Of a stretch of DNA of 64,000 nt, positions 1 to 64,000 are shown piece after piece. The DNA is from Hyalangium minutum. GTDB taxonomy: Bacteria; Myxococcota; Myxococcia; Myxococcales; Myxococcaceae. Both the position numbers and the translations under genes were made by a program. The stretch covers positions 806,001 to 870,000 of the forward strand of contig NZ_JMCB01000001.1 in the NCBI RefSeq assembly GCF_000737315.1. Reading direction: 5' to 3'. The notes under the pieces are model-generated. The model had not been told where the DNA came from. It saw nothing but the letters and a program-made list of their open reading frames with translations, and made no database searches. The stretch's first letter is position 1, and every line of letters begins with the position of its first letter.

Positions 1-210
1 GTTTGCCGAAAGCTCATGCTGCGGCGGATCGACGAGCAGCTTAACTATATTGAGAAGGCCACCAAGCAGGCTCCAGGCGCCTATGACCTCACGGAAGAGA
101 CGCGGCGGCTGCTGGCGCAGCGTATCGAGCTCCTGGCGCTGAAGAAGCGCGTCCAGGATGAACTCCGCCCCTCGGTGCCGGGAACAAAGGCACCAATGCA
201 ACCGGTTTGA
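1..210 (+). CDS. C-terminal end of upstream gene, probably DNA primase (partial, runs off window start)
   Basis: Open frame from base 1 ([14 protein letters not shown]...MQPV*), helical composition. The position directly upstream of rpoD matches the conserved dnaG-rpoD arrangement. No primase motif is visible in this fragment. Confidence 0.5.
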
Positions 211-298
211 GTTCGCGTTTGTAACTATCCTGCACTTTGCGGTAGATCGGCCGGCTCGCTCCAGGCCAAGCACCTGTTTTTCAAGGAGAAGTACCCGA

Positions 299-2422
<2,124 letters not shown>

Positions 2423-2557
2423 GGCGAGTGGGCGGTTGAAGCCCCGGGCCTTCGAGGCCCGGTGGCACCCGGAGCCCCCGTTCCCAGCGTGGACCGGGGG
2501 CTTCACCGTTTCCAAGGCCGCACAGGGTGGACGGCAGCCCCCTTGTCAGCGGCACGC

Positions 2558-2578
2558 ACAGCGGGATACTCCCGCTGT
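2558..2578. terminator. Perfect 9-bp hairpin between rpoD and tRNA (terminator or operator)
   Basis: ACAGCGGGA-tac-TCCCGCTGT. No U-tract. Overlaps a possible -10 downstream of TTGTCA at 2543-2548. Confidence 0.35.
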
Positions 2579-2599
2579 CACCCGGCGTTGCACCGTTCC

Positions 2600-2672
2600 G
2601 GGCCCTTAGCTCAGTGGTTAGAGCTGTCGGCTCATAACCGATTGGTCCCTGGTTCGAATCCAGGAGGGCCCA
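2600..2672 (+). tRNA. tRNA with CAT anticodon, most likely tRNA-Ile2 (lysidine-modified); CCA not encoded
   Basis: Cloverleaf GGGCCCT/AGGGCCC acceptor, GCTC/GAGC D-stem, CTCATAA anticodon loop, TTCGAAT T-loop. The paired 1-72 and absence of three consecutive G-C pairs in the anticodon stem exclude initiator Met. The GGGCCC start resembles Ile2 tRNAs. Confidence 0.85.
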
Positions 2673-2687
2673 CTCGTTGTCCCCTCT

Positions 2688-2722
2688 CCCCGCGCCTCGG
2701 GAAGTCCCGCCGAGGCGCGGGG
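2688..2722 (+). terminator. 13-bp GC hairpin downstream of tRNA-Ile2
   Basis: CCCCGCGCCTCGG-N9-CCGAGGCGCGGGG; no clear U-tract. Confidence 0.5.
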
Positions 2723-2755
2723 GCGCTCAGTAGGAAAGCCCAGGCCACACCCGGG

Positions 2756-4033
2756 ATGCGTGAATCCTCTGAAGAAGCGCTGAGACAGCTTCGGCTGCAG
2801 CAGTTCCTGGGGCTCATGCTGCCCATCTCCGTGGGCTTCCTGCTCCTCTACCTCGCCTTCGCGCTCGCGCTGCGAAGCGTGGCGCTCATGGGAGGGGCGG
2901 GAGCGGTGCTCCTCTACACGGTAGCGCTCGCCCGGTCCCGGACGCTGGCCACGCGGGGACAGGCTGAGCGTGCGGCGCTCCTGAGCGGCTATGCGCTGCT
3001 GGTGATGGTGGCCCTCGGGGCGCTCTTCGTGCACTTCCTGCTCGCGGGGCTGTTGATGATCCCCATCGCCGGAGTGGCGCTGGTGCTGCCGTACGTGGAC
3101 CCGCCCCCCCTGGCTCGCTACATGCTCGCCGCATTTGGCGTCGACGTATGGGTGATGGTCGTGGACGGATTGCTGCCGCCGCTCTTCGAGCAGCCCCCGC
3201 TGGGTTTCCAGCGCTGGGTGTTTGCTCTGGCGGTGGTGGCGTGCGTGGGGCTGACGCTGCGGATGCTGTGGGTGGATGCGGTCCGATTGCGCCAGAGCCT
3301 GGCGCGCGCCGAGGAGGCGGTGGCCACCCGGGATGAGTTCCTCTCCGTGGCCAGCCACGAGCTCAAGACACCGCTCACGCCGCTGAGCCTCAAGCTGCAG
3401 ACGCTCCGGCGCGAGTTCTCGGCGCCCTCCTCCGTGCCCAGCCGCGAGCGCAGCCTGGGGCACCTGGACATGGCCCAGCGTCAGGTGAAGAAGCTCGTCG
3501 AGCTGGTGGATGATCTGCTCGACGTGTCCCGCATTGGCGCGGGACAGTTGGAGCTGCACCCCTCACGGGTGGATCTCTCGGCGCTCGTCCGCGACGTGGT
3601 GCAGCGCTTCGAGCCGGAGGCGGCCCGCGCCGGATGTGCCCTCGAGCTGGAGTCTTCCCAACCCGTCGTGGGCTGGGTGGATCCACGGCGGTTTGAGCAG
3701 GTGCTCGACAACTTGCTGTCCAATGCCCTGAAGTACGGCTCCGGCAAACCGGTGCGGGTGCGGCTCGACCCGCAGGGAACACACCTACGGCTGACCGTGC
3801 GCGACCACGGCATTGGCATCCCCGCTGAGGCGCTCGACCGCATCTTCCACCGCTTCGAGCGAGCGGTGTCGGGCCGGCACTACGGCGGCTTGGGGTTGGG
3901 GCTCTACATCACCCGAAGGATTGTCGAGGAGAGCGGCGGCACGGTGGTCGCGGCCAGCGAGCCTGACCAGGGAGCCACCTTCACCGTCGAGTTGCCCCTG
4001 GGAGCGAGCCCCGTCCCGCCGGGCGGAGATTGA
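2756..4033 (+). CDS. Membrane sensor histidine kinase (orphan)
   Basis: About 6 hydrophobic N-terminal helices, H-box FLSVASHELKTPL, N-box QVLDNLLSNALKY, DHGIGI, GLGLGLYI. Start at ATG 2756 chosen because the ORF extension overlaps the tRNA. Confidence 0.9.
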   Translation: MRESSEEALRQLRLQQFLGLMLPISVGFLLLYLAFALALRSVALMGGAGAVLLYTVALARSRTLATRGQAERAALLSGYALLVMVALGALFVHFLLAGLLMIPIAGVALVLPYVDPPPLARYMLAAFGVDVWVMVVDGLLPPLFEQPPLGFQRWVFALAVVACVGLTLRMLWVDAVRLRQSLARAEEAVATRDEFLSVASHELKTPLTPLSLKLQTLRREFSAPSSVPSRERSLGHLDMAQRQVKKLVELVDDLLDVSRIGAGQLELHPSRVDLSALVRDVVQRFEPEAARAGCALELESSQPVVGWVDPRRFEQVLDNLLSNALKYGSGKPVRVRLDPQGTHLRLTVRDHGIGIPAEALDRIFHRFERAVSGRHYGGLGLGLYITRRIVEESGGTVVAASEPDQGATFTVELPLGASPVPPGGD

Positions 4034-4065
4034 CCATCTCCAGCCCCCGCCCCCCGAGCGCCACC

Positions 4066-4431
4066 TCAGGCCCGCGCCGGGCCCTTCTGGGTGCCCTCGT
4101 CGCGGCCGTGAACCGCCGCCGGCGGGCTGGTGGCCTCCACCGCAGTGAAGGGCTCGAGGATCTTGTACGTGTGGCTCGCGCCGCGTGGCACGAGCCACGA
4201 GTCGCCCGGGTTCAGCAACAACACCTGTCCCTCCAGGTGCAGCTCGGCCCTGCCCTTCACCACGTAACCGACCGTCTCGTAGTCGCGCGCAACGGGGGCC
4301 CTCGGCTCTCCCGGCGGCTCCTCCTCCCACAGGCGCATGGACACGCGGACGCCCGAGGCCAGGTACTTCTGCCCCATCTCTCCACGCGGCGAGTGTCGTG
4401 CTTCGACCTTCTTGACGCTGGTGTCACCCAT
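4066..4431 (-). CDS. Cupin-domain protein
   Basis: YETVGYVVKGRAELHLEGQVLLLNPGDSWLVPRGASHTY cupin pattern; start MGDTSVKK at 4431. Confidence 0.8.
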   Translation of the reverse strand: MGDTSVKKVEARHSPRGEMGQKYLASGVRVSMRLWEEEPPGEPRAPVARDYETVGYVVKGRAELHLEGQVLLLNPGDSWLVPRGASHTYKILEPFTAVEATSPPAAVHGRDEGTQKGPARA

Positions 4432-4591
4432 GCCTCGTCTCCTCCGCTTCGCGGTGTTGGCCGCTGAACGACTCTGAAGGGAAGGTAAGGAAGGAGCGGG
4501 GGACGACACTTCGAGGGAACCCAGCTGCCCCCTCCTCGTGGGAGGGAGCAGAGGCTCAACCCCTCAGAACTCCAAGGACTTCAACAGCACC

Positions 4592-4786
4592 TCAGTAGCC
4601 CTCGAGCGGCGGCTGCGGTCCGGGAACGATGCCAGCGATGTCCGGATCCACACCTTCCTGGCCCGGCTGGCCGGCACGCTCGGCCTTTTCCTTCTTCCGC
4701 TGATCGCGCCGGACGTCCTTCTCCTTGTTCTTCTCTTTGCGCGCCAGTTCCTTCTGGCGTTTCGACATTCCCGGGTGTTGTGGCAC
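4592..4786 (-). CDS. Small, highly charged hypothetical protein downstream of csp
   Basis: AAGGAGG Shine-Dalgarno then GTG at 4786; MPQHPGMSKRQKELARKEKNKEKDVRRDQRKKEK...DPDIAGIVPGPQP. Confidence 0.65.
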   Translation of the reverse strand: MPQHPGMSKRQKELARKEKNKEKDVRRDQRKKEKAERAGQPGQEGVDPDIAGIVPGPQPPLEGY

Positions 4787-4823
4787 GGTGCCCTCCTTCA
4801 GCAGCAATTAAGGACTCGGAACG

Positions 4824-4862
4824 AAAAACAAAAGGCCCAGCCCCTCATAAGGGCCAGGCCTT
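4824..4862 (-). terminator. Rho-independent terminator after csp
   Basis: Minus strand AAGGCCTGGCCCT-TATG-AGGGGCTGGGCC followed by TTTTTGTTTTT. Confidence 0.7.
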
Positions 4863-4887
4863 GTTCTGGCGAGATGAATGCCGCGCG

Positions 4888-5091
4888 TTAGCCAACGACG
4901 CGAACGTTCTCTGCCTGAAGCCCCTTGGGGCCGCGCTTCACGTCGAACTCTACGCGCTGCCCCTCGGCCAGCGTGCGGAAACCATCCGACTGGATGGCGG
5001 TGTGATGGCAGAACACATCCTCGCCACCCTCCTGCGCGATGAACCCGAAACCCTTGGCATCATTGAACCACTTCACAGTACCAGTTGCCAT
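4888..5091 (-). CDS. csp: Cold-shock protein (CspA family)
   Basis: [33 protein letters not shown]: RNP1 KGFGFI and RNP2 VFCH; 67 aa. Confidence 0.97.
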
Positions 5092-5352
5092 TGCTCTTCT
5101 TCTTTCTGCTATGCACGGCCCCCTTGCGAGGACCGCCCGTCGCCAGGACGCACATCGCCCTGGTAGCGCCCCTCTATCACGGGGTGCCGCCCATGTAACC
5201 CCCCACGTCCCCACTCCATTCCTTTTGGGGACAGAGCCTTCACACTTCTTCACGCCGCTGGGGGCATGGGCTTCACACCCGCTCTCTACCTTCTGCTCCG
5301 TCAACAACGAACACCGGGCGCCTGGTTGTCCGGTCCCTGACGGAGCAAGACC

Positions 5353-5859
5353 ATGTTTGGATTCTTCTTTGGAACTGCGTGCCTCGCCGGCCTCATCTTC
5401 GCGCTGCGCCGCAGCCAGTGGCACCACTCCCACGGCTTCGCAGGGGGCCGCGGCGGGCGCTGGAGCTGGCGCGGCCGGATGCGCTGGCTCTTCGAGCGGC
5501 TGGACACCTCGCCCGGCCAGGAGAAGGTCTTCGTCAAGGCCGCGGATGAGCTGACCGAGGCCTTCGAGAAGCTGCGCGACGAGGCCCGCAACACCCGCGC
5601 CGCCATTGCCCAGGCGCTGCGCGGCGAGCAGTTCGACGGGGCCTCGCTGCGCGAGCTGCACGAGAAGCATGACGCGCTGCTCGCCCAATTGCGCGAGACG
5701 ATGCGCACCTCCATGGCCCAGATCCACGAGTCGCTGGACCCGCGCCAGCGCCGCGAGCTGGCGGACCTCATCGAGCACGGCTTCGGCTACGGCTACCGCG
5801 GCTTCGGGCACTGTGGCGGGCGCGGGTTCGGCCGGCACGGCGGCCCCCGGTACGTCTGA
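5353..5859 (+). CDS. Spy/CpxP/ZraP-like helical accessory protein with N-terminal hydrophobic anchor
   Basis: Hydrophobic N-terminus, Gly/His/Arg-rich segment, helical core, and C-terminal [13 protein letters not shown] resembling the LTXXQ motif of CpxP/Spy. Lies upstream of a two-component pair. Confidence 0.6.
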
Positions 5860-5898
5860 GTCCCCTTCCCCTCTTCCCCACGACAAGGAACCACCGCC

Positions 5899-6105
5899 AT
5901 GCGCCGACGCATCGTCATTGTCCTGCTCGCCCTGGGAACCGTGGGCGGCTACGTCTCCGGGTTCACCAGCCTCCGCTCCCGCTCCCACTGCCGCCGCGCC
6001 TGGATGGAGGAGCGCGCCTCCACCACGTGCGCGCCCTGCCCCAGCAGCCCCCAGGCCCCCACCACTGCCAGCGCCGAGGCTCCCACGCCCTCAGGCCCGC
6101 GCTAG
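5899..6105 (+). CDS. Small membrane/secreted hypothetical protein
   Basis: AAGGA upstream; [18 protein letters not shown] signal/TM segment; sits between the accessory gene and the response regulator with short gaps. Confidence 0.6.
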
Positions 6106-6120
6106 AGTCCCGAGCCACCC

Positions 6121-6801
6121 ATGGCCACCCGCGTCCTCCTCATCGACGATGACACCCGGATGTTCGAGCTGCTCGCGCAGTACCTGGGGCAGAACGGCAT
6201 CACGGTGGCCCACGCGGCGGATGGGGGACGCGGTCTCGCCGCGTTGGAGGCCAGCACCTACGACGCGGTCCTTCTGGACGTGATGATGCCGGGCATGGAT
6301 GGCTTGGAGGTGTGCAAGCGCATCCGCGCCAAGCAGCAGATCCCCATCCTCATGCTCACCGCCCGCGGCGACGAGACCGACCGCGTGGTGGGTCTGGAGC
6401 TGGGCGCGGACGACTACCTCGCCAAGCCGTTCAGCCCTCGGGAGCTGCTGGCGCGGCTGCGGGCCGTGCTCCGGCGTTCTCAGCCCACCGCGGTGGCGGA
6501 CCGGCTGGAGTCCAGCGGCGTCTCCATCGACGTGGCCGGGCGTGAGGTGAAGGTGAATGGACAGGCCGTGGAGCTCACCGGCCTCGAGTTCGACTTGCTC
6601 GTGGCGCTGGTGCGGCGCGCGGGCCGCGTCATTCCTCGGGACGCCCTGCTGGGAGAGGCGGGTCGCAGTGACACCGTGGTGGGCGAGCGCACCGTGGACG
6701 TCCATATTTCCCATCTGCGGCAGAAGCTCGGGGACGAAGGCGGCAAGCTCATCAAGACCGTGCGTGGCGTGGGCTACGTCTTCGCCAAAGAGGGGGTGTG
6801 A
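6121..6801 (+). CDS. OmpR-family response regulator
   Basis: VLLIDDD, LLDVMMPGMDG, MLTARG, GADDYLAKPF, winged helix RTVDVHISHLRQKL...IKTVRGVGY. Confidence 0.95.
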   Translation: MATRVLLIDDDTRMFELLAQYLGQNGITVAHAADGGRGLAALEASTYDAVLLDVMMPGMDGLEVCKRIRAKQQIPILMLTARGDETDRVVGLELGADDYLAKPFSPRELLARLRAVLRRSQPTAVADRLESSGVSIDVAGREVKVNGQAVELTGLEFDLLVALVRRAGRVIPRDALLGEAGRSDTVVGERTVDVHISHLRQKLGDEGGKLIKTVRGVGYVFAKEGV

Positions 6802-8264
6802 TGAGGCCCGGCCGTCCCGAAGATTCCTCCCCTGAGGACCGGCCCGAGCCCTCGCACCGGCGCGATCCCCGCCTCGATCACTGGGAGAACAACCCCTGGG
6901 GACCCTGGCCCCATGGCCGCGGCCCTCACGCCCGCTGGCACCGGGGCCACCGCCCCCACGGCCCCTGGTACCGGACGCGCCTGGGCCGCTATCTCCATGC
7001 CCGGCTGCACCGGCGGATCTTCGTCTGGTTCGGGCTCTCCATCTTCATCACGGGCGTCGCCGTGGCCACGGTGATCAACCTGGTGGGAGGTTCCTCCTGG
7101 CGGCAGAACGTCGACCAGGTGCGCACCTTCACCAGCAACCGCTTCGCTGAGGTGTGGGACGATCCCCAGCAACGGGACGCGCTCGTGCAGGGCATCGCCC
7201 GCGACCTGAGCGTGGACCTGGAGCTGCACGACGCCACCGGAGCGCTGATTCGCCGCGCGGGCGCCGCCTGCGACACTCCAGACTACTCCATCCCCGTGGT
7301 CCGCTCGGGCGTCCTGCTGGGCACGGTGGAGGCCTGCTACTTCCGCAACCGGCCCCGCCGCGCCTGGAACTTCATCGCGCCCCTGCTGCTCATGGGCGTC
7401 ATGCTGTGGACGCTCTCGGGGACCATCGCCCGGAGGCTCACCCGGCCCATGGATGCGCTCGTCCGTGCTGCCGCGGGTCTGGGAGCGGGCAAGCTGGCGA
7501 CCCGTGTCCAGATGACCCCGGGCGCCACGGACGAGATGGGCCTGCTGGCCGCGGCCTTCAACGACATGGCCGCCCGCATCGAGCGCCAGATGGCGGACCA
7601 GCGCGAGCTGCTCGCCGCCGTGTCCCACGAGCTGCGCACCCCGCTGGCCCACCTGCGCGTCCTCACCGAGATCCTCCGGGACAGCGGCGGAGATCCGAAG
7701 ACACTCGACAACGTGGACCGCGAGGTGGTCGAGCTGGATGCACTGGTGGGTGAGCTGCTGGCCAGCTCGCGGCTGGACTTCGGGCAGGTGACGCTCCGTC
7801 CGCTCGACTCCAAGGAGCTGGCCTCCCGAGCACTGCAGCGGACCGGGCTGCCCGCGGAGCTGCTGGCGGTGGAGGTCTCGGACACCGCGCTGGTGGCCGA
7901 TGCGACGCTGCTGGGCCGGGCGCTCGCCAACCTCCTGGAGAACGCGCGCAAGCATGGCCAGGGCGCCGAGGCGCTGCGCATCTTCGAGCACGAGGGCCGG
8001 CTGGCCTTCTGCGTGGACGATCGCGGCCCTGGGCTGCAGCCGGGCGAGGAGACACGCATCTTCCAGCCCTTCTACCGGAAGGACCGGGGCGCCGAGGCCC
8101 GCGAGGCGGGCTCACTGGGGTTGGGACTGGCGCTGGTGCAGCGCATCGCGAAGGCCCACGGTGGCGACGTGTTCGCGGAGAACCGTCCCGGTGGAGGCGC
8201 TCGGGTGGGCTTCAGCGTCCAGCGGGAAGGTCCGCCCGCCGTAGCTGCCCCGACTCCAGCGTGA
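6798..8264 (+). CDS. Sensor histidine kinase (2 TM, HAMP, HisKA, HATPase)
   Basis: Two TM segments, HAMP LTRPMDAL...DEMGLLAAAFNDMA, H-box AAVSHELRTPL, ALANLLENARKHG, GLGLGLALV. Start overlaps the regulator stop. Confidence 0.93.
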   Translation: MMRPGRPEDSSPEDRPEPSHRRDPRLDHWENNPWGPWPHGRGPHARWHRGHRPHGPWYRTRLGRYLHARLHRRIFVWFGLSIFITGVAVATVINLVGGSSWRQNVDQVRTFTSNRFAEVWDDPQQRDALVQGIARDLSVDLELHDATGALIRRAGAACDTPDYSIPVVRSGVLLGTVEACYFRNRPRRAWNFIAPLLLMGVMLWTLSGTIARRLTRPMDALVRAAAGLGAGKLATRVQMTPGATDEMGLLAAAFNDMAARIERQMADQRELLAAVSHELRTPLAHLRVLTEILRDSGGDPKTLDNVDREVVELDALVGELLASSRLDFGQVTLRPLDSKELASRALQRTGLPAELLAVEVSDTALVADATLLGRALANLLENARKHGQGAEALRIFEHEGRLAFCVDDRGPGLQPGEETRIFQPFYRKDRGAEAREAGSLGLGLALVQRIAKAHGGDVFAENRPGGGARVGFSVQREGPPAVAAPTPA

Positions 8265-9729
8265 GCGGCGGGCAGTACGGACCTGACTCGCTCCGCTTCC
8301 AATACGCGCCCGTGCTCCGCCACTCGGAGAGGTCCGTGAAGCGGTAGTCGAACGAGCGCGTGCGCACGAAGCGTGGCGGCGTTTCCGGGAACGGATCCTC
8401 CCGGAAGAACCCCCGCGCCACCGCGTCGCCCTTCAGGAGCTGCTCCTGAAGGCGAATCAGCCACCGGTTGTCCACACAGCGCGAGAGCGAGGCGAACCAC
8501 ATCTGCCAGTCGAGCCGCGGTTGGTGTGGCGCCACGAAGCGGGGAGCCTCATCCACCGGGCCGGGACGCCACCGCAGGAGGTACTCGTGCCAGGTCTGCC
8601 CGTCGGCGCTGCCCTCGAGGACGATCTCCTTCCGCTCCGTGGTCATCACCGCGAAGAGGCCATAGGTGTTCACGCTGCGCAGGCTCGCGGTCTCGCCCAG
8701 CGCCCAGCTCAGCGGTGAGGGCAAGGGGGTGCGGCTCACCCGCTGCACGTCCGAGGCCAGCGCCAGGACGCAGTACATGACCGCGAAGCCCCAGAACCCA
8801 GCGGTCCGCTGGCTCTGGAAGCGATGGACTGGCGCCGGCACGGGCGAGAGCCTCTGGAAGGGCCTCCACCTCGCCAGTACCCCGTCATCGAGCGCGGAGA
8901 GGCACAGCACGATCGTCAGGAGGTTGAAGAACCCGTAGTTGCCCGTGCCGAGGATGCCCAGCTGCAAGGCGATGAGCGCCCCTGCCGCCACGAGCCGCAC
9001 GCGCCTGGGCCCGAAGAGGAGAAACGGCGCCACGAGCTCGATGACGAACATCACCGCCACGCCCGCGCGGTGGAGCACCGCCGGGAGCTGCCAGACGAAA
9101 TACGCGACAGGGTTGGGGAGCGGCTGGGTCCAGTAGTGGAACTCGAGCGCCGTGAGGCTGCGCCACACCGCATCCCCGCTGGCCAGCTTCACTACGCCGG
9201 ACATGAACATCAGCCGGAACAGCAGGAAGCGCACGAGCAGGATCGGCCCGAGGCGGGGCTCTGGGACACTCGTGGAGGGACGCAGCCGTCCAGGAGCCAG
9301 CGGCACGGAGACGATGGCGGCCTCCAACAGCAGCACGTCCCACTGGTAGCTGAGGAAGACGCCACCCACGGAGGTGAGCGACAGGTAGCAGGCCCACGCG
9401 CCAATGAGCGCCCAGCGCGGCGCCACATCCACCAGAACCAGAACACCGCACGCCAGGCCCGCGAGCCCCACGGCCCACAGGCCGCCCTCTCCTGCCCCGG
9501 TAAGCCAGAGCAGCGTGGGCAGGCGGAAGTACCGCTCGGGCCCGAGCTCCAGCCGGGCCCACTCGAGCCACGCGGCCGCGGGCTCCAGGCCCTGCGGCCC
9601 CATCAGCCCCGAGAGCTGGGGCAACAGCGAGGCGAAGGCGATGCAGAAGATCAGCCCGAGCCCGCGCAGGTACAGCCAGCGGACCCGGGCCAGGCCCCTC
9701 CCAGCCTCGCGCCCCGCTTTCACGCTCAC
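8212..9729 (-). CDS. Lipase maturation factor (LMF1) family membrane protein
   Basis: FLSYQWDVLLLE, FRLMFMSGVVKLASGD, HYWTQPLPNP, LGILGTGNYGFFNLL, NTYGLFAVMT, PHQPRLDWQMWF are LMF1 family motifs. Confidence 0.88.
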   Translation of the reverse strand: MSVKAGREAGRGLARVRWLYLRGLGLIFCIAFASLLPQLSGLMGPQGLEPAAAWLEWARLELGPERYFRLPTLLWLTGAGEGGLWAVGLAGLACGVLVLVDVAPRWALIGAWACYLSLTSVGGVFLSYQWDVLLLEAAIVSVPLAPGRLRPSTSVPEPRLGPILLVRFLLFRLMFMSGVVKLASGDAVWRSLTALEFHYWTQPLPNPVAYFVWQLPAVLHRAGVAVMFVIELVAPFLLFGPRRVRLVAAGALIALQLGILGTGNYGFFNLLTIVLCLSALDDGVLARWRPFQRLSPVPAPVHRFQSQRTAGFWGFAVMYCVLALASDVQRVSRTPLPSPLSWALGETASLRSVNTYGLFAVMTTERKEIVLEGSADGQTWHEYLLRWRPGPVDEAPRFVAPHQPRLDWQMWFASLSRCVDNRWLIRLQEQLLKGDAVARGFFREDPFPETPPRFVRTRSFDYRFTDLSEWRSTGAYWKRSESGPYCPPLTLESGQLRRADLPAGR

Positions 9730-9739
9730 ACCCGAGGGC

Positions 9740-10552
9740 CTAGCCCTTGTCGGTGCCGGTGAACTCGAAGGAGGCCTCGGCGGTCTCGCCGTCCTTCACC
9801 GTCACCTCGGCCGTCTTCGTGCCGAACGTCTCGTGCCACGCCTCCAGCGTGTACGTGCCAGCCGGGAGCGCGTTGAGGGTGAAGCTGCCGTCCTCGCCCG
9901 TGGTGGCGAAGTACGGGTGCGAGCTCACGGCGATGTACGAGCGCATCCACGGATGCACGTCGCACTTGAGCGTGACGAGCTCGGTGTCGGACGGCGCGGG
10001 CTTGGTCACCGGCGGCATGGACGGCGGCTGGGCCAGGTTGAAGATGGGCTTGGTGCCCGCCATGGCGCGCACGTTGTGCAGCGTCCCATCGCTGTTCTTC
10101 ACCTGGATGGGCTGGCCGGCCTGGGCGCCCGTCACGCGCGGCAGGTAGGTGCACTTCACCTGATCAATCACCACCGGGGTGCTCGGGGCCGCCGGAGCGC
10201 CCGCCACGGGGCCCTTCACGCGCACCAGCACGTTCTGGAGCTTGCCGTCCTTCACCAGCACCGCAGGCTCCTTCTGCGCCATGCCCTCGCAGGCCGGATC
10301 CGCACTTGCGGGGATGTCCGCCGGGGCTGGGGCCGTACCGGTGAACTTCACCACACCCTTGATGGTGCTCTTGCCCGCGGGCGCCGGAGGCGTCTGCGCC
10401 TGCGTGGCCTCGGGGGGGGTGGGCTTGCCCTGCTCCGTCGGGGTGGGGGCCGTGGGCGTCGTGGGCTTGGACGCCTCGTCCTTCGTGCAGGCAGGCAGGA
10501 CCGCCAGGCTCGCCGCACCGATCAGGGTGAGGCCGAACGTGCGCAGCTTCAT
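9740..10552 (-). CDS. Lipoprotein with cupredoxin-like (type-1 copper) domain and carboxypeptidase-regulatory-like C-terminal domain
   Basis: Lipobox VLPAC; Pro/Thr linker; NSDGTLHNV plus KCDVHPWM (His...Cys-x2-His-x2-Met); TTGEDGSFTLNALPAGTYTLEAWH beta-sandwich. Confidence 0.7.
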   Translation of the reverse strand: MKLRTFGLTLIGAASLAVLPACTKDEASKPTTPTAPTPTEQGKPTPPEATQAQTPPAPAGKSTIKGVVKFTGTAPAPADIPASADPACEGMAQKEPAVLVKDGKLQNVLVRVKGPVAGAPAAPSTPVVIDQVKCTYLPRVTGAQAGQPIQVKNSDGTLHNVRAMAGTKPIFNLAQPPSMPPVTKPAPSDTELVTLKCDVHPWMRSYIAVSSHPYFATTGEDGSFTLNALPAGTYTLEAWHETFGTKTAEVTVKDGETAEASFEFTGTDKG

Positions 10553-10583
10553 GGGGAGCTCCTTGTCACTACAGGGGGGGGTG

Positions 10584-11468
10584 CTAGACAGCCGGGCCTC
10601 GGTCGAGCATCAGCGCGATGAAGAGGCCCGTGAGATAGAGCAGAGAGTAGAAGAACGTCTGCCGGGCCCAAGGCTTTCCCATCTGCTTGAAGAAACCCCA
10701 CGCCCCGAGCCCCAAGAAGGTGAGCCCCAGCGCCACGGCCACCAGCAGGTACCACGGCCCGGCGATGTGCAGCTGGTACGGCAGCAGCGTCATCGGCACC
10801 AGCGCCACCACATAGAGGACGATCTGCGCCCGGCTGGACTCATCCCCGCGCTCGATGGGCACGGACTTGAGCCCCGCCGCCGCGTACTCCTCCTTGCGGA
10901 ACAGGGCGATGGCCAGGAAGTGGGGCATCTGCCACAGAAAGAGGATGGAGAAGAGGACGAAGCCCCCGGTGTCCAGCTGCCCGGTGACGGCCGTCCATCC
11001 CATCAGCGGCGGCAGCGCGCCCGGCACGGCGCCCACAATCATCGCCGCCGAGGTGCGCGCCTTGAGCGGCGTGTACACGAGCACGTAGCTCAGGAAAGCC
11101 AGCAGGCCCAGCGCCGCCGTGAGCACGTTGGCCCCCAGGGCCAGCGCCGGCAGGGAGACGCCCACCAGCGACAGGCCGAACCACAGCGCCACGCCCGGCT
11201 CCATGCGCCCGGAGGGCAGCGGCCGGTTGTGCGTGCGCGCCATGAAACGGTCGCTCTGCCGCTCGATGTAGCAGTTGAGCGTGTTGGCGGCGGCCACGGT
11301 TCCGGCGGTGGCCAACATCGTCACCAGCACCCGGGCGACGGACAGCTCACCGGGAGCCAGGAAGACGCCCCCCGCGGTGGTCGCCAGCACCAGGCTCGAC
11401 AGCCTGGGCTTCGTCAGGGAGATCAGATCCGACGCAGTCGTCGAAAGGGACACGGCTCGCGCGCTCAC
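10584..11468 (-). CDS. cyoE: Protoheme IX farnesyltransferase (heme O synthase)
   Basis: LTKPRL, NTLNCYIERQSDRFMARTHNRPLPSG, YTPLKART, GAVPGALPPLMGW, LWQMPHFLAIA. GTG start behind AGGAG. Confidence 0.93.
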   Translation of the reverse strand: MSARAVSLSTTASDLISLTKPRLSSLVLATTAGGVFLAPGELSVARVLVTMLATAGTVAAANTLNCYIERQSDRFMARTHNRPLPSGRMEPGVALWFGLSLVGVSLPALALGANVLTAALGLLAFLSYVLVYTPLKARTSAAMIVGAVPGALPPLMGWTAVTGQLDTGGFVLFSILFLWQMPHFLAIALFRKEEYAAAGLKSVPIERGDESSRAQIVLYVVALVPMTLLPYQLHIAGPWYLLVAVALGLTFLGLGAWGFFKQMGKPWARQTFFYSLLYLTGLFIALMLDRGPAV

Positions 11469-11572
11469 ACAATCTCCTGGGGTGGGGCTCGGGCAGCCCC
11501 GCCCCTTACCCGCATCCCACGCGGACGGCAAGCCGCGTGTATCAGCTCTGCTTTTCGCAGACAGCGGGGCGC

Positions 11573-13948
11573 CTACCCTCCCGAGGCCAGGCGCTGCAGC
11601 TCCGGGGCGTGCTCGCCCTTGGGCTCGATCTTCAGGTACTCCTGCGCCAGCATCTTGACCTTGTCGCCCTGCTTGCGGTCCTTGCTGAGCATGGTGGCGT
11701 AGAAGTAGTAGGCCGGCCCGTAACCGCCGTTGGCCTCGATGGCCTTCTGGAAGGAGTCCTCGGCCTTGGCCGTGTCGCCCTTGCCCACGTAGACGCGGCC
11801 CAGCTCGGTGAGCGCCAGCGCAGCCCGGTCAGGCTGGCCGATGAACTCCTGGACGGCCTTGTCCAGCTGCTCCTTGGCCTTGTCCCAGTCGGAGCGCTCC
11901 CGGTAGATGGTGCCCATGGCGAGGCGGGCCTCGGGGTTCTTGGCCTTCGGATCCTTCACCGCGCGCTGGTACTGGGCGAGCGCCTCGTCCAGCTTGCCCT
12001 GGCGCTGGTAGGCCTGGCCGAGCATCAACACCAGCTTGGGGCTGTCGCCCATCGTCTTGAGAGCGGTGGTGAGCGCCTCGGCGGCCTCCTTCTCGCCGCC
12101 CTGCTTGGCCATGAGCGCCTTGGCCAGCTCCACGTAGAGCTGGGCGCGCGTGGGGTCCACCTTGATGGCCTCGCGGATGGCGGAGACGGCCTGATCAGCC
12201 TGGCCCTCGAGCAGCAGCCTGCGGCCCTTGATGAGGAACAGCTCCGGGTTGGTCTTGTCGAGCGCGAAGCCATCCTTCTCGGCCTTGTCCAGCATGGTGC
12301 GCGCCGCGGCCTTGTCCACCGGGACGCCCGTGGCCTCGGAGAGCTTCTGCTGAATGTCCGGCTTGAGGGTGTCCATGGCCAGGGAGACGCGGCTGATCAG
12401 CAGCGAGCGCGCCAGCTGCGCGGTGGCCAGCTGCCGCGGCGAGGGCGGCGGATCGGCCTCCAGCAGCTTCTTGAGCATCTTCGAGGCCAGCTCGTAGAGA
12501 TCCAGGCCCGGCGTCTCCTGGTCCAGCATCAGCAGCGACTTGCCGAGCATGGACTCGGGGTGGTCCTTCTCGTAGCGAAGGGCGAAGTCGTACTTCTGCC
12601 AGGCGGTGTTGTCCTGGCCGAGCCGGCGGTACACGGCACCCAGGCTGGCGTAGATGCGCGGATCATCCGGAGACAGGCCCTGCGCCTTGTCCAGGCTGTC
12701 GCGGGAACGGTCCAGGTCGCCGGCGTTCATCTGCGCCAGGCCCAGCGTGAGGTACAGGAGGGAGCTGGCCTTGCCCTGCGCGTCGAAGGCCTTCACGCGC
12801 TCTTCGAGCTCGCCCAGGGCATCCTTGCCCTTGCCGCCGTACGTCTTGATGAGGGCCTCGGCGGCGTACAGGTGGGAGCTGACCTCGCCTCCCTTCTTGG
12901 CGGCGTCCAGGTGCTCCTCGGCCTTGCGGCGCGCGTCGTCACCGCCACCGTGCTCGCCCCAGCGGATGGCCCAGGCATAGGCCAGGTAGCCGTGCGCGGC
13001 GGTGGAGTCCGGGAACACCTCGAGCGCCTTGTCCGCCTGCTCCACGGCCTTCTTGTACGAGTCGAAGGAGTCGTGCTTGAGCTGCTCGGTGGCGCCGTCC
13101 AGGTGCTTCTTGAACTCGCGGTTGAGCTCCTTCATGTGCCGCGAGTACGCGTAGTACCCGCCGATGGAGAGCACTGCGGCCACGAAGAGGCCCAGGGTGA
13201 TGTACTTGCTCGAGCCGCCCTGCTTCCCGCGGCGCTTCGAGCCGACATCATCGTCATCATCGTCGTCCACTTCATCGACGACGACGGGGCGGCGCGGCTG
13301 CGGACGGGGCTGAGCGGCCGGGCTGGGCTGCGGCGCGGGAATGGCACGACCCGCGGGAGAGGACACGCGGGGCGCCGCCGCGGGGTTCGGATTCGCGACG
13401 GGCGCGGGCGCGGCCACCGGTGCCTGAGCCACGGGAGCGGCCGTCACCGGAGCCTGAGCGACAGGCGCGGCCACCGGGGCGGCCACGGGCGCGGGCGCCG
13501 GGGCTGGAGCGGCAGCCTTGGGCTGCTCCACCTTGTACTGCTGCATCAAGGCGAGCGTCTCCGAGTCGGTCGGATCCGCCTCGAAGGCCTTCAGGAGGTT
13601 GGACTTGCCGGGCTCGGCCTCGCCGGTCTTCAGCTGCAGCATGCCCACCATGCGGAGGGCTGCCTTGTCGGCAGGCTGGACCTGGAGGCCACCGAGTGCC
13701 TCCTCGAGGGCCTTCTTGTCCTTGCCCTGCTGGAGGTACACGCGGGCAAGCAGGAGTCGGGGATCGGCCGCGTTGGGATGGGCTTTGACGCCCTTCTTGC
13801 AGACGACCATCGCCTCCATGAAGCGGCCCATGCCCAGATACGCCTCGGCGAGCGGCTTGTAAGCATCGGACGACGGGTCTGCGGCGAACGCGTGCTCGAG
13901 CTTCGCGAGCTCGGCCGGGCTCAACGTCTTCAAGGGAGAGGTAGACAT
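11573..13948 (-). CDS. Single-pass membrane TPR protein (TPRs on both sides of the membrane)
   Basis: N-terminal TPRs (PLAEAYLGMGRFMEA), Pro/Ala linker, acidic run, basic residues, TM YITLGLFVAAVLSIGGYYAY, then many TPRs. Start MSTSPLKT at 13948. Confidence 0.85.
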   Translation of the reverse strand: MSTSPLKTLSPAELAKLEHAFAADPSSDAYKPLAEAYLGMGRFMEAMVVCKKGVKAHPNAADPRLLLARVYLQQGKDKKALEEALGGLQVQPADKAALRMVGMLQLKTGEAEPGKSNLLKAFEADPTDSETLALMQQYKVEQPKAAAPAPAPAPVAAPVAAPVAQAPVTAAPVAQAPVAAPAPVANPNPAAAPRVSSPAGRAIPAPQPSPAAQPRPQPRRPVVVDEVDDDDDDDVGSKRRGKQGGSSKYITLGLFVAAVLSIGGYYAYSRHMKELNREFKKHLDGATEQLKHDSFDSYKKAVEQADKALEVFPDSTAAHGYLAYAWAIRWGEHGGGDDARRKAEEHLDAAKKGGEVSSHLYAAEALIKTYGGKGKDALGELEERVKAFDAQGKASSLLYLTLGLAQMNAGDLDRSRDSLDKAQGLSPDDPRIYASLGAVYRRLGQDNTAWQKYDFALRYEKDHPESMLGKSLLMLDQETPGLDLYELASKMLKKLLEADPPPSPRQLATAQLARSLLISRVSLAMDTLKPDIQQKLSEATGVPVDKAAARTMLDKAEKDGFALDKTNPELFLIKGRRLLLEGQADQAVSAIREAIKVDPTRAQLYVELAKALMAKQGGEKEAAEALTTALKTMGDSPKLVLMLGQAYQRQGKLDEALAQYQRAVKDPKAKNPEARLAMGTIYRERSDWDKAKEQLDKAVQEFIGQPDRAALALTELGRVYVGKGDTAKAEDSFQKAIEANGGYGPAYYFYATMLSKDRKQGDKVKMLAQEYLKIEPKGEHAPELQRLASGG

Positions 13949-14036
13949 TTCCGGAAGATGCGCCTGAAAAGGAGAGTTTTTATGACACCCGCACCTGTGC
14001 GCGTCAAATGGGACTGCACGGTTTCCTTGCTCTTGC

Positions 14037-14065
14037 TTGACAGCCTCGCAGGGGTTCGGTATCTG
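14037..14065 (+). promoter_or_regulatory. Candidate sigma-70 promoter for tRNA-Ala
   Basis: TTGACA-N17-TATCTG about 65 nt upstream of the tRNA. Confidence 0.45.
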
Positions 14066-14130
14066 CCGCTTCACTTCATCCGGCCCCAACGGACGGAGGC
14101 GCCCAGCAGCCGGGCGGTTGCACACATTGT

Positions 14131-14206
<76 letters not shown>

Positions 14207-14216
14207 AGAAGGACAG

Positions 14217-14246
14217 AGGGCCTCACTGGAGACAGTGAGGCCCTTT
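14217..14246 (+). terminator. Terminator after tRNA-Ala
   Basis: AGGGCCTCACTG-GAGA-CAGTGAGGCCCT followed by TT. Confidence 0.7.
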
Positions 14247-14273
14247 GCATTTGGGCCACAAGCAAATTGCAAA
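14244..14273. promoter_or_regulatory. AT-rich imperfect inverted repeat upstream of the chaperone module
   Basis: TTTGCATTTG-N9-CAAATTGCAAA ending 27 nt before ATG 14301. Confidence 0.3.
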
Positions 14274-14300
14274 GGTCGCCGGCTTTGTTATCCGGGGCCG

Positions 14301-14903
14301 ATGACCGAACAGCCGTCGCTTTCGTTCTTCGCCCGCCTCTGGCTCGCGTTCCTCTGCTTCTGGCGGGTGCTCTTCTCGCGCCCCTTCGCCCAGGCCGTCC
14401 ATCCGCTGAGCCAGGCGTATGACGCTGGGACGCTGGGTGCGGGTTCCCCCACCCCGGCCCTGCCCAAGCCCGAGCCCACGCCGGTGAAGGTGGCGCCTCC
14501 GCCCGTGCTGCCTCCCGAGCGGGAGCACGCCTCGGCGCTCGTGCTGCTGTCCATGCTCCAGCGAGAGGGCCGACTGATCGACTTCCTCCAGGAGAACGTG
14601 GCCAGCTTCCCGGACGCGGATGTGGGCGCGGCCGCGCGCATCGTCCACGAGGGCTGCCGCAAGGTGGTCCAACAGTACCTGTCGCTCAAGCCGGTGATGA
14701 CCGAAGGCGAGGGCGCCCGGGTGACGGTGCCCGCAGGCTTCGATGCGCAGCGCATCCGCCTGACGGGAAACGTGGCGGGCCAGCCCCCGTTCGCCGGCTC
14801 GCTCAAGCATCAGGGATGGGTGACGACGGAGGTGAAGTTCCCCACCGTGAGCCCAGCGTTGGACCCGCGCGTGCTGGCCCCCGCTGAGGTCGAGCTGAGC
14901 TGA
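14301..14903 (+). CDS. DUF2760-like protein; candidate divergent GrpE-like nucleotide-exchange factor
   Basis: Amphipathic N-helix FFARLWLAFLCFWRVLF; LLSMLQREGRLIDFLQE...DVGAAARIVHEGCRKV; C-terminal GFDA...HQGW...RVLAPAEVEL. The DUF name is recalled, not searched. Confidence 0.75.
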   Translation: MTEQPSLSFFARLWLAFLCFWRVLFSRPFAQAVHPLSQAYDAGTLGAGSPTPALPKPEPTPVKVAPPPVLPPEREHASALVLLSMLQREGRLIDFLQENVASFPDADVGAAARIVHEGCRKVVQQYLSLKPVMTEGEGARVTVPAGFDAQRIRLTGNVAGQPPFAGSLKHQGWVTTEVKFPTVSPALDPRVLAPAEVELS

Positions 14904-14934
14904 GCCTTCACTCTGAGAGGAGCTGACGCCGTCT

Positions 14935-16788
14935 ATGGCCCGCTACGCGATCGGGATCGATCTGGGCACCACGCACTGCGCGGTGTCGTACTTCAACCTC
15001 GAGGAGGGCAAGCCCCGGGGCTCGGCCCAGTCCATGCTGCCCATTCCGCAGCTGACGGCCCCCGGCACGGTGGAGGCCCGCACGCTGCTGCCCTCCTTCC
15101 TCTACCTGCCGAGCGAGCAGGAGTTCCCTGCCGGGAGCTTGGGGCTGCCGTGGAAGCCGGACGCCACGACGTTCGCGGGCGAGTTCGCCCGAGCGCATGG
15201 CGCCAAGGTGCCGACGCGGCTGGTGTCCTCGGCGAAGAGCTGGCTGAGCCACCCGGGTGTGGATCGGCGCTCGGCGATGCTGCCATGGCAGGCGCCACCC
15301 GAAGTGCAGCGGGTGTCTCCGCTGGAGGCCTCGGCGCGCTACCTCCGTCATATGCGGGAGGCGTGGGACCACACGTTTGCCCGGTCTCGGGAGGAGGCGG
15401 GCAACGCGCTGGCGCAACAGGATGTGATCATCACGGTTCCGGCCTCGTTCGACGCGGCGGCGCGTGAGCTGACGCTGGAGGCGGCCCAGGCGGCGGGGAT
15501 CCCGAACATCACCCTGCTGGAGGAACCGCAGGCCGCGCTGTACGCGTGGCTGGAGGCCCAGGGTGAAGGGTTCCGCAAGCGGGTGAAGCCGGGCGAGGTC
15601 ATCCTGGTGGTGGACGTGGGCGGCGGCACGTCGGACTTCTCCGTCATTACGGTGCGGGAGCGCGACGGTGAGGTGGAGCTGGTGCGCGTGGCTGTGGGCG
15701 ACCACATCCTGCTGGGCGGCGACAACATGGACCTGGCGCTGGCGCACACGCTGAACCAGCGGCTGGCCGCCGAGGGCAAGAAGCTGGATCCGTGGCAGTT
15801 CAACGCGCTGACCTACGGTTGCCGCCAGGCGAAGGAGACGCTGTACGGAGATCCGAAGCTGGCGAAGGCGCCCATCTCCATTCCGGGCCGTGGCTCGTCG
15901 CTCATCGGCGGGACGCTGCGCACGGAATTGCCTCGCGAGGAGCTGGACCGGCTGCTCACGGACGGCTTCTTCCCCGTGATGCCGGTGACGGAGCTGCCGC
16001 GCACGGCACGGCGCACGGGTCTGGCACAGATGGCACTGCCGTACGCGCAGGATGCCGGGGTGACGCGGCACCTGGCGGCGTTCCTCACCCGGCAGGCGCA
16101 GGCGCTCGCGTCCTCTCCGGACTCACCGGTGAATGTGGGGGGCAAGTCCTTCCTCCACCCCACGGCGGTGCTCTTCAACGGAGGCGTCTTCAAGGCGGGG
16201 CCGCTCAAGGCCCGCGTCATGGAGGTGCTGAACGGGTGGCTGACGGCGGACGGCGGGCAGCCCGCACAGGAGCTGGCGGGGGCGGACCTGGACCTGTCGG
16301 TGGCGCGCGGCGCGGCGTACTACGGGTGGGTGCGCCAAGGGCACGGCCTGCGGATTCGCGGTGGCACGGCTCGGGCGTATTACGTGGGGGTGGAAACGGC
16401 CATGCCTGCGGTGCCCGGCATGGAGCCTCCGGTGAAGGCGCTCTGTGTGGCGCCCTTCGGCATGGAGGAAGGGACCCAGGCCGACGTTCCGCCGCAGGAG
16501 TTCGGCCTCGTCACGGGTGAGCCCACGCAGTTCCGGTTCTTCGTCTCATCGGTCCGACGCGACGACAAGGTGGGCAACATGATCGACGACGTGGCCGGCC
16601 GGGACGATCTGGAGGAGCTGGCGCCCATCGAGACGAGCCTGCCGGGTCAGCCTCAGCCCTTTGGGGACCTGACGCCAGTGAACTTGCAGGCGGCGGTGAC
16701 AGAGGTGGGAACCCTGGAGCTGCGCTGCCTGGAGAAGAATGGCCCCGGCCGCTGGAAGCTGGAGCTCAACGTGCGCATGAAGGAGTAA
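14935..16788 (+). CDS. Atypical Hsp70-family ATPase (A)
   Basis: IGIDLGTTHC, VSSAKSWL, ITVPASFD, LEEPQAA, VDVGGGTSDF, LGGDNMD, VARGAAYYG. No canonical DnaK substrate-binding domain or lid sequence is recognisable. Confidence 0.92.
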   Translation: MARYAIGIDLGTTHCAVSYFNLEEGKPRGSAQSMLPIPQLTAPGTVEARTLLPSFLYLPSEQEFPAGSLGLPWKPDATTFAGEFARAHGAKVPTRLVSSAKSWLSHPGVDRRSAMLPWQAPPEVQRVSPLEASARYLRHMREAWDHTFARSREEAGNALAQQDVIITVPASFDAAARELTLEAAQAAGIPNITLLEEPQAALYAWLEAQGEGFRKRVKPGEVILVVDVGGGTSDFSVITVRERDGEVELVRVAVGDHILLGGDNMDLALAHTLNQRLAAEGKKLDPWQFNALTYGCRQAKETLYGDPKLAKAPISIPGRGSSLIGGTLRTELPREELDRLLTDGFFPVMPVTELPRTARRTGLAQMALPYAQDAGVTRHLAAFLTRQAQALASSPDSPVNVGGKSFLHPTAVLFNGGVFKAGPLKARVMEVLNGWLTADGGQPAQELAGADLDLSVARGAAYYGWVRQGHGLRIRGGTARAYYVGVETAMPAVPGMEPPVKALCVAPFGMEEGTQADVPPQEFGLVTGEPTQFRFFVSSVRRDDKVGNMIDDVAGRDDLEELAPIETSLPGQPQPFGDLTPVNLQAAVTEVGTLELRCLEKNGPGRWKLELNVRMKE

Positions 16789-16812
16789 GAAGCACCGCGG
16801 CACGGGAGGCTT

Positions 16813-19590
16813 ATGCGCATCATCGGCATCGATCTGGGTACCACCCACTGCGCGGTCGCATCTGTGGACCCCGCCAAGGGTCCCAGCGCGCCCATCGAGG
16901 ACTTTCCCATCCCCCAGCTCGTCCGGCAGGGAGAGGTGGCTCCACGCTCGCTGCTACCCTCGTGCATCTATGTCCCCGCTGGCCATGAGCTCGCCGGCGA
17001 GTCGCTGAAGCTGCCCTGGGGCGACGCGGGGCCCAACGTGGTCGGTGAGTTCGCTCGCTGGCAAGGCGCTCGGGTTCCCGGCCGTCTCGTCGCCTCCGCG
17101 AAGAGCTGGCTGTGCCACCCCGGCGTGGACCGCTCCGCTCCCATCCTCCCCTGGGGTGGCCCCGCCGACGTCGCCAAGCTCTCGCCTGTCGAGGCCAGCG
17201 CCCTCCTGCTCTCACACATGGCCCGGGCCTGGAACTTCGCGCACCCGGACGCCCCTCTCGCGCAGCAAGAGGTCGTCATCACCGTCCCCGCCTCCTTTGA
17301 TGAGGCGGCCCGTGCGCTCACCGTGAGCGCGGCGCGCAAAGCGGGCCTGGAGAAGTTCACCCTCGTCGAGGAGCCCCAGGCCGCGTTCTACGACTACACC
17401 GCGCGCCATCGCACGGATCTGGCCAAGGTGCTCGCCAACGTGCGCCTCGTGCTCGTGGTGGACGTGGGCGGCGGCACCACGGACTTCACCCTCGTCCACG
17501 CCGGGGTCTCTCCGGAAGGGCCCATGCTGCGGCGGCTCGCCGTCGGTGAGCACCTGATGCTCGGCGGCGACAACATGGATGCCGCGCTCGCCCGCCGCGT
17601 GGAGGAGAAGCTCTTCTCCGACGGCCGGCGCCTCTCCGCCACCCAGTGGACCCAGGCCATCCAGGCTGCCCGTACCGCCAAGGAGGCCCTGCTCGGCCCC
17701 AACCCTCCCGAGCGCTACGGCGTTTCCCTCGTGGCCGAGGGCAGCCGGCTCCTCGGTGGCTCGCTGTCCACCGAGCTGATGCGCTCCGAAGCAGAGGATC
17801 GGGTCCTCGATGGCTTCTTCCCCAAGTCCCCCCCCACGGACAGGCCTCGGCGCGCGGCCCGCATGGCTCTCCAGGAGCTGGGCCTGCCTTACGCCCAGGA
17901 CGCTGCAGTCACTCGCCACCTCGCCGCCTTCCTCGGACAACACGCGGCGGCGGGCTTCTCGGCGCTCGGGGAGACGGCTCCTTCCGAAGGCGCCCTGCCC
18001 CGCCCCGATGCCATCCTCCTCAACGGCGGCGTCTTCAACTCGCCCCGCATCTCCGAGCGGCTGGTGGACGCCATCTCCGCATGGTGGCCCAACACCCCTC
18101 GCATCCCCCTGCTGCGCCACGACTCCCTGGAGAAGGCCGTCGCGCGCGGGGCCGCCTACTACGGACTCGTTCGGCGCGGCCACGGTCTGCGCATCGGTGG
18201 CGGCGCGGCCCGCGCCTACTACGTAGGCCTGGAGCGCCCCGCCGACAGCGGTGAGCAGCCTGTCCTCTGCCTCATCCCCCGCGGCTTCGAGGAGGGCCAG
18301 TCAGTAGACCTGGGCGAGCGCCCCTTCACCCTCACCCTCGGGCGGCCGGTGCAGTTCACCCTGTACTCGACCACCAGCGACCGGATCGACAAGCCGGGAG
18401 ACATCGTCCCCCTCGCCGAGGACCTCAAGCCCCTGCCGCCCATCCACACGCTCCTCAAGGGCGCCTCGGGGAAGACGGCGGAGGTGCCCGTGCACCTGCG
18501 CGCCGCGCTCACCGAGATTGGCACCCTGGAGCTGTTCTGCGTCTCCAACGTCGCGGACGAGCGCTGGCGGCTCGAGTTCGAGCTGCGCGGCTCAGGCTCG
18601 GGCCAGGACATCACCGTCACCGAGTCCATGCCCGCCCGCTTCGCCGAGGCGAAGGAGAACGTCGAGCGCGTCTACGGCAACAAGCCGCTGCCCATCGGCC
18701 CCAAGGACGTGAAGCAGCTCTCCAAGACGCTCGAGAAGGTGCTCGGCCCGCGCGAGTCCTGGCGCGTCCCCGTGCTCCGTGAGCTGTGGAGCTCCCTCTT
18801 CGCGGGCGCCAGCAAGCGCCGCCGCACGGCCGACCACGAGCGCGTCTTCTACAGCCTCGCGGGCTACACGCTCCGCCCTGGCTTCGGCTATCCGCTGGAC
18901 CACTGGCGCGCCGAGCAGACTTTCGGCCTCTTCGATCAGCTCGTGCAGTTCCACACGGACAAGGCCGTCTGGATCGAGTTCTGGGTCATGTGGCGCCGCA
19001 TCTCCGGCGGCCTCACGGAAGCGCAGCAGGCCAAGCTCTGGGCTTACCTGGAGCCCCACCTCGCCCGCCGCGTGCCTCCGGACGCGCCTCCCGGCGGCAA
19101 GCTCAAGGGCATCGTGCCCGAGGGCCTCGAAGAGATGGTGCGCGCCGCCGCCTCGCTGGAGCATCTGCCCGCCTCGGACAAGACGAAGCTCGGAGGTTGG
19201 ATCGCCGCCCGGCTCAAGGACGAGGCCAAGTCTGGAGGCCCCTGGGCGTGGTCGCTCGGGCGGCTCGGGGCTCGCGTGCCCCTCTACGGCAGCAGCCACA
19301 AGGTGGTGGCCATCGACACCGCCGAGGCGTGGCTCACGCTCCTCTTGGATTTGGATCTGCGCCGCATCGACGGAGCCCCCTTCGCGGCGGCTCAGCTCGC
19401 GCGGCTCACCGGCGACCGCACCCGGGACATCGATCCCGCCCTGCGCGCTCGCACGGCCCAGGCTCTCACCGCGGCCCAGGCCTCCGAGGCCTGGGTGCGG
19501 ATGGTGAACGAGGTGCTCGCGCTCGAGGCTGCTGACGAGGCCCGGGCCCTGGGCGATACCCTGCCCGCGGGCCTCCGCCTCTCCCTGTAG
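16813..19590 (+). CDS. Atypical Hsp70-family ATPase (B) with about 320-aa Trp-rich helical C-terminal extension (DUF3731-like)
   Basis: Same nucleotide-binding-domain motifs as A (IGIDLGTTHC, EEPQAA, DVGGGTTDF, LGGDNMD, VARGAAYYG), plus a C-terminal domain with LRPGFGYPLDHWR, EFWVMWRRISGGL, WAWSLGRLGARVPLYG. Confidence 0.92.
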   Translation: MRIIGIDLGTTHCAVASVDPAKGPSAPIEDFPIPQLVRQGEVAPRSLLPSCIYVPAGHELAGESLKLPWGDAGPNVVGEFARWQGARVPGRLVASAKSWLCHPGVDRSAPILPWGGPADVAKLSPVEASALLLSHMARAWNFAHPDAPLAQQEVVITVPASFDEAARALTVSAARKAGLEKFTLVEEPQAAFYDYTARHRTDLAKVLANVRLVLVVDVGGGTTDFTLVHAGVSPEGPMLRRLAVGEHLMLGGDNMDAALARRVEEKLFSDGRRLSATQWTQAIQAARTAKEALLGPNPPERYGVSLVAEGSRLLGGSLSTELMRSEAEDRVLDGFFPKSPPTDRPRRAARMALQELGLPYAQDAAVTRHLAAFLGQHAAAGFSALGETAPSEGALPRPDAILLNGGVFNSPRISERLVDAISAWWPNTPRIPLLRHDSLEKAVARGAAYYGLVRRGHGLRIGGGAARAYYVGLERPADSGEQPVLCLIPRGFEEGQSVDLGERPFTLTLGRPVQFTLYSTTSDRIDKPGDIVPLAEDLKPLPPIHTLLKGASGKTAEVPVHLRAALTEIGTLELFCVSNVADERWRLEFELRGSGSGQDITVTESMPARFAEAKENVERVYGNKPLPIGPKDVKQLSKTLEKVLGPRESWRVPVLRELWSSLFAGASKRRRTADHERVFYSLAGYTLRPGFGYPLDHWRAEQTFGLFDQLVQFHTDKAVWIEFWVMWRRISGGLTEAQQAKLWAYLEPHLARRVPPDAPPGGKLKGIVPEGLEEMVRAAASLEHLPASDKTKLGGWIAARLKDEAKSGGPWAWSLGRLGARVPLYGSSHKVVAIDTAEAWLTLLLDLDLRRIDGAPFAAAQLARLTGDRTRDIDPALRARTAQALTAAQASEAWVRMVNEVLALEAADEARALGDTLPAGLRLSL

Positions 19591-19612
19591 CGGCGAGCAG
19601 ATCCCTCCCGGC

Positions 19613-19634
19613 AGGTTGGAGGTGACTCCAACCT
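19613..19634. terminator. 9-bp hairpin between convergent genes
   Basis: AGGTTGGAG-GTGA-CTCCAACCT. Confidence 0.45.
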
Positions 19635-19660
19635 CAGAGGGAATCAAAGCCTTTGGGCGC

Positions 19661-20137
19661 TCAGCCTTCGACCGGAGCCGGAGCGGTCGCGGCCTGGGGC
19701 TCTTCGTCCCCAGGGCCTTCGTCCGCCAGCGCGGCGTCGGCGATCGCTGACTCAGGCAGCTCGGCCTCGGCGGCCATCACCTGCAGCGCGGCCGTGACCT
19801 CTTCAGCGGCGGTGACAGGCGCCTCAGTCTCGGAGGAGACCTCCGGGCTGGTCTCGGCGGCCTTGCCCTTGGGCTTCTTCGTCCCCGCGCCCGAGCGGCA
19901 CGTGCGGCACCAGGGCTGGTTCCGGATGGCACCATCCGCCATCTTGCGCAGCCCGAACTGCGCCAGCGGCTTGAGTGTGCGGCACTTCAGGCACATCAGC
20001 GAGATGAGCACCTCGTGCCCATCCGCATCATAGACCGCCGACTTGCGCTTCTTGCGCGGCTGCCCCTGCTCGCGCGGCTTCGCCTTCTCAGGCGCTGCGG
20101 GCGGCATCATCGGGGTCACTTTGTAAAGCATGTCCAT
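19661..20137 (-). CDS. Small zinc-ribbon (C2C2) protein with basic patch and acidic tail
   Basis: GGGAGGG before ATG 20137; PRKKRKS, CLKC-x26-CRTC, Glu/Ala-rich C-terminus. Confidence 0.7.
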   Translation of the reverse strand: MDMLYKVTPMMPPAAPEKAKPREQGQPRKKRKSAVYDADGHEVLISLMCLKCRTLKPLAQFGLRKMADGAIRNQPWCRTCRSGAGTKKPKGKAAETSPEVSSETEAPVTAAEEVTAALQVMAAEAELPESAIADAALADEGPGDEEPQAATAPAPVEG

Positions 20138-20358
20138 CCCTCCCAGACTTCCAGCACGCGCCCTCGTCTCCCAGGCTCGGACAGAGCCCTCCGACCGGAC
20201 ACGGCATGGCCGTAGAGTAAGGAGGAAATCGGGTTTTGAAAACTGCTCCCGGGCCGAAAAATCGGGCCCGGGGCTGATTCCTCTGAGATCTCGCCGACTT
20301 GGGTGACACCCGGGCACGGACAGGCCGAGGACCCTACCCCACAGGGAATGCGGATCCG

Positions 20359-22176
20359 TCAGGGCGTCTGGGACGCGGGGCAGGGGGTGCCGCTGTCCAC
20401 GTAGGAGATACGTCCCAGGGTGGGCGTGGAGAGGGGCTTCTTGCGGCCCTGCCAGTACGCGATCAGCTCATCCCGGAGCGTCCCAGGGCGCTTCTCACCC
20501 AGATCGATGCGTCCGGGGGGGAGTTGCGCGAGGGCCACCCCCAGCCCATCCCCGCCCCGAGCGAGGAAGTCGGGCATGGTGACGCGGTAGAGCTTCGTGG
20601 GCTCCAGCGGCTTGCCATTGGAGAACGTGGCGCCCAGGAAGCGGCCCGGCCCCTGGCAGCGGCCGAGCTTCACCTGGAGCCCGGAGATCTGAAAGACGCC
20701 CTTCTTCGTGCCATAGGCCACCTCGAGCAGGCGCTTCAGCTCGGCCCCGGACAGGGTGAGGAGCGCCACGGTGTTGTCGAAGGGGAGCACCTCGTAGACA
20801 TCCCCAAAGGTGAGCGGTCCCGCGTCGATGTCCGCGCGAAGCCCGCCGGGGTTCATCAGGGCCACGTCCGCACCCACGGCCTCCCGGAGCGAGTCCGCCA
20901 GGAAGTCTCCGAGGAGGCTCTCGCCCTGGTAGTCACGCTTGAGCGCCACGGGGACGGTGAGCCCCAGCTCCCGGTGCTGCTCCTGCTCCACGCGCGTGAG
21001 CACCGGGGCGATGATCGCCTGCACGGCGGGATCCGGCACCACCGGCTGCCCCAGGAAGGTGGCGGGCACGAGCTTCACCTCCGCCTGATCCTTCAGCTTG
21101 CGCGAGTCACAGCTGCCAGTCGCCGCATCCACCTGGGCGCAGAGGGGAATGCCCGCGTGGATGAGGGTACGCTCCGGCAGCACCCGGTGGCTCACCGGAT
21201 CCACGAACAGCTCGATGTAGCCGAAGGACCGCCCCAGTCCGTACGTCTCGATGACGGGCACGCCGTGGATGAAGTGCCCCATGAGCTGGTGGGTGTGGCC
21301 CGCGATCAGCGCATCCAGGGTGCCCGGGGGCAGTGCATCGAGGACCGCGTAGATCTCCCCGTCCTTCATGTCACAGCTGGAGAGATCCCGAGGATCCTCC
21401 ACACGGGGGCACTTGCCGCCTGCATGGGCCACACCGATGACCACCTGCGCCCCGCGCTCGCGGAGGCGCTTCGAGGCCTCGACAGCGGCCGGAGCCAGCG
21501 GGTCGAAGCGGAGCGAAGTCACGTTGGTGGGGTTGGTCGTCGTGGGCGTGGAGGGCGTGGACAAACCCACGATGCCCACCTTCACGCCCTGGACGGTGAC
21601 GAGCAGCGTGCCGTCATTGCCGAGCCACGCCGGGCGCTGGCCTGACGCGGCCTCGAAGAGGTTGGCGGCCAGGAAGGGGAAGCGTGCCTGCTTGATGCGC
21701 TCCTTGAGCGTACCCAGCGGATCATCGCCGGGCTTGGTGGGCACCGGAGACGGGCCCACGGGGCCATAGTCGAACTCGTGGTTGCCGACGGCCGCGGCGG
21801 TCACCCCCAGGTGGTTGTAGACGTCGACGACGACGGAGCCCTCGGTGAGGTTGGAGGCCAACGTCCCCTGGAAGAGATCTCCGCCGTCGAGCAGCAGCAC
21901 GCCGCCCGGGTTGTCCGCCCGCAGCCGCGCGAGGTAGCTGGCGAAGGTGGCGGCGCCTCCGTCCTCGAGCTGGACGCCGCCCTGGAGCGGCGTGCTGTGC
22001 GGCGCAATCCAGCCGTGCAGATCATTGAGGCCGACCACGGTGAGCCGGAGGGGCTCGGCGGAGGCCACGGGGGCAGGCTGCGCGGGCGCTGCCGCAGGCT
22101 CCGTGGGCTGGGGAGCGCTGCGGCACGCGGAGGCCACAAGGGCGAGCAGTGCGAGAACGGATCGGAGTCGAAGCAT
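20359..22176 (-). CDS. Bifunctional metallophosphatase/5'-nucleotidase lipoprotein
   Basis: Lipobox LVASAC; NDLHG, DGGDLFQG, GNHEFDYG, GHTH; C-terminal domain NPGGLRADI, EVLPFDN. Confidence 0.93.
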   Translation of the reverse strand: MLRLRSVLALLALVASACRSAPQPTEPAAAPAQPAPVASAEPLRLTVVGLNDLHGWIAPHSTPLQGGVQLEDGGAATFASYLARLRADNPGGVLLLDGGDLFQGTLASNLTEGSVVVDVYNHLGVTAAAVGNHEFDYGPVGPSPVPTKPGDDPLGTLKERIKQARFPFLAANLFEAASGQRPAWLGNDGTLLVTVQGVKVGIVGLSTPSTPTTTNPTNVTSLRFDPLAPAAVEASKRLRERGAQVVIGVAHAGGKCPRVEDPRDLSSCDMKDGEIYAVLDALPPGTLDALIAGHTHQLMGHFIHGVPVIETYGLGRSFGYIELFVDPVSHRVLPERTLIHAGIPLCAQVDAATGSCDSRKLKDQAEVKLVPATFLGQPVVPDPAVQAIIAPVLTRVEQEQHRELGLTVPVALKRDYQGESLLGDFLADSLREAVGADVALMNPGGLRADIDAGPLTFGDVYEVLPFDNTVALLTLSGAELKRLLEVAYGTKKGVFQISGLQVKLGRCQGPGRFLGATFSNGKPLEPTKLYRVTMPDFLARGGDGLGVALAQLPPGRIDLGEKRPGTLRDELIAYWQGRKKPLSTPTLGRISYVDSGTPCPASQTP

Positions 22177-22221
22177 GGGGGCGGGCACTTCAGCGCGGAG
22201 CCCGGCCGCTGGCAACCGCCA

Positions 22222-23463
22222 TCACTCCTGCCGGCGGCGCCGCAGCAGCGCGAGCCCTGCCAACCCAAGCAGCAGCGTGCCCGGCACCGAGGCCGTGGCG
22301 CAGTTGCACCCGCTGTCGGGCTCGACGGGGTACGAGGGGCCATCACCGATGCCGCCCCCTCCGACGATGCCACCGTCTCTCCCACCCGTTCCACCATCGG
22401 TCCCACCGTCGGTCGGCACCGGGGTCGACGAGAGCGGAGGGCTGAACGAGCTGGCCACGGTGGCCCAGGCAACGAGCTTGTCGTTCTGCGTGGGATCATT
22501 GATCTCGTCATGCACGGCGACGAGGCCCCCCGGGAAGTCCGGCCCGAGCCACCGGGACGTGGCCTCCACCAGGACCGGGGCGTCCACGCGGTCGATAGCG
22601 CCATTCTGGACCAAGGCGAAGCTGCCCACGACGGCATGAGGAGGAGTGCGCTCATAAATGACGACCTGATCCCCTCCCTCGCTCGCGGCCAGGAGGTAGC
22701 CGGTGCCATCGGGCAGCGCGTAGAGCGACACGCCTCCCAGGGGAGCCGTGAGCGGCGCGCCCACGGAGGCCACGGTGGTGGGAGTGTCGTTGGCGGTGGG
22801 CTCGGCGGAGAAGCGCAAGATGCCGGTGTTCTGCTGAGCGACGAAGAGGAAGCCCTGCTGGTCGTCCGCGACCGCTCCGACAATGGTGCCGCCCACGGAC
22901 AGGCTGCGCACGGGCACGCCATCCACGCCTCCATCCGTCCCGGGGCGCAGCTCGACCTGCTGCAGGGTGCCCGAGGCGTTGGAAGTGAAGGCGTAGAGCA
23001 CCCCGCTGACGGAGCTGCGGTACAGCGTCACCGAGCGCGGGGAGAAGTTTGGCAGGATCAGGTTGCCCGTATCCACGCGGCGCAGCTGCAGCGTGAGCGG
23101 ATCCACCACATACGCAGTGAGCGCCTGGAGCGTGCCATTGGCCACCACCACGAGGGGCGCGGTGCCACCCTGCAGGGTGAAGCCATCGCGCACGTCCACG
23201 CCGGAGGCCACACCGTCCGAGAGCAGGGCCTGCCGCTCCCCTCCGTTCAAACCGAAGCTGACAAGCCCCACTGTGGGGTCTGCCACGAGCAGCAGGCTCT
23301 GCGCCGGAGTGCCGGGGTTGACCCATAGGGCTGTATCCTGGGTGGCGGAGCCACCGCGGACGACGGCCTGGGTCTCGACTGTCGGTTGGACGCTGACCGG
23401 CTGGGCCGCGGCGGCAAAGCCTACGAGAAACACGGGTAGAACGAGGCGGGTGGAAACACGCAT
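22222..23463 (-). CDS. Beta-propeller phytase-like protein with MYXO-CTERM sorting signal
   Basis: Signal peptide; QDTALWVNP, GVDVR, YLLAASEG, GGLVAVHD phytase-like blades; C-terminal GCNCATASVPGTLLLGLAGLALLRRRRQE. Confidence 0.8.
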   Translation of the reverse strand: MRVSTRLVLPVFLVGFAAAAQPVSVQPTVETQAVVRGGSATQDTALWVNPGTPAQSLLLVADPTVGLVSFGLNGGERQALLSDGVASGVDVRDGFTLQGGTAPLVVVANGTLQALTAYVVDPLTLQLRRVDTGNLILPNFSPRSVTLYRSSVSGVLYAFTSNASGTLQQVELRPGTDGGVDGVPVRSLSVGGTIVGAVADDQQGFLFVAQQNTGILRFSAEPTANDTPTTVASVGAPLTAPLGGVSLYALPDGTGYLLAASEGGDQVVIYERTPPHAVVGSFALVQNGAIDRVDAPVLVEATSRWLGPDFPGGLVAVHDEINDPTQNDKLVAWATVASSFSPPLSSTPVPTDGGTDGGTGGRDGGIVGGGGIGDGPSYPVEPDSGCNCATASVPGTLLLGLAGLALLRRRRQE

Positions 23464-23601
23464 GACAGCCTCCTGGGTCGCGTCCCTACGTAGCCACCGG
23501 CCCGAGGGGCTGCAAGCACTCCTTTCCCCAACGGTTGGCGCAAGGCAGAGCGTCGAGTACAACCTCACGGCTTTTCTTCAGGGAACACTCTGGGGCGTGA
23601 G

Positions 23602-24519
23602 ATGCGAATCCTGGTCACGGGCGCGGATGGCTTCGCGGGACGGCACCTATGCGAGCTGCTGCGCGCGGCGGGCGATGAGGTGGTGGAGGTGTACGGCCCA
23701 CGCGCCGAGGGCGTGAACAGCGACGCGCAGAACTTCGACATTGCGAACGAGGCGGCGGTGCGCACGGCGGTGGAGAACGCCCGGCCGGAGGGGATCATCC
23801 ACCTCGCGGGCTTCAGCTCGGTGGTCCGCAGCCACGGCAACCCGGCACGCGTGTTCGCGGTCAACGCGCTCGGAGCCGTCAACCTGCTGACGGCAGCAAG
23901 AGACCTGTGCCCCAAGGCCCGCGTGGTGCTGATCAGCTCCGGCGAGGTGTACGGCCCCTTGCCCGAAGGCATCCGCGCTGGGGAGCGGGAGCCCGTCCTT
24001 CCTCTCAACCCGTATGCCAGCTCGAAGGTCGCTGCGGAGATCGCGGGCCTGCAGTTCCACCGGAACTACGGGCTTCACGTGGTCGTCGCCCGGCCCTTCA
24101 ACCCCCTGGGAGCGGGACAGGCTCCCACCTGCGCGGTGCCCTCGTTCGCCGCTCAGCTCTGGGCCATCCAGAAACGCAAGGCGGAGTCCGTGGTGCGCAC
24201 GGGCGACCTGGCGGTGATCCGGGACTTCTCCCATGTCCGGGACGTGGTGGCGGCCTACCGGCTCCTCGTGACGAAGGGCGAAGCGGGCCAGACGTACAAC
24301 ATCTGCAGCGGCACGGGCCGCACGATCCGGTCCGTGCTGGAGGAGATGATGGCGCTGGCGAAGGTCTCCGCCCGCGTTGAAGTGGATCCGGCGCGGCAGC
24401 GGCCCACCGACATGCCCCGCCTCGTGGGTGTCCCGGACAAGCTGCGAGCGCTCGGGTGGGAGCCCCGTTACTCGGTGACCGACGCATTGCGCGAGGCACT
24501 CGGCCTGCGCCAGGCCTGA
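23602..24519 (+). CDS. NAD-dependent sugar epimerase/reductase, Rmd-like (GDP-4-keto-6-deoxymannose reductase)
   Basis: LVTGADGFAG, HLAGFS, SSGEVYG, NPYASSK (YxxxK), RDFSHVRDVV, YNICSG. Confidence 0.8.
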   Translation: MRILVTGADGFAGRHLCELLRAAGDEVVEVYGPRAEGVNSDAQNFDIANEAAVRTAVENARPEGIIHLAGFSSVVRSHGNPARVFAVNALGAVNLLTAARDLCPKARVVLISSGEVYGPLPEGIRAGEREPVLPLNPYASSKVAAEIAGLQFHRNYGLHVVVARPFNPLGAGQAPTCAVPSFAAQLWAIQKRKAESVVRTGDLAVIRDFSHVRDVVAAYRLLVTKGEAGQTYNICSGTGRTIRSVLEEMMALAKVSARVEVDPARQRPTDMPRLVGVPDKLRALGWEPRYSVTDALREALGLRQA

Positions 24520-24600
24520 AGGCTGCTTCGATCCAAGCCCTCCTGTTCGCGGCAATACAGGCACGGCCCTGCCCCCCGCAGGTTCTGCCCAGGAGGATTC

Positions 24601-26757
24601 ATGCGCGGCCCCGCTCCCACTTCTGCCTTTGACGCGACGCGTGCGGCCCATCGGCGGGCGTGGCCGGGGGTGCTGTGCCTGACCGTCCTCTCGCTGACAG
24701 TGGCCTGCATCGATGGGGAACCCTCGGAGCCTGTGCCGCCTCCCCCAGAAAACCCAGATGGGGGTGGATGCCAGCCGAAGACGTGTCAGCAGCTCGGCTT
24801 CGACTGCGGCGAAGTGGCCAGTGACGGATGCGGAGGAACGCTGAACTGCGGCACGTGCGTGGCCCCCTCCACATGCGGAGGCGGAGGCAAAGCCAACGTG
24901 TGCGGCTGCAAGCCCCGCACGCAGTGCACCTTCGAAGAGGGCGAGTGCGGCGTCGCGCCTGACGGCTGCGGTGGGTTCGTCTCCTGCGGCACGTGCCCGG
25001 AGCCGGAGGTCTGTGGCGCGCGAGGCCAGGCCAACACGTGCGGCATCCCCTCCGCCGAGCGCTATTGCACCGTGGATGGCTGGTGCTGGGAGTACCCGCT
25101 GCCGCACGGCAACACGATCTATGGCGCGCACTTCCGCGCGGCGGATGACGGGTGGGCGGTGGGCGAGGAGGGGCACGTCCAGCACTGGGATGGAACGAAG
25201 TGGTCCCAGGTGACCAGCGGGACACTCGCCCCGCTGCGCGGCGTGCATGCGACGGCAGCGAATGACGTGTGGGCCGTGGGCGACACGGGCACGCTGCTGC
25301 GCAACCAGGGCAGCGGCTTCCAGAAGCTGGACGCGGGCACGCCTCAGAACCTGCTGTCCGTGTGGGCCGCGAGCGTGGCGGACGTGTGGACGGTGGGCGC
25401 CAAGGGCACGCTGCTGCGCAACCAGGGCAGTGGCTTCCAGAAGCTGGACGCGGGCACCGCGAGGGACGTGCGAGACGTGTGGGGCAGCGGCCCGAACGAT
25501 GTCTGGATGGTGGGCAACGCGGGCCTGGTCATGCGCCATGACGGCAGCGGCCTGACCACCGTGAGCACCTCTTCGCTGGATGGAGGCGTCTCCGAGGATC
25601 TCTACGAGGTGACGGGCACGGGTCCGCAGGACGTGTGGGCGGTGACCTCGGATGACCCCTGCCTCTTCTGCCTGGATTACGGGGCCGTGTACCGGCTCAC
25701 GCCGCAGGGGATGTCGCAGAGCTTCTACGGACCGGATCAGCTGTTCCACATCTTCGCGGCGGCACCGAATCACGTGCTCACGGTGGGCGAGGACTCGCGC
25801 TACCTGTGGAACGGGAACACCTGGCGGGAGACGAGCGTGGGGCGCGATGGCGTCCTCGCAGGCACGGCGCCCGAGGACGTGTGGCTCCTGGGCGCGAATG
25901 GCCTGATCCAGCGGTGGTCCGGCACCTCGTGGACGACGAAGGTGCCGACGCGCCTGCTGGGAGAGGTCCGGGACATCCACGGCAGCTCGGCTACGAACGT
26001 GTGGGCGGTGGACACCGAGGGCAATGCACTGTTCTGGAACGGCGGGGGCTGGCGAGAGCTGAAGGCGGACACGTTCGATGACAACAGCGAGGGCGTCTAT
26101 ACGGCCTCGCCGACGGCCACGTGGGTGGTGTTCGAGGGCATCTCCAGCTCGGACAACGTCATCTATCTCTGGAATGGCACGGCCTTCACGAAGGAACTCG
26201 ATGGGAATGCCAGCAGCCTCTACGGCATCCACGGCTCGTCGGAGACGGACGTGTGGGCCGTGGGTGAGTCCGGCACGGCCTTGCATCGGACAGCGGCCGG
26301 GTGGACGCCGCAGCCGACGGGCGCGGGGGCGACGCTGCACGATGTGTGGGTGAGCCCCGGAATGGCGGTCGCGGTGGGCGACTCGGGCACCATCATGCGG
26401 TGGGACGGAACGGCGTGGACCGGCATGAACTCGGGCACGAGCTCGTCACTGCGCACCGTGTGGGGGAGCAGCCCTACGGACATCTGGGCGGCTGGAGCGG
26501 GTGGCATCCTGCTCCGCTACAACGGGACAGCCTGGCTCCCAGCTTCGAGCGGTACGACGTCCACGCTGAACGCACTGTGGGGTACCGGGCCCGCGGATGT
26601 CTGGGCGGCGGGGGCGGGCGGCACGCTGCTGCACTTCAATGGGACGCAGTGGAGCCGCGTGTCCACGGGCACTCGCCGTGCACTGACTGCAGGGTGGTCC
26701 TCCTCCACCACGGACGTGTGGGTGGGCGGAGACACGGCCATCTTCCACAAGCCCTGA
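24601..26757 (+). CDS. Lipoprotein with Cys-rich repeats and about 14 WD40/YVTN-like beta-propeller blades
   Basis: AGGAGG Shine-Dalgarno; LTVAC lipobox; two 8-Cys units; repeated L-x-x-V-W-G-S-x-x-x-D-V-W-A-V-G blades. Confidence 0.85.
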   Translation: MRGPAPTSAFDATRAAHRRAWPGVLCLTVLSLTVACIDGEPSEPVPPPPENPDGGGCQPKTCQQLGFDCGEVASDGCGGTLNCGTCVAPSTCGGGGKANVCGCKPRTQCTFEEGECGVAPDGCGGFVSCGTCPEPEVCGARGQANTCGIPSAERYCTVDGWCWEYPLPHGNTIYGAHFRAADDGWAVGEEGHVQHWDGTKWSQVTSGTLAPLRGVHATAANDVWAVGDTGTLLRNQGSGFQKLDAGTPQNLLSVWAASVADVWTVGAKGTLLRNQGSGFQKLDAGTARDVRDVWGSGPNDVWMVGNAGLVMRHDGSGLTTVSTSSLDGGVSEDLYEVTGTGPQDVWAVTSDDPCLFCLDYGAVYRLTPQGMSQSFYGPDQLFHIFAAAPNHVLTVGEDSRYLWNGNTWRETSVGRDGVLAGTAPEDVWLLGANGLIQRWSGTSWTTKVPTRLLGEVRDIHGSSATNVWAVDTEGNALFWNGGGWRELKADTFDDNSEGVYTASPTATWVVFEGISSSDNVIYLWNGTAFTKELDGNASSLYGIHGSSETDVWAVGESGTALHRTAAGWTPQPTGAGATLHDVWVSPGMAVAVGDSGTIMRWDGTAWTGMNSGTSSSLRTVWGSSPTDIWAAGAGGILLRYNGTAWLPASSGTTSTLNALWGTGPADVWAAGAGGTLLHFNGTQWSRVSTGTRRALTAGWSSSTTDVWVGGDTAIFHKP
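24769..25044 (+). repeat. Two tandem 46-aa Cys-rich units (8 Cys each)
   Basis: CQPKTCQQLGFDCGEVASDGCGGTLNCGTCVAPSTCGGGGKANVCG and CKPRTQCTFEEGECGVAPDGCGGFVSCGTCPEPEVCGARGQANTCG. Confidence 0.85.
25287..25457 (+). repeat. 54-nt direct repeat (53/54 identical), 117-nt period
   Basis: GGGCACGCTGCTGCGCAACCAGGGCAG[C/T]GGCTTCCAGAAGCTGGACGCGGGCAC at 25287 and 25404. Confidence 0.9.
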
Positions 26758-26883
26758 GCGCGCGGGGCGCGGCGAAGCCATCCTTACTGGGGGCCCAGGA
26801 GCCACTTGACCCGGCGGGTCGGCTTGACCGCTACGCGCGGCAGGTCCTTTCCGGTGACGACACGCGCTGACAGGCTCGTCTCC

Positions 26884-28293
26884 ATGCCGCGCCTGCCCTC
26901 TCTGGCGATCCTCGTCCTGCTGTCCTCCGTGTTGCTGGGCGGATCCTGCTCCGAGCCCAAGGCCGTTCCCCTTGAGGAACTTCAGAAGGACATTGCTCCG
27001 CCCTTCGACTACTCCCTGTACTGCGACGAGGATGGCACTCTGCTGGGAGACCGCTCCGCGGTTCTCCTCGTCTACCGCGCCTCGCACCTCGAGCGCGTGT
27101 ACGGAGACGCCCTGGCGGGCAATCCTCGTGCACAGGCCCTCTTCGGGCAGTTGGAGACTGCAGTCAGCCGCACGGGCATGGAGATGGCCAAACAGTCCCT
27201 CGGGATTGCCTGCGGGTCCCTGCCAGCCTGCGTGGTGCAGTGGCACAAGCTGGACGAGTTCCTGCCCTCGCGAGGAGAGGGGGGCCTGCGCCTGCGGCAG
27301 GTGATGGCCGATAGCTTCTCCAGGGCGGCCATGCTCCAGCACGTGAGCAATACCACCGTCTCCGCTGTGCTCGACGTCCTGCTGGTGGGCACCGTCCTCA
27401 AGCGCGGCGCAGTGGGAGCCGCAGGGACCGAGGCGGCGGTAGCGGAAGCCAGAGCATTGGCAGCCGAGACGTCGGTCGCTCCGGTGGAAGCCGGGAGACT
27501 GGCCGTGGCGGGCCTGGAGGTACGCCTGGCGGCGGAAGAACTCCCAGCGCTCGAGGCCCGTATCGTAGAGGAGGAGGCCCTCGCGACAGCCGCACGCCAC
27601 CCGCCACGTCTAGAAGCGCTCACGCGTTACCGTCCCTCTGCTTCCCAGCCGCCTCCGGGGGTACAGGCAGACCACCCGCGCTGGACCAGCTACGTGGCCT
27701 ACTGGCACCGATGCTACGAGGAACTGGCCGGTACACGCCCTCTTCCCCCGAGAGCGCTCGAAGCCAAACCCCCGCTCGCCTGGGACAGCTACTCGGCCCT
27801 GCTCGATAGGTTCCAGCGATCGCTGGAATTTCAGCGGAGCGTCACACGGAAGCTCCAGCAACCAGGCTCCTCAAAAGGCTCGACGGTATGGCTGCCGGAC
27901 ATGAAACAGCCTCTGATTACCGACAATACAGGTCTCCAGCTCGAGAGCCGGGCCCATCCCGTCTATGTGGATCAGCTCGCCGTAGACCAAGCCACCCTCG
28001 GCCCGGGCCTCCGCCCTTCCGTCCACACCTTCAGCAATAAACAACGCAACTTCTCGACTCTGAGCGTTGATGAGGCCCTCAGACAGTACAGGGCGGATCT
28101 CCAAGAGGTCCAAGCCAAGTACAGCGGCGTCGTGGAGGTGCGCAGGCCCGGCCACCCCCTCTTCCAGCAGAAGGTGGAGATCTCCCAGGCGCATATCGTC
28201 TATGACGGGAAGCTGGTGCCTCCTCCCATCCGAACAGGGCTCTCCCAGTATGCGCGATCGAGAGGAGCCGCCCTCCACTTCCATGACCCCTGA
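26884..28293 (+). CDS. Lipoprotein-like candidate polymorphic toxin with putative PD-(D/E)xK-like C-terminal nuclease
   Basis: Signal MPRLPSLAILVLLSSVLLGGSC (non-canonical lipobox); hydrophobic helix plus Ala/Glu linker; C-terminal YVDQL...TFSNKQRNF; overlaps the next gene by 11 nt. Confidence 0.6.
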   Translation: MPRLPSLAILVLLSSVLLGGSCSEPKAVPLEELQKDIAPPFDYSLYCDEDGTLLGDRSAVLLVYRASHLERVYGDALAGNPRAQALFGQLETAVSRTGMEMAKQSLGIACGSLPACVVQWHKLDEFLPSRGEGGLRLRQVMADSFSRAAMLQHVSNTTVSAVLDVLLVGTVLKRGAVGAAGTEAAVAEARALAAETSVAPVEAGRLAVAGLEVRLAAEELPALEARIVEEEALATAARHPPRLEALTRYRPSASQPPPGVQADHPRWTSYVAYWHRCYEELAGTRPLPPRALEAKPPLAWDSYSALLDRFQRSLEFQRSVTRKLQQPGSSKGSTVWLPDMKQPLITDNTGLQLESRAHPVYVDQLAVDQATLGPGLRPSVHTFSNKQRNFSTLSVDEALRQYRADLQEVQAKYSGVVEVRRPGHPLFQQKVEISQAHIVYDGKLVPPPIRTGLSQYARSRGAALHFHDP

Positions 28294-29623
28294 CGCGTGG
28301 AACAAGCAGGACGACTTCATCCTCGCCCTCGTCTCTCCCGCCCGGCCCTTGGCCCAGGGCTTCGATGGATTGGAGCCCGTGCTCGATGTCATCGAGGCGC
28401 TTGAACCGGAACTTCGCCCGGACAGCATGTACCTGACAACCCGGCGCCTCCCGTACTCGCGCAGGACGCTCCGCAAGCGGCTCGCCGAGTCCTTTGCCCT
28501 CAACGGCCACAGCATCAACCTCACACGCTCAGTGCCACCGCAGGTCAGCTTGTGGCTCAATACCTTTGAAGGCCAGAGCCCAGGCTGCGGCATCGATCTG
28601 AGGATCAGCCCCTTTGCATTCGTCCAGGAGCCCGAACAGCTCCAGAGGCGAACTGGACAACTCGTCTCCTTTGTCCGTGCGCTGGCCTCCTGCCTCCCGC
28701 TGTCCTTCGGATTGGGACACAGCTTCACGGATCTCAGCCTGGGAACTGATCCGCGCCTGCAGGGCACGAGCGTGGCCATGCCCATCCCTGAGGTCTTCTG
28801 GCTCAACGTGTACGGCCCGACCATGGTGCAGGCCATCGGCCGCGAGCGCCTGCTGTCGGTCCCAGCGACTCAGATGGAGGAACTGCCCGGTGGCGCCGTC
28901 CTCTGGCTCACCCGTCCCACTCCCGCTGACTTCGACTCCGAAGAGGCCCGCCTCGCCCAGGCTCGCGCCCTCGTCCACCTCCGCCCGGAGCTCAGCCTGG
29001 ACTCCACTCTGGCGACCCTCCGCCAACGCTCGCTCGAGCTCACCTCCATCCCCATGGAGTTCGACCCGGACGTTGCCGACATTCTGCGCTTGGAGGTGGA
29101 CTTCCAGGGCGTGCTCGGCGGCAAGCGCAAGAATGTCGAGCGATTCAACCGCTACCGCCCTCCCGCCGTCTCCGAGTGGCTCCCTGCCTCCCAAGCCCCC
29201 GCCCCGGATGTAGACGATGTGAAGGCCTCCATCGACACCTACGAGCACCTCTACGCCGAGCAGCTCATTGCCCTGTTCCACTCGGATGTGCCCCAAGTCA
29301 CAGAAGGCACCCTGGAGGCCTTGCCTCGCCTCGACTGGCACCTGTGGCACTCCGGTTTAGCCAAGAACCTCTCCCAGCAGCAGCGAGAGACCCTCATTCC
29401 CGCGCTGGGCGCCTTCCTGGGCCGCTACCTGGTGGATGTGCTTGGCGGCCGCTGGGTGCCGCGAAAGGAGCTGGAGGAGGCCGCCGTGGTGGTGGGTGAC
29501 AGAGCCTGGCTGCCCTTCCTTCGCGCTCGCCATGCCCTCCAGGGACCGGAGGCCCCGCTGGACTTCTCCTGCTCCCAGTTCTTCCTCACCGCCCAGCGCC
29601 TCGCTGGTTCTCACGCACATTGA
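28283..29623 (+). CDS. Cytoplasmic protein, putative cognate immunity protein
   Basis: No signal peptide; ATG 28283 inside the toxin 3' end; EVFWLNVYGP...MEELPGGAVLWL resembles immunity-family patterns (Imm52/DUF3396-like, by recall). Confidence 0.6.
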   Translation: MTPDAWNKQDDFILALVSPARPLAQGFDGLEPVLDVIEALEPELRPDSMYLTTRRLPYSRRTLRKRLAESFALNGHSINLTRSVPPQVSLWLNTFEGQSPGCGIDLRISPFAFVQEPEQLQRRTGQLVSFVRALASCLPLSFGLGHSFTDLSLGTDPRLQGTSVAMPIPEVFWLNVYGPTMVQAIGRERLLSVPATQMEELPGGAVLWLTRPTPADFDSEEARLAQARALVHLRPELSLDSTLATLRQRSLELTSIPMEFDPDVADILRLEVDFQGVLGGKRKNVERFNRYRPPAVSEWLPASQAPAPDVDDVKASIDTYEHLYAEQLIALFHSDVPQVTEGTLEALPRLDWHLWHSGLAKNLSQQQRETLIPALGAFLGRYLVDVLGGRWVPRKELEEAAVVVGDRAWLPFLRARHALQGPEAPLDFSCSQFFLTAQRLAGSHAH

Positions 29624-29736
29624 GTCGTGCTGCAAACGCGCCGTGGGGCACCGTGCCTACGGACATCTGGTCGGCAAGGGCCGGTGGTACGCGCTTCTTC
29701 ACCGTAGTTTTGGGATGCGATCGCCGCTGGCAGGAT

Positions 29737-30849
29737 CTATCCCCCCACCTGCGCGAGTGCGGACTCGTACGCCTCCAAGGTCCGCTCGGCGGCACGCTTC
29801 CAGGTGAACTGCTCGGCGCGCCGCCGCCCCTTCTCCGCCCAGCTGCGCCGCTCCTCGGGTGAGCGCAGAAGTTGGTCGATCACCTCCGCCAACCCTTCCG
29901 CGTCATCCGGGCGAACCGCAGGCGCCGCATCGCCACACACCTCCGGCAACGCGCCTGCATTCGAGACGATCGTGGCCGTCCCCAGTCGCATGGCCTCCAG
30001 CGGGGGCAGCCCGAACCCTTCCCCTAGGGACGGAAACACGAAGACCGCCGCGCGCCGCATCAGCTCGTAGAAGACCGGAGCGGACTGGTAACCCAGCGGG
30101 CGGATGTCGAAGCCCTCTGCCCGCATCCGCCCCACCCGCGTCTCCACCGGACCCGAGCCAAACCAGCTCTGCCCCGCCAGCACCAGCGACGCCTTCTTCC
30201 CCTGAGCCCTCAGGCGCTCCAGCGCGTCCAGTACCAGGCTCACGTTCTTGCGCACGTCCAGCGAGCCCGCGTACAGCACGAAGTCCTTGGGCAGCGCCAG
30301 CGCCCGCACGAACGCCTCGCCCGTGAGGTCCAGTCGCTCGGCGTCCACATGATCCACGCCGTTGTGCACCACCAGCGTGCGCCCGGTTGCCTCGGGGAAA
30401 CGCGCGAGGAGTTCATCCTCCGTATGAGCGCTGACACAGATCACCCGGTCGGCGACCCTCAGGCTGCGCGACAGCCACAGGCGGAACTGCCACCGGAACG
30501 CCGTGGACACCGTCTCCCGCATCGTCAACGGGAGCAGATCATGCACGGTGACGACGTACGCTTTGCCGGGTACGCGCGTGAGCGGGAGGTTGAAGTTGCC
30601 CAGTGCGTGGAACAGCCGCGCCTGTGATGCCCTCAGGTCCCTCGGAAGGTGGGCCAGCGCATAGCCCGTGCGGCCCATCTGTCCCCGAGGGTGCTCGCCT
30701 GATACCCGAGCGCCGAAGCGCTCCAGGGTCACTCCGAATCCCTCCAGGGAGGAGGCCAGACACCGGGTGTAGAGACCGATCCCCGTGGTGGGCTCGTCCC
30801 AGAGGCTCGCGTCGAAAGCAATGGGCCCGATGGACACGGGGCGCCTCAT
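29737..30849 (-). CDS. GT4 glycosyltransferase (WbpY/MtfB-like)
   Basis: TGIGLY, VTVHDL, GSLDVRKN, FVFPSLGEGFGLPPLEAMRLG. Confidence 0.9.
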   Translation of the reverse strand: MRRPVSIGPIAFDASLWDEPTTGIGLYTRCLASSLEGFGVTLERFGARVSGEHPRGQMGRTGYALAHLPRDLRASQARLFHALGNFNLPLTRVPGKAYVVTVHDLLPLTMRETVSTAFRWQFRLWLSRSLRVADRVICVSAHTEDELLARFPEATGRTLVVHNGVDHVDAERLDLTGEAFVRALALPKDFVLYAGSLDVRKNVSLVLDALERLRAQGKKASLVLAGQSWFGSGPVETRVGRMRAEGFDIRPLGYQSAPVFYELMRRAAVFVFPSLGEGFGLPPLEAMRLGTATIVSNAGALPEVCGDAAPAVRPDDAEGLAEVIDQLLRSPEERRSWAEKGRRRAEQFTWKRAAERTLEAYESALAQVGG

Positions 30850-30879
30850 ACCACGGGCCTGTGATAGGCAAGGCGCCCC

Positions 30880-33123
30880 ATGGCAGTCCATCAGCTGATT
30901 CCCAGCTTCGTCCCGGGTGATGCCACCGGCCAGGCCGCGCTGCACCTGCAGCTGCTCCTGCGCCGCATGGGCCACTTCGGCGAGCTCTACGCGGGCGAAG
31001 TGGGCGCTGGCCTCGAGTCCCTCGCAAACCCCGTCTCAGCCCTCCGCCCCACCCCCGAGGACCTCGTCCTCTACCACCACGGCATTGCCTCCCCGCTGAG
31101 CGGCCTCCTGATGCACCTGCCCTGCCGCCGCGGGCTCGTCTTCCACAACATCAGCCCCGCCCGCTTCTACACCGGCACCCCGCTGGCCGAGGCCCTCACC
31201 TCCGGCCGTGCCCAGCTCGCCGCCATGGCTCCCTTCGTGGAGGTGGCCATCGGCGTCTCGGACTTCAACAGCGCGGAGCTGCGCGCCGCCGGCTACCGCA
31301 AGGTCCACACCGTCCCACTCTTCATCGAGCCCGACCGCTTCTCCCTGGCCAACGCGGACCCCGCCCTCCTCCAGCGCCTCCAAGGCCCCAGCCCCACGGT
31401 CCTCAGCGTGAGCCGCGTGGCCCCCCACAAGCGCTTCGAGGATCTCCTCGCGCTCCACGCGGAGCTGGTGCGCCTGCGCCCCGATGCCCGCCTCCTGCTT
31501 GTCGGCGGCTACGAGCCCGGCAGCCGCTACTTCAAGTCTCTGCAGCGCACCGCCAAGAGCCTGCCCGGCGTCTACTTCTTGGGCCGGCTGAGCCACTCGG
31601 AGCTCGTCGCTGCCTACCGCTCCGCGCAGGTCTTCGTCTCCATGAGCGAGCACGAGGGCTTCGGCGTCCCGCTCGTCGAGGCCATGGCTGCCGAGGTGCC
31701 TGTGCTCGCTTTCGGCGCCGCCGCCGTGCCGGAAACACTCGGCGGTGCGGGCATCGCCTTCGATCAGAAGCACTTCTCCTTCCTCTCCGAGCTGGTCGTC
31801 GAGGTCACCGAGAACACCGACCTGCGCCAGCGCCTGCTCCAAGGCCAGGCCCGGCGCCTCGCCCACTTCTCCGCGGAGAACAGCCAGCAGGCCCTCACCA
31901 AGGCACTCGGCGAAACGGCCTCTCCCCGCCCCAAGCCTCGCCGGCCTGCCCGAAAGCCGAAGCGCCCCCGCGTGGGCATCGTGGTGCAGCGCTACGGCGA
32001 GGTGACGGGAGGCGCCGAGCGCCACGCCCAGCAGCTCGCCGAGCACCTCGCGCCTCACTGGGACCTCACGCTCCTCACCACCTGCGCGAAGAACCACCTC
32101 TCCTGGGAGAACGTCTTCCCGCCGGGGCCCGACGAGGTGGACGGGCTGCCGGTGCTGCGCTTCCCGGTGACACGCACGCGCAACATCCGCCCCTTCAACG
32201 CCCTGTCCAACACCGTCTTCAACCGGCCCAACGAGCGGCTCCGCGAGGAGCACTGGGTGGCCGAGCAGGGCCCGCTGTCCCCCGCCCTGCTCTCGCACCT
32301 CGAGACGGCCCGGGACGCCTACGACGCCTTCGTCTTCTTCACCTATCTCTACGCGCCCACCGTCTGGGGCCTGCCCATGGTGGCGAACCGGACGATGCTC
32401 GTGCCCACCGCGCACGACGAGCCCCCCATCCGCTTCGGCACCTACGCGGACGTCTTCGAGCGTCCCCGCGTTCTCATGTGCAACACCCCAGAGGAAGTCT
32501 CCCTCATCGAGCGCTTCTACCCGAAGCACGCGCGCGCCCGGGTCGTTGGCGTGGGAGTGGACCGGCCCAAGGCCACGCCCCAGAACTTCCGCGAGAAGCA
32601 CGGCATCCACCGCCCCTACCTGCTCTACGTGGGCCGCCTGGAGCCCGGAAAGGGCATCCCCGAGCTGCTCTCGCACCACCGCGCACTGAAGGACCGGTAC
32701 GCGGACGCGCCGGACCTCGTCCTCGCGGGTGAGGCCCACATGGACCTGTCCGGCGAGGGCGTGCGCTACGTGGGCCGCATCGACGAACAGGACAAGCACG
32801 ACGCCCTGGCCGGAGCGCTCGCGGTGGTGGTGCCCTCGCGCTTCGAGAGCCTGTCGCTGCTCACCTTGGAGGCCTTCGCCCAGTCGACGCCGGTGCTCGT
32901 CAATGGACACTCCGACGTGCTGGTGGGCCAAGTGGAGCGCAGCGGGGCCGGCCGGGCGTACAAGGATCTGGAGTCGTTCATCCACGGCCTGCGCGAGGTG
33001 GGCACCGAGCGAGCCACCATGGGCCAGAAGGGCCTCGCCTACGCGAAGAAATACTCCTGGACGAAGGTGGTGGCCGCCTACCAGGAAGAGCTGGATCGCA
33101 TCCTCGAGGAGAAGCACTCATGA
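30880..33123 (+). CDS. Double-domain GT4 glycosyltransferase
   Basis: Two GT-B modules: SRVAPHKRFEDL...SEHEGFGVPLVEAM and VGRLEPGKG...PSRFESLSLLTLEAF. Confidence 0.9.
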   Translation: MAVHQLIPSFVPGDATGQAALHLQLLLRRMGHFGELYAGEVGAGLESLANPVSALRPTPEDLVLYHHGIASPLSGLLMHLPCRRGLVFHNISPARFYTGTPLAEALTSGRAQLAAMAPFVEVAIGVSDFNSAELRAAGYRKVHTVPLFIEPDRFSLANADPALLQRLQGPSPTVLSVSRVAPHKRFEDLLALHAELVRLRPDARLLLVGGYEPGSRYFKSLQRTAKSLPGVYFLGRLSHSELVAAYRSAQVFVSMSEHEGFGVPLVEAMAAEVPVLAFGAAAVPETLGGAGIAFDQKHFSFLSELVVEVTENTDLRQRLLQGQARRLAHFSAENSQQALTKALGETASPRPKPRRPARKPKRPRVGIVVQRYGEVTGGAERHAQQLAEHLAPHWDLTLLTTCAKNHLSWENVFPPGPDEVDGLPVLRFPVTRTRNIRPFNALSNTVFNRPNERLREEHWVAEQGPLSPALLSHLETARDAYDAFVFFTYLYAPTVWGLPMVANRTMLVPTAHDEPPIRFGTYADVFERPRVLMCNTPEEVSLIERFYPKHARARVVGVGVDRPKATPQNFREKHGIHRPYLLYVGRLEPGKGIPELLSHHRALKDRYADAPDLVLAGEAHMDLSGEGVRYVGRIDEQDKHDALAGALAVVVPSRFESLSLLTLEAFAQSTPVLVNGHSDVLVGQVERSGAGRAYKDLESFIHGLREVGTERATMGQKGLAYAKKYSWTKVVAAYQEELDRILEEKHS

Positions 33124-33581
33124 AGCTGTTGGGCCGAGACATCCCCGCGCGTGAGCTGATCACCCGTATCGAGGAGCGCCTGCGCTCGCGAGGCCTCCCC
33201 ACCTCCGAGGCCTCCGAAGTGCCTGAAGAGGGCGTGGAGCCCCGCGTGGACCCGCTGTCCTTCTACCTCCAGTCCCTGGAGGAGCACGCGGACCCCACGC
33301 AGCCGATGCCGCTGCACACGCACCGGGGCGGCGTGGGCCAGCTCGTCGTGGTGGCCAAGTGGGCCTTCCGCAAGACGTGCCAGGTGCTCATCAACGAGAC
33401 GCTCTCCCGCCAGCGCGTCTTCAACGGCCACGTCCGGGATTCCTACGCCCAGCTCTCCGCCGAGGTCCTCCGCCTGCGGCGCGAAGTGGAGGAGCTGAGG
33501 GCCGCCCAGGCGTCCGCCACCCCTCCGCCCGAGCCCCCCATCGTCCCCGTGCGTCCCCGCCGGCCCAAGACCCCCAAGTAG
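33120..33581 (+). CDS. Coiled-coil hypothetical protein in the glycosylation operon
   Basis: ATGA overlap with the upstream stop; THRGGVGQLVVVAKWAFRK...LSRQRVFN...LSAEVLRLRREVEEL. Confidence 0.75.
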   Translation: MKLLGRDIPARELITRIEERLRSRGLPTSEASEVPEEGVEPRVDPLSFYLQSLEEHADPTQPMPLHTHRGGVGQLVVVAKWAFRKTCQVLINETLSRQRVFNGHVRDSYAQLSAEVLRLRREVEELRAAQASATPPPEPPIVPVRPRRPKTPK

Positions 33582-33699
33582 GCTCCCGCCCGCGGGACGA
33601 GCAGGAGGGCAAGGGCCGTCTCCTCTGAGTACGAGCCACTCCGCCCAGCTTGAAGCGCCCGGCACCGGGCGGCTATAGACCCCTCCGAGGCACTCCCAC

Positions 33700-35274
33700 A
33701 TGACCGCGCCGTCCCAGCAGCCGCGGCTGCTCATCTTCGTCATCGCCTACTACGCCGAGTCCACCCTGCGCTGGGTGCTCGAGCGCATCCCCGCCTCGAT
33801 CTTCGAGCAGTACGCGTGCGAGGTGCTGGTCGTCGACGACGCCTCCCAGGACCGGACCTTCGAGATCGGCCGCGAGTACCAGGAGAACCATCCGGACATC
33901 CGGATGACGGTGCTGCGCAACGAGCACAACCAGGGCTACGGCGGCAACCAGAAGGTCGGCTACTCCTACGCCATCGCGGAAGGGTTCGACTTCGTCGCCA
34001 TGGTGCACGGCGACGGGCAGTACGCCCCCGAGGAGCTGCCTCGGCTGATGGAGCCTCTGCACGCGCGCGAGGCGGACGCTGTCTTCGGCAGCCGGATGCT
34101 GAGCCGCTTCGGGGCGCTCAAGGGCGGCATGCCGCTCTACAAGTACGTGGGGAACAAGATCCTCACCACCGTGCAGAACGCGCTGCTGGGCACGCGCCTG
34201 TCCGAGTTCCACAGCGGCTACCGCATCTACTCGGTGGCGGCGCTGCGCCGCATCCCCTTCCAGCTCAACTCGAACGACTTCCACTTCGACACGGAGATCA
34301 TCCTCCAGCTGCTCAACGCCCAGGCGCGCATCCTGGAGCTGCCCATCCCCACCTACTACGGCACCGAGATCTCCCGGGTGAACGGGATGAAGTACGCCAA
34401 GGACGTGACGCTGGCCACGATGCGCAACGTCCTCCACCGCGCGGGTCTGCTCTACCAGCGCCGCTACGATCCGATCAGCCACGACAACCGGCACTACGAT
34501 CTCAAGCTGGGCTACGCGAGCAGCCACTCGTGGGCGCTGGACGCGGTGCCTCCGGGGGCCAAGGTGCTGGACATCGGCGCTGGGCCGGGAGGCATCGCCG
34601 CTCAGCTCGTGAGCAAGGGCTGCACCACCGCCGTGGTGGACCAGCACCCGCCCGAGAATCCCGATCCGCATATCCAGATCCACGTGCAGAACCTGGACGA
34701 GCCGCTGCGCTTCAACGTCCGCGACTACGATCACCTGCTCCTGCTGGACGTCATCGAGCACCTCAAGGATCCCGAGCAGTTCCTCGCCGAGCTGCGCCAG
34801 CAGTTCGACTACACGCCTCGGAAGCTGGTGCTGACCACGCCCAACATCGGCTTCATCGTCCAGCGGCTCATGCTGCTCGCGGGGCAGTTCAACTACGGCA
34901 AGGCCGGCATCCTGGACCGGACGCACACGCGCCTGTTCACCTTCCGCAGCCTGCGCCACCTGCTGCGCGACAACGGCTTCCGCATCAAGGAGATCCGCGG
35001 CGTCCCCGCACCGTTCCCCAAGGTGCTCGGCAACGGCGTGCTCGGCAAGGCGGCCCTTGGGGCGAACATGGCGCTGATCCGGCTGAGCAAGACGCTCTTC
35101 TCGTACCAGATCTACGTCGAGGCCGAGACCACGCCCGACGTGAGCTTCGTCCTCAAGGACTCGAAGGAGCGCAGCGCTCAGCGCACCCAGCGCCTGCGCG
35201 AGGCCCAGCAGCCCCGCGAGGCGCCTTCCTCCTCCAAGGCGAAGGCTCCCAAGAAGCCGCGCCGCCATGCGTGA
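33700..35274 (+). CDS. GT2 (polyprenyl-phosphate glycosyltransferase-like) fused to a class I SAM methyltransferase
   Basis: VVDDASQD, NQGYGG, HGDGQY, FGSR, EFHSGYR; then VLDIGAGPGG, LDVIEHL, TTPN, GILDRTHTRLFT. Confidence 0.88.
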   Translation: MTAPSQQPRLLIFVIAYYAESTLRWVLERIPASIFEQYACEVLVVDDASQDRTFEIGREYQENHPDIRMTVLRNEHNQGYGGNQKVGYSYAIAEGFDFVAMVHGDGQYAPEELPRLMEPLHAREADAVFGSRMLSRFGALKGGMPLYKYVGNKILTTVQNALLGTRLSEFHSGYRIYSVAALRRIPFQLNSNDFHFDTEIILQLLNAQARILELPIPTYYGTEISRVNGMKYAKDVTLATMRNVLHRAGLLYQRRYDPISHDNRHYDLKLGYASSHSWALDAVPPGAKVLDIGAGPGGIAAQLVSKGCTTAVVDQHPPENPDPHIQIHVQNLDEPLRFNVRDYDHLLLLDVIEHLKDPEQFLAELRQQFDYTPRKLVLTTPNIGFIVQRLMLLAGQFNYGKAGILDRTHTRLFTFRSLRHLLRDNGFRIKEIRGVPAPFPKVLGNGVLGKAALGANMALIRLSKTLFSYQIYVEAETTPDVSFVLKDSKERSAQRTQRLREAQQPREAPSSSKAKAPKKPRRHA

Positions 35275-36769
35275 GTCCGCGTGGAAAATGGGGGGCCCGC
35301 TGCATCCTCCCCGCTCCGCCGCCTGGACCTGGCTGAAGCTGCTGGCCGTACTGCTATCCCTCGCGATGCTGTTCTACCGGCTCGCGAACTTCGAGCTCGT
35401 CTCCTTCATCCTCGACGAGCCCTTCTTCCTCACGGCGGCACGCGGCCAGGTCCTCACCGGGCACTGGGTCTCCGCCTCGCCGATCCAAGGCACGCAGGGC
35501 ACCACCTACGGGCCCACCGTCCTGTGGTTCTACGGCGTCGTCCACTGGCTCTTCGGCTCCGCGCCCCAGACGAGCATCCTCGCGATGTGTCTCCTGGTGA
35601 CGCTCGCGCACCTCGCGGTCGCCGTGGCCCTGACCCGGTCGTTCCGGGAGGACGCCTGGTTCCTGGCAGCCATGCTGGCGTTCATCGCCGCCTCGCCCTA
35701 CCAGTTCTTCTGGTCGCGCTTGGCGTGGGACCAGATGGTCAACGTCTGCGCTTCCCTGACCGTGGCGCTGCTGTGCCTCCCGGGCTCGCTGGGATGGGTG
35801 CGGCGGGTGGCGCTCGGGCTGGTGGTCGGACTCGCCCTCTCCTCGCACTTGATGGTGCTGCCGCTGGTGGCGCTCACCTGCCTCGTCCTGGCCTTCGAGC
35901 AGCGCTGGCAGCCGAAGGGCGTGCTGGTCACGCTCGGGCCCGTGCTCGCCTGCGCCCTGCTGGTCAACGTGCCGTACCTGGGCTTCCTCCGCGAGCACCC
36001 GCCCCAGCCGCCGCCTGTCTCGGGCCCCTTCTCATGGGGCGTCCTGGGCGAGCACCTGCTCCAACCCGCCCGCGTCGCCTCCACGTGGGAGATCGGCTAC
36101 TTCTTCGATCAGGCGTGGCCCGACTTCCTGCAGTGGGTAGGCAACCCCGGGCGCTGGCTCCTGGAGCACGCCCAGTGGAGCGTGACCGCCCTCATGGTGT
36201 TGAGCGGCCTCGGCCTCCTCTTCACCCTGGGCGCGAGGCAGACCGAGCAGCGCCGGGTGGCGTGGCTCGCCGTCCTGAGCTGGCTCGGCTACGCGGCCTT
36301 CTACACCTACCGCCAATTGAACCGGGAGCCGCACTACCAGTTCCCCTCCTGGTGGCTGATCGCCGTGGGCGTGGCGGGTGCCCTGCATGTGCTGCGCGAT
36401 CGGATCCCACGTTGGGGCGCGGTGGCCACAGGGGCCGTGCTCCTCGTGGCGTGCGGACAGTTCGCCATGAACGTGGCCTGGATGCGCTACATCCGGGAGC
36501 GCGGAGGCACCCAGGGCATCCACTACTCCGTCCCGCTCTCCGCGCAGCAAACGGTGGTGCACCGCCTCTGCGAGGAGGCCCAGGGCCAGGTGTTCCTGGA
36601 GAACCGCACCGCCCTCTTCCCGCCCTCGCTCGGCTACGTGGCGCAGACCACCCCGGCCTGCCAGAACGTGCGCCTGGGCCTGTGCGCGGGCTGGGACTGC
36701 CCTCAGGGCGTCCCCGTGCGCAGGCTGCGCTACGCAGGGCCTGTGGGCGGGGCTGTCGTCCTCGAGTAA
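35267..36769 (+). CDS. Multi-TM GT-C-fold glycosyltransferase (ArnT/PMT-like)
   Basis: First-loop FILDEPFF, YGP, more than 10 TM segments, periplasmic C-terminal domain; 8-nt overlap with the GT2 gene. Confidence 0.6.
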   Translation: MRESAWKMGGPLHPPRSAAWTWLKLLAVLLSLAMLFYRLANFELVSFILDEPFFLTAARGQVLTGHWVSASPIQGTQGTTYGPTVLWFYGVVHWLFGSAPQTSILAMCLLVTLAHLAVAVALTRSFREDAWFLAAMLAFIAASPYQFFWSRLAWDQMVNVCASLTVALLCLPGSLGWVRRVALGLVVGLALSSHLMVLPLVALTCLVLAFEQRWQPKGVLVTLGPVLACALLVNVPYLGFLREHPPQPPPVSGPFSWGVLGEHLLQPARVASTWEIGYFFDQAWPDFLQWVGNPGRWLLEHAQWSVTALMVLSGLGLLFTLGARQTEQRRVAWLAVLSWLGYAAFYTYRQLNREPHYQFPSWWLIAVGVAGALHVLRDRIPRWGAVATGAVLLVACGQFAMNVAWMRYIRERGGTQGIHYSVPLSAQQTVVHRLCEEAQGQVFLENRTALFPPSLGYVAQTTPACQNVRLGLCAGWDCPQGVPVRRLRYAGPVGGAVVLE

Positions 36770-36782
36770 CGCGGGCAGCCGC

Positions 36783-38195
36783 TCAGTCCCGAGGCTTCGA
36801 GGCTGGCGGCTCCACGGGAACATGCGCCGCCGCCGCGATGCAGAGCGCACCCACCACGAAGTAGTAGTAGTTCGAGAAGGCCTGCTTGTTGAACGCGAAG
36901 AAGATGGCGTAAACGAACGCGACGCCCCCCGCGAAGCCCGCGGGCGTCCGAGGCGCCTTCCAGAGCACCAGCACCGTGGCCACGGCCACCGCCGCGAAGG
37001 CGATCCACACCGGCGGCTGCGGGTGCCCCTGCGTCACCCACCACGATAGATAGCTCAGCGCGTCCATCCGGAAGGGCTGGCGCAGCTGCAGCGTCACCGC
37101 GCTCCGAATGAACGCCGGCACGTTGATGACGATGAGCGGCAGGCTCACCGCCACCGCGGTCGCCCCCGCTCGCCAGATCAGCCCCCAGAGCTGCCGCCCT
37201 CGCAGAGGCGTTAGCAGCGGCAGCAGCGGCAGCATGAAGACGGTGTACTGCTTCACCGCCAGCAGCAGACCGAACACATAGGGGAGCGCACGGGGGAACC
37301 GGCACGCGCTGAACACCGTGGCCGCGAGCAGGAAGATGAGGAAGGGCTCGGTCCACGCCTGCTCCAGCACGAAGAGCCCTCGCGGTGTCAGCAGCAGCAG
37401 CGCCGCCGCCCCCGCCCCCAGCCGGCCTCCCCGGGCATACGCCATCAGCCCCGCCGCCAGGGTGATGGCCACGAGCTTGGCGAAGCGCGGATCCCCTCCC
37501 AGCACCTTGCCCAGCGTGGAGAAGTAGAGGCTCAGCGGGGGATAGGGAAAGCCGAACAGCAGCCGCCCATTCTCCACCAGCCCCTCTCCATAGAACCCGC
37601 CGTCTCCATAGATGTTGGGGAACGTCATGGCGTACGGGTTTTGTCCCTGGAGGAGGGCCTGCACGCCTTGCGTCTCGAAGACGAAGACGTCGATCCACGG
37701 CGACGGCGAGGTGCGCAGCAGCCACACGCCCAGGGAGAAGTGCACCGCCAGCAGCGCCAGCACCAGCCACCACCGCGCTCGCTCCGAGCCCGCCAGCAGC
37801 GCCCCCGCGATGAGCGCCTCCGCGGCCAGCCTCAGGTACATCGGCGCATAAGGCCATGGCCCCCCGAGCCGCAGGTACATGCCCGGGTGCTCCTGCACCA
37901 GCGCCTCCAGTTGGAGCAGCAGCGCGCCGCCCAGGAGCACCGCGAGCACCGCCTCTACCCGGGGCGTCCACCGCCCGAGCCGCGAGGCGGCAATGCCCCC
38001 CAGCGCCAGCGCGAGCGCCCGCGTGAGGCCTAGGATGGCGTCCTCCCGGAGGTTGCCGTTGGTAAGCTGCAGCGTCAGTCCCAGCACCGTGGCCGCGGCC
38101 AGACACCCGGCGGCCAGCCCCCACCCTTCGGTGAGCGGGGAGGCAACGAACCCCGCGTCAGCGCGAGGGGTGGCCGGGGCTTGCTCGGTGGACAC
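36783..38195 (-). CDS. Multi-TM GT87/DUF2029-like glycosyltransferase
   Basis: WIDVF...GQNPY, FPYPPL, AVKQY; GTG start behind AGGAG. Confidence 0.65.
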   Translation of the reverse strand: MSTEQAPATPRADAGFVASPLTEGWGLAAGCLAAATVLGLTLQLTNGNLREDAILGLTRALALALGGIAASRLGRWTPRVEAVLAVLLGGALLLQLEALVQEHPGMYLRLGGPWPYAPMYLRLAAEALIAGALLAGSERARWWLVLALLAVHFSLGVWLLRTSPSPWIDVFVFETQGVQALLQGQNPYAMTFPNIYGDGGFYGEGLVENGRLLFGFPYPPLSLYFSTLGKVLGGDPRFAKLVAITLAAGLMAYARGGRLGAGAAALLLLTPRGLFVLEQAWTEPFLIFLLAATVFSACRFPRALPYVFGLLLAVKQYTVFMLPLLPLLTPLRGRQLWGLIWRAGATAVAVSLPLIVINVPAFIRSAVTLQLRQPFRMDALSYLSWWVTQGHPQPPVWIAFAAVAVATVLVLWKAPRTPAGFAGGVAFVYAIFFAFNKQAFSNYYYFVVGALCIAAAAHVPVEPPASKPRD

Positions 38196-38401
38196 ATTCA
38201 CTCCTGGAGATTCTGGAGGCAGGGCGCGCCTTTGTAGCACCCTCGCCCGGCTGGCAGGCGCCCTCATGAAAGCCAGCAGAATCGCTCCCATCGGCCCAGG
38301 CGATGCAGAGTGTCCAGCCTGCTTGCTTTCCGGCCCCCGGGCCGCGAAATAGGCATTCCGCTGGGCTCGTTTTCCCAGGTTAGCCCTGACACCCCCGAGA
38401 T

Positions 38402-41400
38402 ATGCGCGCTCCGACTGCTCTGCCTCCTGACTCAAGCCCCACGCTGACCCTGGGCCTCCCCGGGTTCACCTTCGAGGACCTCTACCGTCCCCGCGGGCTG
38501 CGCCGGCTCGCAGAGCGCTTCGACGCCTGGCTCACCGAGCACGAGCCCGAGCTCTTCCAGGCCTTTGACGCGTACCGGAAGTCCGGCGGCACCCACCTCA
38601 CCGGCCCGGCCCAGTCGGACCTGCTCATCCGCGTCTCCCGGCACGTGTCCCGCTTCCTCGCCCGCCTCTTCAACATCGAGGGCGATCAGCAGGACCTGGC
38701 CCGCCGCCTCACGGGCGAGCTGCCCCTGTTCGACTTCAAGCGCGACTTCATCACCCGCCGCGTCTTCAAGAAGGGCGCCCCGGACCGGCCCACGCTCGCT
38801 GAGTTCCCCTCGCTGGACGCCCGGATGCGCTTGATGCTGCAGCTCGGCTTCCCGCAGGCCATGGCCTCCGGGGACCTGGAGCGCTGCCTGGCCGAGTCCA
38901 TCCTCACGCTGATGGACCTGGAGCGCCTCTTCTCCGGCGCCCTGCCCGCCGACAAGCAGGACACGGCTCCGGCCCTGCGCGAGCGCTGGACGGCCCTGCG
39001 CGCCGCCCTGCTCACCACGCCCGAGGGCAAGGAGGCCTTCGGCTCCAGCCTCGTCACCCAGGGCGATGACGCCGCGGAGCTGCAGTCCGTGCGTGCCCTG
39101 CTCTCGCTGGCGGATCGCTGGACATTCGCGCGCGCGCTCCACCCGGAGCAGAAGGAGCTGTTCCACACCTGGCCCACGCACCGGCTGCCCAAGCCGCTGG
39201 TGTTCGACCAGCTCGTGCAGCTGCACCGGCCAGACCCGAACCTGCCGGAGATCGCCGAGGGCCCCGAGGAGCACCTGCGCCACCGCGACGGCTTCAAGCT
39301 CACGGATCGCCGCGGCACGCCTCGCGACGCGATGAACGAGGTGGACTACTGCGTCATCTGCCACGAGCGCGAGAAGGACTCCTGCTCCAAGGGCTTCAAG
39401 GCGAAGGACCCGGTGGCCGAGGGCCACTCCTTCAAGAAGAACCCGCTGGGCATTCCGCTCACCGGCTGCCCGCTGGACGAGCGCATCTCCGAGATGCACC
39501 TGCTCAAGCGCGAGGGCAACTCGGTGGGCGCGCTGGCCATGGTGGTGCTGGACAACCCCATGTGCCCGGGCACCGGCCACCGCATCTGCAATGACTGCAT
39601 GAAGGCCTGCATCTTCCAGAAGCAGGAGCCGGTGAACATTCCGCTGGCGGAGACCTCGGTCCTCACGGACGTGTTGGACTTGCCCTGGGGCTTCGAGATC
39701 TACGGCCTGCTCACCCGGTGGAACCCTCTCAACGTCCGTCGGCCGTTCGCGCTGCCGTACCGGGGCCGCAACGTGCTCGTCGTGGGCCTGGGGCCTGCGG
39801 GCTACACGCTCGCGCACTACCTGCTCAACGAGGGCTTTGGCGTCACCGGCCTGGACGGCCTGAAGATCGAGTCCTTCGATGACGAGCTGCTGGGCCGCAA
39901 CGGCAAGCCGCTCAAGGCCATCCGCGACTGGAAGGCGCTCACCCGCGAGCTGGACGATCGCGTGCTCGAGGGGTTCGGCGGCGTGTCCGAGTACGGAATC
40001 ACCGTGCGCTGGGACAAGAACTTCCTCACGCTCATCCACCTGACGCTGGCGCGCCGGGAGAACCTGCGCATCTACGGCGGCGTGCGCTTCGGTGGCACCC
40101 TCACCATCGACGATGCCTGGAAGCTGGGCTTCGACCACATCGCCATCGCGGCGGGCGCGGGCCGCCCCACCATCATCGGGATGAAGAACAACCTCATCCG
40201 GGGCATCCGCAAGGCGAGCGACTTCCTGATGGCGCTGCAGCTCACTGGCGCCTTCAAGCGGGACTCGCTGGCGAACCTCCAGGTGCAACTGCCGGCCATC
40301 GTCATCGGCGGCGGCCTCACGGGCATCGACACGGCCACGGAGCTGATGGCCTATTACCCGGTGCAGGTGGAGCGCTCGCTGGAGCGCCACGAGCGGCTCG
40401 CGGCGGACATCGGCGAGGAAGCCGTCCTCGCGCGGCTGGATCCCGAGGAGCGCGTCACCTACCAGACCTTCCTGGAGCACGGCCGCGCGGTGCGCGCCGA
40501 GCGCGAGCAAGCCCGTGCCGAGGGCCGTCACCCGGACCTCATCAAGCTGGTGCGGAGCTGGGGCGGCGTGAGCCTGGTGTACCGCCGCAGCCTCACGGAG
40601 TCCCCCGCCTACCGCCTCAACCACGAGGAGGTGGTGAAGGCGCTGGAGGAGGGCATCCGCTTCATCGAGCGCATGAGCCCGGCGGAGGCGCTGCCGGACG
40701 CGTCCGGGGCGGTGCGTGGCATCCGCTTCGAGCGGATGGTGACAAAGGACGGCAAGCTCAAGGGCAGCGGCGAGTTCTTCGAGCTGCCCGCGCGCACCGT
40801 CTGCGTGGCGGCAGGCACCGCGCCCAACGTCACCTATGAGAAGGAGTACCCGGGCACCTTCAAGCTGGACTCGAACCAGGAGTACTTTCTGGGCCACGAG
40901 CTGGCGGAGGCGGGCGAGCGCTTCGAGCTCAAGCCGGTGGAGCAGGCCTCCGAGGATCTGCTGGCCAAGGTGGGCTTCTTCACCTCGTACCAGAAGGACG
41001 GACGCCTCATCTCCTTCTACGGAGACAACCACCCCACCTACGCGGGCAACGTGGTGAAGGCCATGGCCAGCGCGAAGGACGGGTACCCCGAGGTGACGCG
41101 CCTCTTCGCCCAGGAGCTGGCGGCGACGGACTTCCTGGACGAGCAGGCCCAGGGGCAGCGCGAGGAGAAGCTGGCCTCCCACTTCGCGAAGCTGGACGAG
41201 GCGTTCACCGCCACGGTGGTGGCCGTCAACCGCCTCACGCCCACCATCGTGGAGGTGGTGGTGAAGGCGCCGTTCGCGGCGAGCCACTTCGAGCCCGGCC
41301 AGTTCTACCGCCTGCAGAACTTCGAGCGGCTGGCCCCGGTGGTGGACGGCACGCGGCTGACCATGGAGGGTCTGGCCCTCACGGGCGCGTGGGTGGACAA

Positions 41401-42184
41401 GGAGAAGGGGCTGATGGGGACCATCGTGCTGGAGATGGGCTCCTCGTCGCGCCTGTGCGCCGCGCTGAAGCCCGGTGAGCCCGTGGTGCTCATGGGCCCC
41501 ACTGGGACGCCCACGGAGATTGGCCGCAACGAGACGGTGGTGCTCGTGGGCGGAGGCCTGGGCAACGCGGTGCTCTTCTCCATCGCGCGCTCGCTCAAGG
41601 CCGCGGGCTGCCGCGTCATCTACTTCGCGGGCTACCGGACGAAGGCGGACAGCTTCAAGCAGGACGAGATCGAGGCTGGCACGGATCAAATCGTCTGGTC
41701 CGTGGACGGGGGTGACCTCATCCAGCCGCGGCGCTCGCAGGACACGGCGTTCCGGGGCAACGTGGTCCAGGCGATGCTGGCGTACGCGGAGGGCTCGCTG
41801 GGAGTGCCTCCGGTCATCTCCCTGCACGAGGTGGACCGCATCATCGCCATCGGCTCGGACCGGATGATGCGGGCGGTGCAGCAGGCGCGTCACGGCGTGC
41901 TGCAGCCCTTCCTCAAGCCCGAGCACGAGGCCATCGGCTCCATCAACTCGCCGATGCAGTGCATGATGAAGGAGATCTGCGCCCAGTGCCTCCAGAAGCA
42001 CACGGACCCGGTGACGGGCAAGGAGACGTGGGTCTTCTCGTGCTTCAACCAGGACCAGAAGCTGGATCAGGTGGACTTCGTGAACCTGAACCAGCGCCTG
42101 CGCGGCAACACGGTGCTGGAGAAGATCTCCGACGTCTTCCTGGCGAGGCTGATGCTGAAGGTCCCGAATCTGAAGCGCGTCTGA
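38402..42184 (+). CDS. Large Fe-S flavoprotein: GltD/NfnB-like module fused to an FNR/PyrK/NfnA-like module
   Basis: YCVICH...DSC...GCP and MCPGTGHRICNDCMKAC Cys clusters, VVGLGPAG, VIGGGLTGIDTA, YRRS; C-terminal FEPGQFYRL, MGPTGTP, VGGGLG, SPMQCMMKEICAQC...FSC. Confidence 0.85.
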   Translation: MRAPTALPPDSSPTLTLGLPGFTFEDLYRPRGLRRLAERFDAWLTEHEPELFQAFDAYRKSGGTHLTGPAQSDLLIRVSRHVSRFLARLFNIEGDQQDLARRLTGELPLFDFKRDFITRRVFKKGAPDRPTLAEFPSLDARMRLMLQLGFPQAMASGDLERCLAESILTLMDLERLFSGALPADKQDTAPALRERWTALRAALLTTPEGKEAFGSSLVTQGDDAAELQSVRALLSLADRWTFARALHPEQKELFHTWPTHRLPKPLVFDQLVQLHRPDPNLPEIAEGPEEHLRHRDGFKLTDRRGTPRDAMNEVDYCVICHEREKDSCSKGFKAKDPVAEGHSFKKNPLGIPLTGCPLDERISEMHLLKREGNSVGALAMVVLDNPMCPGTGHRICNDCMKACIFQKQEPVNIPLAETSVLTDVLDLPWGFEIYGLLTRWNPLNVRRPFALPYRGRNVLVVGLGPAGYTLAHYLLNEGFGVTGLDGLKIESFDDELLGRNGKPLKAIRDWKALTRELDDRVLEGFGGVSEYGITVRWDKNFLTLIHLTLARRENLRIYGGVRFGGTLTIDDAWKLGFDHIAIAAGAGRPTIIGMKNNLIRGIRKASDFLMALQLTGAFKRDSLANLQVQLPAIVIGGGLTGIDTATELMAYYPVQVERSLERHERLAADIGEEAVLARLDPEERVTYQTFLEHGRAVRAEREQARAEGRHPDLIKLVRSWGGVSLVYRRSLTESPAYRLNHEEVVKALEEGIRFIERMSPAEALPDASGAVRGIRFERMVTKDGKLKGSGEFFELPARTVCVAAGTAPNVTYEKEYPGTFKLDSNQEYFLGHELAEAGERFELKPVEQASEDLLAKVGFFTSYQKDGRLISFYGDNHPTYAGNVVKAMASAKDGYPEVTRLFAQELAATDFLDEQAQGQREEKLASHFAKLDEAFTATVVAVNRLTPTIVEVVVKAPFAASHFEPGQFYRLQNFERLAPVVDGTRLTMEGLALTGAWVDKEKGLMGTIVLEMGSSSRLCAALKPGEPVVLMGPTGTPTEIGRNETVVLVGGGLGNAVLFSIARSLKAAGCRVIYFAGYRTKADSFKQDEIEAGTDQIVWSVDGGDLIQPRRSQDTAFRGNVVQAMLAYAEGSLGVPPVISLHEVDRIIAIGSDRMMRAVQQARHGVLQPFLKPEHEAIGSINSPMQCMMKEICAQCLQKHTDPVTGKETWVFSCFNQDQKLDQVDFVNLNQRLRGNTVLEKISDVFLARLMLKVPNLKRV

Positions 42185-42202
42185 TAGATAGAGGAGGCCC
42201 AG

Positions 42203-44251
42203 TCACTGGGCCTTGGCCTGCTCGTACCCTTCCAAGGTCGATCGGACGCTGGGCGCCAGCTTGTGGTTCGGTGCCAGCGTGACGAACTTGCGGTAGTGCA
42301 CCACGGCCTTGTCCCAGTTGGCCAACGCCGCGTAGGCCGCACCAGCGGCCATGTGGCACTCGGCATGGTTGGGGTCGATCTTCAGACATCGGGCGGTCTT
42401 GGTGAGTGCGGCCTCGTACTTCTTGGCCCGGATCAACCGCGCGGCCTCGGTGAAGACCGCCTTGACCTCGGCTCGGGCCGCGGGGCTCAGGGGCGTGGGA
42501 GGTGGAGGCGGCGGGTCTGGGAGCTTCGCAGGGGCTGGAGTGATTCCCAGCATCAGGGCCAGGGACTGTTCGACCTCCAGGGCGTGCTCATCGCTGGGCG
42601 CGAGGCGGAGGAAGGTCCGGTACCGCTCGGCCGCCTTCTCCTTGTCACCCTGCGCGGCGAGCGCATCCCCCGCGAGCTTCTGGCAGTCCAGGTTCTTCGA
42701 GTCGAACTCGATGCACAGGAGTGCCTCGATGCCGGCCTCCTTGTACTGCTTGCCCTCGAAGAGCTTGGCGGCCTTCTCGTAAGCAGCCTTGGCCCGCTCC
42801 TCTGGAGAGCGCTCCACCCGGACCGGCTTCTCGGGCGTGGGGTTCACCCGGGGCTTCACCCCCTCGGGAGGCTGAGGAACCGGGGTGGAGGCCATGGACG
42901 CGGCCCCCGTCGCGGGAGCGGGAACAGGAGCCCCGGCAACCCCTCCCGGCCCCAGGGGAGTCATCGAGGTGGTGGCATCCAGCCCACTCAGCTTCGGCTC
43001 TCCCATGGCGACAAAGAGGAGGATGACGGCCGCCACCGTGAGCACCGCGCCCACGCTCAGGCCCACGTACAGAGCCTTGCTCGCGGACATGGCCGCGGCG
43101 GGGACAGCCTTCGGAGGTGCCGGAGCCGGCTCCTGCGGAGCGGGCGCCAGGGGCCGGGTCGCGACCGCTGACCTCCTGGGAGACGAGGGCGGGGCGGACC
43201 GAGGCTTGGGGTTGGAGAACTCCTGCACCGGAACGTGCTCGGACGTCGAGCGCCGCCACCGGGCCATCTGCTCCAGGAACGAGCGAGGCACCTGCACCTC
43301 CCGCCCCTCAGCGGAGAGGTCCTCCTGGAACATCTTCTGCACGAAGTGGGCGATCGACATCGCCGAGAACCGCGGCTCGATGGCGTAGAGGAACGCCGTC
43401 AGCGCATCACCCAGCTCGTGGCAGGACTCCACCCGCTCGGCCTTGTTGACCGTCAGCGCGTGCAGGACGATGTCCTCGAGCTCCTCGGGCAGCTCCGGGT
43501 TGAGCTCCCGAGGGCGGGGGAACTCGCCCTTGATGAGCTTGGCCACCGCTGTGTACTGAGTGCCCTGGAACGGGAGCTTTCCGCAGAGCAGCTCGTAGAG
43601 CACGACGCCCACGGCCCACACGTCCGTCAGCGCATCGACCTGTTTGCCCCGGGCCTGCTCTGGGGAGAAGAACAGGTACTTGCCCTTCACCACGCCCGGC
43701 TCGGTGTTGAACCCCCGCAGCTCACGCGCCTTGGCGATGCCGAAGTCGACGATCTTGACCTGGCCCTCGTAGCTGATGAGCACGTTGTCCGGAGAGATGT
43801 CCCGGTGGACGATGCCCAGCAGCTTCCCCGAGTCATCCTTGCGCGTATGGGCGTAGTGCAGCCCCCGGCACATCTCGATGGCGATGAAGACGGCCACCGG
43901 GATGGGCAGCGAGTTCATCCCCGTGCGCAGGGCCCGCTTGAGGATCTTGTGCAGGGGCTGGCCGTCCACGAACTCCATGGCCAGGAAGTACTCCCCGTCC
44001 ACCCGCCCGAAGTCGTACACCTGCGCGATGTTGCCGTGCGACAGGGTGGCCGAGATGCGCGCCTCACTCACGAACATCGTGGTGAACGCATCGTCGTTGG
44101 CGTACTCCGGCAGCACCTTCTTGATGAGCACCGGCTTGGTGACACCCGCCTCGCCCACCAGCCGGGCGCGATAGGTCTCCGCCATGCCGCCCCTTCCCAG
44201 GCGCGACACCAGCTCATAGCGGCCGAACCGCGCTCCAGGTTGCAGGGTCAT
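42203..44251 (-). CDS. Membrane Ser/Thr protein kinase with C-terminal TPR repeats
   Basis: LGRGGMAE, KKVL, VHRDISPDN, DFG, KGKYLFFSPEQ, DVWAVG; TM segment; two TPR pairs. Confidence 0.93.
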   Translation of the reverse strand: MTLQPGARFGRYELVSRLGRGGMAETYRARLVGEAGVTKPVLIKKVLPEYANDDAFTTMFVSEARISATLSHGNIAQVYDFGRVDGEYFLAMEFVDGQPLHKILKRALRTGMNSLPIPVAVFIAIEMCRGLHYAHTRKDDSGKLLGIVHRDISPDNVLISYEGQVKIVDFGIAKARELRGFNTEPGVVKGKYLFFSPEQARGKQVDALTDVWAVGVVLYELLCGKLPFQGTQYTAVAKLIKGEFPRPRELNPELPEELEDIVLHALTVNKAERVESCHELGDALTAFLYAIEPRFSAMSIAHFVQKMFQEDLSAEGREVQVPRSFLEQMARWRRSTSEHVPVQEFSNPKPRSAPPSSPRRSAVATRPLAPAPQEPAPAPPKAVPAAAMSASKALYVGLSVGAVLTVAAVILLFVAMGEPKLSGLDATTSMTPLGPGGVAGAPVPAPATGAASMASTPVPQPPEGVKPRVNPTPEKPVRVERSPEERAKAAYEKAAKLFEGKQYKEAGIEALLCIEFDSKNLDCQKLAGDALAAQGDKEKAAERYRTFLRLAPSDEHALEVEQSLALMLGITPAPAKLPDPPPPPPTPLSPAARAEVKAVFTEAARLIRAKKYEAALTKTARCLKIDPNHAECHMAAGAAYAALANWDKAVVHYRKFVTLAPNHKLAPSVRSTLEGYEQAKAQ

Positions 44252-44303
44252 CCAGGCGCCATCCTACCTCCGTTGGCAAGAGCGCTGCATGCCCGCCCCG
44301 CCG

Positions 44304-44990
44304 TTACCGCTTGCTGAAGGTGTTCAGCATGTCCTGGTAGTTCTTCGCGAGATCCTCCTCGCGGGTGAGCACCAGGTCCACGTTGGCGTCCCCGTACGTG
44401 CGGCGCACCTCCGTGAGCTTCTGCAGCTCCTCGGTGCGCTCGCGCATGGCGGCCAGCTGCGGGGCCAGCTCCTCGCGCTGCTCCGGCCGCAGCTTCGCCT
44501 GCATCTCCTCCAGCTTCTTCAGCTCCTCATCGATGTGGAAGGACTGGGTCAGCTGCCGCTGGCTGATGACGGCCGTCACGATGTCCGCGATGCCGTTCAC
44601 GTCCACCTCGCTCAGCCCGGCCTCCTTGCGCGCCGCCTCCTCCGCCCGCGCCTTGCCCTCGATGAGCTTCATCGTCGCGTTGACCTCGGCCAGGTCATCC
44701 CCCTTCCCCGCGTCCCGCTTCGTCTGGGCCAGGTCCTTCAGGAGCGTCTCGTAGGCCTCCAGGAGCTTTCGCTGGTAGCCCACATACGCGTCGAGCTTCT
44801 CCTTCGTGAGCGGATACGGCCCCGGCGCGAGCTCGGCCTCCGAAGCCTCGTCTTCATCCGCCTGCTCGTCCGGGGACGGAGCCGGCGAGGGCCTTGCTGC
44901 CTGCGGGGCGGCAGGCGCTGGCTCTGCCTTCTCCTTCTTGCAGGCTGAGAAACCCAACGCCACGCACAGCACCCACAACGACCGACGCAT
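44304..44990 (-). CDS. Helical lipoprotein of unknown function
   Basis: MRRSLWVLCVALGFSAC lipobox; AGGAG upstream; coiled-coil-like body. Confidence 0.75.
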   Translation of the reverse strand: MRRSLWVLCVALGFSACKKEKAEPAPAAPQAARPSPAPSPDEQADEDEASEAELAPGPYPLTKEKLDAYVGYQRKLLEAYETLLKDLAQTKRDAGKGDDLAEVNATMKLIEGKARAEEAARKEAGLSEVDVNGIADIVTAVISQRQLTQSFHIDEELKKLEEMQAKLRPEQREELAPQLAAMRERTEELQKLTEVRRTYGDANVDLVLTREEDLAKNYQDMLNTFSKR

Positions 44991-45179
44991 GCCCACTCCT
45001 CTGGCGACGAGAACCAAGTCAAGTCAGTATATTCTCCCGACCTGCTGGGACAGGGTTCAGCGCCTCCTCGACGACCTATCGGGGGGGATCGGCATTGAAC
45101 AATCCCCGCATTACCTTTGACCAACCCAGCCAGGGTCGTGTACGAACCGCGATTCTGTGTCGTGAGCGGTGGAGGGACT

Positions 45180-45674
45180 TTGAGGATTTTCCTGGTAAGG
45201 CACGGCGATGCGGACGCGGAGATCCCCGAGGGTCTTGGCGACGAGGCGCGCGCGCTGACCGCGAAGGCCCGTAGCAATACCGCCAACCACTTCGCTTCGT
45301 TGTCGGAGCGGATGGGCCCCATCTCGCTCATCCTGACGAGCCCGTTGGTCCGCACCGTGCAAACGGCGCAGATCCTCTCGTTCTCGGTCAAGCACGAGGG
45401 CCTGCTGCGCGCCCATCGGTGCCTGCTGCCGGACATGCCGGTGGGAGCCGTGGAGCCCGTCCTCACCGAGCACGCGGACCAGAACCTCGTGCTGGTGGGG
45501 CACCAGCCGTCCATGGGAGCGCTGGCTGCTCACCTGCTGGGCATGCAGTCGTTCCCCAAGCCGGTGAACCCGGGCACCGTCATTGGCCTGGAGCGCACCG
45601 AGGGCGAGAACCCCGGCCTGAAGTTCCTTTTCTACGCGGCTCCGGGCCAGCAGGTGGTCGACGTCATCCAGTGA
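45180..45674 (+). CDS. sixA: Phosphohistidine phosphatase SixA
   Basis: FLVRHGDA (RHG), LTSPLVRTVQTA, LVGHQP; TTG start behind GGAGG. Confidence 0.85.
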   Translation: MRIFLVRHGDADAEIPEGLGDEARALTAKARSNTANHFASLSERMGPISLILTSPLVRTVQTAQILSFSVKHEGLLRAHRCLLPDMPVGAVEPVLTEHADQNLVLVGHQPSMGALAAHLLGMQSFPKPVNPGTVIGLERTEGENPGLKFLFYAAPGQQVVDVIQ

Positions 45675-46006
45675 TGATGGACGAGTCCCTCTACAACCAG
45701 CGTGTCGCCGCGGTCTTCAAGCGCATGCTGGCCGCCGCGGACCAGCTGGATCCGGACGTGCTCGAGGCCGACAGCACAGGGGACATGCTCACCCTCACCG
45801 CTCGCTCGCGGGAGAAGTGCATCGTCAACACCCAGCGGGCCGTGCGGCAGATCTGGGTGGCGGGCAAGTCCCAGGGCATCCACTTCTCGTACGACGAGGC
45901 CTCCGGCACCTGGAAGGACGACAAGGGCAAGGGGCTGGAGCTGTTCTCCTTCGTCGCGGACGTGGTGAGCGAGCTCAGCGGCGAGCCCTTCACCTACCCG
46001 TCCTGA
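45674..46006 (+). CDS. cyaY: Iron donor protein CyaY (frataxin)
   Basis: MDESLY, acidic helix, GDMLTL, IVNTQRAVRQIWVA...GIHFSY; TGATG overlap with sixA. Confidence 0.85.
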   Translation: MMDESLYNQRVAAVFKRMLAAADQLDPDVLEADSTGDMLTLTARSREKCIVNTQRAVRQIWVAGKSQGIHFSYDEASGTWKDDKGKGLELFSFVADVVSELSGEPFTYPS

Positions 46007-46012
46007 GCGGGC

Positions 46013-46981
46013 TCAGTCCTCGGAGGGCTCCTCCTCCTCGGAGGGAACCTCGCGCTCGATGAAGCTCACCCGGTCGCCGCCCTCGGCTTGGGCCTTGCGC
46101 AGCGCCTCGTTGGCATCCTTCATCAGATTGCCGAAGCTCACCTGCGTCTGCCCTCGCACGGGCGAGGGCTCGAAGACGGACAGCCCCATGGACACGGTCA
46201 TGTTCGGCAGGCGAGCCAGCGTCCTCACGCGCTGACGCATGCGCTCGGCCACCACCATCGCGCCCACCCTGGGGGTGTGGGGGAAGAAGGCGACGAAGCG
46301 GCCCTCGGTGGTGGGGACGATGACGTCGATGTCCCGCACCCCACCCGAGAGCAACCCCAGCATCTCCGCCAGCAGCGTGGTGCGCTGCGAGGAGCCCAGC
46401 TGAGCGGTGCGCTCGGACAAGTGGTCCAGCTCCATCAGCAGCAGGGCGATGGGGTAGCGGTAGCGCCGGCTGCGCTTCACCTCCATCAACAGCAGCCGCT
46501 TGAGAAAGTCGAAGTCCGGAGAGGACGGACCCTCCAGCCCGAACCGGCGGGCCGCCGCGTCATCAGACTCCGGAGCCGGAGCCGGAGCTGGAGCCTGGGT
46601 GGAGCGGGTGGCGGCACGGGTGTCGGCGAGCTGGAGCATCAGCCCCACGCACGTCACCAGGGTGGTGCGCTTGAGGGGGCCCACCAGACAGGCATCCGCG
46701 CCCGCGGCGGTGGCGCGCTCCTCGGGGTTCTCCTCCTCGGGCATGTAGAGCAGGAGCACCGGCAGCTCCGGCGCCTCCTGCTTCACCTCCCGGCACAGCG
46801 TCTCGCCGTCCAGGGAGTCGGACAGCGAGGTCAGCAGCACCTCCGGGGGACTGGTGCGGACCTCCCGGAGCGCCTCCGCCGCCGTGCTGACGACAATCAC
46901 GGCATAATTGGCGCTCTCCAAGAACCTGCGCAGGGCTGTAGCGACAGGGATGGCGGGTTCGGCGATGAGAACGGAGCGCAT
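46013..46981 (-). CDS. Pseudo-receiver plus degenerate GGDEF-domain protein
   Basis: REC-like N-terminus with VLLTS in place of the phospho-Asp; LLMEVKRSRRYRYPIALLLMELD; RDID I-site; TTEGRF replaces GGDEF. Confidence 0.8.
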   Translation of the reverse strand: MRSVLIAEPAIPVATALRRFLESANYAVIVVSTAAEALREVRTSPPEVLLTSLSDSLDGETLCREVKQEAPELPVLLLYMPEEENPEERATAAGADACLVGPLKRTTLVTCVGLMLQLADTRAATRSTQAPAPAPAPESDDAAARRFGLEGPSSPDFDFLKRLLLMEVKRSRRYRYPIALLLMELDHLSERTAQLGSSQRTTLLAEMLGLLSGGVRDIDVIVPTTEGRFVAFFPHTPRVGAMVVAERMRQRVRTLARLPNMTVSMGLSVFEPSPVRGQTQVSFGNLMKDANEALRKAQAEGGDRVSFIEREVPSEEEEPSED

Positions 46982-47003
46982 ACGGGGCTATTAAAGCCCC
47001 AAA

Positions 47004-47567
47004 TCAGACCGACATGACCTCCTTTTCCTTCGCGGCGACGATCTTGTCGACCTCGGCCACGCCCGCGTCGGTCTCCTTCTGCACCTTCTCCTCGAGGCGC
47101 TTCTTGTCGTCCTCGGTGATCTTCTTGTCCTTGAGCTGGGTCTTGATGAGCTCGTTGGCGTCGCGGCGGATGTTGCGCACGGCGACCTTGTGCTCCTCGC
47201 CCTTGGACTTCACCTGCTTGGCGATCTCCTTGCGGCGCTCCTCGGTCAGCGCCGGGAACGGCAGGCGGATGAGCTCGCCGTCGTTCATCGGGTTGATGCC
47301 GAGGTTGGCCTCGCGAATGGCCTTCTCGATGTCCTTCAGCACGCTCTTGTCCCACGGCTTGATGGTGATGAGCCGGGGCTCCGGGGCGTTCACGCTGGCC
47401 ACGCCGCTCAACGGAGTGGGCGTGCCATAGAAGTCCACGCGGATGCCATCGAGGATGCTGGTGCTGGCGCGCCCGGTGCGCACCTTGCCCAGCTCCTTCT
47501 TGAGATCATCGAGCGTCTTGTCGATACGGGACTTCAGCTGCGTAACGACTTCATCGCCATTCGCCAT
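47004..47567 (-). CDS. frr: Ribosome recycling factor
   Basis: VRTGRAS, IKPWDKS, NPMNDG, LTEERRKE, VRNIRRDA. Confidence 0.97.
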   Translation of the reverse strand: MANGDEVVTQLKSRIDKTLDDLKKELGKVRTGRASTSILDGIRVDFYGTPTPLSGVASVNAPEPRLITIKPWDKSVLKDIEKAIREANLGINPMNDGELIRLPFPALTEERRKEIAKQVKSKGEEHKVAVRNIRRDANELIKTQLKDKKITEDDKKRLEEKVQKETDAGVAEVDKIVAAKEKEVMSV

Positions 47568-47598
47568 TGTGTGCTCCTTCGGAAGGAGAAGAAGAGTT

Positions 47599-48348
47599 TC
47601 AGGCCCAGACCGTCTCGGAGGCGCCCACCACTGTACCGATATCCCCGTTGCCGAGCACGGCCCGGCCGATGTTGCCGCGGGCCGTCAGGTCGAACACGAC
47701 GATGGGCAGCTTGTTGTCCATGCACAGCGAGATGGCCGTGGAGTCCATCACGTTGAGGTTCTGCCTGAGCACGTCCATGTACGTCAGCGAGCGGTAGCGC
47801 TTCGCCGTGGAGTCTTTCTTGGGGTCCGCGTTGTACACGCCGTCCACCTTGGTGGCCTTGAGAATCACCTCGGCGTTGATCTCCATGGCGCGCAGGCTGG
47901 CCGCGGTGTCCGTGGTGAAGTACGGGTTGCCCGTGCCGGCGGCGAAGATGACCACGCGCCCCTTCTCCAGGTGGCGCACGGCGCGGCGGCGGATGTAGGG
48001 CTCGGCAATCTGCTCCATCTTGATGGCCGACAGCACCCGGGTGAAGACGCCCTGCTTCTCCAGCGCATCCTGCATGGCCATGGAGTTGATGCAGGTGGCG
48101 AGCATGCCCATGTAGTCGGCGCTCGCGCGGTCCATGCCCTCGGTGGCGCCAGCCACGCCGCGGAAGATGTTGCCGCCGCCAATGACGACGGCCAGCTCCA
48201 CACCGGCCTCGACCACCTCTTTCACCTCGCTGGCAATGCGGGTGAGCGTGGGCGGATGGATGCCGTACTTCCCATCGCCCATGAGGGCCTCGCCGGAGAG
48301 CTTGAGGAGCACGCGCTTGTAACGGAGGGAGCGGGTCGGTTCAGACAT
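47599..48348 (-). CDS. pyrH: Uridylate kinase
   Basis: [50 protein letters not shown]. Confidence 0.97.
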
Positions 48349-48542
48349 GCGGCTCTGCTCATATCCCCCACCCCGCCCCCGATCAACGTCCGCGTCGCTC
48401 TGGAGGTGCGCCACCGTCTCCCGTCAACGCTCCGGCCGGGCCGCCGGTGCAGGCCCCGGAAAACGCGAAGGGCCGCAGCCCCAGGCCCGAAAGGGAACCT
48501 GGAACACGCGGCCCTCGTCAGCCCAGAGGGCTGGCGGCGCGG

Positions 48543-49199
48543 CTAGGCCTGGGTGCCCAGCGTCTTGGCGACCTCGGCGGCCAGGTCATCCTTCTTCTTC
48601 TCGATGCCCTCGCCCACCACGAAGCGCGCGAAGCGGCGGATGGAGACCTTCTCGCCGATCTTCGCGGCGCGCTCGGTGACCATCTCGCCCACCTTCTTCT
48701 TGTCGTCCTTCACCCAGAGCTGGTCCACCAGGCAGACCGTCTCGTAGTACTTCTCGATCTTGCCCACGAGGATCTTGTCCCACATGGCCTCAGGCTTCTT
48801 CTGCTCCTTCAACTGAGCGCGCTGGATCTCCTTCTCCTTCTCCAGCACGTCCGCGGGGATCTCCTCACGGCGCACGTACTGCGGGCTGGCGGCGGCCACC
48901 TGCATGGCGATCTCGCGGCCCAGATCCTGGAAGTCCTCGTTGCGAGCCACGAAGTCCGTCTCGCAGTTGATCTCCACCATCACGCCGATGCGGCCACCGT
49001 GGACGTAGGTGGCGATGACGCCCTCGGCCGCCACGCGGTCCGCCTTACCCGCGGCGCGGGCGATGCCCTTCTTGCGCAGCCACTCCTCGGCCTTGGTGAA
49101 GTCACCGCCGGTCTCGGCGAGCGCCTTCTTGCAGTCCATCATGCCCGCGCCGGTCTTCTCGCGGAGTTCCTTCACCATCGAGGCGCTGACCTCGGCCAT
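48543..49199 (-). CDS. tsf: Elongation factor Ts
   Basis: VKELREKTGAGMMDCKKAL, EINCETDFVARN, IRRFARF. Confidence 0.97.
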   Translation of the reverse strand: MAEVSASMVKELREKTGAGMMDCKKALAETGGDFTKAEEWLRKKGIARAAGKADRVAAEGVIATYVHGGRIGVMVEINCETDFVARNEDFQDLGREIAMQVAAASPQYVRREEIPADVLEKEKEIQRAQLKEQKKPEAMWDKILVGKIEKYYETVCLVDQLWVKDDKKKVGEMVTERAAKIGEKVSIRRFARFVVGEGIEKKKDDLAAEVAKTLGTQA

Positions 49200-49332
49200 G
49201 TTCGTCTCCAGACCCCGCGAGCGCAGTGCGCCCCGCGAGGTGTTGTGCAGGTACTTCGGTTGGGGAAATGCAAAGGCCGGGTGGTGAGCACCACCCGGCC
49301 GACTTCACGGACTGATACGCGGGAGCGCGGGC

Positions 49333-50325
<993 letters not shown>

Positions 50326-50337
50326 GTTTGCTTCTCC

Positions 50338-50418
50338 GGTTGTGTCCGCCACGTCCGATGGAAACCCCGGCCGTTTGCTCCTGAAAGCAGAGCACCGGTT
50401 GCCGGCACGAACGTGTGA
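50338..50418 (-). ncRNA. Probable rpsB 5' leader (S2/t44-like autoregulatory RNA)
   Basis: Minus strand CACACGTTCG...CGGACGTGGCGG...CAACC closes a stem just upstream of the rpsB Shine-Dalgarno, resembling the known rpsB leader. Confidence 0.5.
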
Positions 50419-50716
50419 GTAGTGGGTGATGCTTCCTACCGCCCCGGGGAGGCCCCAGGGCGGGGGGGTCCTTAACAAAACCCCTCGGGAGTTCGCAAGC
50501 TTTCACCGTTGGCGGATGCAGCGTGCGCTCCGCCGAAGCCTGTCTCCCTGCTCAGCAGCCTCTTCCCGCTTCAGCTCGTGCCGGGTCTTCAAAGACCCAG
50601 CGCGGGAGCGCCAGTTCTTTCTGGGCTTGCTGAGAATTACTTACAGCGGCTCTGTTTGCTTTCAGTGATAACGGTAGAGCGAGGCGAGCGAGCAGCCTAT
50701 CGCACGTCTCCCTCCT

Positions 50717-51289
50717 ATGGAGATCCCTATGTTCGCCCATTGCATCCACAACAAAAGTTTCCGTTATCACCGAGGCGTGCTGTTGAGCGTGTCTGTCGCT
50801 GTCACGCTGTGGGCCCAGGCCCCCGCGCTGGCGATGCCGATCGCGGACACCGAGGCCCAGGAAAGCCTCGCTCCCAACGCACCACCGCCCGTGCTCGGCA
50901 CCGTGCAGCCCGGCGAGATGCTGGTGTACTCGCCGAAGAAGAAGGTGAACCTGTCGACGCTGGTCCCTCTCGGCCCGCCAGAGGCGCTGGGCGGGCAGGT
51001 GCTCAAGGGTCACCCCTTGCTGTTTGGCCGGACCGACTTTGCAGAGGGCCCCATGCGGGGCGGCCTCTTCATGGCCACCCGAGGGCTGATCCGCGTCACT
51101 TTCCCGTTCACCGAGCACGCCACCATCATCGAGGGCTCGGTCACGCTCACGGACGAGCGAGGCCGGACGCACACCTTCAAGGAGGGCGACAGCTACTTCA
51201 TCCGCCAGGGCTCGGTCATCCTCTGGGACGTGAAGGGCGCGTACGTCATCAAGAGCTTCTTCAACGTCACGGAGCCCACGACGCCTTGA
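50717..51289 (+). CDS. EutQ/DUF861-like cupin with signal-like N-terminus
   Basis: GLFMATRG...FPFTEHATIIEGSVTLTDERG...FKEGDSYFIRQG...WDV...KSF; hydrophobic stretch ending APALA. Start uncertain. Confidence 0.7.
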   Translation: MEIPMFAHCIHNKSFRYHRGVLLSVSVAVTLWAQAPALAMPIADTEAQESLAPNAPPPVLGTVQPGEMLVYSPKKKVNLSTLVPLGPPEALGGQVLKGHPLLFGRTDFAEGPMRGGLFMATRGLIRVTFPFTEHATIIEGSVTLTDERGRTHTFKEGDSYFIRQGSVILWDVKGAYVIKSFFNVTEPTTP

Positions 51290-51341
51290 GGAGGCTCGAA
51301 ACCTGGCGCGAGCCCGGGGAAGCCTCAGGCGGAACCGGAGC

Positions 51342-52937
51342 TCACGCCAGGGGCTTGGCGGCGGGCGCTGAGCCTTCCTCGGCGGGCGGGGCGTCGATGG
51401 TCCGGATCGGACCGGTGAACCAGCGCCGAGCGGAGGCGTACCACCAGACCGTGATGGCCAGCAGCACGCCGCCCGCGAGGATCGGCGCGTAGTTCACGTC
51501 GTACCAGGTGAAGTTCTCGGTGAACGGCACCGCGGACGGCACGAATGGCAGGCAGAAGTAGACCGAGATGATGGCGATCTCCGCCACTGCCACCGTGCAC
51601 ATCCACTTGTAGTGCCGGCCCAGCGTCCAGGGCCCGGGCCTGAAGTTCTCCCCTGCCTTCAGGCGCAGGTAGATGGGGATGAGGAAGGCCAGGTACAGCC
51701 CGATCACCGCGATGGACACCACCGCGTAGAAGGCCACCGGGATGCCCGCCGGGCTCTTGTAGAGCGCGGGCAGGGTGATGAGCACGGCGACGATCGAGGA
51801 CACGAGCACCGCGTTCACCGGCACGTGGGTCTTCGAGTTGACCTTGCTCCACAGCTGGCTGCCGGGCACGGCGCGATCGCGGCTGAAGGCGAACAGCATC
51901 CGCGAGGTGCTCGTCATGCAGGCGATGGCGCAGAAGACCTGGCCCACCGTGGAGATCAGCATGACCACCTTGAACATGGCGGCCGGCAGCGCCGAGGCGA
52001 AGACCGCGGTGACCTGCCCGGCCCCATAGCCGTTGGCCGGATCGTTGATGAACTTCGTGTCCTTGGCGACGAACAAGAAGGACAGGAGCAGGATCCACCC
52101 GCCGATCGCCGAGTAGAAGATCGACTGCCAGATGCCTCGGGCCGCCGTCAGGGCCGCGCCCTGCGTCTCCTCGGACAGGTGGGCAGAGGCGTCAAAGCCG
52201 GTGATGGTGTACTGCGTGAGCAGGAAGCCCAGCGGCAGCACGTACCACCAATAGGTGCTGTCGGAGAACCCGGAGTTGTTGATGCGCTCGGTGAAGACGA
52301 ACGCGGGCGTCTGGTACTCCTTGGCGGTGAGCAGGACGACCAGCACGACCGCTGCCGAGCCGAACACGTGCCAGTAGGCGGAGATGTTGTTGACCACCGC
52401 CAGCAGGTGCGAGCTGAAGATGTTGAGCAGCGCCACCACCACCATGAGGGCGATGAACAGCGCGAACGTTTGGAGCAGCGCATCGCCGCCGAGCACTGAG
52501 CTCCACCCGGCGAAGAACAGGCCCAGGGTGATGCTCATGAAGCCGGCGCAGGCGTAGACCACCGAGGCGGTGACGGCCACGAGCCCAATCAGGTTGAGCC
52601 AACCGGTGTAGAAGCCAGCGCGAGCCCCTCCCAGCTTTGCCGCCCACCAGTAGATGCCACCGGCCGTGGGGAATGCCGAGACCAGCTCGGACATGCACAG
52701 GCCAATGACCATGATGAACGCGGAGATGAGCGGCCAGCCCCAGGAGATGGCAATGGGGCCGCCGTTGTTCCACGCCTGAGCGAAGGTGGTGAAGCACCCG
52801 GCCAGGATCGAGATGATCGAGAAGGAGATGGCGAAGTTGGAGAAGCCGGACCAGGTCCGGCGAAGCTCCTGCTTGTAGCCGAGCTCGGCCAGCCTTCGCT
52901 CATCATCACTGTGCGTCGGGGGGTGGGCATCAGCCAC
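51342..52937 (-). CDS. APC-superfamily amino acid/polyamine permease
   Basis: LAELGYKQELRR, FSNFAISFS, ELVSAFPTAGGIY, GFDASAHLSEET, SRMLFAFSRD; GTG start behind AGGAGG. Confidence 0.92.
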   Translation of the reverse strand: MADAHPPTHSDDERRLAELGYKQELRRTWSGFSNFAISFSIISILAGCFTTFAQAWNNGGPIAISWGWPLISAFIMVIGLCMSELVSAFPTAGGIYWWAAKLGGARAGFYTGWLNLIGLVAVTASVVYACAGFMSITLGLFFAGWSSVLGGDALLQTFALFIALMVVVALLNIFSSHLLAVVNNISAYWHVFGSAAVVLVVLLTAKEYQTPAFVFTERINNSGFSDSTYWWYVLPLGFLLTQYTITGFDASAHLSEETQGAALTAARGIWQSIFYSAIGGWILLLSFLFVAKDTKFINDPANGYGAGQVTAVFASALPAAMFKVVMLISTVGQVFCAIACMTSTSRMLFAFSRDRAVPGSQLWSKVNSKTHVPVNAVLVSSIVAVLITLPALYKSPAGIPVAFYAVVSIAVIGLYLAFLIPIYLRLKAGENFRPGPWTLGRHYKWMCTVAVAEIAIISVYFCLPFVPSAVPFTENFTWYDVNYAPILAGGVLLAITVWWYASARRWFTGPIRTIDAPPAEEGSAPAAKPLA

Positions 52938-53005
52938 AGGAATCCTCCTCACGGCGAGCTGGCGGATCCGCTGCGTCTTCGGCGGACGCACGGTTATAGC
53001 GAGCG

Positions 53006-55435
53006 CTACCCCTCGGGTGGAAGGGCGACCCGGAACAGACTGCCCTGCCCTACCGCGCTCTCGACCTCGATCGTGCCGCCCAGCTGCTGGACAATCCCAT
53101 GGCAGATGGAGAGGCCCAGCCCGGTGCCTTCGCCAATGGGCTTGGTGGTGAAGAACGGGTCGAACAGCCGCCGCTGGTTCTCCGGCGAGATGCCACAGCC
53201 CGTGTCCGAGATCTCCAGCAACGCCCAGCCATCCTCGCGCCTACGCGTGCGGACGACGATCCGGTGCTGGTCAGCCGCCCCCTGAGGCAGGGACTGGCCC
53301 GCGTTGAGCAGCAGGTTGAGGCACACCTGGCCGAGCTTCGACTCGTTGGCGAGCACCTGAGGAACCTCCTCCAGCTCCAAGACGACCCGAGCGCGGTGCT
53401 TCAGCTCATGGAGCGCGATGTTCAGCGAGTTCCTCACCACCGCGTGCAGGTCCACCGGTGCCAAGCGCTCGTCATCTCCGCGTGCGAAGAGCTTCAGCTC
53501 CTTGACGATCTTGTTGACCCGGCGCGCTCCCTCCAGGGCCTCCGCAGCGGCCTGGCTCAGCTCGGACACATCACAGCCCGCGGTCTTCGCGTCCCCATTC
53601 CACCGGGCCAGCTCCGCCAGCTCGGAGGACAGCTGCACCAGGTTCGCCGTGACGGAGGCCATGGGGTTGTTGATCTCATGGGCGATCCCCGTGGCCAGTG
53701 TGCCCACCGAGGCCAACCGGTCCGTCAACAGGAGGCGGGCCTGGAGCTGCCTGCGCTCGGAAATGTCCTGGGCGAGCACCACGGTGGACGGAAAACCGTT
53801 GAACTCGAGTGCCAGCTCGGTGAGCTCCACGAAGACAGCGGCGCCATCGGCTCGCAGGAGCCGCTGCTCCCGGGGCTTCGAAGGGCTCACCTCTTCCACT
53901 GGGGAGGGCGGGACCTCGGTCGCCGCGCGGTTATCGGGATAGAGCACCGCCGACCACTCTGTCCCGAGCACCCGTGAGGGCTCCGTGTAGCCCAGGAGGC
54001 GCATCCCCGCGGGGTTCACGTAGACCACCTGTCCCTGCTGACGGATGATCACCGCCTCCGGCGAGCGCTCGATCAAGGTGCGGAAGTTGCGCTCGAAGCG
54101 CTGCAGCAGCTCCAGCGTGAGCAGCTCGTTCTTGAGCCGGGCGGCCTCCTCTGCCCGCTTGAGCGCCACCTCGAGCTCCGAGTTCGTCCGGGTCAGCCGG
54201 GCCGAGAGCTGCTGGTTGACGTAGCTGAGCTTGACGAAGTCCGCGATGAGGATGGCTCCCGCGCAGAGCCCCAGATCGATGATCGCCAGCGAGAAGAGTC
54301 GTGGCGCCTGAAGCACATCCACATCGGTGAGCACGTCCACGATGCTGGTGACGACAAGGCAGAGGGTGGCACTGGCCACCACCAGGTCGGCCCCGCGTCT
54401 CCCGCGTCTCACGGTCCTCAGAGTGAGGGCCAGCACGTACAGCACGAGGCCGAAGAGGTAGAGGGCGAAGCCCTGGTAGAGCTTGGGCAGCCAGTGCGCC
54501 CGGCCCGCCGCGTACACGCCGAGCAGCACGAAAACGGCTCCGCCGCAAAAGACCCGGTGAAACCTCCGGAATCGGCTCGCGCGCCCCAGGCAGTACTGCT
54601 CGAAAAACTCCAGGAACGACCAGGCCAGTGCCACCACGGCCGTGACGATCGCCGCGTATGTAGCAGGCGAGGACACTCGGGCCACCTGGATCAGCCCCGC
54701 ATGGATCGCCACATAGAAGGCCGCAGCCGCCACGAGGAAGAAGGTGGAGACTTGCAGCGCGCGATGGTCGCGATCGGCCTCCTGGCTCAGGAACGTCCCC
54801 AGGAGCACCAGCATGAAGACGAAGAGGACGAGCGCTCCGGCCTGGAAGAAGCGGCGGGTGTCGCTCGCGCGCACGTAGTACGGCATGAGCTGCTCGAAGG
54901 CGCCCAGGAAGATGCGGGCGTCGGCCACGCCATCATCTCCCTGCAGCTCCCACTCGAAGCGGAGGGCCAGCACGTTGGGCCCTGGCCGCACGTCTCGGCT
55001 GTCCACCCTCCAGGCCTCGAGCCCGTCGAGCTCTCCCTTCAGCCCCCTCATGCGCTCATCTGTCCGCCCCACCTCGTGCCCATTCAGGAAGAGCACGGCC
55101 TGGCCACTGCGCACGCCTCCCAAGGTGAATAGGAGCGGCTCGCCCTGGAGCACGGGAGGAAGCTCGAAGTGCCTTCGGACCCATGCCCGCGGCGCTCGAA
55201 ACCCCTGAGCATGGTAGCCCCCAGGCAAGTGGATCTCCTTCCACGCCGAGTCATCGAGTGCTGGATCCTTCCAGTGGGGATCATCTCCCTCGTGGATCTT
55301 CCAGCTCCCGGCCAGGTTCACCACCTGGGACGAGAGGTGCTCGGGCAGGACATACGTGTCGATGAAGATCCAGCACGTGAGGTAGGGCGCGGCAATGGCG
55401 AGCAGGAGAAGGACACGGCGAAACCGTGCGTTCAT
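53006..55435 (-). CDS. Sensor histidine kinase: GH2-type sugar-binding-like ectodomain, 7 TM, PAS, HisKA, HATPase
   Basis: NLAGSWKIHEGDD...DDSAWKEIHLPG...LFLNGHEVG; about 7 TM; PAS FRTLIERSPEA; GIAHEINNP; DPFFTTK; GTGLGL. Confidence 0.88.
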   Translation of the reverse strand: MNARFRRVLLLLAIAAPYLTCWIFIDTYVLPEHLSSQVVNLAGSWKIHEGDDPHWKDPALDDSAWKEIHLPGGYHAQGFRAPRAWVRRHFELPPVLQGEPLLFTLGGVRSGQAVLFLNGHEVGRTDERMRGLKGELDGLEAWRVDSRDVRPGPNVLALRFEWELQGDDGVADARIFLGAFEQLMPYYVRASDTRRFFQAGALVLFVFMLVLLGTFLSQEADRDHRALQVSTFFLVAAAAFYVAIHAGLIQVARVSSPATYAAIVTAVVALAWSFLEFFEQYCLGRASRFRRFHRVFCGGAVFVLLGVYAAGRAHWLPKLYQGFALYLFGLVLYVLALTLRTVRRGRRGADLVVASATLCLVVTSIVDVLTDVDVLQAPRLFSLAIIDLGLCAGAILIADFVKLSYVNQQLSARLTRTNSELEVALKRAEEAARLKNELLTLELLQRFERNFRTLIERSPEAVIIRQQGQVVYVNPAGMRLLGYTEPSRVLGTEWSAVLYPDNRAATEVPPSPVEEVSPSKPREQRLLRADGAAVFVELTELALEFNGFPSTVVLAQDISERRQLQARLLLTDRLASVGTLATGIAHEINNPMASVTANLVQLSSELAELARWNGDAKTAGCDVSELSQAAAEALEGARRVNKIVKELKLFARGDDERLAPVDLHAVVRNSLNIALHELKHRARVVLELEEVPQVLANESKLGQVCLNLLLNAGQSLPQGAADQHRIVVRTRRREDGWALLEISDTGCGISPENQRRLFDPFFTTKPIGEGTGLGLSICHGIVQQLGGTIEVESAVGQGSLFRVALPPEG

Positions 55436-55570
55436 GGAGAGGCCCCCCAGGTGAATGGTAGCCCGCTGACCTGGGTAGGTGTGTTGGAGCCCTGAAAAGC
55501 CACCGGCGCGGCCCTCGCTCCCGAAGGAGGAGAGACCGCGCCGGCTGGGACTGCTCAGCGTGAGCCTGGG

Positions 55571-58396
<2,826 letters not shown>

Positions 58397-58570
58397 GCGT
58401 TCAGTTCTCTCGCGCCGCGAGAATCCCCGAAGGGAGGCAGCGAGTGAAGGGAAATCCCTGGAGATGTAAGAGGGAACCTCGGGAAAACCACGCGCGCTCC
58501 CGAGGCATTCCTCTTGCCCGTCTGCCCTGCGCGCGGTCAGGACAGAGTAAAGCGGAACCGAGCCCACGCA

Positions 58571-59728
58571 ATGCCCCGACACCGAAAACCCCAGAATCGT
58601 CGCCCCTCTGGCCCTCCAGGGCAGCGTCCGCCCCGCGCCCAGGGCCGCTCCCCCGAGCGGCCTGACAGCGCCTCGCCCGGACCTCGCATTCCACTCAGGG
58701 TGCGGATGCCCCCTACACCTCCACAGACCGTGGCCGCTCGTCCCGGGCGGTGGCTGTGGACGTGTCGCATCGGCTTCGAGCCCCACCTTTATGAGGAGCT
58801 GGCCTGGGCGGGGGCCGAGCCGCGGGTGCTGGGCGAGGCCCTCGTGGAGAGCGAGGGGAAGCAGGGGCTCGTTCTGGCCTTCGCGCGGCAGAGCTTCCGG
58901 GTGCTCGCCAGCTTCCCGGGGGCGGCTCCCGAGCTTGCGCCCGCGATGGCGCAGGCTGTCGCTGCACTGCCTGCTTCGGCGCCGATCGTGCTCCAGGCCT
59001 TTACGCCGGACACGCCTCGGGGAAATGCACTGGCCGCCGAGGCCGACGCCCTCCGGGAGACCGTGCGTGGGCTCCTCCCCGCCAACCGTCTGCTAGAGGA
59101 CACGGACCGGGCCCGGGAGACGGGAGCACAGCTGGTCTCCCTCTGTGTGGCGCCGGGCGCCGTGACGGTGGGCGTTGTGCCCGCCCGTGAGGCCCTGTCG
59201 CTGGCCCCCGGCGGCCGCCGGCGAATGAAGCGCGCGGGCGAGTCCCCCTCCCGGGCAGCGATGAAGCTCGAGGAGGCACTCGATGGGCTGCCCTTCGAGC
59301 CGGGCCGAGGAGACGTCTGCGTGGACCTCGGCGCCGCTCCGGGCGGATGGACGCAGCGGCTGGTGTCGCGCGGAGCCAAGGTCATCGCGGTGGATCCAGC
59401 GCGGCTCATGCCCGAGCTGGCCTCGAATCCTCGCGTACGGCACGTACAGGAGAGCGCCTTCGCCTTCGCCCCCGAGGAGCCCGTGGACTGGCTCTTCTGC
59501 GACATGGCGTGGCGCCCGCTGGAGGTGGCGCAGCTGCTGGCCAAGTGGGGGCGGCGCGGATGGGCCTCTCACCTGGTGGCCAACATCAAGCTGCCCATGA
59601 ACGACAAGAACCCCATCCTCCTGCGCGTGCGCCACACGCTCACCGAGGACGGCGGCTGGAAGGGGCTGACCGTCCGCCAGCTCTACCATGATCGGGATGA
59701 GGTGACGGTGACGGCCCACCGCCGCTGA
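58571..59728 (+). CDS. rlmM: 23S rRNA C2498 2'-O-methyltransferase RlmM-like
   Basis: [40 protein letters not shown]. Start could alternatively be 58706. Confidence 0.85.
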
Positions 59729-59777
59729 GCAGGCCAGGAATCTGCGCGGCCGAGGGCTCCGCGCTACAAGAGCGGAG

Positions 59778-60485
59778 ATGCCCTACTCCGTCGACGACGC
59801 TACCGCCACCGCGCTCATCGCCCTGCACCCCTGGGCGGTCGCCCGCAGTCCCCAGCCCGTCCAGCTTGCCGTGGAGACCCTGCTCGAGGCCGAGCGCGCT
59901 CGCCGGGGCCAGCCGGACAAGCTGGGCGCCATTCCCGCGCTCGCGCTCACCCAGGGCAGCCTCCTGAAAGAGGAGTTCGACCTGTCCACCCACGCCCATC
60001 ACGACGGCTGGCGCGTGGGTGCCGTCATCGCGGACGTGCAGGGCATGATCACCATCAACGCGCGCTTCGGCTTCGGCGTGGGAGACGCCGTGCTCAAGGC
60101 CACGGTGGACTCACTGGCCGCGCAATACCCGGGAGCCAAGGTGGTGCGCATCCACCCGGACGCGTTCGCCGCGCTGCTCACCCCCACCTCTCAGCTCACT
60201 GCCCAGGAGGGACAGCGGGAGGCCACGCGCACGCGGCTCTCGGAGGATGTGGCGAAGGTGCTCCCTGCGGGCACGCCGACGCAGGACATGCCTCGGCACA
60301 CGGTGTCCGTCATGGAGCTCACCGTGGACCAACCTTCCCACTGGCAGGTGCTGGGGCCGCTGCTGTGGGCCGAGTTGGAGCGGGCCCACGTGATGGAGCG
60401 GCAAGGGAGGACCGAGGACGAGGTGCAACGGAGGCGCATCCGCCTCGACGGCTTCGTCCCCGGACCGCCTACTCCGAGAGGATGA
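59778..60485 (+). CDS. Degenerate GGDEF-like protein
   Basis: IADVQGMITINARFGFGVGDAVL matches the cyclase N-half; RIHPDAF replaces the GGDEF hairpin. Confidence 0.7.
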   Translation: MPYSVDDATATALIALHPWAVARSPQPVQLAVETLLEAERARRGQPDKLGAIPALALTQGSLLKEEFDLSTHAHHDGWRVGAVIADVQGMITINARFGFGVGDAVLKATVDSLAAQYPGAKVVRIHPDAFAALLTPTSQLTAQEGQREATRTRLSEDVAKVLPAGTPTQDMPRHTVSVMELTVDQPSHWQVLGPLLWAELERAHVMERQGRTEDEVQRRRIRLDGFVPGPPTPRG

Positions 60486-61386
60486 ACTTCCGAGGGTTCT
60501 GCGGGATGCCGTTCACGCGCACCTCATAGTGGAGGTGCGGTCCCGTCGAGCGGCCCGTGTTGCCCACCGCCGCGATCAGCGCACCGCGCTTCACCCGGTC
60601 ACCGGCCTTCACCAGGATCTTCGACAGGTGGCCGTAGCGCGTCTTGATGCCATAGCCGTGGTCGATGACGATCACGTTGCCGTAGCCGCCCTCGAGCCCC
60701 GCGAACACCACCGTGCCGTCCGACGGCGAGAACACTTCCTTGCCATGCGGCGCCGCGATGTCGAGGCCCTGGTGCATGATCCGGTCCGCCGTGTACGGGT
60801 CCAGCCGCTGGCCGAAGTCGCTCGTCACCCAGCCGCGCGCGGGCCAGATGGAGGGCGTGGACGCCAGCAGCGACCGCTGATCCTGGAAGTACGCCTGCAG
60901 TTCCTGGAGGCTCTGCTCCTGGCGCGTGGCCTCCGCCGACAGCTTGTCCAGCCGGCCCATGAGGGCCTCGGGCTTGTCGTTGGTCGTCAGCTGGGTGAAC
61001 TGCGTGTCCGTGGTAGGCGAGGTGGTGCCGGGCTCCGGCTCCGTGGGGCCCATGGCCAGGTTGCGCTGAGGATCCGACAACATCGTCACCGCGCGCAGCT
61101 TCTGGTCGAAGCGCTCCACCCGGTCCAGCGTGGAGCCAATGTGCTCGATACGCTCGCGCACCGACTTCAGCTGGGTGCGCAGGGTGAGGTTCTCGTCCCG
61201 AAGGATGCGGTTCTCGGCGGCGTCCTTCGCCACCTGGAAGTAGTGGACCGTCGCCCCCGTCGCCACGCTTGCCACCAGCGCCACTCCCACCGCCAGCTGG
61301 ACGATGAGGGACTTCTGGATGTGGTAGCGCTTGACCGGTGCATTGTGGTCCGAGACCACCATGACGGTGTAGGTCTTATTCGCCAC
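60469..61386 (-). CDS. M23-family metallopeptidase with coiled coil
   Basis: HQGLD (HxxxD), GYGN, TRYGHLS, GNTGRSTGPHLHYEV; TM/signal plus coiled coil. Confidence 0.93.
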   Translation of the reverse strand: MANKTYTVMVVSDHNAPVKRYHIQKSLIVQLAVGVALVASVATGATVHYFQVAKDAAENRILRDENLTLRTQLKSVRERIEHIGSTLDRVERFDQKLRAVTMLSDPQRNLAMGPTEPEPGTTSPTTDTQFTQLTTNDKPEALMGRLDKLSAEATRQEQSLQELQAYFQDQRSLLASTPSIWPARGWVTSDFGQRLDPYTADRIMHQGLDIAAPHGKEVFSPSDGTVVFAGLEGGYGNVIVIDHGYGIKTRYGHLSKILVKAGDRVKRGALIAAVGNTGRSTGPHLHYEVRVNGIPQNPRKFILSE

Positions 61387-61608
61387 GCAACAGCTCCCGC
61401 TTGCATTGGGTGTGCACCACGGCGCGCAAACTTTAGTGCCTCAGCTTCCGCGCCACACCTGCCCCAGCAGCCTGACCCGCCCTGTCCATCAGTCTGCGGC
61501 ATTTCGCCGAAACTGGAACAGTTTGCGCAGCTATCATCCGTATTTCCAAGGTGTCAAGGCGAAGAGAGCCCGTACGCCTGGATGGTGCTGTTGCCGTGGA
61601 ATGATCCG

Positions 61609-62406
61609 TCAGCCCTGGATCTGCACGACGATGACGGTGATGTTGTCGTCCCCGCCCCGCTCGTTGGCCATGTCGATGAGCCGCTTCGGCATGTCCTGGA
61701 GGTTGGGCGTGCCGTTGACGAGCTCGTGGATCTCGCGGTCCTCGAGCATGTTGGCCAAGCCGTCCGAACAAAGCAGGTAGACGTCGCCGGGCTCGGCCAG
61801 GACGCCCATGACGTCCACCTGGACTTCCTCTTCGAAGCCCACGGAGCGGGTGATGATGTTCTTGTACCGGGAGTGCTTGGCCTCCTCGGGCGTGATCATC
61901 CCCGCCTTGATCTGCTCGTTGACGAGCGAGTGGTCCTCGCTGATCTGCTGAATCAGCTCTCCCCGGATCAGATAGGCGCGGCTGTCGCCGACGTGGGCGA
62001 AGAAGGCCTGATCGTCCCTCACCACCAGGGAGATGACGGTGGTGCCCATGCCGGACAGGCGTGGGTCCTCCTGGGCGGCGGTGTAGATGGCCAGACAGGC
62101 CCGCTCCACGGCGCCGCGAATGGCCTCGGGGATGAGGGCCTCCTGGAGGTTGGGGACGGTGATGAACGGGTTGTCCCGAGTCTCACGCGCCTTGCGCAGT
62201 TCCTTGTCGATGGTCTCGACGGCGATCCGGGAGGCAGTGCCTCCGCCGGCATGGCCACCCATGCCATCCGCCACGACGTAGAGCTGCAGCTCGTCGTCGA
62301 TGAGGAAGCTGTCCTCGTTGTGGTTGCGCTTCCGACCGACGTCGGTCTGACCAGCCGAGACGACCTTCAGCCGCGGTGCCGCGCTCTGTCCTGCGGTTTT
62401 GGACAC
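61609..62406 (-). CDS. PP2C-family Ser/Thr phosphatase
   Basis: NEDS, VADGMGG, HVGDSRAY, LCSDGL, GGDDNIT. Start placed at GTG 62406, 7 nt after TAGCAT. Confidence 0.92.
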   Translation of the reverse strand: MSKTAGQSAAPRLKVVSAGQTDVGRKRNHNEDSFLIDDELQLYVVADGMGGHAGGGTASRIAVETIDKELRKARETRDNPFITVPNLQEALIPEAIRGAVERACLAIYTAAQEDPRLSGMGTTVISLVVRDDQAFFAHVGDSRAYLIRGELIQQISEDHSLVNEQIKAGMITPEEAKHSRYKNIITRSVGFEEEVQVDVMGVLAEPGDVYLLCSDGLANMLEDREIHELVNGTPNLQDMPKRLIDMANERGGDDNITVIVVQIQG

Positions 62407-62465
62407 GGTAGGGATGCTATGTGACGACTTGGAGCGGGGCAAGGATGCGAATGCTCGTGGCGTCT

Positions 62466-64000
62466 TCAAGCGCTCTGTCGAAGGCGCCCCCGGGCCCCTC
62501 CCCCAGGCGTCGGCTCACGCCGGGGCCGGGGGGGAGCCCCCAAGGCGCGGTGCGCCGAACGAACCAGGGCCTCGGCCGCCCCCAGTGCCTCCCGAGTCAC
62601 CTCGACCCCGGAGAGCATTCGGGCCAGCTCATGCGTCCGCTCGGCCCCCGCCGCCAGGGGAACCACCTCGGAGACGGTGCGCTCGCCCTTGAGCCCCTTG
62701 CGGATGAGCAGGTGGGCGTCCGCGTAGGCAGCCACCTGAGGCAGGTGGGTGATGCACAGGACCTGGCGGTGCCCGGAGACCTCCTTGATCATCCGTCCCA
62801 CGACATCCGCGATGGCCCCGCTCACCCCCGAGTCTGCTTCGTCCAGCACGTAACACCCGCACCCGTCGCTGCCCGCCAGGGCTCGCTTGAGGGCCAGCAG
62901 GAGCCGGCTCGCCTCGCCTCCCGAGGCCACCTTGGCCAGAGGCCGGGGCGGCTCGCCCGGGTTGGCGCTGAAGAAGAACTCCACCTCGTCCAGGCCCTCG
63001 GGCCGGAGGGTGGTGCCCTGCGTCACCCTCACCTCGAAGGCCGCCTTGCCCAGGGCCAGGCCCGCCAGCCCCTCCCGCACTTGGAGGGAGAACCGACCCG
63101 CACAGGCAGCGCGGGCGCGCGACAGGCCTGTAGCACTCTCTCTCGCACGGGCCTCTGCCGCCTGCTTCTCCTTGGCGAGCCCCTCGAGGATCTCCTGGCG
63201 GTTCTCCAGGGTGGACAGCTCCGCCTCCAGCTCGCCGCGCTTCTGGAGCACACCTTCGAGGGCCGCGCCGTGCTTGCGGCACAGGCGCTTGATGGCGTCC
63301 AAGCGCTCCTCCACCTCGCCCAGCCGGGAGGGATCCGACTCCAACCCCTCGGCGTAGCGGCTCAGCTTGCGCTGGGCCTCCTCCAGCTCCGCCATGGCAG
63401 TGCCCATGGACTGAACCAGGGGCCCGAGTGTCGCGTCACACCGCAGTGCGTCGTTCAAGAGCCCCAGCGCCCGCCCCACCGTCTCCAGGGCCGAGCTCTC
63501 GTCACCCGAGACGAGCAGCTCGGCCTCGGCGGCCTGGCGCTTGAGCTTTTCCGCTCCGGCCAGCCGGCGCCGCTCCACGTCCAGCTTGGCGTCCTCGCCC
63601 GGAGCGGGATCCAGGCGGTTGATCTCATCCAGTTGGAAGCGCAGGAACTCGGCGCGCTCGCGCACGCGGGCCTCGTCGCCGCCCAGCGACTCCATCTTCG
63701 CCTCCAGCTCGCGCACGGCGGCGAAGTGCTGGCCATAGGCCTCGAGCGCCTCGGAGAGGTTCCCGTACCGATCCAGCAGCGTGCGGTGCAGGCTGGAGTC
63801 GAACAGGCTCACGTGCTCGTGCTGGCCGGCAATGTCCACCAGCCCCCGGGTGAGCCGGCCGAGAATCCCCACCGTCACCAGCGAGCCGTTCACATAGGCC
63901 TTGGCGCGGCCGTTGCGCCCCACCACGCGGCGCACCAGCACTTCCTCGCCCAGGTCCGGCAACCCCAGCTCTTCCAGACGCTCGGCCACCACCGGAGTGC
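62466..64000 (-). CDS. recN: DNA repair protein RecN (5'-truncated by window end)
   Basis: IHGQH-like IAGQHEH, coiled coil, SANPGE, KVASGGEASR, DEADSGVSG, QVLCITHLPQVAA, ELARMLSG. Confidence 0.95.
   Translation of the reverse strand, partial: TPVVAERLEELGLPDLGEEVLVRRVVGRNGRAKAYVNGSLVTVGILGRLTRGLVDIAGQHEHVSLFDSSLHRTLLDRYGNLSEALEAYGQHFAAVRELEAKMESLGGDEARVRERAEFLRFQLDEINRLDPAPGEDAKLDVERRRLAGAEKLKRQAAEAELLVSGDESSALETVGRALGLLNDALRCDATLGPLVQSMGTAMAELEEAQRKLSRYAEGLESDPSRLGEVEERLDAIKRLCRKHGAALEGVLQKRGELEAELSTLENRQEILEGLAKEKQAAEARARESATGLSRARAACAGRFSLQVREGLAGLALGKAAFEVRVTQGTTLRPEGLDEVEFFFSANPGEPPRPLAKVASGGEASRLLLALKRALAGSDGCGCYVLDEADSGVSGAIADVVGRMIKEVSGHRQVLCITHLPQVAAYADAHLLIRKGLKGERTVSEVVPLAAGAERTHELARMLSGVEVTREALGAAEALVRSAHRALGAPPRPRREPTPGGGARGRLRQSA

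Follow-up and report, generated by a model that had tools for sequence, protein, structure and literature searches.

The window analysed here is a 64-kb stretch of Hyalangium DNA. Three co-directional open reading frames on its + strand encode proteins of 200, 617 and 925 aa, which we refer to as g1, g2 and g3 (Table 1). The spacing of 31 and 24 nt that a first-pass annotation had reported for them was confirmed from the list of open reading frames (gaps at 14904-14934 and 16789-16812). Both gaps carry a purine-rich ribosome-binding site, GAGAGGAG and GGGAGG, and a consensus scan of the + strand found no terminator-like site between the three genes. GC3 of the genes was 0.89-0.90, which is typical for real genes, in a window of 69% GC.

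The reading frame of g1 is open already from 14037. We placed its start at the ATG at 14301 because a tRNA-Ala gene occupies 14131-14206 and because homologues begin with the same MTEQPS... sequence. The tRNA gene forms the upstream boundary of the module and is followed by a hairpin (14218-14243) and then by TTTGCATTT. A second hairpin, GGTTGGAG-GTGA-CTCCAACC, was read off the sequence 24 nt past the stop of g3; it has no U-tract, was not called by the consensus scan, and is a possible operon terminator. We also searched the 64-kb window by tblastn with the J-domain of E. coli DnaJ and with E. coli GrpE. This limited search, with one query each, found neither a J-domain gene nor a GrpE gene, in line with the earlier statement that no J-domain gene lies in the window.

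Table 1. Coordinates (window numbering) of the three genes, their parts and the flanking elements
Feature	Position	Strand	Basis
tRNA-Ala(CGC)	14131..14206	+	ARAGORN and Rfam
g1, DUF2760 protein, 200 aa	14301..14903	+	Pfam PF10816, E 9.8e-52, residues 76-198
g1 N-terminal hydrophobic/amphipathic helix pair (aa 9-41)	14325..14423	+	AF2 model
g1 Pro-rich flexible linker (aa 42-72)	14424..14516	+	Low pLDDT, no secondary structure (AF2)
g1 DUF2760 alpha/beta core (aa 73-192)	14517..14876	+	AF2: three helices, four strands, pLDDT 84-91
g1 invariant C-terminal tail APAEVEL	14877..14897	+	Family alignment; extended in AF2 model
g2, open reading frame, 617 aa	14935..16788	+	ORF list and translation
g2 Hsp70-type nucleotide-binding domain (aa 1-467)	14935..16335	+	Pfam HSP70, E 2.5e-18
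g2 linker (GLRIRGG) and lid-less beta domain (aa 468-617)	16336..16785	+	Likeness to g3 beta domain
g3, open reading frame, 925 aa	16813..19590	+	ORF list and translation
g3 Hsp70-type nucleotide-binding domain (aa 1-454)	16813..18174	+	Pfam HSP70, E 5.6e-17
g3 SBD-beta-like sandwich (aa 463-605)	18199..18627	+	AF2 model, nearly all beta-strand
g3 all-alpha repeat domain (aa 610-912)	18640..19548	+	AF2: 16 helices, most blocks pLDDT >90
g3 C-terminal motif G-D-T-L-P-x-G-L-x-L	19552..19581	+	Family alignment; disordered in AF2 model
Hairpin, possible operon terminator	19614..19633	+	Read off sequence

Conservation and genomic setting of the gene trio

We examined synteny in 80 loci, drawn from Myxococcota, Verrucomicrobiota, Proteobacteria and Methylomirabilis. 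We found that g2 directly followed g1 in 77 of 78 loci, starting at a median of 12 nt past g1, and that g3 came next after g2 in 49 of 57. Synteny of the trio spans several phyla (at least five phyla-level groups), and in annotated records neighbouring genes of the trio overlap by 4 and 32 nt. The module occurs in myxobacteria, Verrucomicrobiota, the Burkholderia cepacia complex, Bradyrhizobium plasmids and other groups; chromosome 2 of Burkholderia cenocepacia and a conjugative Bradyrhizobium plasmid both carry the same trio. Clustering of open reading frames revealed no conserved fourth gene, none of the 108 Pfam families among 106 immediate neighbours recurred in more than three loci, and neither a J-protein nor GrpE was among the conserved neighbours in this set. 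The first-pass annotation had described a dedicated, self-contained three-gene module and had suggested profiling the co-occurrence of the genes across bacteria; both the adjacency counts and the retention of the trio over several phyla agree with that description. Because the genes stay together across several phyla, the trio is probably a dedicated ATP-driven machine. In 8 of the 57 loci g3 does not adjoin g2, suggesting that g3 might not be needed or might lie at another site.

The module has a patchy phyletic distribution and also occurs on plasmids, features that would also fit an anti-phage or conflict system based on Hsp70-like ATPases. On a Thiodictyon megaplasmid, a two-gene version lies amid defence genes, with a PLD-domain anti-phage protein, a DUF1156 anti-phage-associated protein, a VapC toxin and a TIR-domain protein as neighbours, and PADLOC 2.0 returned weak matches to PDC-M61B. 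However, these matches were marginal (1e-5 and 8e-4) and restricted to the ATPase core, and with no defence-island setting the module was not assigned to a known anti-phage system. No defence family recurred among the 106 immediate neighbours (at most one match each), which are housekeeping genes. In the window, the module shares a core region with rpoD and secA, and the conservation of its flanks among Archangiaceae points to vertical inheritance. Phage matches were not found, and an effector domain (nuclease, TIR or pore former) is absent from the module. A role in phage defence therefore appears highly improbable.

Domain architecture of the two ATPases

Judged by sequence, g2 and g3 are members of the Hsp70 superfamily, with an actin-like ATPase domain that contains the phosphate-binding, connect and adenosine motifs. 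The Pfam HSP70 profile scored 66.1 and 61.6 bits against g2 and g3 (cut-off 20.6), with the match confined to the ATPase domain, and PDB sequence matches were likewise to nucleotide-binding domains (NBDs) only, of Hsp70 for g2 (about 1e-12) and of DnaK for g3 (about 1e-10). Each of the motifs DLGTT, AKSWL, EEPQAA, DVGGGT and VARGAA was found in both proteins. The catalytic motifs were nearly invariant among 63 g2-type and 46 g3-type relatives, and D-L-G-T-T, the K of AKSWL, E-E-P and D-x-G-G-G-T were near-invariant in the two alignments. These findings uphold the earlier observation that both Hsp70s keep all NBD motifs, and the motifs indicate catalytically intact ATPase domains. Between Myxococcota and Verrucomicrobiota the NBD of g2 retains 67-72% identity, indicating strong purifying selection.

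The two proteins are ancient paralogues, and neither is a canonical DnaK or HscA: they scored 60-87 bits against these families (best NCBIfam scores 82.7 and 87.3), whereas the family cut-offs are 620-1019. E. coli YegD and HscC are, like g2 and g3, divergent Hsp70-fold ATPases, and NCBIfam gave weak YegD (PRK11678) matches of 27-38 bits. These lie below the PRK11678 cut-off of 331, and YegD itself lacks C-terminal domains, while HscC differs in having a recognisable substrate-binding domain (SBD) and dedicated J-proteins.

We then considered the regions that follow the ATPase domains, in which the first-pass annotation had recognised neither a peptide-binding domain nor a lid. Part of this claim stood: no SBD was detected by sequence, whether PDB sequences were searched with a profile or the DnaK SBD was compared by hhalign, and g2 has no lid because it terminates at its last beta strand. 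The AF2 model of g3 (mean pLDDT 88.8 over the full model) did not agree with the rest, as its predicted beta-sandwich resembles an Hsp70 SBD. When residues 463-605 were compared with the PDB by Foldseek, the SBDs of Hsp70, DnaK, HscA and BiP made up nearly all of the best 50 matches, with probabilities of 0.9-1.0 and E values of 5e-3 to 5e-2, all above 1e-3. The beta domain of g2 is about 40% identical to that of g3. We predict that the ATPase domain in g3 is followed by a divergent beta-sandwich like those with which Hsp70s bind substrate, and that g2 shares it.

The linker between the domains carries a conserved G-x-R-I-x-G-G in the g2/g3 family where DnaK has the hydrophobic VLLL. In g3, the position of the helical lid is taken by a helical-repeat domain of 300 aa, and DUF3731 (PF12531, 'DNA-K related protein') covers residues 673-923 (E 6.7e-89, 298.5 bits, cut-off 25). 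Many Arg and Trp residues of this domain are invariant. The fold search of g3 gave, outside Hsp70, only weak matches to helical-repeat peptide binders (7ue2 and the Pex5 TPR 2c0m). Of 72 family sequences, several of them partial, 53 carry the C-terminal motif of g3 within 0-2 residues of their end.

An orthologue of g3 has been studied in Myxococcus xanthus DK1622, where MXAN_5323 is a non-essential, non-canonical Hsp70 of 925 aa, the same length as g3 of Hyalangium (Pan et al. 2021, PMC8265645). The upstream-arm primer of its knock-out matches g2 of the window exactly (16081-16094), which identifies MXAN_5323 as orthologous to g3 and places a g2 orthologue upstream of it. Its deletion lowered sporulation and H2O2 survival, but these defects were mild and common to mutants of other, unrelated Hsp70 paralogues, so they give no pointer to a membrane client. 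H2O2 raised MXAN_5323 expression, and an E. coli dnaK mutant was complemented by only MXAN_3192 and sglK (PMC8265645). That study treated the single gene as a stand-alone Hsp70 and did not consider its DUF2760 and g2 partners or its domain architecture.

In the 'helpers' view (Pan et al. 2021), g2 and g3 would be stand-alone chaperones, each relying on housekeeping DnaJ and GrpE, and their clustering would reflect co-regulation only. The mild defects shared with other paralogue mutants and the induction by H2O2 are consistent with it. However, J-domain coupling needs the DnaK linker VLLL, which the conserved GxRIxGG replaces; there is no lid; MXAN_5323 did not figure among the genes rescuing the dnaK mutant of E. 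coli; and the near-obligate adjacency to DUF2760 across phyla, together with translational overlap, argues for a physical complex. We consider independent action of the two ATPases very unlikely.

The searchable literature contains no described function for the whole three-gene module, as had been stated earlier, and the knock-out of MXAN_5323 concerns the g3 orthologue (PMC8265645). A 2026 review counts DnaK derivates of this kind as 'dark matter' still to be explored and suggests that they may act like Hsp110 (PMC13580251). The module is functionally uncharacterised, yet already catalogued in databases. It is not the M. xanthus stk locus, in which the 540-aa DnaK homologue StkA is followed by the SCP2 protein StkB and the 89-aa StkC (PMC4319316), an architecture unlike that of the window's genes by Pfam.

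The DUF2760 protein

The small protein g1 matched DUF2760 (PF10816) with 174.5 bits (cut-off 25) over profile positions 2-124 of 124, that is, the whole domain; 4532 homologues were found, and 1907 clusters at 50% identity. A hydrophobic helix forms its N-terminus and is followed by a linker that varies between relatives, a small alpha/beta domain and, at the C-terminus, APAEVEL. The AF2 model places helices at aa 9-25 and 27-41 with a pLDDT of about 90, and the N-terminal motif FxxRxWLAFxCFFRVLFDGxFA is conserved in the family; some DUF2760 members have a classic transmembrane helix in its place. Positive charge (R22, R27) is positioned past the helix. The helix is probably an inner-membrane anchor that leaves the remainder of the protein in the cytoplasm. 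Alternatively, it could be a protein-docking or substrate-like element, since it has two conserved Arg residues and its conservation is unusually high for a plain anchor.

Among DUF2760 relatives, the N-terminal region including the linker varies from about 55 to 320 aa. Invariant residues of the core include Q87, R91, D94, F95, R113, H116, H170, G172 and W173, and APAE[VI]E[LVI], with 0-1 further residue, forms the terminus in all 74 of 74 diverse members. No sequence match to g1 was found in the PDB or in NCBIfam. The AF2 model (pLDDT 79) likewise had no fold match in the PDB (best E 1.4, probability 0.02), and no GrpE chain was listed. As modelled, the fold of g1 appears unlike known structures.

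In the first-pass annotation, g1 was called GrpE-like and was proposed to act as a GrpE-type nucleotide-exchange factor serving an Hsp70 heterodimer. g1 and the ATPases are strictly co-encoded, the window contains no GrpE gene (tblastn, single query), and the layout of g1, in which helices precede a small domain with beta strands, loosely recalls GrpE. Comparison with GrpE itself did not support this assignment. DUF2760 was the only Pfam match, and hhalign of a 74-sequence g1 profile against E. coli GrpE gave a probability of 0.24%. The AF2 model showed no match to the GrpE fold, in which a long dimerising helix is combined with a four-helix bundle and a beta domain at the C-terminus, and GrpE lacks both the hydrophobic N-terminal helix, our putative anchor, and the invariant C-terminal tail of g1. 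A GrpE-type factor is thus a distinctly unlikely identity for g1. With no likeness to GrpE in sequence, profile or fold, and with an N-terminal helix foreign to GrpE, a nucleotide-exchange function for g1 is pure conjecture.

A candidate membrane-tethered Hsp70 pair

The action of Hsp70 is normally seen as strictly J-protein-dependent, and it usually also needs an exchange factor. The arrangement of the genes, the domains they encode, and their conservation and synteny are shown here; membrane anchoring, physical interaction, a division of labour and a client are inferred. We propose, at a probability of roughly one half, that the conserved three-gene operon encodes a dedicated, non-canonical Hsp70 pair that is tethered to the membrane and uses neither a J-protein nor GrpE. 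The DUF2760 protein would tether both ATPases to the cytoplasmic face of the membrane and regulate them. Its globular domain and the tail at its C-terminus would dock either on the helical repeats of g3 or in the pockets of the beta-sandwiches. g2 and g3 would act jointly; they may form a heterodimer through their NBDs, as in Hsp70-Hsp110, with one partner driving the other's nucleotide exchange. Such a machine may remodel or extract a specific membrane-proximal client, with no need for a J-protein or GrpE.

Comparison with known systems showed both shared and distinct features. As in DnaK-DnaJ-GrpE, an ATPase domain with all catalytic motifs is followed by a predicted SBD-type beta-sandwich, but the module has no VLLL linker, helical lid, J-protein or GrpE homologue, and has two ATPases rather than one. 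The proposed tether recalls E. coli DjlA, mitochondrial Tim44 and ER Sec63, which likewise combine an N-terminal anchor with a cytoplasmic domain and an Hsp70 partner; this likeness is architectural only, as DUF2760 has neither a J-domain nor a Tim44-like domain. An invariant acidic C-terminus (APAEVEL) and a helical-repeat domain on the other partner resemble the EEVD tails bound by TPR co-chaperones (Hop, CHIP). The likeness is weak and the binding putative, and the polarity is reversed, with the tail on the cofactor and the repeats on the Hsp70.

A parallel for the two ATPases is Hsp70-Hsp110 (Sse1/Apg2): here, too, two paralogous Hsp70-fold ATPases are encoded, one of them with an extended C-terminal region, and g2 and g3 presumably act jointly. 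g2 and g3 are not Hsp110 orthologues, however; the C-terminal extension is a DUF3731 helical repeat rather than an extended lid, and the heterodimer, although plausible, is putative here. In an outright Hsp110-type pair, the two NBDs would heterodimerise so that g3 (or g2) serves its paralogue mainly as an exchange factor or holdase, and DUF2760 would be a client or membrane receptor instead of a co-chaperone. The co-encoding of two ancient paralogues, with g3 after g2 in most loci, and the retention of ATP-binding motifs in both, as in Hsp110, are consistent with such a pair. So are the role already proposed for bacterial DnaK derivates generally (PMC13580251) and the hydrophobic, Arg-flanked N-terminus of g1, which in our reading of the sequence resembles a DnaK-binding peptide. 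The loci that hold g1 and g2 alone argue against it, and we regard this alternative as unlikely. It overlaps with the membrane-tethered pair proposed above.

A more specific version of the membrane-tethered pair is tentative and, taken as a whole, somewhat unlikely. The module would represent a hitherto undescribed class of J-protein- and GrpE-free Hsp70 systems widespread in Gram-negatives, in which the tail of the anchored DUF2760 protein engages DUF3731 or the beta-sandwich pockets, as a reversed EEVD-TPR 'carboxylate clamp', and the protein joins the two ATPases in a heterodimeric motor for a specific membrane-proximal client.

The operon pairs two lid-less Hsp70 derivatives with a cofactor whose model has no fold match in the PDB, in place of the J-protein/exchange-factor set. 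The system is directly testable because it has tractable carriers, namely M. xanthus (MXAN_5323 and the genes upstream of it) and B. cenocepacia (chromosome 2). Working out its function would indicate whether a different set of partners can drive the Hsp70 ATPase cycle, and what role a membrane-tethered Hsp70 pair may play in bacteria.

Gene organization and genomic surroundings

The module consists of three genes: g1, encoding a DUF2760 protein, and g2 and g3, encoding two Hsp70-type ATPases. ORF calls and translations agreed with the first-pass annotation that these genes are co-directional and closely spaced, with gaps of exactly 31 nt (g1-g2) and 24 nt (g2-g3). Both gaps contain a purine-rich ribosome-binding site, and a promoter/terminator consensus scan found no terminator-like site on the forward strand between the genes. 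The G+C content of the window is ~69%, and the GC3 of 0.89-0.90 indicates that g2 and g3 are real genes. The g1 frame is open already from 14037; we placed its start at ATG 14301 because of the upstream tRNA-Ala(CGC) gene and because all g1 homologues share the N-terminal start MTEQPS... in alignment. Long opposite-strand ORFs overlapping g2 and g3 (14908-16071, 17212-18183 and 18592-19647, all reverse) and their equivalents in the 80 loci gathered from other genomes were rejected as shadow ORFs. Such ORFs recur in 78 loci, which we attribute to high G+C combined with strong protein conservation.

Features of the module, its surroundings and the g1 protein
Feature	Position	Strand	Details
g1	14301-14903	+	ORF, 200 aa
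g2	14935-16788	+	ORF, 617 aa
g3	16813-19590	+	ORF, 925 aa
tRNA-Ala(CGC)	14131-14206		upstream of g1; tRNA search and Rfam
Hairpin	14218-14243		11-bp stem, between tRNA-Ala(CGC) and g1
LMF1-like protein	8212-9729	-	505 aa; both LMF1 domains, E 4e-54 and 3e-44
CarboxypepD_reg-domain protein	9740-10552		adjoins LMF1-like gene
UbiA prenyltransferase	10584-11531	-	upstream of module, opposite strand
TPR protein		-	850 aa; upstream of module, opposite strand
5'-nucleotidase and phytase			downstream of module, convergent
g1 hydrophobic helix pair	residues 9-41		N-terminal; pLDDT ~90; model and alignments
g1 Pro-rich linker	residues 42-72		disordered; model and alignments
g1 alpha/beta domain	residues 73-178		small, followed by extended tail; model and alignments

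The hairpin is followed by TTTGCATTT, and only ~57 nt of the 14131-14300 region are left for a g1 promoter after the tRNA and the hairpin. The consensus scan found no sigma-70 site ahead of g1, and inspection of the leader (14244-14300) by eye revealed no sigma-54, CIRCE or RpoH-type element. Rfam detected two tRNAs in the window and no other RNA element. Since a sigma-70 consensus site was not found, transcription of g1-g3 may start at an unusual promoter or extend into the genes from tRNA-Ala(CGC).

The window also contains rpoD and secA, placing the module in the core chromosome. Among named organisms, Hyalangium has the nearest relatives of g1 (87% identity), which places the host with the myxobacteria of that group. 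In agreement with the first-pass annotation, tblastn with a single E. coli J-domain query found no J-domain gene in the window, and a single E. coli GrpE query likewise found no GrpE gene. Among the neighbors is a member of the lipase maturation factor LMF1 family, which is known best from animals. Further away, three long ORFs with coding-type GC3 have no Pfam match (24601-26757, +, 718 aa; 35267-36769, +, 500 aa; 36783-38435, -, 550 aa), and the sole match of a 1260-aa ORF (38402-42184) is a partial Pyr_redox_2 domain. A glycosyltransferase cluster at 30880-35274 (+) includes a 747-aa double GT4 protein that also matches 'GT4-conflict' (E 6e-13), followed by a GT2-methyltransferase fusion.

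Conservation and spread of the module

DUF2760 forms 1907 clusters at 50% identity in a representative library. We scanned one genome per species and confirmed at least 563 loci; the best 80 of these, which were analyzed, came from Myxococcota, Verrucomicrobiota, Gamma- and Betaproteobacteria, Methylomirabilis and Bdellovibrionales. Among the 78 of these 80 with enough downstream DNA to judge, a same-strand g2-type gene lay 0-275 nt (median 12) 3' of the DUF2760 gene in 77, and a g3-type gene came next in 49 of 57. The grouping of the three genes in the first-pass annotation was thus supported by their joint conservation. Seven of the eight loci lacking a downstream g3 led into unrelated genes, and the eighth had g3 upstream on the other strand; g1 proteins from loci without g3 retain the APAEVEL tail. 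All-against-all clustering of flanking ORFs from the best 80 of the at least 563 loci gave only the module and shadow ORFs, with no fourth conserved gene, and 106 immediate neighbors matched 108 Pfam families, each seen at three loci at most. Myxococcota and Verrucomicrobiota share 67-72% identity in the g2 ATPase domain, indicating very strong constraint. These results establish the module as a conserved, tightly coupled three-gene unit. That g2 and g3 are instead independent helper chaperones using the housekeeping DnaJ and GrpE is very unlikely.

The trio also occurs on chromosome 2 of Burkholderia cenocepacia and on a conjugative plasmid (110 kb) from Bradyrhizobium barranii. A Comamonadaceae replicon carries it too, with gene overlaps of 4 and 32 nt. 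On the conjugative megaplasmid of Bradyrhizobium sp. CB82 (L085, 6743-14357) it lies ~1 kb upstream of groES-groEL, possibly forming an accessory proteostasis cassette. In a Verrucomicrobiales MAG (L018, ~11500-13925) the g3 orthologue is broken by ~2.4 kb, and another locus (L060, 10435-13515) has an insert of ~3 kb separating g2 from g3; such interruptions could stem from mobile elements or from errors of assembly.

We also considered whether the module is a defense system. Plasmid pTs485 of Thiodictyon syntrophicum (L083, 6695-9213) carries a two-gene version, DUF2760 plus Hsp70 without the DUF3731 gene that corresponds to g3, in a defense island beside a PLD-domain anti-phage protein, a DUF1156 anti-phage-associated protein, a VapC toxin, a Uma2 endonuclease and a TIR-domain protein. 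This was the sole defense-island context among the loci examined; it speaks for such a role, as do the marginal matches that PADLOC gave for the three proteins, a search otherwise negative. Against it, PADLOC was negative for the locus neighbors, and the module sits on the core chromosome, is inherited vertically within Archangiaceae and was absent from phage genomes in a phage genome search. A role in defense is extremely improbable.

Architecture of the three proteins

The Hsp70 motifs described in the first-pass annotation were all present in g2 and g3, and vary hardly at all among 63 g2-type and 46 g3-type relatives. In Pfam, g2 matches HSP70 over the ATPase domain only, while g3 matches HSP70 over the ATPase domain and DUF3731, 'DNA-K related protein' (PF12531, E 7e-89, residues 673-923). 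Against the NCBIfam DnaK and HscA models, both proteins scored 60-87 bits, with cut-offs of 620-1019. PDB sequence matches of g2 and g3 covered Hsp70 nucleotide-binding domains only. When searched as a profile, the C-terminal beta domain showed no similarity to PDB sequences, nor, by hhalign, to the substrate-binding domain (SBD) of E. coli DnaK.

We then modelled g3 residues 452-925 from a 72-sequence alignment (mean pLDDT 88.8, pTM 0.80). The model comprises a beta domain (463-605) followed by an all-alpha domain (610-912). Nearly all of its top 50 Foldseek matches in the PDB were SBDs of DnaK, Hsp70, BiP, HscA or Ssb, with probabilities of 0.9-1.0, E-values of 5e-3 to 5e-2, none passing 1e-3, and TM-scores of up to 0.49 against SBD-beta-only chains. 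Chance alone hardly accounts for so uniform a list of matches to a predicted model. At its C-terminus, g2 has a domain ~40% identical to the g3 beta domain, which together with the SBD-type matches suggests that both proteins derive from Hsp70 and contain a diverged SBD-beta-like sandwich. The first-pass annotation, which saw neither an SBD nor a lid in either protein, therefore held for sequence searches and for the lid; the predicted SBD-like fold is revealed by the modelled structure only. g2 ends directly after the sandwich, and in the g3 model a helical-repeat domain replaces the lid. The only non-Hsp70 fold matches of this helical domain were weak ones to peptide binders, a designed repeat protein and the Pex5 TPR. 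The interdomain linker is VLLL in DnaK, whereas g2 and g3 have a conserved G-x-R-I-x-G-G, and the g3 C-terminus carries a conserved G-[DE]-[ST]-L-P-x-G-L-x-L motif. g2 and g3 are ancient paralogues: both are ATPases of the Hsp70 fold, and both retain their catalytic motifs.

Within DUF3731 (g3 residues 650-900, ~18760-19510), invariant Arg and Trp are unusually dense, in stretches such as RRRRSADHER, LRPGFGxPLDxWR, WxxWWxLWRR, GRxGARxP and GDRxRD. Such a composition points either to binding of an anionic ligand (lipid head groups, nucleic acid or a phospho-compound) or to a large surface for protein contacts.

The small protein g1, which had been annotated as GrpE-like, proved to be DUF2760 (PF10816, E 1e-51, residues 76-198). 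It had no GrpE match in Pfam or NCBIfam and no match in a PDB sequence search, and a 74-sequence profile gave an hhalign probability of 0.24% against E. coli GrpE. Its AlphaFold2 model (mean pLDDT 79) matched no PDB fold (best E 1.4, probability 0.02). The GrpE assignment was accordingly abandoned, and a role of DUF2760 as a functional exchange factor is decidedly unlikely. The N-terminal motif FxxRxWLAFxCFFRVLFDGxFA is kept across the family, with a classic transmembrane helix in its place in some members, and the N-terminal region including the linker varies from ~55 to 320 residues. The C-terminus APAE[VI]E[LVI], followed by 0-1 residue, is found in 74/74 diverse members. Thus, the partner protein g1 is not a GrpE; its N-terminus is hydrophobic and its C-terminal tail invariant. 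It is predicted to be a membrane anchor whose domain lies in the cytoplasm, an orientation supported by the positive charges that follow the helix and by the lack of signal peptides in its Hsp70 partners.

Proposed mechanism and relation to earlier work

We infer a composite model in which a DUF2760-tethered Hsp70 pair acts on a specific client without a J-protein or GrpE. Its probability is about one half, the doubt being mostly over how the parts interact and over the client. The DUF2760 protein would anchor the pair at the inner membrane, and its conserved domain and tail might dock onto the g3 helical-repeat domain or into the lid-less beta-sandwich pockets. g2 and g3 would operate together as a pair, perhaps arranged like Hsp70 and Hsp110. 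A recent review calls bacterial DnaK derivatives unexplored 'dark matter' and suggests Hsp110-like roles (2026, PMC13580251). A mainly Hsp110-like division of labor, with DUF2760 as receptor or client, overlaps the tethered-pair model and is rather unlikely as the principal explanation.

The genome-specific part of the upstream-arm primer used to knock out MXAN_5323 of Myxococcus xanthus DK1622 matches g2 exactly at 16081-16094, 732 nt ahead of the g3 start, which identifies MXAN_5323 as orthologous to g3 and places a g2 orthologue upstream of it. Pan et al. (2021, PMC8265645) included this protein, notable for its 925 residues, in their study of six Hsp70 paralogues. It was non-essential, and complementation of an E. 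coli dnaK mutant was obtained with MXAN_3192 and sglK only. Its deletion lowered sporulation and H2O2 survival and left motility, predation and fruiting-body formation normal, and its expression rose with H2O2 and in development. That paper makes no mention of the neighboring genes, and literature searches found no mention of MXAN_5321 or MXAN_5322 and no papers on DUF2760, DUF3731, PF10816 or PF12531. The M. xanthus stk locus was ruled out as this module; there, StkA (540 aa) is followed by an SCP2 protein (PMC4319316).

Databases already list the three genes under two Pfam DUFs and the name 'Hsp70 family protein', and a knock-out of one of them has been published, so the module is not new as a sequence family. 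In the searchable literature we found no description of the operon as a system, of its non-GrpE, probably membrane-anchored partner with an invariant tail, of the predicted cryptic SBD-like fold, or of the breadth of its conserved synteny. We class the module as an Hsp70 system whose partners differ from the usual ones.
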